IMG/VR virus record: IMGVR_UViG_3300042502_001233 | Span: 124,001-188,000 of that record | Reading direction: 5' to 3' (one strand) | Length of the DNA stretch: 64,000 nt | Part shown: piece by piece, positions 1-64,000 of the stretch | Layout of the letters: every line of letters begins with the position of its first letter | Position numbering within the stretch: position 1 is the stretch's first letter | The notes under the pieces: generated by a model | What the model saw: only the letters and a program-made list of their open reading frames with translations | Databases searched by the model: none | Told to the model about the DNA's origin: nothing | Program-made: the position numbers and the translations under genes

Positions 1-309
1 CGCTTGTAATGCAGCTCTAGCTTCGCAGAAAGGACAGTCTTCACCTTTTTCATGTTTCAAACAAGGGTAAGTTTTCCATTCACCATCTACTAATACTTTA
101 TGTGCATGCATTTCAACGAAAGGTGTTCCCCCATTGGTTGCTGGTAATATACGAATTGTTTTTGTACCAGTTTTAACTCCTTTTTCTAAAAAAGTGTTAA
201 AGTAGTTTTTCAAATCGTAAGTTTTTGCTTCTGTTTTTTCGTACTTCGGAGCATTGTTCTTTTCGTACTGTGCCAACATTTCAGCTAAGGCATTTTTTTG
301 TTCACTCAT
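1..309 (-). CDS. T4 gp32-like single-stranded DNA-binding protein (5' part; runs off the window start; not in the ORF track)
   Basis: Hand translation: MSEQKNALAEMLAQYEKNNAPKY...KTIRILP...PFVEMHAH...YPCLKHEKGEDCPFCEA. The 'IRILP' and H...C...CPFC Zn-site pattern fit gp32-type SSBs. Confidence 0.75.
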   Translation of the reverse strand, partial: MSEQKNALAEMLAQYEKNNAPKYEKTEAKTYDLKNYFNTFLEKGVKTGTKTIRILPATNGGTPFVEMHAHKVLVDGEWKTYPCLKHEKGEDCPFCEARAALQA

Positions 310-358
310 TTTTAAAATTTATATATATTTACGTTATTTTCTTTGTTTGTAAGTTATG

Positions 359-389
359 CAAATATACTAATTAAATTAACAAAAGTCAA
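359..389 (-). promoter_or_regulatory. Bacteroidota sigma70-type promoter for SSB (proximal)
   Basis: Minus strand reads TTG-N20-TATATTTG. Confidence 0.65.
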
Positions 390-445
390 TATTTAAAATA
401 GTATTTTTTTACTAATGATTTAAGTTTTTTTCAAAACTATTTTTA

Positions 446-476
446 CAAATATACGAATGTTTTTATCAAGTTGCAA
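446..476 (-). promoter_or_regulatory. Second tandem sigma70-type promoter for SSB
   Basis: Minus strand reads TTG-N20-TATATTTG. Confidence 0.55.
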
Positions 477-502
477 TATTTTTTATGAATATTTTTTAAA
501 AT

Positions 503-526
503 AAAAAAAGCCCCTATTAGGGGCTC
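503..526 (-). terminator. Intrinsic terminator after 545..1348
   Basis: AGCCCC-tatta-GGGGCT stem with a U-tract on the minus strand. Confidence 0.7.
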
Positions 527-544
527 TTATTATAATTTATTTGG

Positions 545-1348
545 TTAAATATCTTCTTCTTCATAATCGTCAGCATCAAAACTATTTCTTATTGACGAAT
601 CACTGTAGGTTGAATCTATATCATCTTTTGTCAACACATATTCTTTTGGTTTGTCATCTTTACTCATTACATCATAAGCACCTTCTTTATCACTCCAATA
701 ATCAGTTAACTTTTGAGAATATGGGTAAGAACTCAATGAACGCATTTCTAGTTTTTCAACTGGTGTTGGGTTTCTTTTGATTATTTCTTTTTCCAAACCA
801 TCTATTTTAGCTGTAACCGCATCCATTCTACCTAATTTATTTTCCAAATCAGCTAATTTCTGCATCAATACTTGCGCTACTTTGCTAGATTCTTTTTCAG
901 CGTTTTCAGCCGCTTCTTTTGCTTCTTCAGTTCCTTTTACAATTTGAGATACATCTATTTCAACAGAATCATCAGCTGGTTCTTCCATCGCTGGCTCGGC
1001 TGGTATGTCTTCAGCGCTTGGTTCTGCTGGTGCTTCATCACCACCAAAGCCAAAGTCTAAATCATCCTCAGCTGGTGTTTCATCTGCTGGCGCTTCTGCA
1101 TCTACTGGTGTTTCATCTGAAAGGCCAGTTTCCCCACCCATATCATTAACATCACCACCTTCAGCAGCATCTTGATTTGGGTCTGGAGCGTTAGGGTCTT
1201 CATCCGCTTCTTCCAAGTCAGTTCCTAGAATAAGTGGTTTTTCGTAATCAGACGTTTCTTTCTCAGTATAAAAACTATATTCATTCAACAGTCTGAATCT
1301 TTTAAGTTCTTCGTTAAGTAATTCAGGGTTTAACTTAGTTTTTTTCAT
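545..1348 (-). CDS. Highly acidic protein, possible head scaffold/internal protein
   Basis: 267 aa; D/E/P/A-rich middle, coiled-coil segment, LNEE/LLNE motifs near the N-terminus. Confidence 0.5.
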   Translation of the reverse strand: MKKTKLNPELLNEELKRFRLLNEYSFYTEKETSDYEKPLILGTDLEEADEDPNAPDPNQDAAEGGDVNDMGGETGLSDETPVDAEAPADETPAEDDLDFGFGGDEAPAEPSAEDIPAEPAMEEPADDSVEIDVSQIVKGTEEAKEAAENAEKESSKVAQVLMQKLADLENKLGRMDAVTAKIDGLEKEIIKRNPTPVEKLEMRSLSSYPYSQKLTDYWSDKEGAYDVMSKDDKPKEYVLTKDDIDSTYSDSSIRNSFDADDYEEEDI

Positions 1349-1548
1349 TAGAATAATAATTGTCTACCGTCTTCTGTTATAATTTTTTTGTTGATTCTTT
1401 CTAGAATACTTTTATCACCTTTGATTACACACACACCAGAGCTGCAATCTAAATTTGGGTCTTGGTTTTCAGTGTTAAGGAAACCTTTTAAAGCATCGTT
1501 AAGCTCATCAGATTTTTTTATTTGTTGTGTATTTTTTGATTGTTCCAT
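1348..1548 (-). CDS. Small hypothetical protein
   Basis: 66 aa; TATTTATA motif upstream; abuts the next gene; ends KIITEDGRQLLF. Confidence 0.6.
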   Translation of the reverse strand: MEQSKNTQQIKKSDELNDALKGFLNTENQDPNLDCSSGVCVIKGDKSILERINKKIITEDGRQLLF

Positions 1549-1600
1549 AATTACTATTATTAAATATATTTTATGTTTTAATATAAATATCTAAAAATCA

Positions 1601-2002
1601 TTAAAAAACTCTGTTTATATTAAAAAGACATAGTTTATTATCGTTTATTAATATGAATTTATTCTGATATTCGGACCAATCTAGTTTAACGTTCTTATTA
1701 TCCATATTTCCTATTGAATCTGGGTATTTTTCTTCAATAAGTTTGTTCAACGCATTTATGGTATATAAAGCATTGCCTTTTTTGTGTATAATTACAGCGT
1801 TAGGAAATAAATTTTTAAGGTTTAATTGTTTACCATCCTCAATGGTTAACCTAAAAGTGATAATAACCTTTGATTCATCATCAAGGTTTTCGAAACAGAA
1901 AACTTTTTCTTTTTCGATGTTAAATTTGTTTTTTAAATAGCTAAGGAACCATTCAACCCTTTCAGGAAATATGAATGACGCTAGTAATATTGTTCTGTCC
2001 AT
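1601..2002 (-). CDS. Hypothetical protein
   Basis: 133 aa ORF in operon context. Confidence 0.6.
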   Translation of the reverse strand: MDRTILLASFIFPERVEWFLSYLKNKFNIEKEKVFCFENLDDESKVIITFRLTIEDGKQLNLKNLFPNAVIIHKKGNALYTINALNKLIEEKYPDSIGNMDNKNVKLDWSEYQNKFILINDNKLCLFNINRVF

Positions 2003-2591
2003 GTTTAATAGAATATAAATAAGGTATAAATCGATACTGATTATCGAAATCCTCTATCGTATTTTTATATTCTATAAATATATCCTCATGTACCAAAAAC
2101 ACTGAGCTTAAAGAGATTATTTTAGTTTTTATTTTTTCAATGTTCATTCCAATATATTCTAACAATCTCAAATCAACTCCAAATATAAAATTATCACTGT
2201 ATATGTATATCATTTTACCATTGATATAGGTTATTTTATTTTCTAAGGAATAAATTTTTTTTAGTATTTTAACCAAAGCCCTTGGTTTATATTGTATTGG
2301 GTCTACAAACACATATGATACTTTTTCGAACAAATCTTTGTAAACCATGTATACAAAATGAAACACATCTTCTCTAAATTTATCTCGACCTTCAGTTGGT
2401 GTGCATGTCCAATACAAGTTGTCTTTGATGTGCATTTCCATAACATCAAAATCTGGGTAGTGTTTGTTTACATATGTAAAACTAATAATCAACGTTGGTA
2501 ATCCATGGATTATTTCATCCATGGATTTAACCACATTAAAGTCTTCTGAGACGTTGATTTTGTTGTTTGTTACTATATTCGCAATTTTCAT
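1962..2591 (-). CDS. Hypothetical protein (early-type promoter)
   Basis: 209 aa; TTG-N19-TATATTTG immediately upstream at 2596-2625. Confidence 0.6.
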   Translation of the reverse strand: MKIANIVTNNKINVSEDFNVVKSMDEIIHGLPTLIISFTYVNKHYPDFDVMEMHIKDNLYWTCTPTEGRDKFREDVFHFVYMVYKDLFEKVSYVFVDPIQYKPRALVKILKKIYSLENKITYINGKMIYIYSDNFIFGVDLRLLEYIGMNIEKIKTKIISLSSVFLVHEDIFIEYKNTIEDFDNQYRFIPYLYSIKHGQNNITSVIHIS

Positions 2592-2608
2592 AATGCAAAT
2601 ATACGAAA

Positions 2609-5600
2609 TTAAACTGGTTTTTCAAATATTTTTGCTTCAGTTTTTCTTCTAGTGACTAAACCTGGTAAAACACCTTGTCCTTTTCCTGTTATTGGTCCAG
2701 CTGCAATTTGACTGGCCGCTTGTTTAAAATTATTTTTAGTGATTGATTCAACTATACCCCTACTTTTTAACGTACCAGCTCCAGAATTATACGAATAAGA
2801 CATAATAGCAGCTTTTTGATTATCGTTTAATTTATCCCAATTTTTTTGACCTAATACTCCAATTATACTTTTTTTAAACCTATTGTTTATATCATAAGTT
2901 AAAGTAAGCTGGGCTTGTACTTTTGTAAATGTTGTTGAATATGTAACTTTTGATGGTTGAGTACCTTCACTGACTATAATATTATCAGTACCGTAACCAC
3001 CTCTCCATGTACCACTATCTTTTTTAGCTTTTGCCACATAACCTTCAAAACTTATAATTATAAGTTTTGACCTTTCAACCCAATCACCAGTTAAACTATT
3101 TATAATTTCTGAATTAGGAACACCACTAACACCACCATCTCCTGATGAAATGTATTTAAAATCACATTCATTTTCCAAATATACAGCTTCTTTATTATCA
3201 ACACCTTTAGGGTTTTTAACAACTGGTTTATATCCTGAATCTAATTTTGGTGTATAACCATATGTTGATGGTAATTTATTATATAAACATTTTGCTGATG
3301 TACCATGATATTCGAAATGCCAATATTCATCAACATTACTTTTATCTCTTAAAGTTGTTGGAATAATGAAACCGTACTTCCAAGAATTATCTAAGAACCA
3401 TTTTAACGATGGGTTGTACTCTAAACTAAAACCTTCTTTATTAGCATCAGTATCAATAGGTGCCCATTGGCCTACTTTAAGATAAGTTCCATTTTTTTGG
3501 GGTGCGAATAATAAATCAACAGCTATACCCCATGAATGATTTGATGTACCAGCTTCTGCTACATCACCTGGATTTCCACCATCTTTAATATTCTTATTAT
3601 ACAATTCTTGTTGATATTCATAAGACCTATATAAACTTGTAATACCCACATATTTTTTATTTATAGTTGGGTAACCCTCAGCTTTTGCAAATTTAACAAA
3701 TTCTGTTAACATTTCAGTTAAAGCTGGAACAGCTTCGGTTATCATTTTTCTTCTTTCTTTAGGCACATTTTGTGCAACATCTTTAATATCTTCAACGGTT
3801 ACCAATTTAATATTACCAACTTCTACATTACCATTAGAACCACCATTTTCGATAATTGTTCTAACGATTGGTGGGAAACTTCCAGCCACAGCACCACTAC
3901 TAGCATTACCAGCCCCAGCTACGTTCAACGTTTCAATTAGTGCCATGTATGCATCAGCAACGTCTATAATTGGTGTTTCAGCAGCTCTAATTCTAACACC
4001 AGTAAAATTTGTTGACATATTGTTAGGTTTTATACTATGTTTAACACGTGTAATCATATAAGCACCATGAAACATAGGTATATTGTCTAATTGAAAATAC
4101 ATCATAGGTTGAACCATAGCGTTACCCATCATTTCAACTTCAGCACTGTAACTTCTAACTGAATAAACGTTATACATATTTTGACCACCGACACTCATAT
4201 TAGTGTTAGACCCTTTCATTGATATGTCTTGAACTATCTTTATAGATTCTTCACTTTCTGAAAACTCACTCTGGTCTAAAGTAATATCTTTAAATAAATT
4301 TTGGTTTTGTTGACCATATCTTACAACAAAAACTGGTAGTGCGTCTTCATATGGTTTACCATTATTATTCGCTAACGGACTACTATAATCTGGTGGTATT
4401 GAACTACTTAAATTAACACCATCACATCTTATATCAAAACCATCGTTAGTATAGTTTGTTGAGGCATCTTTTAAATCTAAATTTTTAGATTTTTGACCAA
4501 CATAAACACACACAAAAGAAGGACCGCAAGATTTTATTGGTTCTTCGTACATACTTATTGGTTTAAACATAGTTTCTAAAACTTTATCGTCATGAAAATT
4601 AATAAACGTTGGTAAAGCAATAAAATCAAATTTGTTATCACCTAATAACCCTGAAATAATTTCATATGCAGATGTGTTTGGGAAATCTTGTAATTTGTCG
4701 TTTAACGGTATTGGATTTATAAATAGCTCATCACCAATATCTCTAAAGGACCTATTTACAAATCTGAAACTATCTATTAACCTAGCTTTTGTTCTTCCAA
4801 ACCTACTAGCCATGGCCAAATCAGTTTGCTTTCTGTTACCTTCGTTATTATCATTTTCACCACATTGAAAAATGATGTTATCTGGATTTGTTACACCACC
4901 TAACCATTTATCATAAATGTTTTTACAACTTCTATATAACATTAATTTTATGTCGTTTAGATTAGTTGTGTTGAAAATTTCATTTAACGCTGCATCTTTT
5001 TCTGTTGCTGTGCTATAACCTTCGGTTAATGCTGATAACTCAGTTGTCAATGTTTTAAAATACATGTCATAATTAGTGTTGCTAGCGTAAATTGGATAAC
5101 GTAAATCTTTTAAGTCACTACCACTAGTTCCAAAATTTTCTGTCTTAGGGCCACGCCAAATTCGATAACCTGTGTTTGCAATTATAACCTCTTCTTTGGT
5201 CAAAGCTGTTAATAAATTTGTGACTGCGGTCGAATCATCATTTAATTCTAAAAATAAAGTCAATGATGAAGTTTGTTTTGAAAGGTTAATTATATTATAG
5301 TTTTTATAATTTATTAAATTATTAGTAATTTGAGATGGTAATATACGCGCTTGGTTATTTTTTGGGTTTGATGTATTATACAATGAATCAACAAACGCAC
5401 AAAATTGTGTTACTGGTTTGTTTTCATCCCATATTTCTAAATTTTTACGAAGTGTATCAAAAGATGTGTATTCACTAGTACCATTTACAAAATCAAAAAA
5501 TATTTTTTTAAATTCTTCTTTTACTTGATTAGGTAAATTTACTAATACATCAGTTGATTTTATTTTATTAGCTGAACGTCCAACAGTTCTTGGTAAATAG

Positions 5601-8600
5601 TTACCGTTAAGTTCTGTAGCGTCATATTTAGGTGAAGCACTACTACCACAAGTCGTTTTCCATACAATAGGGTCTTCTTTACCTCTACCACCACCAGTAA
5701 TAAAATCACCGTCAATAATTGGGTCTTCCGTTGACATCCACCATAACATACCACCGATAAAAGCACACCAAAGTCTTGGTGTATGCACAAAACCACCTCT
5801 AACATCAAATAAGTGTCTTAATTCTTTTGGAAATAAAGGATTATTATCTAAAATTTCATCACCTAAATTAAACGGTAGTGTATTTAAAAAAATTAAAGCT
5901 TTTGTGTATTTACCACTAATATTGTTTATAAAGGTGTTATTGTTTTTTTTCATTCTAGAATTAGCTTGTAAATAGTACCATTTACTACCAAACAAACTAA
6001 GTGTATTTTTATCTGTTCCTGAACTTATTGAACCGTACACAAAACCATGTTCAATATATGGGTAACTGATTTTATATTTACCAGTATTTGGGTTTACTAA
6101 ATTATTAAATAATTCTCTATTATTTTTTCTACCAGAGTGTAGTAATAATTTATCATCTCTAGAATCAACCTTAACTTCAGACAACATACTACTATAAAAT
6201 TCATTTGAAGCTAAATACGATGAAGTATTTGGTTTAAAATCATATATACTAGTCAGTGTTTTATTGTTAGGTAATTTTTGTTGCTTTGCTGAATCTTTTC
6301 TAGTGTAACTTAAACCATAGTCTTTGTCTGGTGAATAAAACACATACATAAGTGGTAACCCATTTAAAGCTGTGTTATCACCATAATTCATATTTACAAA
6401 TTCTTGTATTCCATAACTACCACCAAAACAATTAAACCCAGCTTGTGAAATTTCACCATTTTTTAATTGTTCTAAATTAATGATAGATTCAGTTTTAATA
6501 CTAGTATCTATAAGTTGTTCTGTTGTAGTAAATTCAGATGGTGTAAACATTCTAACATAAATACCACCATCAATTAACTTTCTATTTTTAGCGCCAGTTA
6601 CAGCTACCGAGTTATAGTTAGTTAAAAAATTCTCAGTACTACTAAGTTCTTTTAAAGTATCTCTTGTATCTTCATTTTCATAAGAACCATTATCTACTAT
6701 ATATGAATAGTTAGTTGTTTTTACAGCACCAGGTGTTCCAACTGTTGGTATTGTCGTATCGGGAATATAAACTGTTTGGTCTAGATTAGCAACTGTGATT
6801 TTTTTTGTTGATGAACCACCAATTATTTTATCGTTAAAATCACCACTTATTGGTAACACTCTAATTTCTTTACTTGGGTTATTACCAACAAATAAATAAT
6901 TATAGATATAACCATTTGGTGTTGATGTAATTACTTTTCTAGGTTTATCGTTTATAACACCAGTAACATCTTTGATTGTATCAGGTTTAATATTTTTCAA
7001 CAAATTTTTTAATGCTGGTTGAGCTGCGGATGCAATTGCATTGGCTTCAATTTTAGCCATTGTTTGAATTTCTTCAGGTGTTAAATATTTCTCATCGTTG
7101 GTATAACCTAAAAATATCATAGCTCTAATTAACATAAGTCTTTTAACAGCTTCTAAAGAAATTAATTCACTTCTTTGATAAGGGTTTTTTTGATAACCAA
7201 ACAATCTAGTGTCTAATATGTTTGATGGAAACCAATTTATTTCTTCTCCAGCAGCCAATGCGTCAGCTTTATTTTCTGTTTCATTGGCAGTCAAAAATGC
7301 TTGCAACAAATCTTCAATAAATTTAATTTCATCTATTGAAAGTTTACTATCAATAACTGGGTTTGAACCTAAATATTTTTCAACATATGTGTTTGTTTTT
7401 GCATCGTATTCTGAATAATCTGGCCAAGGAAAATATTTTTTACCTTTAAGTTGAACATCTGTTATATCTGTTTTGGTTGTTTTTGATGTTTCAGAGAAAA
7501 CTTTTTCTAATTCCGCGGTTCTATCTACGTTGTTTTCAGCATTTTGAGAAACATTATATATTGTTTCAATAAATACTTCAATCAATCCAGTAAATATTTC
7601 TATAATATTTCTAACTGTTGGGTCGAAACCAAGTTCCGAGGTTATCTCATCTTTAATTTCGTTAGCTAAAGATTTATTTGAGATTTCAACATTAGAATCT
7701 AATTTAGTTTTCTCTTTTTCTAATAAATCAATAGTTTGTCTCAAATCATATATTCTAAATTTAAAACTATCATTAAATGTCATATAATCGTTAACATATA
7801 TTAATGCATCTCTTTTGAATTTTATTAATTCTTCACCTGTAATACTAGTGTCAATCCTTTCATTACTATTAGCGTTTAATAAAGGTATTGTTAAATCTGG
7901 AACATAAGTAATAGGTAAAAAATCACTTTCGTTTAATTTAAGACCAGTAATGTTTAAATCGTTATATTTTTTTATATAGGTTTTTACATTAGTGTCTAAA
8001 TCTTGGTACATTTTTCTTTGGTCTGACGTAAAGTCAGCATTTTTTGTAACAATAAACCTATAACTAGCTTCATCTTCAGATTTTTTTTCAATACCTATTG
8101 TTGAAAATGTTGTGAATTCACTTAAAATACTGTTTAATATTTCTTTACCCTCAGAAAAAGAATTTAAAATTTTTGAACTATTAGAATTTAAAGCTAATTT
8201 TTGAATAGCCGCGTCTATCTGACCAACTTTTATTTTTAAATCAACCAAATTTAAAATAGGTACGTCTCTACCGTCGTTGTAGTTTTTAAATTTTTCAGCG
8301 CCAATTTTTGTAAAAGGTATCGCTTTTAAAAACCCAACCAACATGTCAGATAACATTGCATACGTGTAACCGATAAAATTACATTTAATTTCAAAATTAC
8401 CTGTTTGTGAATTAAATTTTGATGTAAATTTAATCATATGTAAACAATACGTTACTGGTTGACCATAATATCCTTTAACCTCTAATTCAAATAAAGGGTA
8501 TGGTAATTGAAAAAAAGCAGCGTATGGGTTATTTACATCAGTATTAGAAATATCTGATTCATTTTGAAAAATAGAGCTACCTCTTACGTCAATAAAATCA

Positions 8601-8983
8601 ACTGTAATTTGTGGTGCAAAAGATGAATTAAAATCAATATCGATATTGGTAATACCCAACGTTTCAGTATTTATAGTACCTTGTTCAAAAACTGTTGTTA
8701 AATCAGTATATTTTGTTGTTAAAACTTTTTTACCGTTTATATCACTTCCTTCAATAAAATTAAGTCTGATAGTGTTTGTTGTTTGAACAGCACCTTTATC
8801 ATCTTTAGCTGAAAGAACTGTACGCCCTTTTCTGTATGTTGATAATTTTACTGAAATATTTAAATCTTCAGTTTGAACCGAACGATTCATAGATGAAGGG
8901 TACCCGTAAAAATCATTAGGGTCTATTATTTTTGTTCTATTTCCACCGCTACAACCTATTTTAGTTATGTTACTATTCTCCAT
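2609..8983 (-). CDS. Baseplate hub / tail-associated lysin with C-terminal M15 peptidase and GH24 lysozyme domains
   Basis: 2124 aa. Hub-like segments (GITNIDIDF...ITVDFIDVRG; SAEVEMMGNAMVQPMMYFQLDNIPMFHGAYMITRVKHSI). M15 motifs (SLYRS..Q, SNHSWGIAVD, EYWHFEY). GH24 motifs (FEG...TWRGGYG, LVTRRKTEA). Confidence 0.75.
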   Translation of the reverse strand: MENSNITKIGCSGGNRTKIIDPNDFYGYPSSMNRSVQTEDLNISVKLSTYRKGRTVLSAKDDKGAVQTTNTIRLNFIEGSDINGKKVLTTKYTDLTTVFEQGTINTETLGITNIDIDFNSSFAPQITVDFIDVRGSSIFQNESDISNTDVNNPYAAFFQLPYPLFELEVKGYYGQPVTYCLHMIKFTSKFNSQTGNFEIKCNFIGYTYAMLSDMLVGFLKAIPFTKIGAEKFKNYNDGRDVPILNLVDLKIKVGQIDAAIQKLALNSNSSKILNSFSEGKEILNSILSEFTTFSTIGIEKKSEDEASYRFIVTKNADFTSDQRKMYQDLDTNVKTYIKKYNDLNITGLKLNESDFLPITYVPDLTIPLLNANSNERIDTSITGEELIKFKRDALIYVNDYMTFNDSFKFRIYDLRQTIDLLEKEKTKLDSNVEISNKSLANEIKDEITSELGFDPTVRNIIEIFTGLIEVFIETIYNVSQNAENNVDRTAELEKVFSETSKTTKTDITDVQLKGKKYFPWPDYSEYDAKTNTYVEKYLGSNPVIDSKLSIDEIKFIEDLLQAFLTANETENKADALAAGEEINWFPSNILDTRLFGYQKNPYQRSELISLEAVKRLMLIRAMIFLGYTNDEKYLTPEEIQTMAKIEANAIASAAQPALKNLLKNIKPDTIKDVTGVINDKPRKVITSTPNGYIYNYLFVGNNPSKEIRVLPISGDFNDKIIGGSSTKKITVANLDQTVYIPDTTIPTVGTPGAVKTTNYSYIVDNGSYENEDTRDTLKELSSTENFLTNYNSVAVTGAKNRKLIDGGIYVRMFTPSEFTTTEQLIDTSIKTESIINLEQLKNGEISQAGFNCFGGSYGIQEFVNMNYGDNTALNGLPLMYVFYSPDKDYGLSYTRKDSAKQQKLPNNKTLTSIYDFKPNTSSYLASNEFYSSMLSEVKVDSRDDKLLLHSGRKNNRELFNNLVNPNTGKYKISYPYIEHGFVYGSISSGTDKNTLSLFGSKWYYLQANSRMKKNNNTFINNISGKYTKALIFLNTLPFNLGDEILDNNPLFPKELRHLFDVRGGFVHTPRLWCAFIGGMLWWMSTEDPIIDGDFITGGGRGKEDPIVWKTTCGSSASPKYDATELNGNYLPRTVGRSANKIKSTDVLVNLPNQVKEEFKKIFFDFVNGTSEYTSFDTLRKNLEIWDENKPVTQFCAFVDSLYNTSNPKNNQARILPSQITNNLINYKNYNIINLSKQTSSLTLFLELNDDSTAVTNLLTALTKEEVIIANTGYRIWRGPKTENFGTSGSDLKDLRYPIYASNTNYDMYFKTLTTELSALTEGYSTATEKDAALNEIFNTTNLNDIKLMLYRSCKNIYDKWLGGVTNPDNIIFQCGENDNNEGNRKQTDLAMASRFGRTKARLIDSFRFVNRSFRDIGDELFINPIPLNDKLQDFPNTSAYEIISGLLGDNKFDFIALPTFINFHDDKVLETMFKPISMYEEPIKSCGPSFVCVYVGQKSKNLDLKDASTNYTNDGFDIRCDGVNLSSSIPPDYSSPLANNNGKPYEDALPVFVVRYGQQNQNLFKDITLDQSEFSESEESIKIVQDISMKGSNTNMSVGGQNMYNVYSVRSYSAEVEMMGNAMVQPMMYFQLDNIPMFHGAYMITRVKHSIKPNNMSTNFTGVRIRAAETPIIDVADAYMALIETLNVAGAGNASSGAVAGSFPPIVRTIIENGGSNGNVEVGNIKLVTVEDIKDVAQNVPKERRKMITEAVPALTEMLTEFVKFAKAEGYPTINKKYVGITSLYRSYEYQQELYNKNIKDGGNPGDVAEAGTSNHSWGIAVDLLFAPQKNGTYLKVGQWAPIDTDANKEGFSLEYNPSLKWFLDNSWKYGFIIPTTLRDKSNVDEYWHFEYHGTSAKCLYNKLPSTYGYTPKLDSGYKPVVKNPKGVDNKEAVYLENECDFKYISSGDGGVSGVPNSEIINSLTGDWVERSKLIIISFEGYVAKAKKDSGTWRGGYGTDNIIVSEGTQPSKVTYSTTFTKVQAQLTLTYDINNRFKKSIIGVLGQKNWDKLNDNQKAAIMSYSYNSGAGTLKSRGIVESITKNNFKQAASQIAAGPITGKGQGVLPGLVTRRKTEAKIFEKPV

Positions 8984-9293
8984 ATAGTGTTTTATGTATT
9001 GAAACTTGAGTTATATATCTTGATAAAGCGTCTTCATAAGGAAATGGTATAGTAATCAATGTGTTATCTGGAATATCAAATTCTAAACCACCAAATTCTT
9101 GATTAGCTTGCATTATTAACCAACCGCTATATGGGTTATTATAATACATGTTACTGATTTTGTCAAGTCTTGTTACACCTTGTTTGTAAACAAGTGTTTT
9201 ATCTGTATTTTTTAACGGTATTGTAATACCTGGAATTGGTTTAACTTCTGAGTTAACTTTGAACCCTCTATATCTGTCGTAATATTGCGCCAT
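8973..9293 (-). CDS. LysM-like / gp53-like baseplate wedge protein
   Basis: 106 aa; RLDKISNMYYNNPYSGWLIMQAN pattern; lies between hub genes. Confidence 0.7.
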   Translation of the reverse strand: MAQYYDRYRGFKVNSEVKPIPGITIPLKNTDKTLVYKQGVTRLDKISNMYYNNPYSGWLIMQANQEFGGLEFDIPDNTLITIPFPYEDALSRYITQVSIHKTLYGE

Positions 9294-9321
9294 TTTTGTT
9301 TTATTTATTTTTTTTTGTATT

Positions 9322-12300
9322 TTATGTATTAGTTGTTCTGTTTACACTAGCTGAATAATACCCTATAGAACTTTTAGAATCTGAAACATCCCAATTAAAT
9401 GACAAACTGTAACGTTCATCACTAGTATCATTTTTAGCAGCTAACAAGAATTTTAATTCTCTATTTTTTAACGGTATTTCCAAAACCCAGTTTTTATCTG
9501 TTGGTGAAACAGTTACTTCGGATTTACCTTTGAAAATTGTTGAATTATCATCTTTCCTTTTACCAGTTACAAAAAAGTTTATATTATCAATATTTGTGGA
9601 ATTTAACCTTACTAAAGATAACCTTCCTTTGTAATTTTTATCCTCAGATAACGAAAATTTAAGGTTAGGTTTATCTTCTGGTGGGTAGAACCCTAAACCA
9701 ATTTGAAGAATATCATCACCTTCAGAAAGTTCTTGATAACTTTCTATTTTAACACATTTAATAACTTCTTCATCTGTACCAGTTACTGTTGTTGCGGTTG
9801 TTGAACTTAATGTTGGTTGCGTTGAATTTTCAACACCACTATTAACTTTTTCTTCAGCTTTAACTTGGTCAACTTCTTTATTATTTTCATTAATAATATT
9901 TTCAGATATTATTATTTCTTCTGGTGAATATATCTTAGGTGTAAAATCATTATTAATGTAAAAATCACTTAAAGGAGCTTCTACTTTTTTAGTTTCTAAA
10001 ACACCATCTTTATTTTTCTCAGTTACAGTCCATGAAGGTCTATTCTTAGATAGATAATCAGCTCTTGTGTCGTAAACATGTGTGTTTGCAAAATAGTTAA
10101 ATGATAATGCATTTTGTAATTTGTTAATTGGTCCGAATAAACTTGAACCACCTAAAAATTTAAACGAAATATCAACGTTAGCAATCATTGGTTGAACACC
10201 AATACCTTCTGGGTTTAAATCCCAAACCAATGGTTCATAATCAATGTTTACATTTTCCATAATTATTTTTGTGTTATAGAAATCACCAATTCTCAATATA
10301 CAAACTGGAGCTCTACCAAATGCTAAATTATTAGCGCCTTGTTGTTCAAGTGTTGGGCCTTGTCTAGTACATTGTAATAAAAATGTCAATCTAGAATTTA
10401 AACCTTCTGGTGTTGTTGAGTGAAACGCTGGGTGAAAATATCTAATTTTTTCTCGAATAGAATCAAATACAAATTTATTTCCAGGTATTTCTTGACCAGT
10501 AGCTGGGTCTGTATAACTTTCCATCATACGTTCAAAATAATTACATTCAGTATAAAATTTATTTAAAATTTCTTTTTTTATTTGTGTACGTTCTATTTTA
10601 GTTATTGGTTCTGGTTGTAAAGCTTTTTCTTTCTCAGCAGCAAACTCTGGGTCGTATTCAACAGTTATTTCAACAAATCTGTCCAATTTACATTCTAAAA
10701 TATCTGTTGGTGGGTCTGGGTATTGAGCTGTTTGTATTGGGCAACCTGAACTTGTTTTAGCTTCAAATGTAGCTGTTTTAAATCTTTTACCTACATCAGA
10801 AGCTTCTATACCAGCACCCCATTTTTTCTTTAATTCTTTAATAATATATTCAGCTCTTTTTTTAGCTAATGTATTATTTGAATCTTTATTACCTTGTGGA
10901 CTTGCATATCCTTTAACTCTTATAGTACAATACTTACATTCATTTTTAAGATATTCAACCATAGCAGTGTTGTAGTCTGGGTCGTAATAACCAAAATACT
11001 TTTTACCGTTAATATCGTATTCTTTGCCTTTATAACTGCTCCAATTTAAACCAAAATTATATCTGTCATCCCAATTTCTAGTAACACCATTTACATCTAC
11101 TTGTGTTATATTACTAGGGTATAACCCTATCCCATAACCAACACCATTAGCATTAGTTGTATAATCAATAGCAGTAGCTAAACCACTAGGTGTACTTCCA
11201 CTTAACCCGTTCTCATAATTTTCAAATTGGTCTAGCTCAAAATTATCATTAGGGAAATATACATTTAATTTTGCCGTTGGTGGTTTTGGCGAATCTTGTT
11301 TAGGTTGGTCAACAACAACGTTTTTATTTATAACGGCATTTATTTCTTTTACTGTTAAATTCCTAATCATACCTTCAGTCGGGTCAACACAACCAGCAAA
11401 GTACGAAGCAATATAATTATCATCAGGACCATTTTGGCCTCTAAAAGCATTGTAGTAGCTTGGGTGGTCTACAATCACTTTAAACGACAAAGTACCACTT
11501 CTTTCTGTGTTGTTGTATGTATATACTGGTTCACCTCTACCAATAAATTTGTTTGATTCCCAATCCAAAGTATTGTTTTCAGTGAATTGAATATCATATG
11601 GTGGAAACCACATAATTCTACCTTTTTTTCCAGTTGTTAAATCACCTGGTCCTTTTTCACATTGTGGTAAATCATTATAAGGGTCCCCAGCCCATGCTAA
11701 GTTTTCAATACTAAACATAAATTTTTTAGGGTCTGTCGGTACATCGTCAATATATGGTGCTATTTTAACAAAACCAGCATCACCCAAGACGCTGTTTTCA
11801 GTTTTAAATCTATAAGGTGCTTTGGTCCTATCGTATAAAGGTTTGTGTCTAATAAGTTTATTAACACTATCATATCTATCTAAAGTTGTCCAACTTCTAC
11901 AGAAGTTATTTTCAGCTTCAGCTCCAGATGAATTTACACGACCAGTTTCTAAATCGTATCTACCAGATGCTAACACAGCACTACCCTTTGATACACCATT
12001 GTTGTTGGCTGTTTGAATTTGAGTTGAATTAACACCCATCTCACCCTTAACAGTAACAAGACTTTTCATACCTACACTGTTGAATAAAGTTTGAGTTTTA
12101 ATCAACAATGATTTTTTATCACCTTGAATTAAATCAAAACTAGATACATTGTTAACAGCGCTTCCATTATCGCTAGTCCAACTAAATGGAATTGAACTAA
12201 CTACTCTATTATCATAACCATAAAAGCCGTTATTACCAGGTGAAGGATTTGTTAATGTTTCTTCAGGACTTTCAAAACCAGAATTAGAAACCATTGCTTC

Positions 12301-13599
12301 TCTATTATAACTAATTTGTGGAATTATTTCACCTTTATTCCAAAATTTATCAACATTACCAGATTTACTGTAAGCATATACTTTTGTATCGGCAGATTTA
12401 ACTGCTGGTCGACCTTTATTATCATTATAAGCTGGAACGTACCCATTTCTAAAAGGGTTAGTTGAACTATTTATAGCTCCGTTAGCCATCACATTGCTAA
12501 TCAAAGATTTTATCTGACCTTTACCTGTGTTTAAAATCATTGCGTTAGCTCTGTCTATGTTTGCTATATCACCATTTTCAGATTGAAAAATTGAGCCTGA
12601 GTCATCCAAATAACTTCTTGGTATTTGAAAACCTAATATATTAGCCGCTGTATTTAATAATCTACCACCAGTAGATTGAGCAACTGTAATCTTGTAGTTA
12701 GGTCTAAACGCTGGTGCTGAACCATCTTTAATAAGATTTAAAATATTTTCACCAATATTCAATCTACCCAACAAATCTTGTTGTACATTGAATGCTGCAT
12801 TGTTTGCTAATGCCAACGCTAATTGTTGTCCACCGATAGTTCCTAATTTTGTGTCGTTTAACAAACCAGTTGCCCCTAACACTCTACCAGCCAAAGAACT
12901 TCTAATATCAAAGTTTGGTACAACACTACCGTTGGTACCTATACCTACACCTTGACCGTTTAATACACTACCTAATATATTAACAACTGCGTTTCCACCT
13001 GTACCACCTTGATTTAAACCACCGAACACATCTAGATACCCTGGGATTTGTTGAGATATATCTAAAGGTTGATAATCAATAAAAGAAGCCATATCAATTT
13101 GTTTTGATTCATCTAAATATAAATTTTTGATTACATTGGCTTTTTTGTAATTTGCTTCTGTTGTTTTAGCTAAAATACCATATTGTTCAATTTGTGGGTT
13201 ATCACCTGTTGGATATGGTAAGTTACCACCTAGAGGCCATTCAGAGTTGATATAATCAGTGTTTAGTATATCAGGTATGTAATTGATACTTTCTACATTG
13301 TTTGCAACGCTAGGGTCATTTTGAAAGGTATTATATATAACATTCAAATCTTTAAACAACAAACCATTGGTAATTAAAGGTAAACCAATTGGAACTGTAA
13401 GAGCACCACTACCTACCATAGTATCTAATACTGGTTCACCAATACGTGGACTACCATTAATTGAAGTTGATATGAAAGGATATTGTGGTGCTAAGTTTAA
13501 ATTCAATAAAAAATCACGAATACCATAAGTAACTGCGATATCATTGATGTTGTTTTTTGTAGTTGGTGTAGGTGCACCTTGATTATAAAATATAGGCAT
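9322..13599 (-). CDS. Baseplate/tube-initiator-like protein with an internal OmpA_C-like domain
   Basis: 1425 aa. Tube-like segment (FPPYDIQFTE...FIGRGEPVYTYNNTERSGTLSF). OmpA-like motifs (VYFPND, VKGYASPQG...NNTLAKKRA, DRFVEI). Confidence 0.6.
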   Translation of the reverse strand: MPIFYNQGAPTPTTKNNINDIAVTYGIRDFLLNLNLAPQYPFISTSINGSPRIGEPVLDTMVGSGALTVPIGLPLITNGLLFKDLNVIYNTFQNDPSVANNVESINYIPDILNTDYINSEWPLGGNLPYPTGDNPQIEQYGILAKTTEANYKKANVIKNLYLDESKQIDMASFIDYQPLDISQQIPGYLDVFGGLNQGGTGGNAVVNILGSVLNGQGVGIGTNGSVVPNFDIRSSLAGRVLGATGLLNDTKLGTIGGQQLALALANNAAFNVQQDLLGRLNIGENILNLIKDGSAPAFRPNYKITVAQSTGGRLLNTAANILGFQIPRSYLDDSGSIFQSENGDIANIDRANAMILNTGKGQIKSLISNVMANGAINSSTNPFRNGYVPAYNDNKGRPAVKSADTKVYAYSKSGNVDKFWNKGEIIPQISYNREAMVSNSGFESPEETLTNPSPGNNGFYGYDNRVVSSIPFSWTSDNGSAVNNVSSFDLIQGDKKSLLIKTQTLFNSVGMKSLVTVKGEMGVNSTQIQTANNNGVSKGSAVLASGRYDLETGRVNSSGAEAENNFCRSWTTLDRYDSVNKLIRHKPLYDRTKAPYRFKTENSVLGDAGFVKIAPYIDDVPTDPKKFMFSIENLAWAGDPYNDLPQCEKGPGDLTTGKKGRIMWFPPYDIQFTENNTLDWESNKFIGRGEPVYTYNNTERSGTLSFKVIVDHPSYYNAFRGQNGPDDNYIASYFAGCVDPTEGMIRNLTVKEINAVINKNVVVDQPKQDSPKPPTAKLNVYFPNDNFELDQFENYENGLSGSTPSGLATAIDYTTNANGVGYGIGLYPSNITQVDVNGVTRNWDDRYNFGLNWSSYKGKEYDINGKKYFGYYDPDYNTAMVEYLKNECKYCTIRVKGYASPQGNKDSNNTLAKKRAEYIIKELKKKWGAGIEASDVGKRFKTATFEAKTSSGCPIQTAQYPDPPTDILECKLDRFVEITVEYDPEFAAEKEKALQPEPITKIERTQIKKEILNKFYTECNYFERMMESYTDPATGQEIPGNKFVFDSIREKIRYFHPAFHSTTPEGLNSRLTFLLQCTRQGPTLEQQGANNLAFGRAPVCILRIGDFYNTKIIMENVNIDYEPLVWDLNPEGIGVQPMIANVDISFKFLGGSSLFGPINKLQNALSFNYFANTHVYDTRADYLSKNRPSWTVTEKNKDGVLETKKVEAPLSDFYINNDFTPKIYSPEEIIISENIINENNKEVDQVKAEEKVNSGVENSTQPTLSSTTATTVTGTDEEVIKCVKIESYQELSEGDDILQIGLGFYPPEDKPNLKFSLSEDKNYKGRLSLVRLNSTNIDNINFFVTGKRKDDNSTIFKGKSEVTVSPTDKNWVLEIPLKNRELKFLLAAKNDTSDERYSLSFNWDVSDSKSSIGYYSASVNRTTNT

Positions 13600-13673
13600 A
13601 ATATTTCTTTTTATATATAAATACTATAGTACCAAAAAAGTTTAGAAAATAAATGGTTGATAAGTCTTTAAAA

Positions 13674-13696
13674 ACAAAAAAGGCGCAATTCGCGCC
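13674..13696 (-). terminator. Intrinsic terminator
   Basis: Minus strand GGCGC-gaatt-GCGCC followed by TTTTTTG. Confidence 0.7.
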
Positions 13697-13713
13697 AATT
13701 TTTAATTTATCAG

Positions 13714-13787
13714 TATAATATATAATTTATTATTATATTATATTATATTTATTATATTTTATTTATTATTATTATATTTTATATATA
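13714..13787. repeat. 74-bp pure A/T tract of degenerate TATTA/TATAT units
   Basis: No G or C between 13714 and 13787. Confidence 0.8.
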
Positions 13788-13818
13788 CAAAAATACGATT
13801 TTTTTCCCACAAAGTCAA
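13788..13818 (-). promoter_or_regulatory. Orphan sigma70-type promoter
   Basis: Minus strand reads TTG-N20-TATTTTTG; no ORF before the terminator. Confidence 0.5.
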
Positions 13819-13875
13819 GTTATCTCAACTAATTTTTTTAATTATTTTATATATAATTGATAATCAATAAATTAA

Positions 13876-16368
13876 TTATCCAGCTATTTTACCATTTTTA
13901 TTCATTTCCAATTGAGAATTAACCATACTAGCGATTTGAGTTCTAAAAGCTGTGGTTTTCATAATTTCCAGGGCTATTGCATTTGTTCCTGGTATATTTA
14001 TATTGATATTACCACTAACATTCATATCACCATGTTCAACTTCCATTTTTGAAGATTGATTACTTTGTTGATTGATTGCTCTATCAGCTGGTCCATATGG
14101 TTCCATAGATAAAAATCTTTCTTTATTAGGTATCGGTGTTATTTTACCATTTTCTAACACTCCTCTACCTTTAGAAAATTCAGCCCCTAACCCTTTTCTA
14201 GGTGCAAATACAGCATCGTTTTGTGGTTCACTAAAATATTCATTATAAGCACCGATACCACCACCAATTAAACCACCAGCCAAAGCACCCCATGGACCGA
14301 ACATCATACCAAGTGCTGCTCCTTGTAACGCAGCGCTACCAACACCCATACCTTTACCCATAGCATCATTAGGGTCATCTCTTTTACCTCTTAAATAATC
14401 AACACCCATACCAGCAGCACCTAAACCTAAACCAGCACCCATTTTAGCACCAGTACCCCATTTATTTAATTTTGTGGCTTCTCTAGCAGAAGCAAATCTA
14501 CCAGCACCCATACTTCTCATAGTTCCATAATCCTTACCAAACCCAGTACCACCTCTATTACTAGCAGCACCACCCATAGAAAACATACCAGGAGAAGCAC
14601 CACCACCAGAAAAACCTTTTGTACCTATATTAAAACCTTTAGCCAAAGCTAATCCGTTAGCAAACCATGTTGCTAATTTTAACGCCCCCCACGTAGCTAA
14701 AATACCTGTAGGTCCTAAAACATCGGCAATAGTAAATATTATTTTACCAGCAGTAACGACAAATTCACCAACTGTTTTAGCAATAGTTTCAATTTTTTCA
14801 CCCCATTTATTTTCTTCCCATTTATCAGTTAATTCATTAAATTCTGGTAATAATTTTTTATTTATTGTATCAACAAAAGGTAATAAATAAATTTTTATAC
14901 CATTAACAAAATTAGTAAAAGCTTCATCAAATGTTAGAGCTTGTTCTGCCCTTTCTTTCATATCAGCTTTTTGTTTCATATCAATTGCTAAAATTTCTTT
15001 ATCAGTTGTAGTTAAAGCGCTAATAAGTTTTGCTTGACCTTTAACCATAACAGTAGCTTTTCCATCTTTAAATTCAGCTGTGTTTGCAATAAATTCTTGT
15101 AATTCTGGACTAACACCACCAACTTGAGCTTTTATTTTACTCAACTTGAATGCTGCTTTACCAGCTTCAACCAATTTTTCATATTCTAAACCTGTTTGTT
15201 GTGCAACTATTTTTAATCTGTGCATTTCCATAGCACCCATTTCAATACTACCATCTTTTCCAAAACTCATAGATTGTTTTGCAGCGTTTGCAATCTCTTC
15301 AGTCAAACCTTCCATATCATTACGAGCCATATACATCAAATGAAACGGGTCAGCCATTTGTGCCCATGCACCACCCATAACTTGCAATTGTGCTGACATA
15401 TCAACAGCGCCTTCAATATCAAATAGTTTATCAGCCATTCCACCAGCGAATTCCATATCAACACCTAGTTTACTAGCTGTCATAGCCATTTTAGCCAAAC
15501 CTTTAACACCGTCTTTAAAACGATATTTATTTAACATTTTAATGTTTCCAGCAATGTTTTTGATTACCTTTGAAGCGTTAAGACCCATAGCGTGAGAATC
15601 ATTCAAAGTTTGATTCATAAAATCACCAGTTTTTTCAGCTGAAATACCTTGTTTGTCCATATCTGCCGCCATTCTAGCAGCACCTTCAGCACCCAAATCA
15701 GCAAACTTGGATAGTTGACCCAAAGCAACAAGACTTTTTTCATTCATTTGAACACTTCTACCTAGTTCTTCACTATAATCAGATTGTATTTTAGATAAAT
15801 CTTGAATTGTAACACCAATTTTTGATGTTTTTTTAGATGCATCAAGAATATTTTTTCTAAACCCTTCAGATTGGTTAGATAAAACACCCATAGACATTGC
15901 TGAATTTTTAATTGCTTTTTCCATTTCAAAAAGACCTAAAGATTTTACGACACCTTTTAAATTATTGAATAAATTAAAAGATGTTTTTAAAGCAGCGGCA
16001 GTGGTTAAAGAAACTTTATTAGCATCTTTAAGGGCAGAATTATATATTTGACCTTGTTTTTTTAATTTTTCATTTTGCTTATCAAGTAAAATTAATTTTT
16101 CTCTATCAATGTCTAATTGATTTTGTTGTTCTTGAGTCAAAATTAAAGTATTGGCTTTTATTTTATCATCAATATCTTTAATTTTTTGTCTTAAATCATT
16201 TGTTAATTTAATACTTTTATTATAAGTTTTTTGTAACTCAGAATATTTTTTAATATTTTCAATATAAGAATCATAGCTACTATTAATTTCTTTTCTTAAA
16301 TCAGCTTCCTTTTCTATATAATAAAGAGCATCTATTGCTTCTTGTTGTGCTTTAGTTTTTTTAGCCAT
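13876..16368 (-). CDS. Tail tape measure protein
   Basis: 830 aa; Ala/Lys/Met-rich helical body with Gly-rich hydrophobic C-terminal segments; lies downstream of the tube and chaperone genes. Confidence 0.75.
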   Translation of the reverse strand: MAKKTKAQQEAIDALYYIEKEADLRKEINSSYDSYIENIKKYSELQKTYNKSIKLTNDLRQKIKDIDDKIKANTLILTQEQQNQLDIDREKLILLDKQNEKLKKQGQIYNSALKDANKVSLTTAAALKTSFNLFNNLKGVVKSLGLFEMEKAIKNSAMSMGVLSNQSEGFRKNILDASKKTSKIGVTIQDLSKIQSDYSEELGRSVQMNEKSLVALGQLSKFADLGAEGAARMAADMDKQGISAEKTGDFMNQTLNDSHAMGLNASKVIKNIAGNIKMLNKYRFKDGVKGLAKMAMTASKLGVDMEFAGGMADKLFDIEGAVDMSAQLQVMGGAWAQMADPFHLMYMARNDMEGLTEEIANAAKQSMSFGKDGSIEMGAMEMHRLKIVAQQTGLEYEKLVEAGKAAFKLSKIKAQVGGVSPELQEFIANTAEFKDGKATVMVKGQAKLISALTTTDKEILAIDMKQKADMKERAEQALTFDEAFTNFVNGIKIYLLPFVDTINKKLLPEFNELTDKWEENKWGEKIETIAKTVGEFVVTAGKIIFTIADVLGPTGILATWGALKLATWFANGLALAKGFNIGTKGFSGGGASPGMFSMGGAASNRGGTGFGKDYGTMRSMGAGRFASAREATKLNKWGTGAKMGAGLGLGAAGMGVDYLRGKRDDPNDAMGKGMGVGSAALQGAALGMMFGPWGALAGGLIGGGIGAYNEYFSEPQNDAVFAPRKGLGAEFSKGRGVLENGKITPIPNKERFLSMEPYGPADRAINQQSNQSSKMEVEHGDMNVSGNININIPGTNAIALEIMKTTAFRTQIASMVNSQLEMNKNGKIAG

Positions 16369-16374
16369 AATCTA

Positions 16375-17349
16375 TTATTGTTGTTTAGTTTGTGTTGGTT
16401 TATACCCGTCTGAATATAAAAACTTAATATTTACATCTTTTTGTCTAGCTTCTTTTATTTTACCATTTATATCATTATAGTTTTTAGCAATATCACATAA
16501 ATAAACATCTTGTTCTGATAATTTTTCTTTAACATAAATCGTAAATCCAACTTTACCGTTAGTTAATACTTTGTATTTATAATCTTTTTCGTCAAATGAG
16601 AATTTTTTATTAACAGCTTCATAAGTTCCACCTCTTTCTAATTCGAAAGTTTTAGTTTTTCCTTGAGCATTTTCATAATATATCGTAATATCTTCAGAAA
16701 CCACACTAAATAAAGCGGTTCTACCAACAATAAATCCGTCACCCAACTCCCTATTTAATTTATTGGAATGAAAACTTGAAAAGAAATTCAATGCGTTTCT
16801 AACACCTTCACCTTCTGCTTTTTTACCCATTAATTCGGAAACAAAAGATTCCCACCATGGCGTATGTTGCATTAATTTTTTTAATTCTGGGTCATTAATT
16901 AAAGCATTATAAACCGTACCAGGTATGTATTTATTTTCTTCACCAGAAGTTTCTGGGTTTTCCCCATTAACATTAGGTTGTTGTTGTTGTTGTTGTTGAG
17001 TTTGATTAACATTACCACCCAAGTTTTCTAGTGCGTTAAGTTGAAAAGGTGTATCAACAACTTCTTGTTTTTTAGAATTATATATTTTAAAATTAATCAT
17101 TTTAGTTGTTTGATTATATGAATTTACATTGAATGTTACCTTGTCACCTTTTTCAGTCTCACCCATCACATTACCGTTTGTTGGGTCTGTGTTTACAACT
17201 TTTACTTTAAGTATTGAATTAACACCTTTAAACGATAAAATATCACCTATTTTAGCTTGTTTAATAGTATTGTTAATATCAGCAGATTCAGTTAATTGAC
17301 TTTGTAATCTAGAATATTGCTCTTCAGTTATGATTAATTTTTTTGCCAT
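16375..17349 (-). CDS. Putative virion/internal head protein
   Basis: 324 aa; leader MAKKLIITEEQY...LTES; late motif upstream; poly-Q linker. Confidence 0.55.
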   Translation of the reverse strand: MAKKLIITEEQYSRLQSQLTESADINNTIKQAKIGDILSFKGVNSILKVKVVNTDPTNGNVMGETEKGDKVTFNVNSYNQTTKMINFKIYNSKKQEVVDTPFQLNALENLGGNVNQTQQQQQQQPNVNGENPETSGEENKYIPGTVYNALINDPELKKLMQHTPWWESFVSELMGKKAEGEGVRNALNFFSSFHSNKLNRELGDGFIVGRTALFSVVSEDITIYYENAQGKTKTFELERGGTYEAVNKKFSFDEKDYKYKVLTNGKVGFTIYVKEKLSEQDVYLCDIAKNYNDINGKIKEARQKDVNIKFLYSDGYKPTQTKQQ

Positions 17350-17384
17350 AATAAAATTCTTTAATTATAAATATCTTATAAAAT

Positions 17385-17409
17385 AAAAATCCCCAAAAAA
17401 TGGGGATTT
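17385..17409 (-). terminator. Intrinsic terminator after the chaperone genes
   Basis: AATCCCCA...TGGGGATT stem with an adjacent U-tract on the minus strand. Confidence 0.6.
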
Positions 17410-17410
17410 A

Positions 17411-17689
17411 TTAATTGAGTGGTATATTACCAGATTTCATTCTTGATTTTAATGCGTCTCCAGAAATGCTTGTTTTTCTATTACCCTTGCTGTTGGTTTG
17501 GTTTTTCTGTATGTTTTCAACCTCTTCTTGTCTTTCAACGTTTTGTTTCATCAATAAACTTAAAAAGAATCTTCTTTCATAAGTCGGCATACACAGTACA
17601 TCTGTGTAAGACATTTTTAAATGTTGCATACAAATATAAACCTCTTCTAATAACGGAACTTTATAGCTTGATGTTAGGCCAAAAAAAGT
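17411..17689 (-). CDS. Tail assembly chaperone C-terminal extension (probably reached by frameshift)
   Basis: Frame overlaps the upstream gene at a T7 run. The track start at 17740 is TTG inside the upstream gene. Sequence LLEEVYICMQHLKMSYTDVLCMPTYERRFFL resembles chaperone 'T' parts. Confidence 0.55.
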   Translation of the reverse strand, partial: TFFGLTSSYKVPLLEEVYICMQHLKMSYTDVLCMPTYERRFFLSLLMKQNVERQEEVENIQKNQTNSKGNRKTSISGDALKSRMKSGNIPLN

Positions 17690-18950
17690 TGAAGTTAAGT
17701 GGAAGAAAGGTGGCCACAGACCCACCCCCAGGAGTCTCAACCTCTATATTCAAATCAATACCAGATTCAATAGAATCAACATATGCATCAAATGCTCTAG
17801 CATCAGATATTCTCATAGAATTAGCGATGTCTCTAATCATTCCTCTATCTCTACTACCGTTTACTTCAACAATCATTCTTTCTAATCTATATGTATTTGA
17901 ATTATTTACTGGGATGTTTCTTTCTTTTTCATCGGTAACAATTTTTTCGATAGCATCTACATCACCCATAGTCAACAATCTGAATTTAATTTCAGCTTTG
18001 GTCAAAGGTAATTGAAAATAAAACAATCCTTCTTCATCTGGATTTTCATTTAACTCTATTGTTTTTAACTCATTAAGGTTAATTTCAGTATCAAAAGGTT
18101 CGCTTAACTCATCCAACAAAGTAACTGGATACATTTCACCATATGCTGTAGCTCTTAACCACAACATAATAGCATTTCTATCACCAGGCAATAAATCTTT
18201 ATATCTAAGCGTCGGTTCCAATATCTTTCTGTTGATAAGAATCTCTAAAAACTCCCCGCTTTGAAGTAAGTTTGGACTTGTAAGAATGTTTTCATCCGCT
18301 GTAGTCATATACGCTAACCTTACACTCTCTTTTTTGTTTTTGTACAATTTACCTTTTGAAGGTAACGGAATAACGTCAAATGGTGCGTTGTAGTTAGGTT
18401 GACTCAATTCTAGAATATAAGGGTCAACACCAGTTTGTGAAGTCACAAAAGGTTCTATTCTAGGTTGTGTAATAGCTGGTGAAGACGGTTGTGGTGTGTT
18501 GTAACCACTTGGTTGATTTGTTTGCATATTTGTTGTTGTATTATATTGTCTATTCATTGCTTCTTCAGACATTTTTTGATAGTTTTGAGTTTGTTGTCTA
18601 TTTTTAGCTAATTGTTCATCTCTCAGTTTCATCAAATCTTCGTTTGGGTCTTTTTGAGTTACAAATCTAGTAGTCTGTCTTTCAGATAACGCTGGGTCTT
18701 TAACAACACCAACAGTGTTTTTCATTTCTAATTGAGCGGCTGTTCTAGCCATCATCATTTCAACACTATTGTTTTGGTTTAGATAATTGTATTGTTCTCC
18801 TTCAACGTTTTCAGGAACTTTTACTGATGAATAAATTTGATTTACTACTTGTGATTTTTCTGCTTCATACGCGGCCAATTTTGATTGTTCTTCTGCTGCG
18901 TTTTGTATTTGTGATTGCGAAGGAATCACGTTAGGTCTTTTTTCTGACAT
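17661..18950 (-). CDS. Tail assembly chaperone / T4 gp26-like baseplate hub assembly protein
   Basis: 429 aa; DVIPLPSKGKLY...MTTADENILTSPNL...DRNAIMLWLR motifs; lies between tube and tape measure; ends FFWP. Confidence 0.65.
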   Translation of the reverse strand: MSEKRPNVIPSQSQIQNAAEEQSKLAAYEAEKSQVVNQIYSSVKVPENVEGEQYNYLNQNNSVEMMMARTAAQLEMKNTVGVVKDPALSERQTTRFVTQKDPNEDLMKLRDEQLAKNRQQTQNYQKMSEEAMNRQYNTTTNMQTNQPSGYNTPQPSSPAITQPRIEPFVTSQTGVDPYILELSQPNYNAPFDVIPLPSKGKLYKNKKESVRLAYMTTADENILTSPNLLQSGEFLEILINRKILEPTLRYKDLLPGDRNAIMLWLRATAYGEMYPVTLLDELSEPFDTEINLNELKTIELNENPDEEGLFYFQLPLTKAEIKFRLLTMGDVDAIEKIVTDEKERNIPVNNSNTYRLERMIVEVNGSRDRGMIRDIANSMRISDARAFDAYVDSIESGIDLNIEVETPGGGSVATFLPLNFNFFWPNIKL

Positions 18951-19033
18951 ATTAAAACTTGTTTATTTTTTATTATAACATTCAAAAATAAATATATAAA
19001 AATAAATTTTTTTGTAAATAGGTATAAAATAAA

Positions 19034-19058
19034 AAAAACCATCTATATAGATGGTTTT
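19034..19058. terminator. Palindromic terminator after the tail tube gene
   Basis: AAAACCATCTAT/ATAGATGGTTTT inverted repeat. Confidence 0.65.
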
Positions 19059-19107
19059 GATATTTATGTTTGTAAAAATTTGTAACTTCTTGATAATCAA
19101 ATAGTTT

Positions 19108-19596
19108 TTAAAACAAAAGTATGGCGCGGTCAAACCTTAACGTTGCAGTAATCTCTGCGATACCGTCATCCTCGAATGATAAGTCACCAAAACCAACGTT
19201 TGTTAACATAGTACCATCCAATAACCATTTCTCGATTACAACACCTGTAGGGTCAAGCATTTCTAACTCTACTGGACGTTTGTAACCAGCAGCATAACCT
19301 TGACGGCCAGTGATTGATTCAGAGTGAAGACGAACCCACTCCATAATTGCTTGTGAAGCAGATGGACCAATTGGGTCACGGAAAGTAACGTCTATCGCCT
19401 CCCAAGTAAATCTACCGATAACCCATGTAGATGTGTTAAGGAAAGGGATTTCTACCTCATTTTGTGTGATAGAAGGTCTAGAAGCAGAAGATAACCACCA
19501 TTGTTGGATACCTAAATCTGCTGGGAATGTAATTAACCAACGATTCTTTTTCTTAGGTTCGTATGGTAAGGGCATTTTCATTAATAAATCAGCCAT
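19108..19596 (-). CDS. Tail tube protein (T4 gp19-like)
   Basis: 162 aa; YEPKKKNRW, SASRP, GRFTWEAIDVTFRDPI, EKWLL...GDL, ITATLRFD motifs. Confidence 0.85.
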   Translation of the reverse strand: MADLLMKMPLPYEPKKKNRWLITFPADLGIQQWWLSSASRPSITQNEVEIPFLNTSTWVIGRFTWEAIDVTFRDPIGPSASQAIMEWVRLHSESITGRQGYAAGYKRPVELEMLDPTGVVIEKWLLDGTMLTNVGFGDLSFEDDGIAEITATLRFDRAILLF

Positions 19597-19602
19597 ATTT
19601 TC

Positions 19603-19633
19603 TTGTTTTTTATTATATTTATTAGTATATTTG
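19603..19633 (+). promoter_or_regulatory. Sigma70-type promoter of endonuclease 1
   Basis: TTG-N20-TATATTTG. Confidence 0.6.
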
Positions 19634-19680
19634 TATACTATTATGTTATTTTATAATAAATATCTAAAACTAAAAAAAAA

Positions 19681-21111
19681 ATGAATAAAAAAGAAAAATT
19701 TATAAATAAAGCAATAATTAAATTTGGTGATAAATTTAATTATGAAGAAATTGATTATATTGATTCTACAAAAAAAATAAAAATAAAATGTAATAAACAT
19801 GACTTATTTTTCTATCAATCCCCGTCTGAACATTTAAGGGGTAAAAATTCTTGTAATGAATGTACTAGAAACCCTAAAGTTAACACAAATTATTTTGTTC
19901 AAAAATCAAAAGAAATTCATGGTGATAAATATGATTATTCATTAACTAACTATATTGATTCATCAACAAAAGTAGATGTTATATGTAAAGAACATGGTGT
20001 TTTTAGTGTATTACCAAATAACCACTACAAACAAAATTGTCCAAAATGTAAAGAAAAAGATAGATATTTAACAACTAAAGATTTTATTGATAAAGCATGT
20101 ACCTTACATAATAAATATGATTATTCTGAAACAGAATATATGAATTCAAAAACTAAAATTAATATAAATTGCAAAGAACATGGTGTTTTTAAACAAATTC
20201 CCAACGACCATTTAAATGGGAAAGGTTGTCCAAAATGTGGTTTAGCTTATAATAAAATGGAAGATGAAATAAAAGAATTTATTAAATCTTTAAACATAAA
20301 TATTATAGAAAATTCAAAACAAATAATATCACCGTTAGAATTAGATATATTTATACCATCACATAATTTAGCTATTGAGTTTGATGGTTTATATTGGCAT
20401 TCTGAAGTTTATAAAGATAAAAATTATCATTTAAAAAAAACTGAACTTTGTCAAAGTAAAAATATTAGGTTAATTCATATATTTGAAGATGAATGGTTAT
20501 CTAAAAAAGAAATAGTTAAATCTAGATTAAAAAATATGTTAGGTTTAACACCAAATAAAATATATGGTAGAAAATGTGTTATAACAAAAGTTACAGCTAA
20601 AGAAACTAAAATATTTTTAGAAAATAATCACATACAAGGTAACGTTAATTCTAAAGTTAGGTTAGGGTTATATTATAATAATGAATTGGTTAGTCTTATG
20701 ACATTTGGCGGGTTAAGAAAAAACCTAGGGAATACATCAAACGAAAATAAATATGAGCTGTTTAGATTTTGTAATTTATCTAATCATATAATAATTGGTG
20801 GTGCAGATAAGTTGCTTAAATATTTTATCAAACATTATAAACCAAAAGAAATAATTAGCTACGCTGACAGAAGATGGTCACAAGGTGATTTATATAATAA
20901 ATTAAATTTTATTTTTTCACATAACACAAAACCAAATTATTTTTATTTGGTTAACGATAAAAGGGAAAATAGATTTAATTATAGAAAAGATATATTGGTC
21001 AAAGAAGGTTTTGATAAAAACAAAACAGAACATGGTATAATGTTAGAAAGAAAATTATATAGAATATATGATTGTGGTAGTATGTGTTTTAAAATTAAAA
21101 TGACCGATTAA
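19681..21111 (+). CDS. Free-standing endonuclease 1 (Zn-ribbon repeats + Vsr/PD-(D/E)XK-like nuclease + GNAT/Mom-like C-terminal domain)
   Basis: Three C..H...H...CPKC repeats; LDIFIP...AIEFDGLYWH; ELFRFC...GGADKL...SYADRRWSQGDLY; antisense to its neighbours. Confidence 0.75.
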   Translation: MNKKEKFINKAIIKFGDKFNYEEIDYIDSTKKIKIKCNKHDLFFYQSPSEHLRGKNSCNECTRNPKVNTNYFVQKSKEIHGDKYDYSLTNYIDSSTKVDVICKEHGVFSVLPNNHYKQNCPKCKEKDRYLTTKDFIDKACTLHNKYDYSETEYMNSKTKININCKEHGVFKQIPNDHLNGKGCPKCGLAYNKMEDEIKEFIKSLNINIIENSKQIISPLELDIFIPSHNLAIEFDGLYWHSEVYKDKNYHLKKTELCQSKNIRLIHIFEDEWLSKKEIVKSRLKNMLGLTPNKIYGRKCVITKVTAKETKIFLENNHIQGNVNSKVRLGLYYNNELVSLMTFGGLRKNLGNTSNENKYELFRFCNLSNHIIIGGADKLLKYFIKHYKPKEIISYADRRWSQGDLYNKLNFIFSHNTKPNYFYLVNDKRENRFNYRKDILVKEGFDKNKTEHGIMLERKLYRIYDCGSMCFKIKMTD

Positions 21112-21123
21112 TCGGTCATTTTA
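21096..21123. terminator. Perfect 28-bp palindrome / bidirectional terminator
   Basis: TAAAATGACCGATTAATCGGTCATTTTA; contains the stop codon of endonuclease 1. Confidence 0.75.
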
Positions 21124-21124
21124 T

Positions 21125-23626
21125 TTAACTTAACATAATTTTTTTTATTCTATTTAATTCTTCCATCAATTTATAGTTCTCATTTAAATCCATACTGTAT
21201 TGACCTTTATCATTTGGTTGAGGTTCAGCACTAGTTTGAGATGGATTTTTTTGTCTAGGCGCTGCACTAACATTTCGTTTTGTTTGTTTAGTTTTACTTT
21301 GTTTACCACTAGCAGCAGCTTGTTTTCTAAGTTTAACCATGTATTGAAACAACGCTATTGAATCATCCAAAAATTGTAATAAATGTTTTTTAAATTTCTT
21401 TCTGTCTTGAGCATTTTTTTCGAATTGTGTTCTAGCAGCATTAGGGTCGGCTTCATTCATTTTACCAATACCACCTAATTTATCAATTAGACCAGATTGT
21501 TTGTATTTACCAGTGTATATTGTTTTGAATATATCATTGATAAAGTTAGCCATATTTTGATATGCTTGTTGGTTTACAGTTACTATGTTGAACATTTTAT
21601 TAAAATCAGTCTTAACTATAGGGTTTTGTCTAAATCTTTCCAAAAATTGGTCAAAAACTTTATCACCAGTTGGTTTAAGGTTTCTAATTTTATTTCTTAA
21701 CTGTTCAACTCTGTTTAATAAATTTTCAAATTCTACAACTCTAGTTGGGCTAACGTTTTTGTTCAAAAACTTAACCAAAGCTTTATCTCTAAAGTATTTT
21801 GCTTCATCCAACATCTCTTCATCCAACAATGCTTCAGCTAAAGTATTTTTAGGTCCTTTACCAAATTTTTTCTCACTGTTAACAATAAAACCAAATAAAT
21901 TACGTAAAGAGTTGTATAAATCATCATTCATTGCTCCATCAGCGCTATTATCAGTTTTTGTTGTTTTTTGTTTTCCAGTATCTACTCCAGTTCCAGTGTC
22001 TACTCCTGTATCTACACCAGTTCCAGTATCTACACCAGTATCTGTACCAGTATCTACACCAGTATCTGTACCAGTATCGTTTCCTGTTTCATCACCTGTT
22101 GGGGCTGGTATCAAACCAACACCACCATCTAACCCACGCATAGATTGATACAACGCGTTAAGTGTTGCAGCTCTTGATGATTTTTGACCTTTCATTCTAA
22201 CCAATTTAACAGCAGCACCAGTAGCTAACAACCCAATACCAACACCAGCTAACACAGGACCTAAACCTATTAACTTACCAGCTAACGCAGTACCAGCTCC
22301 TTTTACAAGCGTTTTAGTTGCTTGTTTAACAACAATAGTTGCAAAGAATTTAGCAGAACTAGATACACCAAATAGGTTTTGTCCACCACTCATACTACCA
22401 AAAGTTTGGTCAGCTTTGTTGAATAAATCACCCATACTAGCTTGAGGGTTAGAACTAATCATTTGTTGTAATTTTTGCATTTGACCCATTGAGTCGCCAC
22501 CACCATTACCATCAAACATGTGACTAACGTTTTCTGAACCAAATTTGTCAACAAATTGCTGCATATCAGCACCAGTTTTAATATCTTTACCCATTAACTT
22601 ACTAGCCCAATGAACAAAACCTTGTTTGTCATCTGGTCCACCAGTAATATCTTGAGTTATAGCTGGTGTTCTAACTATTTTATCACCACCACCTAGTACC
22701 GTTTCTAACCAAGTTTTAAACCATTCAGTTTGAGCCATCCATCCTAATGCACCTAACGCAGCACCAGTTCCAGCCAATATCAATGGTAATTTGTTAGATT
22801 TAAGGGTATCCATCCTTGTACTATCAAAATCTTCACCATCACCTCTTTTAGCTTGTAATTTAGACCTAATATCACCAGAATCTAAAGGGTCTTCGTCAGG
22901 GGCTACGTCTTCATAATCAACATCTTCAATATCGTTATTTGATTTATAGTTACCAGCACTACCTTGTCCACTAACTTTTGGCCCAGTAGTACCCATTTGT
23001 GAATTACCAGTTCTAGCTGGAAGAGCTTCATCTATACCAAAATATTCATCAATTTGACACATTTGTTCTTCATCAAGGTCATATTCTTCATTCATCAAAT
23101 CATCTTCACCTAGTTTGTCTTCACTCTCATCAAAACCAGAATAAACAGCAGCTAAGTCAGTATCTAAGAATTTTTTTGTGTAGTCTCTTAAATCAGTAAT
23201 AATACCATTAGCAGCGTCAATCGGCATATAACCTTCTTCCTGTGGTGCTTTTTTAGTTGCAGCAACAACTGAATCATATATTGCAGCGATTTCCATAACA
23301 GTTTTTAAGAATTGTTGTGGGTCTTTATTATTAGGGAAATCAGGATTTTCTTCTCTAATTTTAGAATCAAGATTTTTAATTAACTCATTACCTTCTTTAT
23401 CAATAATTTGTTGGATTTTTCTTGCAGCTTCTTGGTCAATTTTACCTTTTCCGAAAATTTTACCGTTGGCTTTGTATCTACCTAATTTAGATAATCCGTA
23501 TTTTACAGAATCCCAAAAACCTTCATCTAACCTTTCGTTACCTTCTATCTTTTCTAGTGTTTCTTTAAGGATTTCATTGATGATAACTGTATGTTGTTGT
23601 TCTGTAAGTATTAATTTTTTAGCCAT
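21125..23626 (-). CDS. Putative internal head/ejection protein with hydrophobic helices and DTG repeats
   Basis: 833 aa; leader MAKKLILTEQQ; many (L/I/M)xE motifs; two Gly/Ala-rich hydrophobic stretches. Confidence 0.55.
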   Translation of the reverse strand: MAKKLILTEQQHTVIINEILKETLEKIEGNERLDEGFWDSVKYGLSKLGRYKANGKIFGKGKIDQEAARKIQQIIDKEGNELIKNLDSKIREENPDFPNNKDPQQFLKTVMEIAAIYDSVVAATKKAPQEEGYMPIDAANGIITDLRDYTKKFLDTDLAAVYSGFDESEDKLGEDDLMNEEYDLDEEQMCQIDEYFGIDEALPARTGNSQMGTTGPKVSGQGSAGNYKSNNDIEDVDYEDVAPDEDPLDSGDIRSKLQAKRGDGEDFDSTRMDTLKSNKLPLILAGTGAALGALGWMAQTEWFKTWLETVLGGGDKIVRTPAITQDITGGPDDKQGFVHWASKLMGKDIKTGADMQQFVDKFGSENVSHMFDGNGGGDSMGQMQKLQQMISSNPQASMGDLFNKADQTFGSMSGGQNLFGVSSSAKFFATIVVKQATKTLVKGAGTALAGKLIGLGPVLAGVGIGLLATGAAVKLVRMKGQKSSRAATLNALYQSMRGLDGGVGLIPAPTGDETGNDTGTDTGVDTGTDTGVDTGTGVDTGVDTGTGVDTGKQKTTKTDNSADGAMNDDLYNSLRNLFGFIVNSEKKFGKGPKNTLAEALLDEEMLDEAKYFRDKALVKFLNKNVSPTRVVEFENLLNRVEQLRNKIRNLKPTGDKVFDQFLERFRQNPIVKTDFNKMFNIVTVNQQAYQNMANFINDIFKTIYTGKYKQSGLIDKLGGIGKMNEADPNAARTQFEKNAQDRKKFKKHLLQFLDDSIALFQYMVKLRKQAAASGKQSKTKQTKRNVSAAPRQKNPSQTSAEPQPNDKGQYSMDLNENYKLMEELNRIKKIMLS
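21978..22082 (-). repeat. In-frame DTG(T/V) tandem repeat
   Basis: Encodes DTGTDTGVDTGTDTGVDTGTGVDTGVDTGTGVDTG. Confidence 0.85.
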
Positions 23627-23696
23627 ATTAAACTTTTAATTATAAATATTTGATATTAATTAAAAAGTTCGTATCTTTGTAGATAAAACCATTATT

Positions 23697-23972
23697 ATGA
23701 TTACAAAAGACCAATTATTTGAACAATACGATAAAAAAGTTGACGCTATATTAGATGTGTGTGATTGGAAAACAAATTTTACCAGTGAAGAAGTTTGTGG
23801 TATTGTTTATAAAATCCTAGAACAGAATAAAATAAACACTTCAATACCAGTTGAAGAGTTCCATAATCTTTATTCGGAAGCTGTGGATAAAATATGGACT
23901 AGTGATATAACAATGCGACAAATAACCGACATTGTTTACGATACATTACTTTCTAAGAATATTGTTGAGTAA
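23697..23972 (+). CDS. Hypothetical early protein
   Basis: 91 aa; TTG-N19-TATCTTTG at 23650-23679. Confidence 0.6.
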   Translation: MITKDQLFEQYDKKVDAILDVCDWKTNFTSEEVCGIVYKILEQNKINTSIPVEEFHNLYSEAVDKIWTSDITMRQITDIVYDTLLSKNIVE

Positions 23973-24356
23973 CCCAGATTCAGTCAACTCATCTTCCATA
24001 CCCAAAGCTTTTGCGTATTGATTAAAATTGCTAACTATTTTTTGGTAGTTTTTAATCATTTTTTTGTGTGGTTCAATCATTCCTTTGGTTTCCAAGTCTT
24101 GAATCAATTCTTCGCGCTTTTTAGGGTCTGAAATAATAGTTTTGATGTTAGACATCGCTTTAGTACTGTTAGTGGCTTTATCAGCGTCTATTTTGTTCTG
24201 TTTGGTTAAATTAATACCTAATATCTTTGCAAAACCCATAAGAGTTAACTTATCATGATTAAATGATATTTCTTTGTCTTCCACAAGCATTCTTTCTTTT
24301 TGTTCGTGGATTAAAATTCTTTGATATTGTTCTTTGGTAATCTTTAACTTTGTCAT
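23946..24356 (-). CDS. Putative internal head protein (true start probably MTKLKITKEQY at 24356)
   Basis: Late motif at 24368-24375 lies just upstream of this ATG; same leader as 16375 and 21125. Confidence 0.6.
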   Translation of the reverse strand: MTKLKITKEQYQRILIHEQKERMLVEDKEISFNHDKLTLMGFAKILGINLTKQNKIDADKATNSTKAMSNIKTIISDPKKREELIQDLETKGMIEPHKKMIKNYQKIVSNFNQYAKALGMEDELTESGLLNNILRK

Positions 24357-24432
24357 AATCTTTTTACTATAAATATCATATAAAACAAAAAAGCTCCCAT
24401 ATTTGGAAGCTTTGATGTTTTGTTTATTTTTA

Positions 24433-24474
24433 TTAGATATTATCAAAAGAAGCACCAGTATTCATGATAACAAA
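24433..24474 (-). pseudogene. Orphan duplicate of the sheath 3' end (FVIMNTGASFDNI*)
   Basis: 42 bp matching 26362-26403 with one synonymous mismatch; 38 bp identical. Confidence 0.9.
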
Positions 24475-24524
24475 ATTTTATTTTTTTTATTGACTTATGT
24501 TATATTTATTAGTATATTTGTATT

Positions 24525-26333
24525 ATGAAAAAAATAAATAAATTTTTAGAAAAATGTAATAATGTACATGGTAATGTATATGATTATTCTTTAGTTAATT
24601 ATATTAATAATAAAACTAAAGTTAAAATAATTTGTTCGATTCATGGTGAATTTGAACAGACACCAGACAAGCATATAAACTCAAAACAAGGATGTCCAAA
24701 ATGTTCGTCAAACTATAAATTAACAAATGAAAATTTTATAACTATATCAAATAAAATCCACAAGAATACTTATAATTATACCAACACAGTTTACTTAAAT
24801 GCAAATTCTGATGTTGATATAATTTGTGAACATCATGGTCTTTTTAAACAAAGACCTAGTGCACATATGTCAGGTCAAGGGTGTCCAAAATGTGCTGGTA
24901 AAAATAAAACCAACAGTGAGGTAGTTAATGAATTTGTTACTGTTCATAAAGATAAATACGATTATTCTTTAGTTAATTATGTTAACCAAAAAACACCATT
25001 AAAAATACTATGTAAAGAACATGGTATTTTTGAACAAACCTATAACACACATAAAAACGGTCACGGGTGTCCAAAATGTGTTGGTAGGAATAAAACAAAC
25101 GAACAATTTATTAAACAAGCAAAAAAAATACACAATAATAAATACAATTATTCGTTGGTTGATTATAATAAATCCAACGATAAAATAAAAATTATATGTC
25201 CAATTCATGGTGAATTTGAACAAAATTCAAACAACCACTTAAATGGAAATGGTTGTCCAAAATGTAAGGGGTTATCAATAATAGAAAAAAAGACAAAGAC
25301 AACTGAACAGTTTATAAGTGAAGCTAAACTTGTTCATGGTGATAAATATGATTATTCTTTAGTTGAATATAAAAATTGTAAAGATTGTATTAAAATTAAA
25401 TGTGTAGAACATGGTGAGTTTGAACAAACACCAGAAATACATTTATCTGGTTGTGGTTGTCAAAAATGTGGTTTTAAATACAATTATAACGAAATCATGA
25501 TAAGCGATTTTATTAAAAGTTTAAATATAAAGACAATTAATAATTCTAGAAAAATAATATCACCACTAGAATTAGATATATTTATACCATCACATAATGT
25601 AGCAATTGAATACAACGGTTTATATTGGCATAGTGAAATAAATAAACCATCTAACTATCATTTAAATAAAACTGAAATGTGTGAAAAACAAGGTATTCAG
25701 TTAATCCATATTTTTGAAGATGAATGGTTATACAAACAAGATATTGTAAAATCTAGACTAAAAAATATATTAGGGTTAACACCCAATAAAATATATGCTA
25801 GAAAATGTGTTATAAAAGAAATAGATATTGAAACATCAAAAAAATTTTTAAATGAAAACCATATTCAAGGTAATGTAAATAGTAGTATTAAAATCGGATT
25901 GTTTTATAATAATGTGTTAGTCAGTTTAATGACATTTGGTAAGGGTAGGATAGCCCTAGGTGGTAATTCAAATCAATTTGAATTGCTTAGATTTTGTAAT
26001 AAATTAGAATCTATCGTTATTGGTGGTGCAGATAAATTACTTAAATATTTTATAAAAACCTATAACCCAAAAGAAATAATTAGTTATGCTGATAGAAGAT
26101 GGAGTCAAGGTGGTTTATACGATAAATTAAACTTTATTAAAACTCATAACTCACAACCAAATTATTGGTATATTAACAATAATCGAAGAGAATATAGATT
26201 TGGTTATAGAAAATCAATACTAGTTAAAAAAGGTTTTAACCCAAATAAAACCGAACACCAAATTATGTTAGATAGAAAAATATACCGAATTTATGATTGC
26301 GGTAATATAGCATACAAAAAAACCCTCTATTAA
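24525..26333 (+). CDS. Free-standing endonuclease 2, paralogue of 19681..21111
   Basis: 602 aa; five Zn-ribbon repeats; the same IISPLELDIFIPSHN and IHIFEDEWL nuclease region and GNAT-like tail. Confidence 0.75.
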   Translation: MKKINKFLEKCNNVHGNVYDYSLVNYINNKTKVKIICSIHGEFEQTPDKHINSKQGCPKCSSNYKLTNENFITISNKIHKNTYNYTNTVYLNANSDVDIICEHHGLFKQRPSAHMSGQGCPKCAGKNKTNSEVVNEFVTVHKDKYDYSLVNYVNQKTPLKILCKEHGIFEQTYNTHKNGHGCPKCVGRNKTNEQFIKQAKKIHNNKYNYSLVDYNKSNDKIKIICPIHGEFEQNSNNHLNGNGCPKCKGLSIIEKKTKTTEQFISEAKLVHGDKYDYSLVEYKNCKDCIKIKCVEHGEFEQTPEIHLSGCGCQKCGFKYNYNEIMISDFIKSLNIKTINNSRKIISPLELDIFIPSHNVAIEYNGLYWHSEINKPSNYHLNKTEMCEKQGIQLIHIFEDEWLYKQDIVKSRLKNILGLTPNKIYARKCVIKEIDIETSKKFLNENHIQGNVNSSIKIGLFYNNVLVSLMTFGKGRIALGGNSNQFELLRFCNKLESIVIGGADKLLKYFIKTYNPKEIISYADRRWSQGGLYDKLNFIKTHNSQPNYWYINNNRREYRFGYRKSILVKKGFNPNKTEHQIMLDRKIYRIYDCGNIAYKKTLY

Positions 26334-26344
26334 GAGGGTTTTTT
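26317..26344. terminator. Bidirectional terminator containing the endonuclease 2 stop codon
   Basis: AAAAAACCCTCT-atta-AGAGGGTTTTTT. Confidence 0.75.
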
Positions 26345-26361
26345 ATTTATTATTTTAATAA

Positions 26362-29202
26362 TTATATATTATCAAAAGAAGCACCAGTATTCATGATAAC
26401 AAACTCAAGTTGAATAAACTCTAAAGCTCTAGTTGGCTTCAAGAAAATTTGACCTGTAAGTTGATTTCTGTCGATATCTTCTGGGTCGTTTGAAAGAACC
26501 ACTCTAAAGTCTGTAAGACCTCTTTCACTTCTAATGTTATCTAAGATTGGGTTAACCAACGCTAAGAATTGATTTCTAACCACGTTATCATTTTGTTCAA
26601 ACAACAATCTGATAGAAACAGCAGAGATAAGTTTTCTTGCTTGTAACAACAATCTTCTTACGTTAATTCTGTCAAGAGCAGACTCTTTAACTTGCATTGT
26701 TTTATTACCCCAGATTTTAATACCATCTGTTGTAAACGTAGCGATTGGGTTGATTCTAGCTTCGTACAACGTATCTCTTTCAGCAAGAGTAAGTTTTTTA
26801 CGAGCTTGGATTGCATCAACATCACCTCTGTTAATACCAGCAACCGCGAACCAAGGGAAAGCAATGTTGTCAGTAAGAGCGATGTTTCTAACTACATCTC
26901 TTGTTGGCGGCATCCAAATGTAAACGTTGTTTTCTGTATCGTTTACTTGAATCCATGGCCAATAAGTACAAGAGTAGTTACTATCATACATACCATCTAA
27001 ACGGTCAGAAACTTCTTCAGCGCTTATTACATCACCAGATAAATCAGTATCTGGTGTTGTCATAATGTACAACGAGTCAGCTCTATCTTGTTCAACCATA
27101 TCGATTGTAGCTTCAATTAAGTTGCTGTTGTAATCGTTGTCGATACCTGGGGTTGCGAATACGTTAATATTAACAGCTTCTGGGTTTCTAAATGTCCAAA
27201 TAGCTTCTAGGTAAGCATAGTAATCAGAGTTGATACCAATATCACCGTTAGTAAGAGTTCTATATTTGAATATTTCACTTTGTAAACCAGCTTGTCCGTT
27301 AGTACCATTTACGACGAAACTATCTAAATTACTTCTTCTAGTTCTGTAAATATCCCAACCATCAAAACCACCGTAAGGTACAAATGTAAATTTACGTGCA
27401 AATATTTTTTCATAGTCAGTTCCTAACACACCAGCTTCAGTTCTAAACTCAGCATTACCAGTATCAAATAGGAATACTGGAGAATATGTGTCACCACTTG
27501 AGTTAATAACAATTTTAACATTGTCAATTGTAGCACCAGTAGCGTCAATATCCATGTGGAAACCATGTGTCATACCAGTCCACATATTTGAATCACCAAC
27601 TGTTGGAATACCTTTATAGTCAAAGAAATCAGAATCAATACCTAAAGTCTCAGAAAGACCTAAGAAAACTTTACGTTTATTTTCAAAAGCGCTATACGCT
27701 CTTTTATACGTTAACGTTGGGTCAACAACTGATTGTCCGTTTGAATCGTAATCTCTAATAGGGAAACCAATAAAACCAGCTGGGAAAGTTGTGCTAGTAT
27801 CACTAGTGTCATCCATTTCAATAAGAACGTAAGATGATTTTGAAGGGTATTCACCATTATAAGTACCAATTCTTCTAGCTATATAGTTGTTAGATGTTGG
27901 GTCAAGAGTACAACGACTAAAGCTTTCCAAGATTGTTGGTTGAGCGTCAGTATCGAAATAACTTCTTATAATAACATCAAACTCTTTAGTGTCTAATTTA
28001 ATATTTCTAATAGATATTTTGAATTGTTCGTTAGCAGCGTTACCATCAGAAATAGTCCAAAATCTGAATAATCTCAATACTTTAGTACCACGTAATTCTG
28101 ATACAACATATGGAGTTACAGCTGGGCTGTATTCTTGTAAGTAATCATCAAAACTTCTGTCATAATCAACAAGAGCTTGTTTTAAACCTCTGATTTTACC
28201 AGCTGCTCTGTCATCTTTAAACATTTCTCTATAGAATTCTTCAACAAACAAAGCTGTATTACCATCATCGTTAGTTCTACCTAATACTCTAGGTAAATAA
28301 TTTTGTTTTGTATTATCCATAGATAGTTGGTAACTAAACGCACCTTGTGTTGTTGATGTACCAGTCAATACAAAATCACCAACAGGGTTTGTAGTAGAAG
28401 TTGTAATACTTGTACTGAAATTTACGTTAGTTGAAGCTGTTATTTCAAATGCTGGAGATTGTAAAGTTGGGTCAACAGAACCTCTAGAACGTAACAACGC
28501 AACCAATTTATCTTCAATACCGCTATAAACAGTACCTGAATAAGTTACTGTAACACCAGTTGTAGAACCTGTTACAAAACCACCTGAAGTACCTACTGAA
28601 GTTACTTTTAAATCAAAAGAAATACCGTTAAAATTAGCACCCACTTTTTCATAATAAGGACCAACACTAACAACATCATTTACAGATGAAGTAGCCAAGA
28701 ATGCTAATTCAGAAGTCAATGTACCATCATTGATAAGTGTTTGAATCAAAGGAACTGAAGAAACAACTGTTACGTTAGTACCACCAGTTGTTGCTGTAAA
28801 TGTTATGAAATTTGAAGTTACTGAAGTTCCAGTGTTTGTTGTTACAACCGAAGCTGGGTCCAAAGCAGCATCCAAAGTGATACCCCATGCAAAACCAGCA
28901 TCATATCCAGAAAACCCTAATACTCTAGTTACGAATAATTGGTTTGATTGTGTTAAATATGATTTAGCGATGTATGGTAATTCATATTTAGGTGCCCCTG
29001 TGTCTTTAACTCTAGTCGCATTTTGCCCACCAAAGAAAGATTGGAACTCGCCATAGTTACCAACAAATATAGGTTGGAATGCTGGACCAATTGTAGTCTC
29101 ACCAACTAAACCTAATGTTGTTACACCTATCTGACGTGTGATAAAAGATAAGTCTTTTTCTGAAGTATATACACCAGGACTTACGAATACTTTTGTTGCC
29201 AT
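26362..29202 (-). CDS. Tail sheath protein
   Basis: 946 aa; VFVSPGVYTSEKD, GLVGETTIGPAF, YWPWI, PWFAVAG..RG, WGNKT, LDRINVRRLL, KPTRALEFI. Confidence 0.92.
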   Translation of the reverse strand: MATKVFVSPGVYTSEKDLSFITRQIGVTTLGLVGETTIGPAFQPIFVGNYGEFQSFFGGQNATRVKDTGAPKYELPYIAKSYLTQSNQLFVTRVLGFSGYDAGFAWGITLDAALDPASVVTTNTGTSVTSNFITFTATTGGTNVTVVSSVPLIQTLINDGTLTSELAFLATSSVNDVVSVGPYYEKVGANFNGISFDLKVTSVGTSGGFVTGSTTGVTVTYSGTVYSGIEDKLVALLRSRGSVDPTLQSPAFEITASTNVNFSTSITTSTTNPVGDFVLTGTSTTQGAFSYQLSMDNTKQNYLPRVLGRTNDDGNTALFVEEFYREMFKDDRAAGKIRGLKQALVDYDRSFDDYLQEYSPAVTPYVVSELRGTKVLRLFRFWTISDGNAANEQFKISIRNIKLDTKEFDVIIRSYFDTDAQPTILESFSRCTLDPTSNNYIARRIGTYNGEYPSKSSYVLIEMDDTSDTSTTFPAGFIGFPIRDYDSNGQSVVDPTLTYKRAYSAFENKRKVFLGLSETLGIDSDFFDYKGIPTVGDSNMWTGMTHGFHMDIDATGATIDNVKIVINSSGDTYSPVFLFDTGNAEFRTEAGVLGTDYEKIFARKFTFVPYGGFDGWDIYRTRRSNLDSFVVNGTNGQAGLQSEIFKYRTLTNGDIGINSDYYAYLEAIWTFRNPEAVNINVFATPGIDNDYNSNLIEATIDMVEQDRADSLYIMTTPDTDLSGDVISAEEVSDRLDGMYDSNYSCTYWPWIQVNDTENNVYIWMPPTRDVVRNIALTDNIAFPWFAVAGINRGDVDAIQARKKLTLAERDTLYEARINPIATFTTDGIKIWGNKTMQVKESALDRINVRRLLLQARKLISAVSIRLLFEQNDNVVRNQFLALVNPILDNIRSERGLTDFRVVLSNDPEDIDRNQLTGQIFLKPTRALEFIQLEFVIMNTGASFDNI

Positions 29203-29352
29203 ATTTTTGTCTTTTTTATATGTTATTATTTACTTTATAGTTTTGTTTATTATAAATATTCATTTTTTTTCAAAAGTAGAGTAGACATAGAATATAAATC
29301 AGAATTAGTATGATTTTTTTCATACTTTTGTATACTTATTAGTAAAAACACT

Positions 29353-29514
29353 ATGAAAAGGGATAAAAACATAAAAATTACACCAATAACCCATGAGCTT
29401 CTTAAAAAGTATTGTGAAGAACATGGATTAAAGATGTTTCAATTCGTAGAGTCACTAATTAAAAAAAATTGTATAATACCTAAAACTTTTAAAGATATTT
29501 ATAATGAAGATTAA
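29353..29514 (+). CDS. Ribbon-helix-helix-like DNA-binding protein (not in the ORF track)
   Basis: Hand translation, 53 aa: MKRDKNIKITPITHELLKKYCEEHGLKMFQFVESLIKKNC...; divergent from the sheath gene. Confidence 0.6.
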   Translation: MKRDKNIKITPITHELLKKYCEEHGLKMFQFVESLIKKNCIIPKTFKDIYNED

Positions 29515-29529
29515 ATTTTTATAATAATT

Positions 29530-30114
29530 TTAATTCCTTTGGTTTATCGAATATATTATTTCACTTGGTGTTATATATGAAGCAAAAATATAATTTATTC
29601 CCCCAATAGAATAATTTCCACTCCCAGTTAATTTTTTAAATTCACTACTAAAAGTAGGTAAAGTACTACCACTATGTATAAGAATATTTGTAACACCTAA
29701 CAAACCATTTGCTGTGTTTGCTGTTATTGTTGTACCTGTTTCAGGTAATGTAAGAGTTCCATATACTGTATCAGTAACAAAAGATAAAACGACACCATTA
29801 CTACTTTCCGCTTCTGTTGATAAGGGAATATAACCATTATATGTTGTTGCTGATATTGTGTTTGACATTAAACCACTTGTAAAGTTAGTAAAACCTGTTA
29901 CTGTCCCACCACTTAAAGGTAAATAATCTCCTGTAATAGGGTAGTTATCATCTAATATTTGTGACCACATTGAAATACCGTCTTTATTTACGTATAATAT
30001 ACCTGTTTCAATATCAATATACGTACAACCTCTAGTGGAAATATGTGTTGGATACCCTTTACCACTTTGATAAAAGATTGAACCGATTTTAAACGAACTA
30101 ATTTTTTCTGACAT
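29530..30114 (-). CDS. Small fibre-module protein
   Basis: 194 aa; YLPLSGGTVTG fibre motif; C-terminal module shared with 32378..32860. Confidence 0.6.
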   Translation of the reverse strand: MSEKISSFKIGSIFYQSGKGYPTHISTRGCTYIDIETGILYVNKDGISMWSQILDDNYPITGDYLPLSGGTVTGFTNFTSGLMSNTISATTYNGYIPLSTEAESSNGVVLSFVTDTVYGTLTLPETGTTITANTANGLLGVTNILIHSGSTLPTFSSEFKKLTGSGNYSIGGINYIFASYITPSEIIYSINQRN

Positions 30115-30131
30115 TTTTATTTATTTTTTTT

Positions 30132-30419
30132 TTAATACCCAGCAAACGTATGTCTAGGGTTATTTACTTCAATTTTAGCATTACCAAAATCAATATCCTG
30201 TTCACTCATTACATCATAATGATAACCATCTGCATAAATTGGTTCTGTTGTTACATTACCTTCATTATCATAAGTTCCATCAGTTAATGTGATTTCACCT
30301 ATTTCAACAACTGCTTGAATACCTTGTTGGTAATTACCTTCTACATCAATTACATTCTTTGTAATTAAGTCAGTTAGTGCTGTTTCTTTGTCTGTGTATT
30401 TTAGTTTTGATATGTTCAT
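30132..30419 (-). CDS. Small partner protein of the lectin-like fibre
   Basis: 95 aa; coupled to the upstream lectin gene. Confidence 0.55.
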   Translation of the reverse strand: MNISKLKYTDKETALTDLITKNVIDVEGNYQQGIQAVVEIGEITLTDGTYDNEGNVTTEPIYADGYHYDVMSEQDIDFGNAKIEVNNPRHTFAGY

Positions 30420-30420
30420 A

Positions 30421-32376
30421 TTATAAAGTTGTTAAGTTTTGTAATTGTGTATTGGTCAACCTTGTCTTAAATAGTGCAACATTGTTTATAAAATCATTAA
30501 AAAAGTTACCATTACTTCTATTTTGTCCTAACCCAACTCTATTTTGACCTGTTATATTATAAGTATTAGTTATAACAGTTGTTTCTTGATTACCATTTAT
30601 AAACATAACAGTATCTCCTGACTTGTATGCTAATGCAATTTTTAACCTAACATTATTAGTAAATGTTGATGTACTAGCAACACCTGCTAAAGAACCTGTG
30701 TTTCCGACTATATCAAAATATATTTTTCCATTTGTAAATTTGTAAAGTTCAATTCTGACTGTTGTTTCATTTATAGCAGTTGACAAAAATACTCCCGTAT
30801 TAGAGAAAGATGTAATATAAACATCTGCAAATAGAGTTCCTTCACTTTGTCCAATCAATGTACTTGCATTTGTATTTCTAATCACATCAGCATTTCTTGT
30901 AACAGCAGCAGTTGTTGTTGGTATATAAGAAGTTGCATTTGTACCTACTTCTAATTGAGCACCCCACAAAAATACTGAAGTTGTAAGTGTATTGTTTTGG
31001 GTTCTTGTGGCATTTGCAGAATTTACTATAAAAATTGAAAAATTAGTGCTATTAGTTGTAGTTGATACAAATACCATTTCACAACGATACCAACCATTCC
31101 CTACATTAGTAATTTTAGATGTTGGTAAATTACCAGTTAAAGTACCTAAAGTACCTGTTACTCCATTGTTTAAATCAAAATTAGCAAACATACCACCTAT
31201 TGCACCATTTACCCATAACTGTATAAAATTATTAGTGTCTTTTTTTGCAAAAACAGTATAAGTATATGTTGTACCAATTGTAAAAGATATGTTAGAATGA
31301 AAAATATAATGAAAACCTGAAGTACCATCAGCAGTTAGTTTATTGGTATTCTCTAATCCACTTGGTGATAGTTCTACTGTAGCAGTTACATTTGAATTAA
31401 TAATTGTCCAATTTGTTGCTAAGAAGTTCTCACTTTGTAATACTAAATTAGTTCTTTGTGGTTCAACCAATATACTTGGACAACTTGCATTTGAATAATC
31501 TATTCTTGGTATATTAAATCCTGTTGAAACTGGTAAATATTCTTTTGCTAAATCACCATCGACTAACTGAGCACCCCATACATAAACACCATCAACACCA
31601 TCAGCAATTGTTTTTACAGTATCACCTAACCCAACACCAAATCTGTTATTTGTTGCTGAAACACCCATATTTGACGTAAATCCAACACTATACCAACCAT
31701 CACCAACATCTTCAATAAAAGGATTTGTAATATTTACTCCTGTATCAGTTATTATACCTAATTGTAAATCAACTTCAACATATCTACCACCACTCATACT
31801 TGTTGCACCACCATACATAACTCTAATTCTATTTAACCCATTATATTTTAAGTAAAAGAATACTGTACATTCATTTCTTGCAACAAATGAGGTAGAAACT
31901 ACATTCACACCTAAAGTACCAGTAAAAGCATAAGTATTACCACTCACTCCTACTAAACTATCAGCACTCATTGTACCATTTGGAGCCATAATAGCATTTG
32001 GTGTAATAGAAGTTCTTTGCTTAGTCCAATAAGTATTTTCAAACTCTTCACTTCTATTAAATAAATTATAAGGTACATTTTCAATCAATCCATCTGAATT
32101 AACCCTTGTTGCTCTGGTTGCTCTTGTAACACTCATATCACCAGTTGCATCACTTGGTACTACACTATACAACAAAGTTTCTTTATAAGCATTTGGTGTT
32201 ACTATTAAAGAAGCATTGTCTAATAAACTTTGATTATCTAATTGAGTTAGTTGTGCTTCTAAACAACTTTCTGCTTCAAATTGACCAAAGTCTGTTAAAA
32301 CTCTTGCTTTAAATGCTTGTATTAAATTCTTTATTTTTGCCCCTAATGTAAAGAACATCATTCTTCTTATACTCAT
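30421..32376 (-). CDS. ConA/LamG-like lectin fibre or head-spike protein with two carbohydrate-binding-like modules
   Basis: 651 aa; ATRVNSDG, PRIDY, LVEPQRTNL, two 'WGAQL' modules, SYIPTT..AVTRNAD. Confidence 0.65.
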   Translation of the reverse strand: MSIRRMMFFTLGAKIKNLIQAFKARVLTDFGQFEAESCLEAQLTQLDNQSLLDNASLIVTPNAYKETLLYSVVPSDATGDMSVTRATRATRVNSDGLIENVPYNLFNRSEEFENTYWTKQRTSITPNAIMAPNGTMSADSLVGVSGNTYAFTGTLGVNVVSTSFVARNECTVFFYLKYNGLNRIRVMYGGATSMSGGRYVEVDLQLGIITDTGVNITNPFIEDVGDGWYSVGFTSNMGVSATNNRFGVGLGDTVKTIADGVDGVYVWGAQLVDGDLAKEYLPVSTGFNIPRIDYSNASCPSILVEPQRTNLVLQSENFLATNWTIINSNVTATVELSPSGLENTNKLTADGTSGFHYIFHSNISFTIGTTYTYTVFAKKDTNNFIQLWVNGAIGGMFANFDLNNGVTGTLGTLTGNLPTSKITNVGNGWYRCEMVFVSTTTNSTNFSIFIVNSANATRTQNNTLTTSVFLWGAQLEVGTNATSYIPTTTAAVTRNADVIRNTNASTLIGQSEGTLFADVYITSFSNTGVFLSTAINETTVRIELYKFTNGKIYFDIVGNTGSLAGVASTSTFTNNVRLKIALAYKSGDTVMFINGNQETTVITNTYNITGQNRVGLGQNRSNGNFFNDFINNVALFKTRLTNTQLQNLTTL

Positions 32377-32377
32377 A

Positions 32378-32860
32378 TTACGTTCTTTGATTTATTGAAT
32401 AAATTATTTCTGTTGGTTCAATATATGTTGCAAATACGTAATTTACCTGACCAGTAGTATAATTACCACTACCACTTAGTTTTTTATATTCAGAACTAAA
32501 CGTAGGTGTTGTAACACCACTATGTATTAATATATTTGTAACACCTAACAAACCACCTGTAACATTAGCCGTGATACCTGTGGCTGTTTCTGGTGAAGTA
32601 AGTGTACCATACACTCTATCAGTTGTAAAAGACAAAGTAACACCTGTAGTAATTGATGCAGCTGTTGGTAAAGGTGTATAACCTAAAACAGTTGGAATTG
32701 TCTTATTCTCCCATAATTGTGTTGATGGTGTATATGCAAGAACTTGACCAGCTGTTGCACACTTATTATTAACTTCCTCATTTAACCTTATTCCACGTGC
32801 AGCAGCTTCTTTAACAGCTTCTGGGTAATCACTATATGATTTTAATTTAATATCTATCAT
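32378..32860 (-). CDS. Chimeric fibre-module ORF
   Basis: 160 aa; contains the 84-bp copy of the 33005..35770 segment and the C-terminal module of 29530..30114. Confidence 0.55.
   Translation of the reverse strand: MIDIKLKSYSDYPEAVKEAAARGIRLNEEVNNKCATAGQVLAYTPSTQLWENKTIPTVLGYTPLPTAASITTGVTLSFTTDRVYGTLTSPETATGITANVTGGLLGVTNILIHSGVTTPTFSSEYKKLSGSGNYTTGQVNYVFATYIEPTEIIYSINQRT
32677..32760. repeat. 84-bp direct repeat, copy 1 (copy 2 at 33478-33561)
   Basis: Identical by eye; encodes ATAGQVLAYTPSTQLWENKTIPTVLGY. Confidence 0.9.
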
Positions 32861-33000
32861 AAGTTATTATCTTTTACAAACTGCTCAGTGTTTTCAACCG
32901 TATATAATATTACTTGACCATCTATTTCTACACTAATTTGTGTATCATTGTGAATGATGTATCCGTGTTCTAATAATTCTTTTGTTATATTCATAATCAT
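32857..33000 (-). CDS. Small fibre-associated protein (start probably at 33000)
   Basis: MIMNITKELLEHGY... begins right after the fibre stop codon. Confidence 0.45.
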   Translation of the reverse strand: MIMNITKELLEHGYIIHNDTQISVEIDGQVILYTVENTEQFVKDNNL

Positions 33001-33004
33001 ATTT

Positions 33005-35770
33005 TTAATTTTTTGTAATTCTATAAAAATCTCCAAATGTTGCAGGTTGGTCATTTGTTGAATGTGAAATAGCAAAAATTATAAATTGGTCCACATTCCA
33101 GTTTATAGATACATTATTTGATGTTGGTAATGAACCTATATCTGATGCTGATGAAACAGTTGAATTTATAACTCTAGTATTTGCTCCTTTGATTGCCAAA
33201 TTTCTTGATATTTGAAAACTTCTAGTTGATGTACCAGAGTTACCTATAGCTACTTGTATAGGACTTCCCGTTGATAAATTATTTGTTGTATTAGCATAAA
33301 TTATTGAACTTGTAATACTTGTTTTTGCTAGCAAAGCAACCCATCTAAAAAATATTTCAACAACATCACCAGCAGCAAATGTTCCAGCTGGAATAAGTTG
33401 CACATAAGTAGGTGTAATAATAAGAGTGTTAGCAACACTTGTTCCATCTAATGCTGATGACCAAGTTTGTGATGGTATATAACCTAAAACAGTTGGAATT
33501 GTCTTATTCTCCCATAATTGTGTTGATGGTGTATATGCAAGAACTTGACCAGCTGTTGCACCACTTATACTTACATCAGACAATGTTTCTAATGAAAATG
33601 GTAAATTACTTGCAGGTACAGGAAATGTTGTTCTTACAGGACTTGTCCCACCAAATTGAAATTCATAACTTGGGTTTGAACCACTACCTATTCTGTCAGC
33701 ATAATACTTAACAACTATTCTATCTGTTACTAAAAATGTTCCGTTATTCAATAAAGCAGCTGCTAAAAACTCTGTATAAACATTTGTGTTCACAGGTGCT
33801 GTTTTATTAGAAGTAGAAATAAGTGTTTCAGTACCAACTGAATTTCTATGATAAACTTCATAGTAGAACTCAGCAGTACCACTACCACTCACTCTTCTTA
33901 CATTACCTATTGTTAAAAGATTGATAATCCCTGGGTTACCAATAAGTACACCAGCTTCACTTGATAAAGCAGCAATGAATTGTCCTGTTGTTGTAATTGC
34001 ACCTGTTGGTATATCAACTGGTGTTGTATTATAATCAGGGTCATCAATAGAAGTTACTAATTTAAAGTAAGTTGCAATATCGCTTGAAACATTAGTTGCA
34101 AATAAGTTTAAGTTGGAAGGTAATTGGTCTGCTGTTACAAAAGGACTAGTTCCATCATCACCATCATTTATTAGTTGAGAAGTGTTGGTAGGAATATCAT
34201 TTAAAAGTGCAATAGTACCACCAGCATTTGGTAATTTATAAGCACGGCTATCAGTAAGTAATCCAGTTGAAATACGAGCCATAATAGTACCATCTTTAGA
34301 TAATACTGTCTGTCCATCTTCATCTGCACTAGCATTTGTACCGAATAGATTTACATTGTTAAAAGTGTTTTCAAAACCTGATTCTCTACCAAAAGCATTT
34401 ACATCATTACCACTATTACCAATACCAGCACCTTCCCCAATAGCATTTTGATTTTGACCACTATTGTTTTGACCAGCCTTTATACCTAAAGCATTTTGAT
34501 TATCACCTGTATTTACAGAACCTGCTCCAGGTCCTAGAGCATTCTGATTTTGACCTGTATTGTCTGTACCAGCACTTGAACCCAATGCATTTTGATTTCC
34601 AGCTTGGTTGTTTTGACCAGCACCTGAACCCAATGCATTTTGACTATCAGCTTGGTTGTTTGCTCCAGCACCTTCCCCAATAGCATTTTGATTTTGACCA
34701 CTATTGTTTTGACCAGCATATTGACCAAAGGCATTCTGATAATCACCTTGATTATCAAGACCAGCAGATTCACCAAATGCATTTTGATTACTACCATTGT
34801 TATTTTGGCCAGCACTAAAACCTAAAGCATTTTGATTAATCCCAGTGTTGTCTGTACCAGCATAAAAACCTAAAGCATTTTGATTAATCCCAGTGTTGTT
34901 TCTACCAGCATAAAAACCTAAAGCATTCTGATAATCACCTTGATTATCAACACCAGCAGATTCACCAAATGCATTTTGTTTATCACCAAAATTATTAACA
35001 CCAGCAGCATAACCAAATGCATTTTGATTATCAGCTTGATTTTGAAAACCAGCTAACCCACCCAATGCATTTTGATTACTACCATTGTTATTCTTACCAG
35101 CATTAAAACCTAATGCATTTTGATTTACTATTCCAGTATTATTATCACCAGCACCAGTTCCAGCATTGAAAACACCATTATTTAAATCGTGATTATTATC
35201 TTGGATTTGTTGAAGTGTTGGGATTGGTAAACCTAAATATGTTGTTGCTGATATTGTTGTTGCAGATAAACCATTAGTGAAAATAGTTGACCCAGAAACT
35301 GTACCACCAGTAAACGGAGTTGTTGTGTTAAACCCACTTACGCTAAATGTACCACCAGTATTGTTTGTAAACAAAGCAGTTCCGTTATTATAAGTACCAC
35401 CAGTAACAAACACGTCAAAAGGTGTTGTCGACCCAGTATAAAACCCAGAAACGGTAAACGTACCACCTGTATTGTTTCTAAATACAGCTGTTCCGTTTGA
35501 ATATGTCCCACCAGTAACAAACGTATCTTGTGTTGAAACACCTGTAAGATTCGAACCATCACCATAATACGTTGTTGCGCTAATAATCGTTGCCAAGGTA
35601 TTTCCGTTAAACACAATTAGGTTTTCACCTAAGTTTATTGTTGTGTTACCACTACATGATATTATGTTGTTGCTATATAATGCAGTACACGCACTAAATA
35701 TATCATTCCCATCTGCTGAATCGATAATATAAGTTTCGTTGATACTTAAAGATTTGTTTATATTGTTCAT
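33005..35770 (-). CDS. Tail fibre / adhesin-like protein with 14-aa NQNA(L/F/I)G repeats
   Basis: 921 aa; about 16 repeats of YadA-head-like period; GGTY modules. Confidence 0.7.
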   Translation of the reverse strand: MNNINKSLSINETYIIDSADGNDIFSACTALYSNNIISCSGNTTINLGENLIVFNGNTLATIISATTYYGDGSNLTGVSTQDTFVTGGTYSNGTAVFRNNTGGTFTVSGFYTGSTTPFDVFVTGGTYNNGTALFTNNTGGTFSVSGFNTTTPFTGGTVSGSTIFTNGLSATTISATTYLGLPIPTLQQIQDNNHDLNNGVFNAGTGAGDNNTGIVNQNALGFNAGKNNNGSNQNALGGLAGFQNQADNQNAFGYAAGVNNFGDKQNAFGESAGVDNQGDYQNALGFYAGRNNTGINQNALGFYAGTDNTGINQNALGFSAGQNNNGSNQNAFGESAGLDNQGDYQNAFGQYAGQNNSGQNQNAIGEGAGANNQADSQNALGSGAGQNNQAGNQNALGSSAGTDNTGQNQNALGPGAGSVNTGDNQNALGIKAGQNNSGQNQNAIGEGAGIGNSGNDVNAFGRESGFENTFNNVNLFGTNASADEDGQTVLSKDGTIMARISTGLLTDSRAYKLPNAGGTIALLNDIPTNTSQLINDGDDGTSPFVTADQLPSNLNLFATNVSSDIATYFKLVTSIDDPDYNTTPVDIPTGAITTTGQFIAALSSEAGVLIGNPGIINLLTIGNVRRVSGSGTAEFYYEVYHRNSVGTETLISTSNKTAPVNTNVYTEFLAAALLNNGTFLVTDRIVVKYYADRIGSGSNPSYEFQFGGTSPVRTTFPVPASNLPFSLETLSDVSISGATAGQVLAYTPSTQLWENKTIPTVLGYIPSQTWSSALDGTSVANTLIITPTYVQLIPAGTFAAGDVVEIFFRWVALLAKTSITSSIIYANTTNNLSTGSPIQVAIGNSGTSTRSFQISRNLAIKGANTRVINSTVSSASDIGSLPTSNNVSINWNVDQFIIFAISHSTNDQPATFGDFYRITKN

Positions 35771-36834
35771 TATGTTGTTGTTGTTGTACCTAATAATTTA
35801 AAAGAACCTTGTGTAAGGTTATTTTTATATACTCTAATTTTTATCACATCGTTAGCGCTTAATATCAAAGGTGATGACAATACTGTTCCATCAAAAATAC
35901 CCACACCATTAGCGCTAACAACTATTCTACTTATATTTAATATTTCTGTTAATATTGTAAAATTAACATCATATTTAAGAATGAATTCAAATTCATTTTT
36001 TGCTCTAGGTTTAAATAAAAAACTAAAATTAGCTTCGTTATTTTTGTTGCTACTATCAAAAATTATATCGTTATATAGTTTAGCTTCATCAATCTCCATA
36101 GCAATTAGGGTTCTATTTATTGACGGAACCACTTCATACTCTTCTTCATCTAACAAATAACCCAATAATTTTAGTTCAAATAGTTGGACGTAAAATCTTT
36201 TATTTTCAAAATCATCAATATTACTTTCATCACCTATATTTTCTAAATGCAACGGCATTGGATGACCTTTAACATCAATATAACATTGTTTAGATTGAAA
36301 AGCTCTTTGCATTAACCTATTAAATTTGTTTAACTGTCTTAGTTTGGTTGCAAATATTCTAACTTCGTAAGTTAAATCTACACTGGTAGGTTGCGGTATC
36401 TTGTACATATCTACACCTTTTCTTGCCCCATCCCATGTTGGAACTTTTACCATTGTGTAGGTACGATTTCCTGGTATGTTCCATAATCCAGCTTGGTTTT
36501 GACCTTGTTGAATATCTGGGTTTCTTACAACAGTTATAAATGGCATTCTTATGTTTTTATATTCATCAGTAAACTCCCAAGTTTTTGTAAACTCAGTCCA
36601 TCTTTGAATCGTTAAAAAAATAACTGGGATTCTTTCTCCTTCTAGACTCATATAAAATCTTTCGTCATTTTTTAACGTTTCAATAACCGCTTCATCCATG
36701 TCTTCTTCTAAAACACCTCTCGGTAAAAAAGTACCTTTGTCGGTAATACCATCTAGAATTTCTTGTCTTCTTTCTGGCCCAATTTTACTTGGTGTGATAT
36801 CTATGTTGGTCATATAACCTTTGGGCATTCCCAT
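35770..36834 (-). CDS. Tail terminator / sheath stabiliser (T4 gp15-like)
   Basis: 354 aa; RMPFITVVR, PTSVDLTYEVRIFA motifs; lies next to the neck gene. Confidence 0.55.
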   Translation of the reverse strand: MGMPKGYMTNIDITPSKIGPERRQEILDGITDKGTFLPRGVLEEDMDEAVIETLKNDERFYMSLEGERIPVIFLTIQRWTEFTKTWEFTDEYKNIRMPFITVVRNPDIQQGQNQAGLWNIPGNRTYTMVKVPTWDGARKGVDMYKIPQPTSVDLTYEVRIFATKLRQLNKFNRLMQRAFQSKQCYIDVKGHPMPLHLENIGDESNIDDFENKRFYVQLFELKLLGYLLDEEEYEVVPSINRTLIAMEIDEAKLYNDIIFDSSNKNNEANFSFLFKPRAKNEFEFILKYDVNFTILTEILNISRIVVSANGVGIFDGTVLSSPLILSANDVIKIRVYKNNLTQGSFKLLGTTTTT

Positions 36835-36852
36835 ATCTTATCTGTTTTTAAA

Positions 36853-37374
36853 TTACATACCTTGGAATTCTAAGTCTTCAATTGTAGTACAAATAATTGT
36901 TCTAAATGCACCTTTGTAACCCATAATAGTGTGTTTATTATTATAATTTTTAACTCCATCATTAACAACGCTGAAATATCTGATTTCTGTTTCAGTAACT
37001 GGATAACCTATATAATCACCGTAGCTAATCTCAGTATCTAGTTCTTTTAATTGAGCATCATAAATCCCAAAAGTTAATTGTCCATCTTGTAAATATCTTA
37101 AACCACCGTTGGAATTGTATGATTTATTCTCAGCTTCATCCATTATTGGAATCACTTTTAACTCAATTGGTGGGAAATATCTGATACTATTAGCTGATGC
37201 TTCACCATATAAATCGTCAGATTCAGTTAGTTGTCTATCAACTCTGTATAGAATTAAAGTAAAATTACCATCACCTTCGATAGCTTCTCTACCCATTTCA
37301 ATTTCAAGGTTAAAATCGTCTTCAGAAAACCATTTATTAACTCTAGTTATCGGTGTTACTTTTTTGTTATCCAT
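36853..37374 (-). CDS. Head closure / neck protein (T4 gp14-like)
   Basis: 173 aa; DDLYGEA...YFPPIEL, ISYGDYIGY motifs. Confidence 0.6.
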   Translation of the reverse strand: MDNKKVTPITRVNKWFSEDDFNLEIEMGREAIEGDGNFTLILYRVDRQLTESDDLYGEASANSIRYFPPIELKVIPIMDEAENKSYNSNGGLRYLQDGQLTFGIYDAQLKELDTEISYGDYIGYPVTETEIRYFSVVNDGVKNYNNKHTIMGYKGAFRTIICTTIEDLEFQGM

Positions 37375-37423
37375 AGGTTTTATTTTATAAATATTTATGT
37401 TTTAATAATTCTTCCACAAACCC

Positions 37424-37454
37424 TTGATTTTTATTTTTATTTTCCTTATATTTG
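37424..37454 (+). promoter_or_regulatory. Sigma70-type promoter of the helicase gene
   Basis: TTG-N20-TATATTTG. Confidence 0.65.
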
Positions 37455-37486
37455 TATATAATAACCAGGATTAAACCACTAATTAT

Positions 37487-39322
37487 TTGATAAATTTAGA
37501 CGACATAAAAGGACGCTCAGCAATATCTCTATTAGAGAATTACGACGGCATTAACCCTTACATTAAAGGGTTACAAAATCAGTACCTTAAAAACAACAAA
37601 TTGGCCCTTACGGATAACCAATCCAAATATATTATAGATAACATTGATAGAGAACCGCTATATATAAATAGAGTGGTAAACATAACTAGTTACTTGGGTG
37701 AAGAACTACAAAAAAAACATGAATTATCGTTTACACCAGAAAGAGTTCTTATTGAATTTATTTTGGGTGAAACAGATAAATCATACCACATTTATGGAAA
37801 GTTTTCAACAAAACAACAATCCAAAATGTATTTCATCCCAAAAACACAAGTAATTGATGACCCATATTTCGAACCAATCAAAATAGATGTTGATTTTACC
37901 AAATACAACGATGTATTGGCTAATACGGGTAAAAAACTATATCAACACCAAGAAGAAGGTATTAAATTTTTGTTGTCTAGAAACGGCTGTATTCTAGCTG
38001 ACGACATGGGTTTGGGTAAATCGATGCAATCAATCATTGCTGCGTTGGAAAGTGGTGCTAAAAAGATATTGATTGTGTGCCCATCAGCCACCAAAATTAA
38101 TTGGCAACGTGAAATAAACGTATTTTGTGATGAAACAACAATTATTGATGGCAAAAAATTCAAAGATGCAAAATTTACGATAATAAATTTTGACATTCTT
38201 AAAAACTTTCATAGTCTTAAACCAACCAAAAGATTAAAAGAAGGTGAGGTTGAGCCAGAACCAATCAGAAACTTAGCCAACGCTGGGTATGATTTATGTA
38301 TTGTTGACGAAGCTCACTATTTGAAAAATAACGATAGTATTCGCGGTAAAATAATTGTAGAGTTATCCACAAAGTTTAATATTCAAAAAGTTTGGTTATT
38401 GACTGGAACACCAGTTGCAAACAGACCAATGGATTTCTTTAATTTATTAAAGATTATAAAGTCTCCTATTGCAGAAAATTGGAAACACTATGCTACGAGA
38501 TACTGTGAAGGTAGAAAGTTCTTTAGAACGCTTAAAAATGGTCAGAAAAGACAAATATGGTTAACTGATGGTGCCAGCAATCTAGAAGAGTTGGCTACTA
38601 AAACAAAAAATATACTTTTAAGAAGACTTAAAACTGAAGTGTTGGATATGCCAGACAAAGTCATCACACCCATGCATCATGTGTTAGATTCTAAACAATT
38701 ATCACAATACGAATATTTATGGGATGAGTACATGTTAGCCAAGATAGAAGCTGGTAAAAAAGTTAGAGAAGAACAAAAAGACTTGGTTGAACTTATTTTG
38801 CTTAGGCAATTTATAGCACAGCAAGCTATTCCGTATACAATTGAAATGGCCGAGAACGCGATAGAGATGGGTCGTAAAGTAATTATATTTACTAGCTTTA
38901 CTGAAGAACTTGAAACAATAACAAATCATTTTGGTAAAGCCGCTGTAAAACACAACGGACCAATGAGTACCGCTAACAAACAAAAGTCAGTTGATGCGTT
39001 TCAAAACAATGACAAAATTAAAGTTTTTGTTGGGAATATTAAATCGGCTGGTGTTGGAATTACCCTTACTGAAGGTACTGTGGTTATTTTTAACTCATTC
39101 GATTGGGTTCCAGGTTCAAACGAACAAGCTGAAGATAGAGCGTTTCGTATCGGACAAAAAAATGATGTTAACGTTTACTATCAATTATTTGATGGTACTA
39201 TTTCTTCTAGAATGTGGGAGATGTTAAAAAATAAAAAAAATGTCATATCAACCATTATGGGTGAAAAAGTGATGACAGAAGATGAAATAACAGAATTATT
39301 AATAGAACAATTATTAGATTAA
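37487..39322 (+). CDS. SNF2-family (HARP/SMARCAL1-like) helicase
   Basis: LADDMGLGKS, IVDEAH, LLTGTP, LLRRLK, GITLT, QAEDRAFRIGQ. Confidence 0.9.
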   Translation: MINLDDIKGRSAISLLENYDGINPYIKGLQNQYLKNNKLALTDNQSKYIIDNIDREPLYINRVVNITSYLGEELQKKHELSFTPERVLIEFILGETDKSYHIYGKFSTKQQSKMYFIPKTQVIDDPYFEPIKIDVDFTKYNDVLANTGKKLYQHQEEGIKFLLSRNGCILADDMGLGKSMQSIIAALESGAKKILIVCPSATKINWQREINVFCDETTIIDGKKFKDAKFTIINFDILKNFHSLKPTKRLKEGEVEPEPIRNLANAGYDLCIVDEAHYLKNNDSIRGKIIVELSTKFNIQKVWLLTGTPVANRPMDFFNLLKIIKSPIAENWKHYATRYCEGRKFFRTLKNGQKRQIWLTDGASNLEELATKTKNILLRRLKTEVLDMPDKVITPMHHVLDSKQLSQYEYLWDEYMLAKIEAGKKVREEQKDLVELILLRQFIAQQAIPYTIEMAENAIEMGRKVIIFTSFTEELETITNHFGKAAVKHNGPMSTANKQKSVDAFQNNDKIKVFVGNIKSAGVGITLTEGTVVIFNSFDWVPGSNEQAEDRAFRIGQKNDVNVYYQLFDGTISSRMWEMLKNKKNVISTIMGEKVMTEDEITELLIEQLLD

Positions 39323-39324
39323 TT

Positions 39325-39597
39325 ATGGTAACAATTTACACAATGCAAAACTGCCCATATTGTGCAGAATTAAAAGAACTTCTAACTACTGAAAATATCG
39401 AATTTAACGATATAGATATTTTTGACAAAAAACATGAAAAAGAAGTTGGAGAAATAATGGAAGCGTCAAAAGCTGAAGAAGTTCCAATAGTTAGGATTGA
39501 AAAACAATTATTCATCCCTAACGTTTCTTTTAAAAGTATTACAGAAGCTTGCTATTTGGTTAAAAAAATATTAAGTGATTCCGATATAACTTCATAA
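39325..39597 (+). CDS. Glutaredoxin (NrdH-like)
   Basis: YTMQNCPYC active site, VP motif. Confidence 0.85.
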   Translation: MVTIYTMQNCPYCAELKELLTTENIEFNDIDIFDKKHEKEVGEIMEASKAEEVPIVRIEKQLFIPNVSFKSITEACYLVKKILSDSDITS

Positions 39598-40640
39598 TAA
39601 GGTATTCTAATTAATCTAATATTATTATCAAGACAAAATTTTGTCTTGATAGAATCGTTATGTTTTATTTTTAAAAAACCTAGTTCACCGCCAAATTTGT
39701 TTATAGGTTTATAATGTTGGATTCCGTCGTATTCAATACATATATTATGGTTTGGTAAATAAAAATCAAACGGTAGTACTTGAATGTTTTTGCAATTTAC
39801 AAACGTGTGTTGTTGCTTAAATAAAATATTATTTTCAACTAGATATTCCCTAATCTTTTTTTCACCTTTTGATTCTTTACAAATAGGGCAACCATTGCCC
39901 CTCAAGTGCATATTAGGGGTCTGGTTAAACATACCATGAACAGGGCAAATTATTTTAACTTTAGTTTTTGATTTTAAATAATCAACCATAGAGTAGTCAT
40001 ATTTATTACCATGTATTTTTTTAGCTTCTAAAATAAAATCATTATTAGTCTTATCCCTACCAACACATTTTGGACATCCTTGTTTTAATTTAATGTGAGC
40101 ACTTGGTAATTGTTCAAACACACCATGAACAGGGCAAATTATTTTCATTTTAGTTTTAACGTTTTTAAACTGTATTGATGAATAATCATATTTATCACCA
40201 TGTGTTTTTTTAGCTTCTAAAAGAATATCTTTAGTTGTTTTAAACAACCCATTACACTTACCACATGTTTGACCTTTTAAATGATTATCTGGTGTTTGTT
40301 CAAACATACCATGAATAGGGCAAATTATTTTAACTTTAGTTTTAGCATTTTTATAATTAACTAAAGAATAATCATATTTATTATTGTGTATTAAAATAGC
40401 CTCATTAATAAATATATTATCCTTTTTCCTAGTATTTTCACTAATTTTATCATAACCACATTTATTACAACCTTGTCCCCTAGAAATATGGTGATGTGGC
40501 GTTTGTTCAAACATACCGTGAATAGGGCAAATTATTTTTACTTTGGTCCTAACATCTTTATAATCAACTAATGAATAATCATACTTATTTTCATGTATTT
40601 TTTTAGCTTTTTCGATAAATTTTAAATTTTTATTTTCCAT
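39552..40640 (-). CDS. Free-standing endonuclease 3 (Zn-ribbon repeats + PD-(D/E)XK/DUF559-like nuclease)
   Basis: Four CPxHG...H...C..C repeats; LPFDFYLP...IEYDGIQH; RLIRIPY; late motif upstream. Confidence 0.75.
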   Translation of the reverse strand: MENKNLKFIEKAKKIHENKYDYSLVDYKDVRTKVKIICPIHGMFEQTPHHHISRGQGCNKCGYDKISENTRKKDNIFINEAILIHNNKYDYSLVNYKNAKTKVKIICPIHGMFEQTPDNHLKGQTCGKCNGLFKTTKDILLEAKKTHGDKYDYSSIQFKNVKTKMKIICPVHGVFEQLPSAHIKLKQGCPKCVGRDKTNNDFILEAKKIHGNKYDYSMVDYLKSKTKVKIICPVHGMFNQTPNMHLRGNGCPICKESKGEKKIREYLVENNILFKQQHTFVNCKNIQVLPFDFYLPNHNICIEYDGIQHYKPINKFGGELGFLKIKHNDSIKTKFCLDNNIRLIRIPYYEVISESLNIFLTK

Positions 40641-40765
40641 AATGTGTTTTTATATAAATATCTAATATATAATAAAAAGACAACTTAAGTATATTTTTTT
40701 TTTATTAACTAAAAAATTTATTGGTTAATTTAAAAAATTCTTATATTTATAAGAAAAGATAAAAA

Positions 40766-41905
40766 ATGTCAGTAAGTACAGAAGAAAGAGAAAAACTATT
40801 TAGACAATTTAGACATTCAGTTGGTGCGCCTATTCGTAAGATTGAATTAGAAGATGAACAACTTTGTACTCTTCTAGAAATATCAATTGAAGACTACGCA
40901 CAGTATGTACAAGAATGGCTTATCGAACATCAATGGCAATCATTGTTAGGTCAAAGTATTGATACTACTGATATGGCTTTTGCTTTGAGTGTTAGAAGTT
41001 TAGATTTAGCAACACAATATACATACGCATATTCAAAACAAGTAGGTTTACAAACTAGAGGTCCATGGGAACTTAAAAAAGACTACGTTTTAATAGAATC
41101 TGGGAGACAAGTTTATCAAATTCCAGCTGGTCGTGAAATCAATGAAGTTCTTTGGATAACACCACCAGCAACCAGCCAAGCTTTATTGGCTAACTATGGT
41201 GGTATTGATTATGGTTTTGGTGGTGGATTTTCACAAGTAGGTGGTGGCGTAGGTACTGGTGGTCCTAATGGTAGAATGGGTTATTATGTAGCACCAGCAT
41301 TTGACATATTGTTAACAGCTGCTGATATGAATCTTAAAAATCGTATAATTAGGAGTGAGTTGGTTTATAAGATTACTGCTGGTCCAGCTGGAACTAAGCT
41401 GTTGCATTTGATGAGTACGCCTGGTTCTAAATTATCATTTGGACAAGGTATTGGTGGTGTCGGTAGTTCAATCAACATGACTGGTTGTCAAGTTTGGTAC
41501 CACTATTATGATACAACACCTGAAAATATTGACCAATGTCTTCAAGATAACCCAGACATCATTAAAATGCCAAACCAAGTTCCGTTGTCAAAATTAGATT
41601 ATGCTGATTTTAACGAACCAACAAAAACCCTTATACGTCAGTTATTTATCGCTGAAGCTAAAAGAGCTTTAGGAAGAACAAGAGGTAAATTTGGTGGTAT
41701 AGTAGGTCCACCTGAAGCTGAAAGAACAATGGATTACGAAACCCTTATTAGTGAAGGTAATGAAGAAAGAAAAGCTGTTTTGGAAAGACTTGATGCTAGA
41801 TTACTTAGATTATCATCAACATCACAATTAGAAAGAGGTGCCAAAGAAGCTACAGATTTAAATACTTCAATGAAATACAGACCATTAGGGTTCTGGGTAT
41901 ATTAA
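40766..41905 (+). CDS. Neck/adaptor protein (T4 gp13-like)
   Basis: 379 aa; VGAPIRKIELEDEQL, LGRTRGKFGG, LISEG..E motifs. Confidence 0.7.
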   Translation: MSVSTEEREKLFRQFRHSVGAPIRKIELEDEQLCTLLEISIEDYAQYVQEWLIEHQWQSLLGQSIDTTDMAFALSVRSLDLATQYTYAYSKQVGLQTRGPWELKKDYVLIESGRQVYQIPAGREINEVLWITPPATSQALLANYGGIDYGFGGGFSQVGGGVGTGGPNGRMGYYVAPAFDILLTAADMNLKNRIIRSELVYKITAGPAGTKLLHLMSTPGSKLSFGQGIGGVGSSINMTGCQVWYHYYDTTPENIDQCLQDNPDIIKMPNQVPLSKLDYADFNEPTKTLIRQLFIAEAKRALGRTRGKFGGIVGPPEAERTMDYETLISEGNEERKAVLERLDARLLRLSSTSQLERGAKEATDLNTSMKYRPLGFWVY

Positions 41906-41935
41906 AATAAAAAGGGGCTAATGCCCCTTATTTAT
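41906..41935. terminator. Bidirectional terminator between convergent genes
   Basis: AAGGGGC-taat-GCCCCTT with flanking A/T tracts. Confidence 0.7.
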
Positions 41936-41937
41936 TT

Positions 41938-44900
41938 CTAGAAACCCCAATCTTCTTCTGGTTCTTTTTTTTGTGAATCAGCTTCTTTATCCATACCATT
42001 TACAATAGCTAATTCGTCAGCGTTAACCTTTATTGGGTCACTAATTACATAACCATCTGGCATTTCACCATATGTATCGTCATATTCATCATCCAACAAT
42101 AAATCTTCATCAGTTCTGATTATGTTACCATCTCCATCCTCTTCCAATTCTTCATCATCGTCTTCATTTTCAGAATAAACACGTTTCTTTTTAACCTCTT
42201 TCACTTCAACCAAAAACTCTTTAGCTTTTTCGTTAAATTTCTCAGCCATATCTTTAATATCAGGTGTAGTGTTTTCTACACCATAATTAAATGTATCACC
42301 ACTAAGATGTTTATGTTCAGCTAAATAATCTAACCATAATTCATATCTATCATCATCATTTTCCAAAGATTTTTCTTTGTAGAATAAATCTCTTTCGATG
42401 GCTTGTTTTCTATAATCCATGATATCTTTAACTGGTCGTAAAGGTTCATCCCATTTTCTAGAATAAAACATTTCGGTTTCTTCATCAATATTACAAATAA
42501 CCAAAACATCTATAGGTATCAAACCATCTTTAAGTAGTTTTTCATAATCATCAGCTTCTAAGTGTTTAAAAACATGTTCTAACCTTTCTTTTTCATCTTT
42601 TAAACCTTCTTCCTTTGCAACACGCATTCTCTCGTGGTAATCACTTCTAAGTACGTCCCATTCTTCTTGTGTCATGTTGTTTGGTAATTTATCAACTCTT
42701 TCCCAGAATTTAATTTCTTTGTCTTCCATAATCATAAGGTCTTTGTAAGAGTCTTGGTCAGTATCTTTAAATGGTTTACCAGAAACTAAACTGCATTGAG
42801 ATTTTGTAAACACCATTCTGTCTTTTAATTTCTCGTATGTTTTTTTAGTTTCTTTATCTTTAACCTTAACAATATCCAAAAGAATGTTGTATCGAATCTC
42901 AGGGTCAAAACAAACCAACAATGGTCTAACCTTTTTATTAAACGCCTCCAAATATCTAGCAACGTTATATTCATCAGTAAATAACTCTTCTTCAATTTGA
43001 GATATTCTTTCTTCCATATCAGCAATATTTGAATCACCTTTCTCTAATGAAGCTATGGCTTTTTTAAGCATCTCTAATTCTTTAACAGCTTCAAAATCAC
43101 GCTCAACAGTTGCTGGGTCTATAAGTTTACAGTTTAACTGAACTTCTTTAGTTACCTCTGGTGGATGATTTTCAAAACCATTAGCACTATACCATTTTTC
43201 AAGTTGTTTATTTGTCATTTTATTATGGTAAACAGTTTTCAAATCACCTTGAGATTTAGAAGTACCAGTGTTTATGTAATACAATACATCACCTAAATTC
43301 AAATCTAACCCTTCTCTCATCGCTAATTCCATATGCGCTTGTTTTGGCATAGGGTTACCAGCTTTGTTCTTCATGGTAGCTTTTTTCTTGTACTCTGGCA
43401 TAGATAATTTAACTTTAGCTTTTGATGCAATTTTAACCAATGGAATTTGATAATTATAAATCTTATCAACATATTCATAGTAATAATTAATAAATGAATA
43501 ACCATCACCATCCAATAACATACGAATCGCTTTACCCAAAAAATCTTCGATATAAACGGACATCTTTTTAGATTTAACTGAGTTACCCACAAGTTTAATT
43601 TTACCACCTATATCGTTCGCGTAGTTCTTTCTAGCGAAGTTTATTGTAGAGCTACAAACATCATCTAGGTCTAACCCCATACGACCTTCCATGTAAGTTT
43701 CGTTAAACTCAGCCAGAACAGCATCAATACCAATAAGTTCTTTACCACCATCATCACTAGTTTTCCAGTGACTACCTTTAGCAACATACTTGATATCGTT
43801 TAGGTTTTCTGGTGCTGCGAAGTTGAAACCATCGGTATTATGAGCTATAATACCGTTTATCCCACAAATAAAAGTACCATCTTCTGTTGAAATATCATAA
43901 ACGAAATCATTTTTATCTTTATTCAAAATAATTTCGTTTTTCCAAACTTCATTAGTTTTCTTTTTTGTTTTATCTGTAAATGAAGAGTTATTTCTATTTC
44001 TATTTTTTAATGAAAATGAAATAAAATTTTGTTTATCAGACCTTGTTTTAATCTTATATTCAATATTTAATTCTTTAAGTAATAAAGCAATACCAGCCAT
44101 AGCTATTTGTGACTTCATACCAATATCCGAACAATCCTCTATAGTATCACCATAACCATCTGAAGCAAAAACACCTTCAATAAACGCTTTTTTAGTTTCT
44201 TCAGACGCGTTTAATATCATATATGGTATTTTCTTTTCTCTATATGATGTGTAAAAATGTTCACAAAAATTATTAGCAAAATCAACATTATGGACGATTA
44301 AATTATAAACACCACTTGATTTCATATTATTTTTTATCACCCCATCAATAGCGTATTCATCTTTAAGTATAGTCTGTAATTTTTCCAATAAATCAATTCT
44401 TGAATTAGAGATTTTCCAATCACTTCTTTTACCTTTATTTATATGTACTTCACCAGTTTTTATAGATTTATATTTTTGTGTTCTACCTGAACAATTAGCT
44501 GAACCATCACCTAAGAAAAAACCACACAAATAAGCTTTATTAACATTTAAACCAGTAGCAACATTGTTTTTCGGTATTTCGTATGTGTCTATACTATCAA
44601 ATCTTTTAAGTTCTGATGGTTTAACTTCTTTACCATTTTGAAATAACGAATGGTCTTCAGTAACATTTATTAACCTATCTTTAGTTGTTATTCTATGAAT
44701 GTTTTTATCTGTTCCATGTCTATAGACATACTTTATATCCTTCCAACCATTACGTGTTAAAACTTCAAATGGTTTTTCTTCAAAATCTCTAAATTTATCT
44801 GCATCTAAAAATTCTGAATTTTCATTAAACAAATCACATATAGGTAAAACATCGATATAATTTTTTTGTGATTTATATCTGACATAAACAGGTGTATCAA

Positions 44901-46773
44901 ATGTTACTGAATCACCTACTAGCGCGCGGAAACCATGTTTTTCAGTAAAGTGTCTAACCATAAGACGTAAGTATTGACGGCCACGACATGTTGTTTCTTC
45001 GGCCGAATCAGTATCACCCCAGTTAAAAATGTATGGCGCACCATACGAACCAAACCATGAGTTAGCAAGTATTTTAAGTGGTAATTGTTTTTTATCGTAT
45101 AAACTAGCCAAAGCTTTGTGCTCCGATATTTGTTTTTTAAGAGCTTCTATTTCAGCTGTAGACATGTTGTCTTTATTAGCATCTAATTGCTCTTGTAACT
45201 TTTTAGCTTTTTTCTTTTCAATACCAGTTTTGAATTTGAATTCATCACGACTATCAACAACGTAGGTAAGCATTCCAGCCATTACACCGCTAATATCCAA
45301 ATCTGGGAATATTCCGTGTGTTAACTGTGTTTTAGGGTACAAAGCTGCGTAATCTAATTTGTAAACATTTTTGGCAAACCCTACTTCTAATAAACGTGAC
45401 AAACCACCTGTAAAATCTCTTTTGGTTTGTGTTTCTGGAATAGCCAAACCGTTTTCGTAAGACCATGCCGCCATGATAAGTTTCCATTGACCAGCGGTAC
45501 CCATCGTGGATGAACGTTGAAATGTAGTTGGTAACATTTTTGCAATAAGGAAACTAGCTTGGTTATAGATATAATCAATTTGCTCAGTTTCCCAAAGGTC
45601 ATCACATAAATAACGTTGAACAATATATGCACCACTTTTAATTGTGTAACCTTCTTTCAACGGATTTTTAGTTGTTATTTTATACCAATCACCATTATCG
45701 TTGTTAAATGCGTATTTGTTTTTTTTGTCAGACCATGTTGTGTTAATTTTATCACCTGGTACGTATACACGGTTAGGTTTTGCAATTTCAGAATATTGTG
45801 TAATATATTTCAAACCCCAAGATTTAATTTCAGAGTTAATCGCCATAGCTCTACGAACAGCGTGTGAGATATCGATAATGCTATAACCATACATACTTGT
45901 TTGTAAGTAATGTTCTGTTTCACCACCTAACTTAAGTGTAGCTGGTTTTCTTTTGATTTTAGAAATTCTATTAAGCGTTATCGCTAATTCAGTTATTGGC
46001 ACACCTAAACGTTCAGCGCGCTCAAATAAATAAGGCCAGTCAAAGTTTTCAGAGTTATAACCAGTAATTATATCTGGTTTAACCATATCAATAATCTTAA
46101 AAAATTTTGATATATTTTCTCTTTCGCTTTTTCTTCTTTCTTGTGCAGTTTCACCAAGAGTTTCCATAACACCTTCTAATCCTTTGTTGTCACGAACACC
46201 GATTTGGAAAATTGCATTCTTACTAGCGAATAAACCTTCCGTCTCCAAGTCAAATTGAAATCTATGGACATCATCGTAATCGTCCATACCTCTAAATAAT
46301 CGTTTACCACTTTGTATTAGGAATTGTTCAGTTGGACTGAACATAACAAAACTTTTCATGTAGTCTTTATGGAATACATCGATACCACCTTCTTTGAAGA
46401 ATTGAATAAGTGAATTATAGGACCTATCACACGTTGCCATGTATTTGTATCCATAAGCTAAACGGTCAGGTGAAACACCTTCGTCGTTCCAAGTTCTAAG
46501 AGTTTTGATTTTTACACCGTATTGTCTTCCAGCTTCAATACGTTTTAGTTTTTTACCACCATAAAGTTCTTTGGTGATATCTTCTTTAAACCACAAGAAT
46601 GGTTTATAAGGGCAATCCTCTAATCTTTTTTCACAATTTGGTTCGTTAATAACCAATGTTACCATGGGTTTATCATAACTAGATTCTACCGCTACTATGT
46701 ATTCTTGAGGGTCACTACCTTGCAAAAACGATTCAATTATTTCGTTACTTACTTTTGTTTTTGTTTGACTCAT
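41938..46773 (-). CDS. Family B DNA polymerase containing an intein
   Basis: Exonuclease motifs FDLETEG, GYNSENFD, YLCDD; polymerase motifs DYAALYP, KILANSWFG, VGD|TDG. Confidence 0.92.
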   Translation of the reverse strand: MSQTKTKVSNEIIESFLQGSDPQEYIVAVESSYDKPMVTLVINEPNCEKRLEDCPYKPFLWFKEDITKELYGGKKLKRIEAGRQYGVKIKTLRTWNDEGVSPDRLAYGYKYMATCDRSYNSLIQFFKEGGIDVFHKDYMKSFVMFSPTEQFLIQSGKRLFRGMDDYDDVHRFQFDLETEGLFASKNAIFQIGVRDNKGLEGVMETLGETAQERRKSERENISKFFKIIDMVKPDIITGYNSENFDWPYLFERAERLGVPITELAITLNRISKIKRKPATLKLGGETEHYLQTSMYGYSIIDISHAVRRAMAINSEIKSWGLKYITQYSEIAKPNRVYVPGDKINTTWSDKKNKYAFNNDNGDWYKITTKNPLKEGYTIKSGAYIVQRYLCDDLWETEQIDYIYNQASFLIAKMLPTTFQRSSTMGTAGQWKLIMAAWSYENGLAIPETQTKRDFTGGLSRLLEVGFAKNVYKLDYAALYPKTQLTHGIFPDLDISGVMAGMLTYVVDSRDEFKFKTGIEKKKAKKLQEQLDANKDNMSTAEIEALKKQISEHKALASLYDKKQLPLKILANSWFGSYGAPYIFNWGDTDSAEETTCRGRQYLRLMVRHFTEKHGFRALVGDSVTFDTPVYVRYKSQKNYIDVLPICDLFNENSEFLDADKFRDFEEKPFEVLTRNGWKDIKYVYRHGTDKNIHRITTKDRLINVTEDHSLFQNGKEVKPSELKRFDSIDTYEIPKNNVATGLNVNKAYLCGFFLGDGSANCSGRTQKYKSIKTGEVHINKGKRSDWKISNSRIDLLEKLQTILKDEYAIDGVIKNNMKSSGVYNLIVHNVDFANNFCEHFYTSYREKKIPYMILNASEETKKAFIEGVFASDGYGDTIEDCSDIGMKSQIAMAGIALLLKELNIEYKIKTRSDKQNFISFSLKNRNRNNSSFTDKTKKKTNEVWKNEIILNKDKNDFVYDISTEDGTFICGINGIIAHNTDGFNFAAPENLNDIKYVAKGSHWKTSDDGGKELIGIDAVLAEFNETYMEGRMGLDLDDVCSSTINFARKNYANDIGGKIKLVGNSVKSKKMSVYIEDFLGKAIRMLLDGDGYSFINYYYEYVDKIYNYQIPLVKIASKAKVKLSMPEYKKKATMKNKAGNPMPKQAHMELAMREGLDLNLGDVLYYINTGTSKSQGDLKTVYHNKMTNKQLEKWYSANGFENHPPEVTKEVQLNCKLIDPATVERDFEAVKELEMLKKAIASLEKGDSNIADMEERISQIEEELFTDEYNVARYLEAFNKKVRPLLVCFDPEIRYNILLDIVKVKDKETKKTYEKLKDRMVFTKSQCSLVSGKPFKDTDQDSYKDLMIMEDKEIKFWERVDKLPNNMTQEEWDVLRSDYHERMRVAKEEGLKDEKERLEHVFKHLEADDYEKLLKDGLIPIDVLVICNIDEETEMFYSRKWDEPLRPVKDIMDYRKQAIERDLFYKEKSLENDDDRYELWLDYLAEHKHLSGDTFNYGVENTTPDIKDMAEKFNEKAKEFLVEVKEVKKKRVYSENEDDDEELEEDGDGNIIRTDEDLLLDDEYDDTYGEMPDGYVISDPIKVNADELAIVNGMDKEADSQKKEPEEDWGF
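43837..44910 (-). mobile_element. LAGLIDADG intein in polymerase motif C (358 aa)
   Basis: Starts SVTFDTP, ends IAHN, +1 residue Thr; CGFFLGDG and EGVFASDG motifs. Confidence 0.92.
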
Positions 46774-46790
46774 GTTAAATATATTTTATG

Positions 46791-46821
46791 CAAATATACT
46801 AAACAATTTTGGTTTTTACAA
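46791..46821 (-). promoter_or_regulatory. Sigma70-type promoter of the DNA polymerase gene
   Basis: TTG-N20-TATATTTG; a second match lies at 46859-46889. Confidence 0.65.
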
Positions 46822-46899
46822 GGTTTTGACCTATAAATATTTTTAACTTTGTAATATACAAAGTTACTATTTTTTTTCTAATAATGCAATATTTAAGAA

Positions 46900-47271
46900 T
46901 TATTTTTTTATAGTTCCTTCCAACACATTTATAAATAGTTCTTCTCTGATTGGTATTATAAGTGTTCCACTACCATCCAAAAATATGATTTCAAATTGAC
47001 CTACAAACCTACCAGCAACGCTAGTTTCTCTTTCACTAAATTGATATACCAAATAGAATTCTGGTCCAACACAATCCTCTGGTTCTACCTGTTCTATCCC
47101 AGCCTTTTTTTTCGCTATTTTTTTCACACCAGTAATCACATCCGACATAGTAAAAAATATGTCAGCATTTTGAACTTGTTCATGAAAACGGTTGAAATCG
47201 TTTCTACCGTCCTGAATCAATTCAAGTTTTAGTTTTGGTAATGTTGAATTTTTGTTAATAAAGAATTCCAT
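46900..47271 (-). CDS. BppU-like Ig-fold baseplate/fibre attachment protein
   Basis: 123 aa; FFINKNSTLP.LKL, GRFVGQFEI, LIIP pattern. Confidence 0.5.
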   Translation of the reverse strand: MEFFINKNSTLPKLKLELIQDGRNDFNRFHEQVQNADIFFTMSDVITGVKKIAKKKAGIEQVEPEDCVGPEFYLVYQFSERETSVAGRFVGQFEIIFLDGSGTLIIPIREELFINVLEGTIKK

Positions 47272-47293
47272 TTATATTTTAATTTAGTTTATG

Positions 47294-48841
47294 TTATGGT
47301 TTTATATAAGCGGTTCTGTTTTCATTCAACCTATAAATACCACCTTTAGGCATAGTAGTGTCAGAATCAGCATCATCATGAGTAGAATAAGGTCCATAAG
47401 TTTTAAGGCTTAATCTATCAACATAAGTTACGTTGTTTGTTGTACCAGTTATATTAGCACCCAATACTATTGTGTTATCACCACCAGCGATAGAATTATA
47501 ACCATGAACAAATGATGTTTCTCCACTAGCTATTGTTATTTGACCACCAGCGTGACTATATAAACCACTAGCTATTGTGGAAATACCTTCAGCGTGACTA
47601 TAATCACCACTTGCTATAGTGGCACCACCTTCAGAGTGACTAAAATCTCCACTTGCTGTTGTACTACCACCTTCAGCGTGACTAGCATTACCACTTGCTG
47701 TTGTAATCCCACCTTCAGCGTGAGAACCAAGACCAGATGCTAATGTACCATAACCTTCAGCATGACTATAATCACCACTAGCTATTGTATTATTACCTTC
47801 AGCGTGACTAGAATAACCACTAGCTATTGTGTCACCACCTTCAGCGTGAGAAGCAAAACCTGATGCTAATGTGTTATAACCTTCAGCATGTGCTGAATCA
47901 CCCATAGCCCTAGTATTCCAACCTTCAGCATGTGCACCTCTAATACCACCAGCAGTTGTTAAATAACCCTCAGCAAATGATGTGGTACCAGTAGCCTTGG
48001 TTTGTAAACCACTAGCGAAGCTCCAATTACCACTAGCCAATGTATCGTAACCACTAGCCACAGCATAATTACCCGTCGCGTCAACACTACTACCGTTTTT
48101 AGCTCTAATTGAATTGGTACCTGTAGAACCAGTTGTCCAAAGACTGTTAGCTAAAATATTTGTGATTCCAGAACCATCACCAACTAAAGTAGTTGCTGAC
48201 AATGTTCCGTTAACTGTTAGACCAGACACTGCGTTAAAACTTACGTTAAACACTTCTCCAGATGAATCTTGTATTGTAAATGTGTTTGAGTTGTTGTATG
48301 TAAATGCGGTAATAACTGTATCGGTATAACCAGTTAAAAATCCAGTTACGTTAAACGTACCACCACTATTGTTTGTAAAAGTACCAATACCAGTAGACGG
48401 ATTATATGTACCACCAGTAACTCTAAGGTCACCAGCAAGTACCCCAAGACTTTGTGTGAAATTAACACCGTCATTTCTATTAACAGTTAAATCATAAGTT
48501 CCTTGATTAAAAGTTAAACCACTAACATAAACATCATCAGATGATGTAAAAAACCCAGTAATACTAACAGTATCACCATTAACATTATCTAACGTTACAA
48601 CACCTGTAGATGGGTTATAAGTACCACCAGTTACCCCAGCACCAACACCGTTAAGTGAAACATCTATGGTTTCACCGTTTATTTTGGTTAGTGTCAATAA
48701 ACTATCAAGTGTAGATGCTGTATATATTAATTCACCCTTTAATTGGATAAAGTTGTTGTCAACTTCTTGATGTGATAAAACACTACCTTTGGTTGTGTCT
48801 GAATATGGACTGATAAGATTTCTAAGTATTAGATTAATCAT
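47294..48841 (-). CDS. Fibre protein with YadA/Hep-Hag-like 14-aa AEG..T.ASG..SH repeats
   Basis: 515 aa; about 14 repeats; N-terminal LSHQEVDNNF motif; GGTY modules. Confidence 0.7.
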   Translation of the reverse strand: MINLILRNLISPYSDTTKGSVLSHQEVDNNFIQLKGELIYTASTLDSLLTLTKINGETIDVSLNGVGAGVTGGTYNPSTGVVTLDNVNGDTVSITGFFTSSDDVYVSGLTFNQGTYDLTVNRNDGVNFTQSLGVLAGDLRVTGGTYNPSTGIGTFTNNSGGTFNVTGFLTGYTDTVITAFTYNNSNTFTIQDSSGEVFNVSFNAVSGLTVNGTLSATTLVGDGSGITNILANSLWTTGSTGTNSIRAKNGSSVDATGNYAVASGYDTLASGNWSFASGLQTKATGTTSFAEGYLTTAGGIRGAHAEGWNTRAMGDSAHAEGYNTLASGFASHAEGGDTIASGYSSHAEGNNTIASGDYSHAEGYGTLASGLGSHAEGGITTASGNASHAEGGSTTASGDFSHSEGGATIASGDYSHAEGISTIASGLYSHAGGQITIASGETSFVHGYNSIAGGDNTIVLGANITGTTNNVTYVDRLSLKTYGPYSTHDDADSDTTMPKGGIYRLNENRTAYIKP

Positions 48842-48878
48842 ACGTGTATTGTGTTGCTGTTATTTATTTTTATGTTTT

Positions 48879-49643
48879 TTAATTATACACTCTAATTTCT
48901 ATTGGGGTTTTGAACAAAAGTTCATCAAGAGTTACCATCGCACTACTATTAAAATCAATAATAGCTGTACTTATAATAATATATAAACCTTGAAAATATG
49001 AAGCAATAATAGCACCATTACCTCCTCCATCATAAGAATCTCCAATTATGACAAAAGTTTTATCATCTACAAATAAGCCATCAGAATTAATAAGATAACC
49101 ACCTACACCATCATAAGTAAACCAAATATTCCCAATGGTGTTTTCTAACACTGTTACTACTGGAGCTCCTGTATTAAATTTTAATTCAGAAGTTCCATAA
49201 CTGTTAGGTATTTCATCATTAATTGCTACAAAAAATGTACTCTCGTTGTTATTAGGTGCACCTACATTTGAAAAATTTCCATCAATCCCAGATATTTGAT
49301 ATGTAACTCCTTTTGTAACAGCTCCTGAACTTAAACTTTGAACGTCATCTCCACCACTCTGTGTTAATAAAGCTGTATACACCTTATATTGACTCATATT
49401 TGTTGTAAAACCAGTAACCTCAAAACTGGTACCGTTTGAATAGTTAAATGTAATAATACCTGTGTTATCATTATAAGTACCACCAGTTAACATTGGATTT
49501 ACACTGTCAATATACGGTCCAATAAATTCTGTTAAACCAGTTAAACTTAACTGTTTAGTAATACCATTATTAACAACAGGAAATACATCCAAAAGAGTTG
49601 GATTATTGTTTATAACTAATTGTGTTATTTTTTTATTAGACAT
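48879..49643 (-). CDS. Fibre-module structural protein
   Basis: 254 aa; KKITQL N-terminus, GGTY module, YKVYTALLTQSG...APVVTVLENTIG. Confidence 0.55.
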   Translation of the reverse strand: MSNKKITQLVINNNPTLLDVFPVVNNGITKQLSLTGLTEFIGPYIDSVNPMLTGGTYNDNTGIITFNYSNGTSFEVTGFTTNMSQYKVYTALLTQSGGDDVQSLSSGAVTKGVTYQISGIDGNFSNVGAPNNNESTFFVAINDEIPNSYGTSELKFNTGAPVVTVLENTIGNIWFTYDGVGGYLINSDGLFVDDKTFVIIGDSYDGGGNGAIIASYFQGLYIIISTAIIDFNSSAMVTLDELLFKTPIEIRVYN

Positions 49644-49703
49644 TTTGTTTTTATTTTATTATAAATATTATATTTAAAGTTAAAAAATGGTTTAATCTAA
49701 TAA

Positions 49704-51572
49704 TTAATTCCATAACAAACCATATCCATCTTCTTGTAACAATAAATCACCATCTTCTTGTAATAATAAATTAGTGTCTAAAGGTCTATACGTTGGGATT
49801 CCATCGTTAAAATTCTGTATGATATTGCAATATTTTAATTCGCAAATATTAAACTTAAATTGTGATATTGAACCAATAAAACTACCCGCAAAATTTGTTT
49901 CTATTGGTAGATTTCTATCGTTAGGGTCTAACCCATCAAAAGTCTGGCTTTCTAACAAACCTTGAGTACCACCACCTAAACTAAAGTTAAACGGTACACC
50001 CACTTGTTTTGATTTGTGTTCATCAAGTCTTCTAGCTATAAATTCACTAAAGTTATCAAAAACTTTTTTAAGTTTACCATTGACATAAACCATAAGTTTG
50101 CCTTTTCTTTGATGAGCAGTAGTTAAATCACATTCTGATTTATAATCAGTTACAAATTTAAGAACCACATAAGACCATACATCCGTATCAACAACTCCTG
50201 AAAGTGAATATCTTTCTTCTATAGTAACACCAGTAATGTTGATTCTTTCATTGTTAATAGTTTCACATTTGCCAGTTACTGTCAATAATCTATAACCTAT
50301 ACTACCATCATCTTTTATTCTAAACCCTAGCGCGTTGTCAATTATATCAATGTTATAATCTAGATTATTAGCACCTAATGGACTAGTAAAACCAGAAAAA
50401 GAACTTACCGTTTCCCTGCCGTAACCGTCATTAGGACCACAACAACGACCACCGTCATCTGCACGACCGTAAATTAAAAATGGGTTGGTCGTATTAGTTA
50501 CAACTTCTTTAGGTCTAACAACTAAAATTCCACCGCCATCATAATCACAAACCATCTTAGAGCCTAATCCATCCATAGGTCCGCTACAACGAGAACAACT
50601 ACAATTAGCATTACTATCATCGTGTTGTGTGTTTCCAGTAACAATTAAAATAGTATCAGTTTCACCTGTAACTCTAACCATGTTAGTTCTACCAGAACCC
50701 CTACCATAAATTAAAAAATTATTAGTTATCAAATCAAATTCAACTTCTTCACCAGTTAACGGTATTTCATAACCATCCTCACCAATTATATAAACATCAC
50801 TTTCTTTTGGTATTGTACACCACTCACTAACAGTTTCACCACTAGTACAAGCTGTTGTTGTACATGCGCTTGTACAACCAGTATCAGCACCAGCAAATTG
50901 GTTCCAAAACTTGTTTTCGGCTCTAGTACCCATATAAAAGAAAAACCCTTTGTTATTTGGATACAAATCATTAAGTGTTGTACCTGTTGTCAATATGTCT
51001 TCTGGTTTAATCCAAAATTCAGCACTCCATGAATCATTTACTCTAGTTGGTAACACTTGGTAACTATAACCGTCTAATTTATAAAATCCTTGATAAAAAC
51101 CACCTAAAAACTGCATAAAATTACCTTCTGTGGTACCAGAACTTGAACTTATCTGATATGTTAAACCAGATGTTGTACCAGTCACGGCATGCATCATCAA
51201 CCCAGTATTACCAGATTGAATAACATAAAGACTTTGCGTCAAGGCCGATAATAATGCTTGGTTGGTAGTATCGCCACTAGATTTATCAAAAGTAATTAAA
51301 CCATTGTCAATACCAGTAAGACCAATTGTGTTTAATGTGTATCCAGAATTTGTTGCACCAGTCCAGCTAACAAGACTATGTAATGAATTTGTATTACCAC
51401 TTAAAAAAGTATCTGGATTGTTAAAATCGTACCAAACAACAAAACAAGAACCTGACAACAAAGAATCACACCCACCAGATGTTTCATCCGTAGCCAAATA
51501 AAAGTCCCAATAATCACTGTTTGAAACTTGTAGTTTTAATTTGTCAAAGTTAAAGTTTTTAATATTACCCAT
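49704..51572 (-). CDS. ConA/LamG-like structural protein
   Basis: 622 aa; WSAEFWIKP, LMVYVNG, FSLGGG, FIGSISQF; ends LLLQEDGDLLLQEDG. Confidence 0.55.
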   Translation of the reverse strand: MGNIKNFNFDKLKLQVSNSDYWDFYLATDETSGGCDSLLSGSCFVVWYDFNNPDTFLSGNTNSLHSLVSWTGATNSGYTLNTIGLTGIDNGLITFDKSSGDTTNQALLSALTQSLYVIQSGNTGLMMHAVTGTTSGLTYQISSSSGTTEGNFMQFLGGFYQGFYKLDGYSYQVLPTRVNDSWSAEFWIKPEDILTTGTTLNDLYPNNKGFFFYMGTRAENKFWNQFAGADTGCTSACTTTACTSGETVSEWCTIPKESDVYIIGEDGYEIPLTGEEVEFDLITNNFLIYGRGSGRTNMVRVTGETDTILIVTGNTQHDDSNANCSCSRCSGPMDGLGSKMVCDYDGGGILVVRPKEVVTNTTNPFLIYGRADDGGRCCGPNDGYGRETVSSFSGFTSPLGANNLDYNIDIIDNALGFRIKDDGSIGYRLLTVTGKCETINNERINITGVTIEERYSLSGVVDTDVWSYVVLKFVTDYKSECDLTTAHQRKGKLMVYVNGKLKKVFDNFSEFIARRLDEHKSKQVGVPFNFSLGGGTQGLLESQTFDGLDPNDRNLPIETNFAGSFIGSISQFKFNICELKYCNIIQNFNDGIPTYRPLDTNLLLQEDGDLLLQEDGYGLLWN

Positions 51573-51574
51573 TT

Positions 51575-54013
51575 TTATTGTGCTGTTGAAACTGTTACAG
51601 CACTAAACGTTAAACCAGATGTTATTACATTATAAACCAATCTCTTATCTTGTGTATCATTATAAACTGATTTATCGTTAAAACTTTGATTAAAATCATA
51701 GATATAACCAAAATCAGTTTTAGACGGTAACCTGTCTGAGAATGTTTTTAAATTATAAGACACACCATATGTATCACCACTGTTTTTAACCCTAGTTAAA
51801 AACATACTACCAGACATACTAGATACACCCATTAACCTATGTATAATTAAACTACTGTTTATCATTAAACCATTTAATAATACACTATCTAATCTGTTTG
51901 CACCAAATACCGAATTAACGATTATTGAGTCATCAGAAACTGTATAATCAAATTGTTCATTAACACCTGGCCCACTATACCCTAAACCAAACGAACAGTT
52001 TCTTAAGATACCGTTGTTTTTAATATTTCCGTTGGCTAACAAGTTAAGTTGGTACATTTGATTCCTATTATCTAACCCAACACCGTCAAGAGCCACAACA
52101 TTATCAATTGAAGCTGTGTTAGTTATTATAAATAAGCTCATAAATGTTGAATTAGTGATACTACCATTAACCGAACTAATATTTAAATTGAATGTATCAC
52201 CATATCTTTGTGAGTATGGTAAAAATACTGAATTATAAAGATTGTTTACAACAAAACCATCAACATTTGTATCTGGTTCGTAATCGACAATAGGGAATAT
52301 GTTGAAATCTTTTATTAATGATGTACCACTAAATCCAGATAAAGGTAACGTTACATCAACAGAATACGGTGTTTCATTTAGGGCAATTGGTAAACGAACA
52401 CCATTCCCTAACGATGGTACTGTACCTGTGGTTACACCAGATATAAATGGGTCTGCTACTGTTTTTGCGAAATCTATGTATAAATTATCGTAATACGGTT
52501 CATACATAACATATCTATGGTTTGTAGTTATAGTAGGGTTATTATTAGTACAATAATTTACCGTTCCTCTATTATAAATCGTAGAGGCTGTTGTAGCACT
52601 TGTCCCACCAGATAACTTATTGTATAAATAATTAAACCAATTTGTGTTATCCATTTGAAATCTTCTGTATCTCTGCACTCTCCAATCCACATTTGCAGAA
52701 ATAGACCCGTCAGCGTTTTCTCTTTTTATGATAAGACCTTTTCTAGTACCAATTAAATTAGCTGGTATGTTGTCATCATAAATGTCTGTATCTGTAAAAT
52801 CGTATTCTAATTTATCACCAGCAAAAGTTAAACTTTCTGCAAATATTGAGAAACTAGAATTATCCAGAGCGGTTAACACCAATGATTCTACAATTGGTGA
52901 AGGGTTTTCAGCACCAGTCATAGACATATATGGTCCATCATCATGTACTTCAGTGTTTAACACACCACCAGATTTAAAGACTGGTTTTCCATTTATATCA
53001 TTTATGGTAGAACCAGACGGTACATTAGAATATCTTTGTTTTTCAAATTTCATCTTAACACCAATATTATTAGCGCCAGTTATTGATGGAGAAAAACGGA
53101 TATAAGCTGAGTTAAAATAATCAATAATGGTAAATGTAGAACCAGTTGTTACAGATGCACCTGAAGGTGCAAAAACACATACCACCGTATCACCGTTAGC
53201 CGCAATGTTGCTAGGTACATTATTGAATTGGCTATAAAGACCTGAAGAACCTATAATTTCATGTTCTTGAATTCTATTTCTAGAATCAGAACCATTTATT
53301 TGGTAAACTGTTTGATAGTCGGTTAATATGTATTTATTACCTGGAACTAATTGATTGTTTGTTACCAGCGTATTTAATGTTGCGTAATCACCACTAAAAC
53401 GACCCTCAGGCGCTTGCCATTCAGCCATACCCTCAGCATCAACACATGTTAATACACTACCTATTTGTGGTTCATTTGTAACTATAAGCCTTTCGGTTCT
53501 AGTAATCCCAGAAACATCAACCCAAATTGTTCTACCAGTGTAACCTAAACTAGTAGCTGAATAAGTTGTCAAATCCAAAGTTTCAACAGTACCACTATAA
53601 TTACCACCACCTAAATCATAGAAAGCTATAGGTGTTATATCAAAAGTAACACCAGTATAAAACAATGCAACGGTGTTTCCGTCAATAACAGTGGTTGTTT
53701 CAGCCGAAAAAACTGGTTCTTCAATAAGTTGAGTGGTTGCGGATAAAGATGGTGTTATCGCTGAAAGATAAGGTTCACCAATTACCATAATAGGGTCATA
53801 CCAATTATAAATAGTCGTCGTACCGTTACCTGAAAATGTACTAGCTAGCATTGTGTATGTTTCTGTATCTCCGCTAGTTTCCAAATTTGGACCACTAGTC
53901 AATGCACTGAATGTTAATCCAAATGAAGTACCACCAGATAAAACTGTGTGAGTTTTCTCAAATTGCTTTATTTGTCTATTGTCTGAATAATCTAATTTTG
54001 TCCTAAAAGCCAT
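51575..54013 (-). CDS. Structural/fibre protein
   Basis: 812 aa; LVPGNKYILTDYQT fibre-like motif; beta-helix-like C-terminus; late motif upstream. Confidence 0.55.
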   Translation of the reverse strand: MAFRTKLDYSDNRQIKQFEKTHTVLSGGTSFGLTFSALTSGPNLETSGDTETYTMLASTFSGNGTTTIYNWYDPIMVIGEPYLSAITPSLSATTQLIEEPVFSAETTTVIDGNTVALFYTGVTFDITPIAFYDLGGGNYSGTVETLDLTTYSATSLGYTGRTIWVDVSGITRTERLIVTNEPQIGSVLTCVDAEGMAEWQAPEGRFSGDYATLNTLVTNNQLVPGNKYILTDYQTVYQINGSDSRNRIQEHEIIGSSGLYSQFNNVPSNIAANGDTVVCVFAPSGASVTTGSTFTIIDYFNSAYIRFSPSITGANNIGVKMKFEKQRYSNVPSGSTINDINGKPVFKSGGVLNTEVHDDGPYMSMTGAENPSPIVESLVLTALDNSSFSIFAESLTFAGDKLEYDFTDTDIYDDNIPANLIGTRKGLIIKRENADGSISANVDWRVQRYRRFQMDNTNWFNYLYNKLSGGTSATTASTIYNRGTVNYCTNNNPTITTNHRYVMYEPYYDNLYIDFAKTVADPFISGVTTGTVPSLGNGVRLPIALNETPYSVDVTLPLSGFSGTSLIKDFNIFPIVDYEPDTNVDGFVVNNLYNSVFLPYSQRYGDTFNLNISSVNGSITNSTFMSLFIITNTASIDNVVALDGVGLDNRNQMYQLNLLANGNIKNNGILRNCSFGLGYSGPGVNEQFDYTVSDDSIIVNSVFGANRLDSVLLNGLMINSSLIIHRLMGVSSMSGSMFLTRVKNSGDTYGVSYNLKTFSDRLPSKTDFGYIYDFNQSFNDKSVYNDTQDKRLVYNVITSGLTFSAVTVSTAQ

Positions 54014-54074
54014 ATTTTATTGTTTTATTATAAATATTCTAGGTTTTGAATATATTTATAATAAAACATAATTT

Positions 54075-54584
54075 ATGAGTAGATTTATATCAAAAGAACG
54101 TTTACAGGAATTAGTTGGTGGAGATATCACTTCAATTGGTGGTGATTTTATCGCAACAAATGATAGTCAAATACAAACAGGACCAGTTAAAAAACCGTAC
54201 AATGATGATTCTGAATACGAAAAAGGTATGTCAACAACAACCGATAAAGTGTTTGGTCGTTATAGACAAGACATACCATGGTTTGCTGTTTATAGCTTTG
54301 GCGGTTCAAACACTGGTGGTCTTGCACTTAACTATGGTTCAATCAGTAAAATAGGTTTTAATGAAAATACTACGGTTATCAAAAAGAAAACTGTTGAAGA
54401 AAAGATAGATGATTTGGTAAAAAGAAGCAAAACTTCAGATGTTACCGATAAAAATTACAACCCAAAAGTTGCTAAATTAATTGACACTATTAGTGATGTT
54501 GATTTAACTGATGCTCAATTAGAAGAATTATCAAAAGCAATATTAGATAAAAAGAACAACATCAAACCAATTAAAAACCTATAA
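54075..54584 (+). CDS. Hypothetical late protein
   Basis: 169 aa; TATTTATA at 54053-54060. Confidence 0.6.
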   Translation: MSRFISKERLQELVGGDITSIGGDFIATNDSQIQTGPVKKPYNDDSEYEKGMSTTTDKVFGRYRQDIPWFAVYSFGGSNTGGLALNYGSISKIGFNENTTVIKKKTVEEKIDDLVKRSKTSDVTDKNYNPKVAKLIDTISDVDLTDAQLEELSKAILDKKNNIKPIKNL

Positions 54585-54585
54585 T

Positions 54586-55014
54586 ATGAATAGTAACATC
54601 AATGATAAACAAATTAAAAGCACCGATGGTCAAGTTAAAAACCATCAAGCTTTTGCTATGGAACTATCTAGGATTGGTGAAGCTAAAAAAATGTGTGAAG
54701 AAACTAAAAATTGTTTTGAATACAACAGACTAGGTGGTCAAAAAAGAAAAATAGAACTTGAATCAATAGTTCAAAGTGAAAGAAAAAGGGATGAAATGAG
54801 AAGAAAAACTCAAATGGATACAAACCCTGAAAACATGCACCAAGATGAAAAAAAACCAACTGACGTTGGTGTTACTAAAGTGACAAAATCAGCGGACCAT
54901 AGCGGTGGTGAAGTTAAAAAAATTCTTTCTAACTCACAAGCATTATCTGAAGAAATTTCTAATATGAAATATTTAATAGAATACATGAATAATAACAAAA
55001 AACAAAAACTATAA
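54586..55014 (+). CDS. Hypothetical late protein
   Basis: 142 aa; C-terminal LSEEISNMKYLI motif. Confidence 0.6.
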   Translation: MNSNINDKQIKSTDGQVKNHQAFAMELSRIGEAKKMCEETKNCFEYNRLGGQKRKIELESIVQSERKRDEMRRKTQMDTNPENMHQDEKKPTDVGVTKVTKSADHSGGEVKKILSNSQALSEEISNMKYLIEYMNNNKKQKL

Positions 55015-55017
55015 AAC

Positions 55018-55476
55018 ATGCCTACAGTTTACAACGGTGGTCAATCACCATTAGAAAATTATGCAATTAACGGTAACCCAATATATCCTGGGACTGGTAG
55101 ATTAGCTATTATACAACAAACTAGAATTGGTACTGGTAAATATAATTTCCAAGGTCCATATAAAAATCCACAAATTACAGGTAACTTAAACGATGTTTAC
55201 GGAGCTACCAATACAAACGCATTGGCTGATAACTTATCACCATACAACGGTAGAGGTACTGGTGACGGTGTAACTAACGGTGTATATGCAGCAATTACTA
55301 ACTATGCTGGTGGTAACATCGAAGACATAAACGGTGTTGCTTCTTATGCGGGTTCTGGTAGAAATCAAGAAGTCACACTTAATGCTGCAACTTGGGGTTA
55401 CGGACCATCAGCTATTGCTGGTAGTAACTATGTAATACCTAACACAGCTAGTAACATTGGTCAAGTAATAATCTAA
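55018..55476 (+). CDS. Gly/Asn-rich small virion protein
   Basis: 152 aa; composition and late-operon context. Confidence 0.5.
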   Translation: MPTVYNGGQSPLENYAINGNPIYPGTGRLAIIQQTRIGTGKYNFQGPYKNPQITGNLNDVYGATNTNALADNLSPYNGRGTGDGVTNGVYAAITNYAGGNIEDINGVASYAGSGRNQEVTLNAATWGYGPSAIAGSNYVIPNTASNIGQVII

Positions 55477-55490
55477 AAAAAAAATATTTT

Positions 55491-55988
55491 ATGAAGCTTT
55501 ACAATATCTTTGAAGAAGTTATATTAGAAGAAATCAAGAAAAATTCTCAGTTAATTTCTGAGGGTGTTTCTTCTGATGCGGTTAAAGCTGTTATCAGGGA
55601 TAAAGTAAATGTAAACATACTTTATCAAGATTATGTTGACCAACCACCTAGTAAACGATATATACAAGTATATAATTACGCATCAACTAAAGTAAACAAC
55701 GACTCAATTAGAGCGTATCAAATTAGTGGTGGTTCAAAAACTAAAAAACCAAATAGTTGGAAAATATTTTTGTTAGATAAAATAGTTGGTTGGTATCCAA
55801 CAAACATGAAATGGCAAAACCCTGTATCTGATTATGACGCTAGTATTCCAGCTTATAATCAGTTAGGTGATAGAACAATGAGTCAAGTTTATGATAAAGT
55901 CAACCCAGATACGTTCACAAGACAAAGAAGTGATATCTATCAAAACCCTAACTTAACACAAGATAACGAAGAAGACGAAGAATTTTAA
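55491..55988 (+). CDS. Stand-alone WYL-like domain protein
   Basis: KRYIQVY...SIRAYQ..G.S...WKIFLLDKI pattern. Confidence 0.5.
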   Translation: MKLYNIFEEVILEEIKKNSQLISEGVSSDAVKAVIRDKVNVNILYQDYVDQPPSKRYIQVYNYASTKVNNDSIRAYQISGGSKTKKPNSWKIFLLDKIVGWYPTNMKWQNPVSDYDASIPAYNQLGDRTMSQVYDKVNPDTFTRQRSDIYQNPNLTQDNEEDEEF

Positions 55989-55992
55989 AATT

Positions 55993-56604
55993 ATGGATGT
56001 ACCAAAACCAGTAGACATAGGTGCTTTAAGTGCTTTATTAGGTAAAGCAAAACAAGTAATGAATGTGGTAGAATCTAGAGCTCCAGAAAAAAAACAAGAA
56101 AGAGGTCGAGATTTCGACCCTAGAGACTCATACAATCAATCAATGTTTGATAACGCTCCAATATATAACGAATCTGACGAAAGAGAACCTATTTATGAAA
56201 ATTATCAACAATCAGCACCACAAGGTATTGTTCAAAACCATGACTACACACCAGAACAAATTATGGCGTCAAATTTACCTCCAATAGTAAAAGAAGCGAT
56301 GTTAAAAAACCCAATCCCTAGATTGAGTGGACCACCTTCAAAAGTTAGCGCTGAAGAGATTGCTAGAATAACTGGAGCTAAAATTAGAACACCACAAAAA
56401 CAACAAAGACAAGTTATTTCTGAAGGTATAGTGAGTGATGATATGATAACAATTAGCAAAACTCAATTACAAGATATGATTAATGAATCAATTAACACTT
56501 TTTTTAAACAAACGTACAATAAAACTGTTACAGAAGAAACAATAAAAAAGACAATTAATCTACTAATAAAAGAAGGTAAAATACAAACTAAAAGAAAAAT
56601 ATAA
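55993..56604 (+). CDS. Hypothetical protein
   Basis: 203 aa; LPPIVKEAMLKNPIP; ISE/INE motifs. Confidence 0.6.
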   Translation: MDVPKPVDIGALSALLGKAKQVMNVVESRAPEKKQERGRDFDPRDSYNQSMFDNAPIYNESDEREPIYENYQQSAPQGIVQNHDYTPEQIMASNLPPIVKEAMLKNPIPRLSGPPSKVSAEEIARITGAKIRTPQKQQRQVISEGIVSDDMITISKTQLQDMINESINTFFKQTYNKTVTEETIKKTINLLIKEGKIQTKRKI

Positions 56605-56633
56605 AAAAAAGGGGTTTAATAACCCCTTTTTTA
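56604..56633. terminator. Intrinsic terminator
   Basis: AAAAAAGGGGTT-taat-AACCCCTTTTTT. Confidence 0.75.
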
Positions 56634-56696
56634 TTTACTATTTGTTTTTAAAACGATATATTTAAAAATCAATAAAATGTTTTAAAACAAATTTTC

Positions 56697-56753
56697 ATGA
56701 AAAAATTAAAAGTATTGGTAGTGCCTTCAGACCGTACAGGTGTAAGCTACTTT
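56697..56753 (+). pseudogene. Orphan 5' end of the glycosyltransferase (MKKLKVLVVPSDRTGVSYF)
   Basis: Hand translation; the frame runs on into the cassette and stops at 56819. Confidence 0.85.
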
Positions 56754-56796
56754 GACTTTTTTTATGTTTTTCTATATATTTATAATAAAATAACTT

Positions 56797-57693
56797 ATGG
56801 AAAAAGAAACAGAAAATAAAATTATTAACCTTTATTTAAGTGGGGTAGGTTCGACAACAATAATAAAGTTAATCCCAAACATAACAAAAAAAAATGTTTT
56901 GAAATTATTAAAAGAAAAAAACATATTAAGAAATCGATTATTAGGTGACGAATTTTATAAAGATTATTGGTTTGATGGTGAATATTGGTGTGGGTTATGG
57001 GTTTGTGAATCATGTAATAATAAAATTAATTTTTCAGTTAAAGAAAAAAGTTTATTAAATAGAAATTTAAAAAGAAAAAAAATATGTAAAAAATGTTCAC
57101 TAGAAAATCAAATAGGTGAAAATAACCCATTTTTTAATAAAAAACATTCAATTGAATCAATAATTAAAATATCAAAAAGTAAAATTGGTATAACAACTAG
57201 CGACCATATGAGTAAATCTGAATATAGAAAAATGTTTAGTGACATGGCTAAAGAACGTTGGGGTAATGGTAGTATGGAAGAAACAAGAATTAAATTAAGT
57301 AATCTAATGAAAGAAAGAATTTCATCAGGTTTATTAAAAAGTTATAATAGGTCTAAAGCAGAAGATGAATTAATATTAACATTAGAAACTAAAAATATTT
57401 TAGTCGAACCAAATTATCTATTAGAAGGTAAAATATTTGATTTATATATACCTAAATTTAATTTATTAATTGAATATAATGGAGATTATTGGCATTGTAA
57501 CCCACAAAAATACGAATCTAATTATTTAAACACTAAAAAAAATAAAACAGCTAAAGAAATTTGGGAGTATGATGCTAAAAAACTTTACTTAGCCAAAAAA
57601 AATCACTATAATTGTGAAGTAATTTGGGAAACAGATTACAAAAAAAATAAAAACATAATATTAAACATATTAAAAAAATATGAAACAAACTAA
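56797..57693 (+). CDS. Free-standing endonuclease 4 (HTH + Zn finger + NUMOD3 + Vsr/DUF559-like nuclease)
   Basis: CESC...CKKC; GENNPFFNKKHS; RSKAE...FDLYIP...IEYNGDYWH; VIWE. Confidence 0.8.
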   Translation: MEKETENKIINLYLSGVGSTTIIKLIPNITKKNVLKLLKEKNILRNRLLGDEFYKDYWFDGEYWCGLWVCESCNNKINFSVKEKSLLNRNLKRKKICKKCSLENQIGENNPFFNKKHSIESIIKISKSKIGITTSDHMSKSEYRKMFSDMAKERWGNGSMEETRIKLSNLMKERISSGLLKSYNRSKAEDELILTLETKNILVEPNYLLEGKIFDLYIPKFNLLIEYNGDYWHCNPQKYESNYLNTKKNKTAKEIWEYDAKKLYLAKKNHYNCEVIWETDYKKNKNIILNILKKYETN

Positions 57694-60077
57694 TTTAAAC
57701 ATCACCCCAGTTAGTCGAAAAATCAAGGTATTAGTAGTACCTAGCGACAGGACTGGGGTGAGCTGAAAGCTACTTCCGTTCAACAAACCCACACATCGCA
57801 TTAGAAAACAATTACCCAGATGAGTTTTCAGTAGATATTGATTATGAACCACAATTAAATAACGATGAGTGGTTAAAACAATATGATATCATTCATTACC
57901 ATAGAACACTTGGTAGTTACGAACAAATGCCACAATTATTACAACATCTAGATAATTTAGGTATAATCACCATTATGGATTTAGATGACCATTGGGCTCC
58001 AGGCCCACACCACCCAGCATATCACATTATTAAATCTTCTGGGTTAGATAAAAAGATATTAGACAACATTAAGTGCGCTAGAAACGTAACAACAACAACA
58101 CGTTTATTTGCAGAAGAAATAGCTAAACACAATAAAAATGTTTTTGTTCTTCCAAACGCAGTTGAACCAACTGAGAAACAATTTACTCCAAACTTAGAAA
58201 AATCTGATAGAATTAGAATTGGATGGTTAGGTGGTTCGTGTATGACACCAGATACTGAAATTCTAACCGATGAAGGTTGGAAACGATTTGATGAATTGGA
58301 CCAAACAGAATTGGTTGCAACGTTAAACCCAAAAACAAATCAAATGGAATATCATAAACCAGTTGGGTATATATGTGAACCGTTTGATGGTGAATTGAAT
58401 TGTGCTAAAAATGGTTTAATTGAATATGAAGTTACACCAAACCATAATATGTATGCTTCTGTTGCTAAATCATTGACACATAAAAAATTAAATCTAGAAT
58501 TAATTCAATCTGAAAAAATACATGGTAAAAATTTTCATGTTAAAAAAGATGCTATTTGGATGGGTGAAGAAAAAGAGTTCTTTATTTTACCAATGTTAAA
58601 CGAATATCATGAAATTGAGGAAAATGAAAATTTTATTGATAGGTTAATATCTAAAAAACGCTATAATGGGTTATCTGGAAAATATAGTTCAGATAAATTT
58701 ATAGATATGGATAAGTGGTTAGAATTTTTCGGTTTTTGGTTAGCTGAAGGTTGGACTAGTAAAACAAAAGGATTACATCAAGTTGGTATTGCTCAATCAA
58801 AAGATAATAATTATTTATCACATATGTATGATTTATTAATTGAAATTGGGTTCAAACCAACATATACTAAAGATAAAAAACAAATTAGAGTTTTTGATAA
58901 ACAACTATGGGAATATTTATCAAATTTTGGAGATGCTTACGATAAATTTGTACCAAAAGAAGTTTTAGAGTTATCTAGAAGACAATTAACTATTTTTTTA
59001 GAATGGTTTATTAAAGGTGATGGTCATATTGAAAAAAATAAATATAATAGAACTAGAGCGTTTACATGCTCACCTTCATTAGCTAATAATTTACAAGAAA
59101 TTGCATTAAAAATAGGTATATCAGCAACTATAACAAATAGGGGTAAACGAACATCAGAAATTAAAGGTAGAGCTATTAATAATCAATATGATTCGTTAGT
59201 TGTTAATTTTACTAAACACCCTAGCGTTAGTAAACATAATAAAAACACGCCATTAGTTAAAAGTGAAGACCAATATAATAGATACTATAAAGGTAACGTG
59301 TATTGTGTTGAAGTTAAAAACCATATCATTTATGTAAGGAGAAATGGTAAAGCGATGTGGATTGGTAACTCACACTTGAAAGATTTGGAGATTCTTAATG
59401 GCGTTGTCACTAAATTAAGAACTGATGGATTGATTGACAAAGTTCAATTTGTTTTGTGTGGTTTTGATACAAGAGGTACACACACAGAAATTGACCAAGC
59501 AACTGGTGAGCAAAAAGTAAGACAAATTACACCTATGGAAAGTGTTTGGTTTAGATATGAAAAAATATTTACAGACAACTATCAAATCGTTAGTCCAGAG
59601 TATAAATCTCATCTTATGAAATTTACGTTGGATGAATTCCCAAATGTTGCTAACGAACCGTATCGCAGAGTTTGGACAAAACCAATATCAACCTACGCGT
59701 CAAACTATAATTTATTTGACATCTCTTTGGCACCGTTAGAAGAAAATATATTTAACAAAGTTAAAAGTCAGTTAAAAGTTATCGAAGCTGGTTTCCACCA
59801 TAAAGCTATCATTGCTCAAGACTTTGGACCATATAAAATTGATTTAAAGAACGCGATTCAATATGGTGGTGGTTTTGATGAAACAGCTAACGGTATCCTT
59901 ATTGATTCTAAAAAGAATCACAAAGATTGGTATACTTCGTTGAAAAAATTAATAACAAACCCTAATATGATTCCAATCCTTCAAGAAAATCTTTATAACA
60001 CTGTTAAAGACACATATTCAATGAACAAAGTAACTGAGGATAGAAAAGAATTATATTTAAAATTAACACAAAAATAA
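57680..60077 (+). CDS. GT-B (GT4-like) glycosyltransferase with intein; 5' part interrupted by a 7-nt out-of-frame insert with TGA at 57764
   Basis: KVLVVPSDRTGVS*|SYFRSTNPH...DLDDHW...NVTTTT...VLPNA...RIGWLGGS|SHLKDL...DISLAPL...FNKVKSQLKVIEAG; frame open from 57762. Confidence 0.75.
57702..57761 (+). other. GC-rich stem-loop within the recoded gene start
   Basis: TCACCCCAGT/ACTGGGGTGA outer stem; GTCG/CGAC and AGGTA/TACCT inner stems. Confidence 0.7.
58239..59369 (+). mobile_element. LAGLIDADG intein in the glycosyltransferase (377 aa)
   Basis: Starts CMTPDTEILTDEGWK, ends WIGN, +1 residue Ser; FFGFWLAEG and WFIKGDG motifs. Confidence 0.9.
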
Positions 60078-60078
60078 A

Positions 60079-60486
60079 ATGGGGAAGAAAAAAGATTTAA
60101 AGAAAGTGTTAGCGTTTTTAGCTGATTACCTTAAAGAAGGTAAAACTAAAAAAACTAAAAAAACTAAAAAAATTAAAAACACAAAAACTTTATTGGTTGA
60201 AGAAAAAGAAGATGTAATATCTAAACTTACAACACCAATAGATAATTTAAGTGTAACGGCAGAACACATCAAAGACCTTATGGATAGAATTGATGAAAAA
60301 AGAATAGAAGAAGCTAAAACTAAAAGCTTATTAACCAATCAAAGAAAAGAATTCCAAGAGGAAATTAAAAAAGTAAAAGAAATCGCCATTGAAAAAATCT
60401 TAGAATCTAAAAAAGAAGAAGAAGTGTCATTAAGTGGTGTGACTTTATCTGTTTTGAATAATGATTTTTCTAATTTACATAAATAA
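60079..60486 (+). CDS. Hypothetical charged coiled-coil protein
   Basis: 135 aa; K/E-rich. Confidence 0.5.
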   Translation: MGKKKDLKKVLAFLADYLKEGKTKKTKKTKKIKNTKTLLVEEKEDVISKLTTPIDNLSVTAEHIKDLMDRIDEKRIEEAKTKSLLTNQRKEFQEEIKKVKEIAIEKILESKKEEEVSLSGVTLSVLNNDFSNLHK

Positions 60487-60502
60487 AAATTAGTCAAAAA
60501 CA

Positions 60503-60533
60503 TTGATTTTTTGTATTTTTATGCGTATATTTG
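60503..60533 (+). promoter_or_regulatory. Sigma70-type promoter of the HD/dUTPase operon
   Basis: TTG-N20-TATATTTG. Confidence 0.65.
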
Positions 60534-60565
60534 TAAAAAATAACAGATACTAATATATAAAAACA

Positions 60566-61117
60566 ATGTCTTTAACACAAGAAAAAATCCTTGCTAACAC
60601 AAAAAAATATTTTGAGACAGCAAAAAATAATGATTTCATGACTGACGAACTTATGACTTTCTTAGGTGAAAGTTTTATAAAAGCTCCAGCATCAACAATG
60701 GATTCTTTACATAACGCTTTTGAAGGTGGTCTAATTGACCATTTATTAAGAGTTGCGTTTTACGCTGTAAGATTCAATAACTCATTACCAGACGATAAAA
60801 AAGTAGACCAAAAAAGTCTTCTTAAAGTTTGTCTGTTGCACCAAATAGGTAAAGCTAATCTCTATGTTGACGGTCCAGAGTGGGCTAAGAAAAACGGTAA
60901 ACATTACGACTTTAACAACGCGTTGGTTTCAATGAGAGTTAGTGAAAGAAGTATTTACTACGCAACATCTAACGGAGTTACTTTCACAGAAGAAGAGTTT
61001 GGTGCTATTCTTATGTCAGATAAATCAGATGACAAACAAGCGGAATACCACAATTCAGTATTGGGTGATTTGTTAAAAATAGCTAACTTATTTGCAATTA
61101 AACACGAGAAAAACTAA
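60566..61117 (+). CDS. HD-superfamily protein with variant HQ motif
   Basis: APAS...HNAFEGGLIDH...CLLHQIGK. Confidence 0.7.
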   Translation: MSLTQEKILANTKKYFETAKNNDFMTDELMTFLGESFIKAPASTMDSLHNAFEGGLIDHLLRVAFYAVRFNNSLPDDKKVDQKSLLKVCLLHQIGKANLYVDGPEWAKKNGKHYDFNNALVSMRVSERSIYYATSNGVTFTEEEFGAILMSDKSDDKQAEYHNSVLGDLLKIANLFAIKHEKN

Positions 61118-61698
61118 TGAATTACAACGTTGAAGAAATGAGAAAGAAGTTATTAGAAACTTTTGATTCTAATAGCGGTTATACCATGGATGATTTTAAC
61201 AAAGAATTCGGCGGTCAAGCACCTTTAACTATTGCTGAGCAATTCAAATTCAAGGTTAATTTTAAAAACGAATCAACAAACCCAGACCCAGAGTATGCAA
61301 CTGCTGGGTCTTCTGGTTTTGATTTAAGAGCTAATCTAGTAGACGGTCCTATGAAATTATATACTGGTGAAAGAGCTATGGTCCCAACTGGTTTATTTTT
61401 TGAATTACCAGAAAACTTTGAGATTCAAGTTAGACCTAGAAGTGGATTGGCTGCTAAGAATGGTGTTACGGTTTTGAATACACCTGGAACGGTTGATGCT
61501 GATTATCGCGGTGAAATTAAAGTTATCTTAATTAATTTAGGTGAACAACCATTTGAAATATTTCATGGTGATAGAATCGCCCAAGCAGTTGTTGCTAGTG
61601 TAACAGCTAAAAACATTATTAACTTAAATAGAGTTACTGAAATATCAGAAAACACTGAACGTGGTTCTGGTGGGTTTGGTAGTTCGGGGGTTAAATAA
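61117..61698 (+). CDS. dut: Trimeric dUTPase
   Basis: GSSGFDL, RPRSGLA, GTVDADYRGEI, DRIAQ, RGSGGFGSSG. Confidence 0.95.
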   Translation: MNYNVEEMRKKLLETFDSNSGYTMDDFNKEFGGQAPLTIAEQFKFKVNFKNESTNPDPEYATAGSSGFDLRANLVDGPMKLYTGERAMVPTGLFFELPENFEIQVRPRSGLAAKNGVTVLNTPGTVDADYRGEIKVILINLGEQPFEIFHGDRIAQAVVASVTAKNIINLNRVTEISENTERGSGGFGSSGVK

Positions 61699-61804
61699 AT
61701 TAAACCTTTTAGTTTTTATGCTATATTTAGTGTGCTAAAATTTTAAATAAAAAATTAAGTTCGGTTTATAATAAAATAAGAACATTGAAAAAACAAAATA
61801 AATT

Positions 61805-63457
61805 ATGATTACAATAGGTTATTGTACTAGAATTAGTAACCCAAATTTTGGTAAACATTTAATAAAAACGTGTGGTTTAGGTAATAAAAAAGTTGAAATT
61901 ATTGAAATAGTTAATACTGGTAATAGGTCATTAACTGAATGTTATAATGAAATTTTAAATAAGGCGAAATATAATTATGTAGTGTTTACACATTCTGATT
62001 TAACTATTGACACAAAACAATGGGGTAATAAATTGGTTAAACTATTCGAAAAAAATCCTGAATATGGTATCATCGGTGTTGCTGGTAGCAAAAACATGCC
62101 AGAGTCTGGTCAATGGTGGGAAAATAGAAGTAAAATGTATGGTCGCGTTCAACACACGCACGAAGGCAAAACTTGGTTATCAAGTTATTCTGAGGACTTA
62201 GGTCAAGAACTTGAAGAAATTGTTGTTTGTGATGGTGTTTGGTTTTCTGTTGATAAAAGAAGATTGAAAAAAGAATTTAACGAAGAAGTTGAAGGGTTTC
62301 ATTTTTATGATGTAACCTTTGCTTTTGAAAATTACCTACAAGGTGTTAAAGTTGGTGTAACAACTGCTATTAGAATCAATCACCAATCTATCGGTATGAC
62401 CAACGAAGCGTGGGAAAAAAACAGAGCCGATTTCGCTGAAGCTTTTCAAGCATTCTTACCAGCAAACGTAAAGAAAACACTTCGAAAAGGGCAAAAACTT
62501 AAAGTACTTATTGGTTGTTTAAGTTTTTCAAATTATACTGGTTCTGAGTTATATGTTTTTGAATTGGCAAAACAATTAATCAAACAAGGTTGTGAGGTTT
62601 CTGTGTGTTCTAGTATCGGAGAACCTTTGTTATCTGCGGCAAATAAACTAGGGGTTAAAATGTATAGTATACAAGAACCACCTGGGTTTAAGTTAGGTGA
62701 TGGTAAATGGATGTTAAAATCACCACAAGGTGATGTAGTCTCACAACCAAACACATTGTACAAAGTACAAGATGTTAATTTTGATGTGATTCACTTAAAC
62801 CACAAACCAGTTACGGAACATTTATTGAGATTCTATCCAGAAACACCAGTAATTTGTTCTATACATTCAGAAGTAATATCTTTGGAGGAGCCAGTTATTT
62901 CACCTCAAATAAAACAATACATCGCCATTAGACCAGAGATTAAAAAACACATTGTGGATACTTTTGGTGTTGATAAAGATTTGGTTAGTGTTATTTATAA
63001 CCCAATTGATGCTGATAAATTTAAAGTAGTTAACACAACTGAAAAACGAAATAAAAAAAGAATACTTTTTGTTGGTACCATTGATTATCTTAGAAGAAAC
63101 ACAATTCAAGATTTGATAAATGTTACTCGAGAAAACAACCAAGAACTTTGGATTCTTGGGAAGAAAAACGATACGTATTTAGATGAGATAATAACCAACG
63201 AACCACATGTAACATATCATGAACCTACATCTAATGTTGAAAAATTCATTCACCAATGTGATGAAACCGCTGGGATACTTTTAGGTAGAACAACTATTGA
63301 AGGTTGGATGTGTGGAAAATCTGGTTGGATTTACAATGTTGATTCTACTGGGGTTATATTGTCAAAAGCATTACATGAAGTACCTACAGACGTCGATAAA
63401 TTCAACAGCAAAAACATAACAACCCAAATAATTGAAGAATATAAAAAAATATTATAA
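61805..63457 (+). CDS. Two-domain glycosyltransferase (GT2-like + GT4-like)
   Basis: YVVFTHSD, GIIGVAG, FHFYDVTF in the N-terminal part; TGSELYV..L, YNPID, GRTTIEG in the C-terminal part. Confidence 0.75.
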   Translation: MITIGYCTRISNPNFGKHLIKTCGLGNKKVEIIEIVNTGNRSLTECYNEILNKAKYNYVVFTHSDLTIDTKQWGNKLVKLFEKNPEYGIIGVAGSKNMPESGQWWENRSKMYGRVQHTHEGKTWLSSYSEDLGQELEEIVVCDGVWFSVDKRRLKKEFNEEVEGFHFYDVTFAFENYLQGVKVGVTTAIRINHQSIGMTNEAWEKNRADFAEAFQAFLPANVKKTLRKGQKLKVLIGCLSFSNYTGSELYVFELAKQLIKQGCEVSVCSSIGEPLLSAANKLGVKMYSIQEPPGFKLGDGKWMLKSPQGDVVSQPNTLYKVQDVNFDVIHLNHKPVTEHLLRFYPETPVICSIHSEVISLEEPVISPQIKQYIAIRPEIKKHIVDTFGVDKDLVSVIYNPIDADKFKVVNTTEKRNKKRILFVGTIDYLRRNTIQDLINVTRENNQELWILGKKNDTYLDEIITNEPHVTYHEPTSNVEKFIHQCDETAGILLGRTTIEGWMCGKSGWIYNVDSTGVILSKALHEVPTDVDKFNSKNITTQIIEEYKKIL

Positions 63458-64000
63458 TGAATGTAATAGAATGGTTTAGAAGAAAAGTTGCTGTAGTGTC
63501 ATTAGCTTTAAGCAACGTTGAAAAAGGTGCGTTGACGCAGACTGGTGAAGGTTTATCTAGCGATGTAACACATAGTCAAAGACTTAGTCAAGGTCAAGTT
63601 GCTGATTCGTTGATAAATGGCGAGGTGACGCAAGAGGTCTTAAACCTAAAATGGAGAACATACAAAGTTTTAAAAGCTACTGAAGGTCTTACAGCTGAAA
63701 TAGTTGGTTATGATGAAGACGGTATGCCTATTGTTAAAACTCAAAAAAAAAGTAAGAAAAAAGGTCTTAAAAAAGTAAAACTAGATACTGTTGATGATTA
63801 TGTGTTAGAGATGGTTGTCGACAATAGTGAGATTGTATTATCTGGAAGTCAAGCGATGGATAACGAACATATTAGCTTGTTAGATGAGGTTATGTTAAAC
63901 GATGGAGAGATGGGTCAAACAGCTACTCATGGTAGTATTGATTCTGACAAATATTTTATAACGAGTAAAACTGAACGACCTATAAAAATTGGTAGAGACA
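63457..64000 (+). CDS. Hypothetical protein (runs off the window end)
   Basis: Hand translation MNVIEWFRRKVAVVSLALSNVEKGALTQ...; ATG overlaps the upstream stop codon. Confidence 0.6.
   Translation, partial: MNVIEWFRRKVAVVSLALSNVEKGALTQTGEGLSSDVTHSQRLSQGQVADSLINGEVTQEVLNLKWRTYKVLKATEGLTAEIVGYDEDGMPIVKTQKKSKKKGLKKVKLDTVDDYVLEMVVDNSEIVLSGSQAMDNEHISLLDEVMLNDGEMGQTATHGSIDSDKYFITSKTERPIKIGRD

Follow-up and report, generated by a model that had tools for sequence, protein, structure and literature searches.

How a giant phage produces a glycosyltransferase whose reading frame is broken near its 5' end by a stop codon and a few additional bases is the question raised by this locus. In the window, the whole 64,000-nt stretch of DNA that was analysed (positions 124,001 to 188,000 of IMG/VR record IMGVR_UViG_3300042502_001233), a 28-codon ORF (ORF1) ends in the sequence ACT GGG GTG AGC TGA A AGC TAC TTC CGT, and the remainder of the glycosyltransferase (ORF2) lies in a different frame that remains open for 769 codons but has no ATG, GTG, or TTG before position 57927. 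A preliminary description proposed that ribosomes hop from the first AGC to the second, by analogy with T4 gene 60, restoring the native GVS-YFR junction. The arrangement was confirmed base for base, and every comparative test that could be run agrees with this interpretation, although the hop itself remains an inference without protein, RNA, or read data.

Anatomy of the interrupted gene

The features of the locus are collected in Table 1. A phage with 93-98% identity in the flanks, designated L001, holds the empty site, reading GTA AGC TAC TTC straight through and lacking a 1015-nt insert (L001 668-4008 matches window 53412-56752, and L001 3994-4467 matches window 57761-58234). The insert is a cassette comprised of a homing endonuclease gene (HEG), a replacement N-terminus (ORF1), a hairpin, and the stop codon with its gap, an association with an HEG that the preliminary description did not mention. 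The displaced native start is identical to the start of the uninterrupted gene in L001.

Table 1. Features of the interrupted glycosyltransferase locus, in window coordinates.
Position	Strand	Feature	Details
56605..56632	+	Intrinsic-terminator-like hairpin	12-pair stem followed by a T run; ends the upstream gene (55993-56604)
56697..56752	+	Remnant of the native glycosyltransferase start	MKKLKVLVVPSDRTGVSYF; cut off by the insert, the frame running on into a 40-codon ORF ending at 56819
56753..57767	+	Inserted cassette	1015 nt relative to L001; boundaries ambiguous by the 9-nt repeat AAGCTACTT
56776..56790	+	Phage promoter-like motif	ATATTTATAATAAAA; 6 nt upstream of the endonuclease start, inside the cassette
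56797..57693	+	Homing endonuclease gene	298 aa; stop overlaps the ORF1 start by 14 nt
57680..57766	+	ORF1	28 codons plus TGA (MKQTNLNITPVSRKIKVLVVPSDRTGVS*); 11-codon extension, then a synonymous copy of the native N-terminus (KVLVVPSDRTGVS)
57702..57761	+	Three-tier RNA hairpin	60 nt; 3' arm (ACUGGGGUGA) ends on the first base of the take-off codon
57761..57763	+	Take-off codon	AGC (Ser)
57764..57767	+	Coding gap	TGA plus one A
57768..57770	+	Landing codon	AGC; decoding would resume at TAC 57771
57768..60077	+	ORF2	Rest of the predicted GT-B (GT4-like) glycosyltransferase, 769 codons including the intein
58239..59369	+	Intein	377 aa (Cys...Asn-Ser) with a LAGLIDADG endonuclease domain; lacking in L001

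The endonuclease has a helix-turn-helix-like N-terminus, an I-TevI-like zinc finger plus NUMOD3 DNA-binding motifs, and a C-terminal nuclease core (FD...NLLIEYNGDYWHCNP) that weakly resembles PD-(D/E)XK / Vsr-like REase_MTES_1575. The promoter-like motif preceding it occurs in 20 copies in the window (up to 2 mismatches) against 4.8 expected, 4 of which are exact. The interrupted enzyme is predicted to adopt a GT-B fold: an AlphaFold model of the uninterrupted L001 protein, built from a 25-sequence alignment, has a pLDDT of 87 (a single-sequence model was unusable at pLDDT 38), and its top Foldseek hits are MshA, GlgM, BshA, PglA, and PimA, with E from 1e-14 to 1e-10. The protein also matches phrog_7162 glycosyltransferase, though the Pfam GT4 match is below threshold. 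Extra residues at the junction, or loss of the N-terminus, would be costly.

The hairpin folds at about -30 kcal/mol (-29.9 to -30.4 depending on the stretch folded), with z of -4.2 to -5.8, and no shuffle out of 200 folds as well. Its 3' arm includes the GGGGUG that was initially described as SD-like, but none of 42 long ORFs in the window has an SD-like 4-mer upstream, and a Shine-Dalgarno role for this stretch is thus unlikely. No tRNA genes were found in the window, giving no sign there of a phage-encoded hop-specific tRNA.

Searches for close relatives among cultured phages identified no cultured host system. Megablast of 16 kb of the window and a tblastn of the 811-aa neighbouring protein found nothing, a tblastn of the HEG found only a distant nuclease domain in Klebsiella phages, and at the DNA level only an 80-nt HEG motif matches the Campylobacter phage 'Hef' genes.

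Recurrence and selection across related alleles

The same architecture occurs in 45 distinct alleles from 76 independent public contigs, which argues against an assembly artefact, although reads for this particular contig could not be mapped. Part of this set was retrieved with a pattern that fixed the outer stem of the hairpin, whereas the HEG-anchored set was not constrained in this way. Relatives of the HEG sit just upstream of this glycosyltransferase family in 74 of 80 loci, and cassette alleles are scattered among native ones on the host-gene tree, where parsimony needs 10 changes and well-supported branches force at least 4. HEG divergence tracks glycosyltransferase divergence, which indicates long co-inheritance, and the hop state fills a deep HEG clade.

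A stop codon immediately follows the take-off codon in 45 of 45 alleles (TGA in 31, TAA in 13, and TAG in 1). TGA is a rare stop in the window, ending 3 of 42 long ORFs. The rest of the gap varies in length and sequence, with hop distances of 5 nt (3 alleles), 6 nt (18), 7 nt (10), 8 nt (8), 9, 10, 11, 12 (2 alleles), and 13 nt, such that all three frame classes are represented. Natural variants of the junction include GGT TAA GGC, AGT TG AGC, and GGT TAACCAACA GGT. Close relatives also differ, as allele L223 has a hop distance of 12 nt and allele L229 one of 11 nt with an identical ORF1, while L170 uses TGAC where L178 uses TGACG. Only a frame-independent hop restores GV[S/G]-[YFHK][FY]R in all of them.

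The take-off codon is RGY in 45 of 45 alleles, while the same codon in 43 uninterrupted alleles is RGY in only 18. Take-off and landing codons covary (AGC/AGC, GGC/GGT, GGT/GGC, and so on), and the landing codon can form at least 2 Watson-Crick pairs with the anticodon of the take-off tRNA in 45 of 45 alleles. The preliminary description had identical codons at the two sites of the window, but this identity is not universal: at codon positions 1-3, all three pairs are Watson-Crick in 11 alleles, the third is a G:U wobble in 18, the first is a G:U wobble in 10 that pair AGY with GGC, and the third is mismatched in 6. TCN serine codons never occur at the landing site, but 9 of 26 native alleles have them there. 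GGC, conversely, is frequent as a landing codon, yet it is absent there in native alleles and rare in the window (39 GGC against 1126 GGT). AGA, an Arg codon never seen at this position in native proteins, serves as the landing codon in 2 alleles, which fits a codon that is not decoded. Part of the landing-codon signal is trivial for Gly alleles, because every Gly codon is GGN, and the comparative statistics as a whole are not corrected for shared ancestry.

ORF1 is 26-29 codons long in all 45 alleles, and its copied part has a dN/dS of about 0.24, while that of the extension, whose conserved TPV is dictated by the hairpin arm, is about 1. ORF2 is full length in 40 of 41 complete alleles, with dN/dS of 0.05-0.28 at dS of about 1-2 between cassette alleles, and the 52 codons directly after the landing codon have a median dN/dS of 0.15. 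An internal control is provided by the displaced native start, which is decayed in L170, L171, and L193 or deleted while ORF1 stays intact. The junction also persists where the HEG is lost, for example in L026, L054, L062, L173, and L032. The hairpin folds at -25 to -38 kcal/mol in 40 unique alleles, against -4 to -12 in 17 uninterrupted HEG-adjacent alleles and z of about 0 in native starts. Counts of MFE pairs anchored on the take-off codon show compensatory changes at many pairs, including the pair that holds the first base of the take-off codon (U-A with AGY, and C-G or U-G with GGY).

These data contradict the possibility that the glycosyltransferase is simply inactivated in cassette-bearing phages or that the 7 nt are an assembly error. 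The gene is a hot spot for selfish elements, and one allele, L192, has a premature stop in ORF2, but the conservation of ORF1, the hairpin, and ORF2, together with recurrence in contigs from many samples, makes this reading very improbable.

Proposed translation across the stop codon and gap

The explanation that best accounts for these observations, and one that we consider likely, is a programmed translational hop, though direct experimental evidence to support it is lacking. In the proposed mechanism, ribosomes initiate at the replacement start, translate 28 codons, and reach the take-off AGC in the P site with the rarely used stop UGA in the A site. Instead of terminating, peptidyl-tRNA-Ser (anticodon GCU) lets go of AGC, and the mRNA slides forward by 7 nt, giving ...TGVS-YFR..., the native sequence. 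The hairpin is the probable driver, as its 3' arm lies inside the ribosome at take-off, so that closing of its 10-11 bp outer stem behind the ribosome would pull about the right length of mRNA through. Refolding upstream hairpins have been found to push ribosomes in the 3' direction (PMC3639245; PMC6321510; 10.1101/2024.12.09.627546). The stop and gap probably also break the recognition site of the endonuclease, protecting genomes that carry the cassette, an immunity role inferred only from the position of the gap inside the conserved target and from the T4 mobA/gene 60 precedent.

Alternatively, the gap may be decoded rather than skipped, with each allele using whichever conventional recoding fits its gap length: a +1 frameshift at AGC-UGA for gaps of length 1 mod 3 (giving GVS-E-S-YFR in the window), a +2/-1 shift for 2 mod 3, and stop-codon readthrough for in-frame gaps, with the upstream hairpin and the stop as general stimulators. 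A stop codon in the A site together with an upstream duplex is the classic +1 stimulator, as in prfB, and upstream refolding hairpins stimulate +1 shifting (PMC6321510). In every allele the required frame through the gap is free of stops, so no single allele excludes frameshifting, and 21 of the 45 alleles have in-frame hops (6, 9, or 12 nt) that readthrough could also serve. However, this model needs three different mechanisms in one homologous element, with switches between very close relatives, re-pairing of tRNA-Ser(GCU) on GCU in the +1 frame is poor, and the avoidance of TCN, preference for the rare GGC, and use of the non-native AGA as landing codons are left unexplained. We regard it as unlikely. 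A +1 slip on the GGGG run was rejected since it runs straight into a UGA, and reassignment of TGA as a sense codon was rejected since it does not fix the frame for 7-nt or 8-nt gaps and TAA and TAG alleles exist.

A second alternative is that two polypeptides are made, ORF2 being translated by reinitiation or from an internal start, with the 28-residue peptide supplying strand beta-1 in trans or being dispensable. Genes split by HEGs whose halves reassemble are known, as in T4 gp39/gp60 and Aeh1 NrdA (10.1101/2022.08.31.505936), and an in-frame ATG exists at 57927. Yet no ATG, GTG, or TTG lies between the gap and codon +53 in the window, no conserved start codon lies before codon +53/+69 across alleles, and the 52 codons before the ATG of the window are nevertheless under strong purifying selection. 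The genes of the window use no SD that could recruit ribosomes, and this model, which we consider highly unlikely, gives no reason for the constraints on take-off and landing codons.

Removal of the gap from the RNA, by endonuclease cleavage and ligation or by an unknown tiny intron with the hairpin as recognition element, is likewise doubtful in the extreme, though it cannot be excluded without RNA-seq. The hairpin is conserved at the RNA level with covariation, and phage genes interrupted by HEGs are often repaired by RNA splicing. Nonetheless, an Rfam search of 56000-58600 at E up to 10 found no intron or ribozyme, only sub-threshold sRNA noise, and no combination of junctions within the 9-nt repeat gives the U / omega-G boundaries of a group I intron. 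Only 44 and 74 non-coding nt flank the HEG, the upstream 'exon' is decayed or absent in most alleles, no known mechanism excises 5-13 nt, and the obligatory stop codon and tRNA-compatible landing codon would have no role.

Comparison with known bypassing and mobile elements

Programmed bypassing has essentially one well-studied bacterial or phage example, T4 gene 60 and its homologs, all in one gene, and the gene 60 cassette has been called unique (10.1101/2022.08.31.505936). In the T4 gene 60 / mobA cassette (Bonocora et al. 2011; Manning & Atkins, 10.1101/2022.08.31.505936), as here, an HEG travels with a new N-terminal coding piece and a non-coding insert that begins with a stop codon straight after a take-off codon and ends at a matching landing codon, with an upstream stem-loop. 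Both are found in many related phages by repeated insertion, both inserts persist after endonuclease loss, and the likely role of both is to protect against the element's own nuclease. The present cassette is analogous but not homologous to it. Its target is a GT4-like glycosyltransferase rather than the topoisomerase II large subunit, in which all MobA elements lie (10.1101/2022.08.31.505936), its endonuclease is not the MobA of the gene 60 cassettes, and its gap is 2-10 nt instead of 50 nt. There is no room for a take-off stem-loop in the A site, at most a 4-bp AGCU/AGCU pairing that follows automatically from the matched codons, nor for an SD-like landing aid or a forward slippage barrier. 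The hairpin abuts and includes the take-off codon, the first 17 codons of the host gene are replaced rather than the gene being split into two proteins, and the take-off tRNAs are Ser(GCU) and Gly(GCC), not Gly reading GGA.

The cassette also resembles synthetic 'stop-hops' over 9 nt in E. coli (Weiss et al. 1987, as reviewed in PMC5009743), in which matched codons flank a stop codon and 9 nt specify one amino acid. Eighteen alleles (for example GGT TAA GGC and GGC TGA GGT) have exactly this form, and the window is a 7-nt variant. The synthetic hops were low-efficiency events in artificial constructs, and shorter-distance counterparts of bypassing were long expected although no natural stop-hop is known (PMC5009743), whereas the hop inferred here would be natural, conserved, attached to a dedicated hairpin, and needed for an enzyme under selection. 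This raises the intriguing and, in our view, probable possibility of a widespread natural family of programmed short-range hops, powered mainly by a hairpin refolding behind the ribosome, which a mobile cassette uses to break its own target site inside a needed gene without killing that gene. This would signify a second independent invention of an endonuclease-plus-bypass cassette and the first natural counterpart of the synthetic stop-hop. It would offer a minimal system (hairpin, stop codon, matched codon) for testing how an exiting-mRNA structure drives forward ribosome movement, with the 45 natural variants in gap length, codon pair, and stem sequence as a ready-made mutational series, and it warns annotators that such genes will be called as truncated or broken.

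Mitochondrial 'byp' elements of Magnusiomyces capitatus are likewise short mobile inserts in coding genes that are skipped by ribosomes, with a slow-to-decode codon after the take-off codon, but these are 27-55 nt GC-cluster-like elements in a yeast mitochondrion that use an unassigned sense codon rather than a stop and are not linked to an endonuclease gene. The prfB (RF2) type +1 frameshift shares UGA in the A site after the shift codon and a G-rich duplex-forming element just upstream, though prfB has a fixed +1 geometry, a slippery CUU U site, and SD:anti-SD pairing, while here the distance varies, AGC U is not slippery, and the G-rich stretch pairs within the mRNA. Finally, as with the free-standing homing endonucleases of T4-like phages (seg/mob genes) and HEG-bearing group I introns or inteins, a selfish nuclease gene sits next to or inside a conserved phage gene, with an empty-site allele in a near-identical phage and a patchy distribution over the host-gene tree. 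Neither RNA splicing nor protein splicing appears to repair the gene at this junction, while the separate LAGLIDADG intein further downstream illustrates how many selfish elements (an HEG cassette and up to two inteins) can pile into one phage gene.

The interrupted gene and its empty site

The sequence around the proposed take-off site was found to be exactly as given in the preliminary description, reading ACT GGG GTG AGC TGA A AGC TAC TTC CGT, with a short upstream ORF (ORF1) ending at the TGA and the frame of the glycosyltransferase (ORF2) resuming at the second AGC (Table). About 1 kb upstream of ORF1, a second start encodes a further copy of the N-terminus and then runs into unrelated sequence. 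The ORF lying between the two copies contains NUMOD3 and I-TevI-like zinc-finger motifs together with a conserved C-terminal core that weakly resembles PD-(D/E)XK/Vsr-like nucleases, and is interpreted here as a homing endonuclease gene (HEG). Its stop codon overlaps the ORF1 start by 14 nt. The HEG carries its own copy of a motif, ATATTTATAATAAAA, located 6 nt before its start, that recurs just upstream of gene starts through the window (20 matches with up to 2 mismatches against 4.8 expected, including those at 49654, 54023, and 54052) and is probably a phage promoter.

Features of the window discussed in the text
Position	Strand	Feature	Description
19681-21111	+	Zinc-finger protein	Treble-clef zinc finger (DUF4379); REase_MTES_1575-like nuclease domain
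24525-26333	+	Zinc-finger protein	Treble-clef zinc finger (DUF4379); REase_MTES_1575-like nuclease domain
26362-29202		Tail sheath	
39645-40055	-	Zinc-finger protein	Treble-clef zinc finger (DUF4379)
56697		Second (native) start	Encodes MKKLKVLVVPSDRTGVSYF
56753-57767		Insertion relative to L001	1015 nt, bounded by the 9-nt repeat AAGCTACTT
56776-56790		Promoter-like motif	Copy inside the cassette
56797-57693		Putative homing endonuclease	298 aa
57680-57766		ORF1	28 codons, MKQTNLNITPVSRKIKVLVVPSDRTGVS, ending at TGA
57702-57761		Hairpin	Three-tier, about -30 kcal/mol, z-score -4.2 to -5.8; last pair includes the A of the first AGC
57752-57779		Junction	Take-off codon, stop, gap, and landing codon
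57761-57771		Possible mini-hairpin	4 bp, AGCU GAA AGCU
57768-60077		ORF2	769 codons; no ATG, GTG, or TTG before 57927
58239-59369		Intein	377 aa, Cys...Asn|Ser, LAGLIDADG domain
61805-63457	+	Second glycosyltransferase	GT2-like plus GT4 domains

The window derives from a 362-kb uncultured phage contig of about 30% GC that encodes a tail-sheath protein and several glycosyltransferases, one of which lies 1.7 kb downstream of the interrupted gene, such that the latter sits in a glycosylation cluster next to tail genes. The three further proteins of the window that share the treble-clef zinc finger may be additional homing endonucleases or DNA-modification genes; of the two that also match the nuclease domain, one is fused to a Mom-like domain and the other carries DUF723/CapR. 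A relative, designated L001 (L numbers denote individual loci throughout), is 93-98% identical in the flanks and carries the same gene uninterrupted, with the equivalent of the second start running straight into GTA AGC TAC TTC CGT. L001 lacks both the 1015-nt segment and the intein, and the interruption is therefore an insertion into a gene that is otherwise intact. Other alleles of the enzyme are about 800 aa in length (L010, L018, and L023), and one is 1153 aa and possibly contains two inteins (L024). The uninterrupted L001 protein, modelled with a 25-sequence alignment (pLDDT 87), has a GT-B fold whose best structural matches are the GT4 enzymes MshA, GlgM, BshA, PglA, and PimA. In this model, residues 4-9 form strand β-1, PSDRTG is the following loop, and helix 1 starts at residue 16.

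Recurrence of the junction and its codon constraints

The same architecture was found elsewhere by three independent routes, namely through relatives of the N-terminal part of the enzyme, through a DNA pattern for the hairpin arms searched in viral and metagenome contigs, and through relatives of the HEG, whereas no cultured phage was found to carry the cassette. Parsing of these loci yielded 45 distinct alleles in 76 contigs. In every allele, ORF1 consists of 26-29 codons ending ...SD..GV[S/G], a stop codon follows immediately (TGA in 31, TAA in 13, and TAG in 1), and the enzyme frame resumes after a short gap at [Y/F/H/K][F/Y]R. The distance from the take-off codon to the codon before the resumption point is 5 nt (3 alleles), 6 nt (18), 7 nt (10), 8 nt (8), 9 nt, 10 nt, 11 nt, 12 nt (2), or 13 nt, so that all three frame classes are represented. 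Close relatives differ in this respect: L223 (GGT TAACCAACA GGT) and L229 (GGT TAAATCAA GGT) have identical ORF1 peptides and HEGs only a few percent apart, and L170 (TGAC) and L178 (TGACG) lie in one clade. Although in-frame alleles could use stop-codon readthrough, and frameshifting cannot be excluded for any single allele, no single frameshift or readthrough can serve all of these alleles, while a frame-independent hop restores the native junction in each.

The take-off codon is AGC, AGT, GGC, or GGT in all 45 alleles, codons that are read by tRNAs with anticodons GCU or GCC. In 43 uninterrupted alleles, by contrast, the same codon is RGY in only 18, the remainder being TCN, GGA, or GGG. 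The landing codon can always form at least two Watson-Crick pairs with the take-off tRNA, with 11 perfect matches, 18 matches with a third-base wobble, 10 with a first-base G:U (AGY to GGC), and 6 with a third-base mismatch. TCN never occurs at the landing site. GGC is common at the landing site, although uninterrupted alleles never use it there and it is rare in the window (39 GGC against 1126 GGT), as is AGC (75 against 423 AGT). Two alleles land on AGA, an Arg codon that no native protein has at this position, which fits a codon that is re-paired but not decoded. In the first set, the contrast with native alleles gives a Fisher p of 2e-5, though this value is not corrected for ancestry and the counts are not phylogenetically independent. 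The take-off and landing codons of the window could also be joined in a mini-hairpin, but this follows automatically from matched AGC codons each followed by U and was not counted as evidence.

Selection on the coding frames and the upstream hairpin

ORF2 is full length in 40 of the 41 alleles whose end is on the contig, the exception being L192 (PVMS01062531.1), which has a premature stop at codon 101 and is either a real pseudogene or a sequencing error. Between cassette alleles, dN/dS is 0.05-0.28 at dS of about 1-2. The 52 codons directly after the landing codon, which lie upstream of any conserved start, have a median dN/dS of 0.15 at dS 1.2; ribosomes must therefore enter that stretch in that frame, and the only open route is from ORF1. 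HEG divergence parallels enzyme divergence, and on the HEG tree the interrupted state fills a deep clade with two nested uninterrupted clades and an uninterrupted outgroup. The arrangement is old and not a recent accident. In L240, L243, L245, L248, L250, and about 28 more loci, HEG relatives (31-39% identity over their full length; about 50% in partial matches) sit directly upstream of an uninterrupted glycosyltransferase start, with no extension, hairpin, or stop. The nesting of two such clades within the interrupted clade suggests either loss of the hop or recombination onto native alleles.

The displaced native start provides a built-in control. It is intact only in recent insertions (the window, L174, L186, and L189), visibly decayed in L170 (about 160-200), L171 (about 5150-5190), and L193, and gone elsewhere, while ORF1 is always intact. 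The decayed copies, which lie upstream of the HEG (for example VPTDNTGVCYL, and FTDKTDVSY followed by a stop), show what neutral decay looks like in this region. The junction also persists where the HEG has been lost (L026, L054, L062, L173, L187, and L188), and L032 keeps only a 24-residue HEG remnant.

All 40 unique 78-nt segments ending at the take-off codon fold at -25 to -38 kcal/mol (median -31.5), whereas the corresponding segments of 17 uninterrupted HEG-adjacent alleles fold at -4 to -12 and native starts have z-scores near zero. On a 19-sequence alignment, 98% of cells pair and 4 pairs show compensatory changes; for four of the five measures no shuffle of 500 reaches the observed value (8 of 500 do for further pair types), and none of the slid registers reaches it either. 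In the HEG-anchored set, which was not selected on stem sequence, the arms differ widely (for example CAACGCCC/GGGCGUUG and CCAACUCCAG/CUGGAGUUGG) while the shape is kept. Counts anchored on the take-off codon show 3-6 pair types at positions -10, -9, -7, -4, -1, and 0, and the first base of the take-off codon is paired in 30 of 40 alleles, as U-A with AGY and as C-G or U-G with GGY. Some amino-acid changes in ORF1 are compensatory for the RNA, as in L008, where V to L and P to A swap a G-C pair to C-G.

Proposed hopping mechanism and relation to the gene 60 cassette

The mechanism by which ribosomes may cross the gap is inferred here from sequence comparison alone. With the take-off codon in the P site and a stop in the A site, the 3' arm of the outer stem is still inside the ribosome. 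The stop is usually UGA, which ends only 3 of the 42 ORFs of at least 120 aa in the window (TAA 37, TAG 2). Closing of the 10-11 bp outer stem would draw roughly 6-10 nt of mRNA out of the exit side, which is the observed hop range, and the next RGN triplet would then offer the retained peptidyl-tRNA a place to re-pair. The individual steps are supported by published work on stop-hops in synthetic constructs (PMC5009743), on a 5' stem-loop and exiting-mRNA pairing that drive forward movement in gene 60 (10.1101/2022.08.31.505936; 10.1101/2024.12.09.627546), and on refolding upstream hairpins that push ribosomes in the 3' direction in 70S systems (PMC3639245; PMC6321510). The element proposed to be SD-like in the preliminary description is better explained as the hairpin arm, because none of the 42 ORFs has an SD-like 4-mer upstream. 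Together with the stop and codon usage of the window, this suggests a host that does not use Shine-Dalgarno initiation, such as Bacteroidota, although the host is unknown.

The patchy distribution of the cassette over the enzyme tree and the empty site in L001 indicate homing. The stop and gap interrupt the most conserved stretch of the target, which mirrors the 50-nt insert of gene 60 that protects against MobA (10.1101/2022.08.31.505936), and a similar protective role is inferred for the cassette. Full-text searches found no description of this element, and the literature holds that the gene 60 cassette "remains unique" and that no natural stop-hop is known. The element appears to work like the mobA/gene 60 cassette but is not a member of that family: the host gene and the endonuclease differ, the gap is 2-10 nt rather than 50 nt, there is no take-off stem-loop, and the hairpin abuts the take-off codon.

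What the first reader, a model, noticed from the sequence alone, without database searches (positions are those of the whole stretch)
57702..57761. GC-rich hairpin built from the extra N-terminal codons of the replacement gene start
In a very AT-rich genome, the added residues (NITPVSR) provide the 5' arm of a multi-stem hairpin. Its 3' arm is made of the recoded codons ACT GGG GTG. The ancestral copy cannot form this structure, so the recoding may be selected for structure as well as immunity. Possible roles are a recoding stimulator, a regulatory RNA element or an ssDNA recognition hairpin at the cassette end.
Basis: partly seen in the sequence, partly recalled or inferred. Interest (0 to 1): 0.62.

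Follow-up and report, generated by a model that had tools for sequence, protein, structure and literature searches.

The report
Hairpin driving a ribosome hop
The GC-rich hairpin is real and evolutionarily conserved. It ends exactly where a homing-endonuclease cassette has broken a phage glycosyltransferase gene with a stop codon and a 6-13-base gap, so it most likely helps ribosomes hop the gap; this would be a second, unrelated natural case of the translational bypassing known from phage T4 gene 60.

Summary
**Observation confirmed.**
- Window 57702-57761 folds into a three-tier hairpin of -28.5 kcal/mol (z = -6.8).
- None of 2000 synonymous recodings is as stable.
- The same 60 nt of cassette-free genes fold at about -6 kcal/mol.

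**Context.**
- A ~1 kb mobile cassette sits in the start of a GT-B glycosyltransferase gene of a 362 kb lake jumbo phage. It carries a homing endonuclease (HEG) and a recoded, N-terminally extended gene start.
- The new 28-codon start ends in AGC TGA. The conserved body resumes 7 nt later, at a second AGC, in another frame.

**Comparative evidence.**
- I found 27 distinct cassette junctions in metagenomes. Of these, 23 distinct 60-nt stretches were folded and all form the hairpin.
- Every junction has a stop right after the take-off codon.
- The take-off-to-landing step is 6, 7, 8, 9, 10 or 13 nt, so all three frames occur.
- The landing codon matches the take-off codon in at least 2 of 3 positions.
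- The downstream ORF is intact in all but one.
- The hairpin covaries: 97.6% of cells paired, 6 pairs changed on both sides, 0 of 500 shuffles as good.
- It never occurs without the gap.

**Best reading.**
- This is a programmed short translational hop. The hairpin re-zips behind the ribosome and drives it forward; the gap gives immunity to the HEG.
- No protein-level proof exists.

**Verdict.** New variant of a known kind; high interest.

The parts
56697..56752 (+). Old (resident) start of the glycosyltransferase gene: codons 1-18 plus 2 nt of codon 19 (M-K-K-L-K-V-L-V-V-P-S-D-R-T-G-V-S-Y-F). It then runs into cassette DNA and stops at 56819.
   Evidence: It is identical to the uninterrupted allele L001 up to 56752. 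Five other loci keep an old copy; four of them (L089, L133, L141, L186) are cut at the same point, L183 one base earlier.
56744..56752 (+). Left copy of the 9-nt direct repeat AAGCTACTT that flanks the insertion. The right copy is at 57767-57775, 1023 nt away.
56753..56796 (+). Left end of the cassette and AT-rich leader of the endonuclease gene. It begins T-GAC-TTTTT; the same GAY-TT(T/A)-TT start follows the old copy in four other loci (window, L089, L133, L141, L186).
56797..57693 (+). Homing endonuclease gene, 298 aa, with a NUMOD3 DNA-binding motif. It belongs to phage homing-endonuclease PHROGs, and its DNA is similar to 'Hef-like' endonucleases of Campylobacter phages.
   Evidence: Copies 39-68% identical lie directly upstream of the hairpin in many related loci; elsewhere they are decayed or absent.
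57680..57763 (+). Replacement gene start: ATG plus 27 codons (M-K-Q-T-N-L-N-I-T-P-V-S-R-K-I-K-V-L-V-V-P-S-D-R-T-G-V-S). That is 11 added residues followed by a recoded copy of codons 2-17. It overlaps the end of the endonuclease gene.
   Evidence: In the copies read by eye the length is 28 codons and the amino acids are kept while the codons differ.
57702..57761 (+). The hairpin of the finding, with three stacked stems. Its last base is the first base of the take-off codon.
57761..57763 (+). Proposed take-off codon AGC (Ser).
   Evidence: The genome's only serine tRNA has anticodon GCU, which reads AGY.
57764..57767 (+). Coding gap: TGA stop plus one spacer base (A).
   Evidence: A stop follows the take-off codon in 27 of 27 distinct cassette junctions, always TGA or TAA and never TAG.
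57768..57770 (+). Proposed landing codon AGC, 7 nt after the take-off codon and in the +1 frame.
57771..58238 (+). Gene body resumes (Y-F-R-S-T-N-P-H...). This is the rest of the N-extein of a GT-B (GT4-like) glycosyltransferase.
58239..59369 (+). Intein of 377 aa with a LAGLIDADG endonuclease domain, inserted after G-W-L-G-G-S. It is a second, separate mobile element in the same gene.
   Evidence: It is absent from L001 and from many relatives.
59370..60077 (+). C-extein of the glycosyltransferase, through to the stop codon.

Best explanation
**What it is.**
- The hairpin is the 5' stimulator, or 'driver stem-loop', of a programmed short translational bypass (ribosome hop).
- A mobile cassette has entered codon 19 of a conserved phage glycosyltransferase gene. 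The cassette carries a homing endonuclease gene, a new ATG, 11 extra codons, a recoded copy of codons 2-17, a stop codon and 0-7 spacer bases.

**How it would work.**
- Ribosomes start at the new ATG (57680) and read 28 codons.
- They pause with peptidyl-tRNA-Ser on AGC (57761-63) and UGA in the A site.
- At that moment the 3' arm of the 11-bp GC-rich outer stem lies inside the mRNA exit path. The 5' arm and the inner stems are already outside and folded.
- Zipping of the outer stem yields about -21 kcal/mol, or 2-3.5 kcal/mol per base. This pulls the mRNA through the ribosome.
- The tRNA lets go and re-pairs with the next matching codon (AGC at 57768-70).
- Reading resumes at TAC. The product has the native G-V-S-Y-F-R junction with no inserted residue.

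**Why the gap exists (DNA level).** It separates the recoded left half of the endonuclease's presumed target from the native right half. The carrier is then immune without paying for an insertion in an invariant protein segment.

**Shown.**
- The structure and its covariation.
- The split reading frames.
- The stop and the matched codons.
- Variable gap lengths.
- Intact downstream genes.
- Empty-site alleles.
- Decay of the endonuclease while hairpin and gap are retained.

**Inferred.**
- That ribosomes hop at all.
- That the hairpin drives the hop.
- That the gap confers immunity.
For: **1. The gene is split.**
- The uninterrupted allele L001 is 96% identical in the flank and reads straight through ...G-V-S-Y-F-R-S. 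About 43 of 48 related loci do the same.
- In the window the new start ends in AGC TGA. The body continues 7 nt later in the +1 frame, with no start codon before 57927.

**2. 27 distinct cassette junctions share one design.**
- A stop follows the take-off codon in 27 of 27.
- The take-off-to-landing step is 6, 7, 8, 9, 10 or 13 nt. All three frame relations occur, so no single frameshift or readthrough explains them.
- Close relatives differ by one base in the gap, 7 against 8 nt.
- The landing codon can be read by the same tRNA in 15 of 27: AGC/AGC, AGC/AGT, AGT/AGC, GGC/GGT, GGT/GGC and GGT/GGT.
- In the other 12 it matches in 2 of 3 positions.
- A hop restores the native protein length in every case.

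**3. The landing codon is not just the resident codon.**
- In L089 and L133 the retained old copy has TCA or TCT at this position, while the landing codon is GGC or AGC.
- TCN serine codons make up 11 of 32 intact or old copies. They are 0 of 27 take-off codons and 0 of 27 landing codons.

**4. The body is kept functional.**
- The ORF after the landing codon is complete and of normal length in all cassette loci with enough sequence, except L149.
- dN/dS has a median of 0.20.
- The junction lies in an invariant stretch, L7-V16 and R20-T22, at the beta1-loop-alpha1 element of a GT-B fold.

**5. Hairpin and gap always go together.**
- Cassette copies fold at -21 to -36 kcal/mol; copies without a gap fold at -2 to -11.
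- Scans that fixed only the stem returned only gapped genes in this gene context. Every cassette junction recovered by the scan that fixed only the codons and the stop, and folded, carries the stem.
- The stem's 3' end lies 0-2 nt from the take-off codon's first base.

**6. Covariation.**, with examples. It includes the pair formed by the first base of the take-off codon: U-A becomes C-G when AGC becomes GGC.

**7. The element outlives the endonuclease.** The endonuclease is full-length in about 12 loci, split or truncated in about 8, and absent in more than 15. Hairpin and gap are kept throughout.

**8. Energetics.**

**9. The sequence is real, and the gap is still there in contigs assembled from RNA libraries.**

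**10. Literature.**
- Pairing of mRNA leaving the ribosome is proposed to drive forward bypassing in T4 gene 60 (bioRxiv 10.1101/2024.12.09.627546).
- A refolding upstream hairpin beside the shift site stimulates forward (+1) shifts on 70S ribosomes (PMC6321510, PMC3639245).
- The gene 60 gap travels with a homing endonuclease and protects against it (bioRxiv 10.1101/2022.08.31.505936).

**11. Uniqueness in the genome.** In a scan of the whole 362 kb genome for this signature, this site scores best.
Against: - There is no protein, ribosome-profiling or reporter evidence. Hopping and its efficiency are inferred.
- 12 of 27 landing codons are only near-cognate: AGA or GGA at the third position, and GGC for a Ser-tRNA through a first-position U.G pair.
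- The sequences are related, so the counts are not independent events. Part of the codon match could be inherited from a duplicated codon.
- The retrieval patterns fixed either the outer stem or the stop. Cassettes that differ in both would have been missed.
- dN/dS partly reflects divergence that predates cassette entry.
- Any hairpin refolds behind a ribosome. That this one supplies the driving force is a physical argument, not a measurement.
- The sense strand is only modestly more stable than the antisense strand (-29.7 against -27.4 kcal/mol).
- The RNA-library contigs may contain DNA, and contigs drop rare variants.
- One cassette locus, L149, has a body ORF of only 100 codons.
Confidence: 0.6

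Rival explanations
1. Ribosomes do hop the gap, but the hairpin serves another RNA function. It could stabilise or process the mRNA, set the rate of translation, or couple expression of the endonuclease to that of the glycosyltransferase. The hop would then rely on the stop codon, the matched codons and the nascent peptide alone.
For: - Synthetic stop-hops need only matched codons flanking a slow codon (review PMC5009743).
- In gene 60 homologues the 5' stem-loop is poorly conserved (bioRxiv 10.1101/2022.08.31.505936).
- The new ATG overlaps the end of the endonuclease gene, so some coupling is plausible.
Against: - The hairpin and the gap co-occur perfectly.
- The stem's 3' end is fixed at 0-2 nt from the take-off codon.
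- Its closing pair covaries with the take-off codon's first base.
- It persists where the endonuclease is gone.
- It has no U-tract, so it is not a terminator.
Confidence: 0.15
2. There is no hop. Each gap length is decoded by a different standard event stimulated by the hairpin: a +1 frameshift for 7, 10 and 13 nt, a -1 frameshift for 8 nt, and stop-codon readthrough for 6 and 9 nt. The products would carry 1-3 extra residues.
For: - Upstream refolding hairpins stimulate +1 frameshifting on 70S ribosomes (PMC6321510).
- A stop in the A site is the classic +1 trigger.
Against: - Three mechanisms would have to alternate among close relatives that differ by one gap base.
- Upstream hairpins attenuate -1 shifts, yet the 8-nt class is common.
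- AGC cannot re-pair one base forward.
- In the window the +1 frame has a stop just upstream, at 57759-61, which leaves a single codon for the shift.
- The insertions would fall in an invariant segment with no length variation in the 17 homologues aligned in A2.
Confidence: 0.07
3. The element acts on DNA. The inverted repeat would form a cruciform or single-strand hairpin that marks the cassette end for the endonuclease or for recombination, or that blocks cleavage.
For: - The repeat lies at the right end of a mobile cassette.
- The antisense strand also folds well, at -27.4 kcal/mol on average.
Against: - Conserved G.U pairs, such as columns 30/36, would be A-C mismatches on the other strand.
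- The sense strand is more stable in 23 of 26.
- The element is retained in more than 15 loci without an endonuclease.
- Its exact register with the take-off codon has no DNA-level rationale.
Confidence: 0.05
4. Cassette-bearing glycosyltransferase genes are dead. The cassette is a selfish insertion, and the hairpin and gap have no decoding role.
For: - The frame is broken.
- One locus, L149, has a short body ORF.
- The phage carries another glycosyltransferase next door, at 61805-63457.
Against: - More than 20 distinct cassette alleles keep a full-length body ORF. Among them the endonucleases are only 39-68% identical to the window's.
- dN/dS is about 0.2.
- The recoded 17 codons keep their amino acids while the codons change.
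- Landing codons are never TCN.
Confidence: 0.05
5. The region from the old start to the body is a self-splicing intron with the hairpin as one of its stems. Splicing would join 56752 to the body.
For: The window has an old exon-like start, an endonuclease ORF and a structured 3' end.
Against: - There is no Rfam intron match even at E = 10.
- Only about 44 nt and about 75 nt of non-ORF sequence are available, and the 5' part is AT-rich and unstructured.
- No U/G splice-site pattern fits.
- Most cassette loci have no old start at all.
- A translated, recoded copy of the first exon makes no sense inside an intron.
- RNA-library contigs run unspliced across the region.
Confidence: 0.02

Closest known systems
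Phage T4 gene 60 translational bypass with its MobA homing-endonuclease cassette
   Same: - A conserved gene is interrupted by a mobile endonuclease cassette that adds an N-terminal extension and a non-coding gap.
- The take-off codon is followed at once by a stop.
- A matched landing codon sits at the end of the gap.
- An mRNA stem-loop lies 5' of the take-off codon.
- The gap is proposed to protect the carrier from its own endonuclease.
- The endonuclease decays while the gap is kept.

Source: bioRxiv 10.1101/2022.08.31.505936.
   Different: - It is not homologous. The target gene is a glycosyltransferase rather than topoisomerase. The endonuclease carries a NUMOD3 motif and resembles 'Hef-like' ones, rather than MobA.
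- The gap is 6-13 nt rather than 50.
- There is no stable take-off stem-loop in the gap, and no Shine-Dalgarno-like site in the gap.
- Take-off is at codon 28 rather than 46.
- The 5' hairpin is large (-21 to -36 kcal/mol), strictly conserved and covarying. In gene 60 homologues the 5' stem-loop is weak and not conserved.
Synthetic 'stop-hops' and hops over hungry codons in E. coli
   Same: Peptidyl-tRNA leaves a codon next to a slow A-site codon and re-pairs a few bases downstream at a matched codon. Nine nucleotides then specify one amino acid (PMC5009743). The 6-nt-step class here (GGT TAA GGT) has exactly this design.
   Different: - The synthetic cases are unprogrammed and of low efficiency.
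- The review says that no natural in-frame stop-hop is known.
- Here the design is natural, conserved, linked to a dedicated hairpin, and spans 6-13 nt in any frame.
Bypass elements ('byps') of Magnusiomyces capitatus mitochondria
   Same: - Mobile inserts break conserved genes and are skipped in translation.
- Take-off and landing triplets are matched or near-matched, with 2-of-3 pairing tolerated.
   Different: - Byps are 27-55 nt GC-cluster inserts at 81 sites.
- They depend on a special mitochondrial translation system and an unused codon.
- They are said to be independent of mRNA context, and no homing endonuclease is involved.
Refolding upstream hairpins that regulate frameshifting
   Same: A stable hairpin whose 3' end abuts the recoding site re-forms at the mRNA exit. 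It favours forward movement (+1) and opposes backward movement (-1). This has been shown on 70S and 80S ribosomes (PMC3639245, PMC6321510).
   Different: Those are single-base shifts in engineered reporters or viral attenuators. Here the proposed displacement is 6-13 nt with loss of codon-anticodon pairing.
Free-standing homing endonucleases with intronless homing that split genes and add new tails (MobE in nrdA)
   Same: An endonuclease gene inserted in or beside a conserved gene spreads to empty alleles and brings compensating sequence.
   Different: In those cases the split products assemble as two proteins. Here the 5' part of the gene is duplicated in recoded form, and the two parts must be joined during translation.

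Membership tests
Programmed translational bypassing (functional class) | One conserved protein is encoded by two ORF segments separated by untranslated bases. | tested here: met
   - Uninterrupted homologues read ...T-G-V-S-Y-F-R-S....
- Cassette alleles are split there by a stop plus 0-7 nt, in all three frame relations.
Programmed translational bypassing (functional class) | [quoted passage not shown] | tested here: met
   - 15 of 27 pairs can be read by one tRNA, and 12 of 27 match in 2 of 3 positions.
- No TCN serine codons occur, although they are 11 of 32 in intact or old copies.
- The landing codon differs from the resident codon in L089, L133 and L141.

Programmed translational bypassing (functional class) | A slow-to-decode A-site codon immediately 3' of the take-off codon. 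| tested here: met
   A stop codon (TGA or TAA) in 27 of 27.
Programmed translational bypassing (functional class) | A single polypeptide spanning the gap is demonstrated. | not testable with these tools
   This needs mass spectrometry of a reporter or of the native protein.
T4 gene 60 / MobA bypass cassette (homologous family) | Insertion in the topoisomerase II large-subunit gene, with a gap of about 50 nt and a MobA-type endonuclease. | tested here: not met
   - The host gene is a GT-B glycosyltransferase.
- The gap is 6-13 nt.
- The endonuclease has a NUMOD3 motif and resembles 'Hef-like' ones.
T4 gene 60 / MobA bypass cassette (homologous family) | A take-off stem-loop with the take-off codon in its 5' side, able to form in the A site. 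| tested here: not met
   Only a marginal 4-bp AGCU...AGCU helix can form across the gap, worth about 1 kcal/mol. It is absent from the GGT TAA GGT class.
T4 gene 60 / MobA bypass cassette (homologous family) | A nascent-peptide signal in the exit tunnel. | not testable with these tools
   The nascent chain read by eye in several copies is 28 residues and carries a basic R-K-x-K/R motif 13-16 residues from the take-off codon. Its role is unknown.
Homing-endonuclease mobile cassette | An endonuclease ORF beside its presumed target, empty-site alleles in close relatives, and a disrupted target in carriers. | tested here: met
   - L001 is the empty site, at 96% identity.
- The left junction is the same in five of the six loci that keep the old start (window, L089, L133, L141, L186); L183 is cut one base earlier.
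- The endonuclease lies directly upstream in many loci.
- Cleavage itself was not tested.
Group I intron | A conserved catalytic core (P3-P9) and splice sites after U and after a terminal G. | tested here: not met
   There is no Rfam match at E <= 10. The non-ORF flanks are too short, and no fitting splice sites exist.
Intrinsic transcription terminator | A GC-rich hairpin followed by a run of U. | tested here: not met
   The hairpin is followed by GCUGAAAGCUAC. A true terminator-like hairpin with a U-run lies upstream, at about 56609-56636.
prfB-type +1 programmed frameshift | A P-site codon that can re-pair one base forward next to a stop, with a fixed +1 outcome. | tested here: not met
   AGC or GGY cannot re-pair at +1. 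The gaps give the 0, +1 and -1 frames.

The most novel reading that the evidence does not exclude
- This is the first natural family of short-range programmed ribosome hops (6-13 nt, in any frame).
- It arose independently of T4 gene 60 but has the same evolutionary logic: a homing endonuclease buys immunity with an untranslated gap.
- A single large, covarying 5' hairpin acts as the motor, by zipping up at the mRNA exit.
- It would supply the natural, minimal test system for the 'exiting-mRNA pairing drives bypassing' model. It would also show that bypass cassettes are a recurrent solution for endonucleases that invade conserved coding sequence.
Probability: 0.55. Interest if true: 0.9.

Novelty: new variant of a known kind. 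Interest (0 to 1): 0.85.

Why it matters
- Programmed translational bypassing in phages rests on one case, T4 gene 60, and its homologues. A 2022 survey states that the cassette 'remains unique'.
- A 2016 review says that shorter-distance counterparts with matched codons have 'long been presumed', and that no natural stop-hop is known.
- This locus offers such a counterpart, with 27 natural junction variants that already sample gap length, codon pair and stem sequence.
- The signal is short, about 90 nt, and the hairpin sits exactly where the contested 'driver' of forward movement should act. The mechanism therefore becomes directly testable with simple reporters.
- It shows a second route by which a homing endonuclease can invade an invariant protein segment without an intron or intein.
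- It warns annotators that short 'broken' gene starts beside endonuclease genes in phage metagenomes may be functional.

Tried and rejected
- **Rfam scan** of 55500-59000 at E <= 10 found no intron or other RNA family, only chance sRNA hits.
- **Group I intron reading**: rejected. See the rival explanations.
- **Phage GenBank search**: only an 80-nt stretch of the endonuclease resembles Campylobacter phage 'Hef-like' endonucleases. No annotated relative of the cassette was found.
- **Pfam** on the endonuclease C-terminus and on the intact glycosyltransferase gave nothing above threshold. The fold was therefore assigned from a model of the natural uninterrupted homologue.
- **PDB sequence search** with the endonuclease gave only a weak NUMOD3-type match to the I-TevI DNA-binding domain.
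- **Assembly error**: rejected by two independent assemblies and by 27 distinct variants.
- **Alternative genetic code**: not invoked. The frames differ, and both TGA and TAA occur.
- **Re-initiation after the stop**: rejected. There is no ATG, GTG or TTG between the gap and 57927.
- **Genome-wide scan** for the same signature found no second convincing case in this phage.
- **Jumbo-phage paper PMC12619734** gave no firm placement of this phage.
- **Literature searches** found no description of this element.
- **Not constructed**: the hop-joined protein and the intein-spliced protein were never built or submitted as sequences. The parts were searched by reference only.
Full report
**1. The observation.**

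Window 57702-57761 folds as RNA into three stacked stems with an MFE of -28.5 kcal/mol (z = -6.84 against dinucleotide shuffles).
- The outer stem has 11 bp, the middle stem 4 bp and the inner stem 7 bp.
Of 2000 synonymous recodings of the same 22 codons drawn with the phage's own codon usage, none reaches -28.5 (mean -10.0, sd 3.3). With uniform codon choice, none of 2000 does either.
- The corresponding 60 nt of the retained ancestral copy fold at -4.2.
- The window is about 30% G+C, while the hairpin stretches average 48% G+C.

**2. What surrounds it.**

The window belongs to a 362 kb tailed jumbo phage found in lake-water metagenomes from several studies.
- A glycosyltransferase gene starts normally at 56697 (M-K-K-L-K-V-L-V-V-P-S-D-R-T-G-V-S-Y-F). 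After the second base of codon 19 it runs into foreign, AT-rich DNA.
- A 298-aa homing endonuclease gene follows at 56797-57693. It has a NUMOD3 motif and matches phage homing-endonuclease PHROGs.
- Overlapping its end, a new ATG at 57680 opens a 28-codon frame. It holds 11 new residues and then a recoded copy of residues 2-17 of the glycosyltransferase. It ends AGC TGA at 57761-57766.
- The conserved body (Y-F-R-S-T-N-P-H...) continues from 57771, preceded by a second AGC at 57768-57770. That is 7 nt downstream of the first AGC and in the +1 frame.
- The body has no start codon before 57927.
- It also carries a 377-aa LAGLIDADG intein at 58239-59369.
- A near-identical contig, L001 (96% identity in the flank), has the uninterrupted and intein-free gene. 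It defines the insertion as 1023 nt flanked by the 9-nt repeat AAGCTACTT.

**3. Relatives.**

A protein-guided scan of viral contigs returned 48 loci. About 43 of them have the ordinary start, and three (L006, L025, L030) have the cassette.
- Pattern scans added many more cassette loci. One pattern fixed only the outer stem. Another fixed only codon positions 1-2 of P-S-D-R-T-G-V plus a stop.
- In total there are 27 distinct cassette junctions.
- All have the take-off codon followed immediately by TGA or TAA, then 0-7 further bases, then a landing codon and the conserved body.
- The step from take-off to landing is:
  - 6 nt (GGT TAA GGC, or GGT TAA GGT);
  - 7 nt;
  - 8 nt;
  - 9 nt;
  - 10 nt (GGC TGA ATTA GGT);
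  - 13 nt (GGC TGA plus 7 nt, then GGA).
- The body therefore lies in the 0, +1 or -1 frame in different phages.
- Relatives that are 81-90% identical around the site differ by one gap base.
- The codon pairs are AGC/AGC, AGC/AGT, AGT/AGC, GGC/GGT, GGT/GGC and GGT/GGT in 15 cases, AGC/AGA and GGC/GGA in 4, and AGY/GGC in 8.
- Only a hop of the peptidyl-tRNA from the first codon to the second gives the native, invariant protein length in every case.

**4. Is the codon match more than a duplicated codon?**

Six distinct loci keep the old gene start upstream of the endonuclease: the window, L183, L186, L089, L133 and L141. In five of them the left junction is at the same point; in L183 it lies one base earlier.
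- In L089 and L133 the old copy has TCA or TCT serine at this position. The landing codon is GGC or AGC. In L141 the pair is AGC against AGA.
- The landing codon therefore travels with the cassette.
- TCN codons make up 11 of 32 intact or old copies, but none of 27 take-off codons and none of 27 landing codons.
- The phage's only serine tRNA has anticodon GCU, which reads AGY.
- These counts come from related sequences, so they are suggestive rather than independent.

**5. Is the interrupted gene alive?**

- In every cassette locus with enough downstream sequence, bar one (L149), the ORF after the landing codon is complete. It is 387-408 codons long, or 756-781 with an insert.
- dN/dS over the first 150 codons has a median of 0.20. 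Some of that divergence may predate the cassette.
- The recoded 17 codons keep their amino acids while the codons vary.
- The junction lies inside the most conserved stretch of the protein, with L7-V16 and R20-T22 invariant in 17 homologues.
- A model of the natural uninterrupted homologue puts it at the beta1-loop-alpha1 element of a GT-B fold. The nearest solved structures are GT4 enzymes such as BshA, PglA, MshA and PimA. Insertions there are unlikely to be tolerated.

**6. The hairpin across relatives.**

- All 23 distinct cassette stretches fold into the same design, at -21 to -36 kcal/mol. All 31 distinct intact or old copies fold at -2 to -11. Hairpin and gap are never found apart.
- On 20 same-register sequences (16 distinct), 97.6% of cells are paired and 6 pairs change on both sides. 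None of 500 shuffles reaches any measure, and slid controls drop to 30-50% paired.
- Examples of compensation:
  - The closing pair U-A becomes C-G when the take-off codon changes from AGC to GGC.
  - Pair 2 occurs as C-G, G-C, U-A and A-U.
  - Pair 11 occurs as C-G, U-A, A-U and U.G.
  - The middle stem changes from G-C to A-U.
  - The inner stem changes from G-C to C-G in L006, at the price of V to L and P to A in the protein.
- A second family (L185, L188, L189, L191, L193, L198) has a different outer stem, ACUCCGG pairing with CCGGAGU, shifted by 3 nt. Its extension reads T-P-D-V-R-R.
- Glycine and valine codons are GGG/GGA and mostly GTG in cassettes, against GGT and GTT/GTA in ordinary genes.
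- Conserved G.U pairs, and the greater stability of the sense strand in 23 of 26 sequences, point to RNA.

**7. The endonuclease.**

- Copies 39-68% identical lie directly upstream of the hairpin in about 12 loci.
- They are split or truncated in about 8 loci and absent in more than 15. Hairpin and gap remain throughout.
- The function of the hairpin and gap is therefore tied to expression of the glycosyltransferase, not to mobility.

**8. Reads.**

- Two independent lake assemblies reproduce 57476-57855 and 57610-57816 without a single difference.
- Contigs from two RNA libraries come from a strain about 92% identical. They run from the endonuclease gene through hairpin and gap into the body with no insertion or deletion in 57700-57800. 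Their two changes inside the hairpin strengthen stems.
- These contigs lack the intein.
- Contigs cannot prove transcription or exclude rare RNA forms.

**9. Mechanism (inferred).**

- With AGC in the P site and UGA in the A site, the 3' arm of the outer stem (57751-57761) lies within the roughly 12 nt that the ribosome covers upstream of the P site. The 5' arm and the inner stems are already free.
- Folding with the last 13 nt withheld gives about -8 kcal/mol. Release gains about -21 kcal/mol, at 2-3.5 kcal/mol per base emerging.
- Zipping would drag the mRNA forward by up to the length of the arm, which matches the observed 6-13 nt steps.
- This is the 'driver' role proposed for pairing of exiting mRNA in gene 60 (bioRxiv 10.1101/2024.12.09.627546). 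It also agrees with experiments in which a refolding upstream hairpin beside the shift site promotes forward shifts and opposes backward shifts on 70S ribosomes (PMC6321510, PMC3639245).
- At the DNA level, the gap would separate the recoded left half of the endonuclease target from its native right half. This gives immunity without a protein insertion. The same logic has been shown for MobA and gene 60 (bioRxiv 10.1101/2022.08.31.505936). Cleavage was not tested here.

**10. Comparison and novelty.**

- The element works like the T4 gene 60 / MobA cassette but is not a member of that family. The gene, the endonuclease and the gap size differ. It has no take-off stem-loop, and its 5' hairpin is far stronger and conserved.
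- The literature held here reports no second phage bypass family and no natural stop-hop.
- I rate it a new variant of a known kind.

**11. Limits and conduct.**

- Everything rests on sequence comparison. No protein evidence exists.
- The retrieval patterns bias the sample.
- No other genetic code was invoked.
- The hop-joined product and the intein-spliced product were not assembled or submitted. The parts were searched by reference, and the fold came from a natural uninterrupted homologue.

Noticed in passing
window 58239-59369: A 377-aa LAGLIDADG intein sits in the same glycosyltransferase gene, after G-W-L-G-G-S. It is present in some cassette and non-cassette alleles and absent from L001, from many relatives and from the RNA-library contigs. 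The gene has therefore been invaded by two unrelated mobile elements.
   Followed up: partly
window 57761-57771: Take-off AGC plus the U of the stop, and landing AGC plus the U of the next codon, form a self-complementary AGCU-N3-5-AGCU mini-helix across the gap in the AGC-type cassettes. It is worth about 1 kcal/mol. It may bring the two codons together, or it may be a by-product of the palindromic AGCU.
   Followed up: partly
window 56697-56819: The retained old gene start keeps its promoter region and ATG. It now encodes a 40-aa ORF that overlaps the endonuclease start at 56797, so the endonuclease may be expressed from the glycosyltransferase's own signals.
   Followed up: no
window 19681-21111 and 24525-26333: Two large HNH-type homing endonuclease genes (PHROG 559/3339, E down to 1e-164) lie in the lowest-GC stretches of the window (about 26% G+C).
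   Followed up: no
genome G000:C1 44350-44423 and 5320-5393 (outside the window): Among 45 phage tRNA genes are one with anticodon CUA (amber-suppressor-like) and one predicted with a four-base anticodon. None of the 27 cassette junctions uses TAG as its stop.
   Followed up: no
genome G000:C1 about 228149, minus strand (outside the window): One runner-up in the genome-wide signature scan (three others score slightly better) has the longest downstream ORF: CCA TGA plus 5 nt plus CCA, followed by a 576-codon open frame, with an upstream 60-mer of -21.8 kcal/mol. It is probably an ordinary gene junction.
   Followed up: no
L149 (cassette at about 2155) and L098 (cassette at about 3702): In L149 the body ORF after the landing codon is only 100 codons, so it may be a dead copy or carry a further interruption. 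In L098 the ORF is 764 codons without the usual intein site, so it may carry a different insert or be a fusion.
   Followed up: no
window 56606-56636: A terminator-like hairpin (GGGGTTTAATAACCCC followed by a T-run) ends the upstream gene, just before the old glycosyltransferase promoter region.
   Followed up: no
window 61805-63457: A second glycosyltransferase, a GT2-like domain fused to a GT4-like domain (550 aa), lies two genes downstream, next to a dUTPase-like ORF at 61117-61698.
   Followed up: no
window gene starts, e.g. 56690-56700, 56790-56800 and 57670-57682: Start codons are preceded by A/T-rich leaders with no Shine-Dalgarno-like purine run. This hints at a host with SD-independent initiation, such as Bacteroidota. 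The host was not determined.
   Followed up: no
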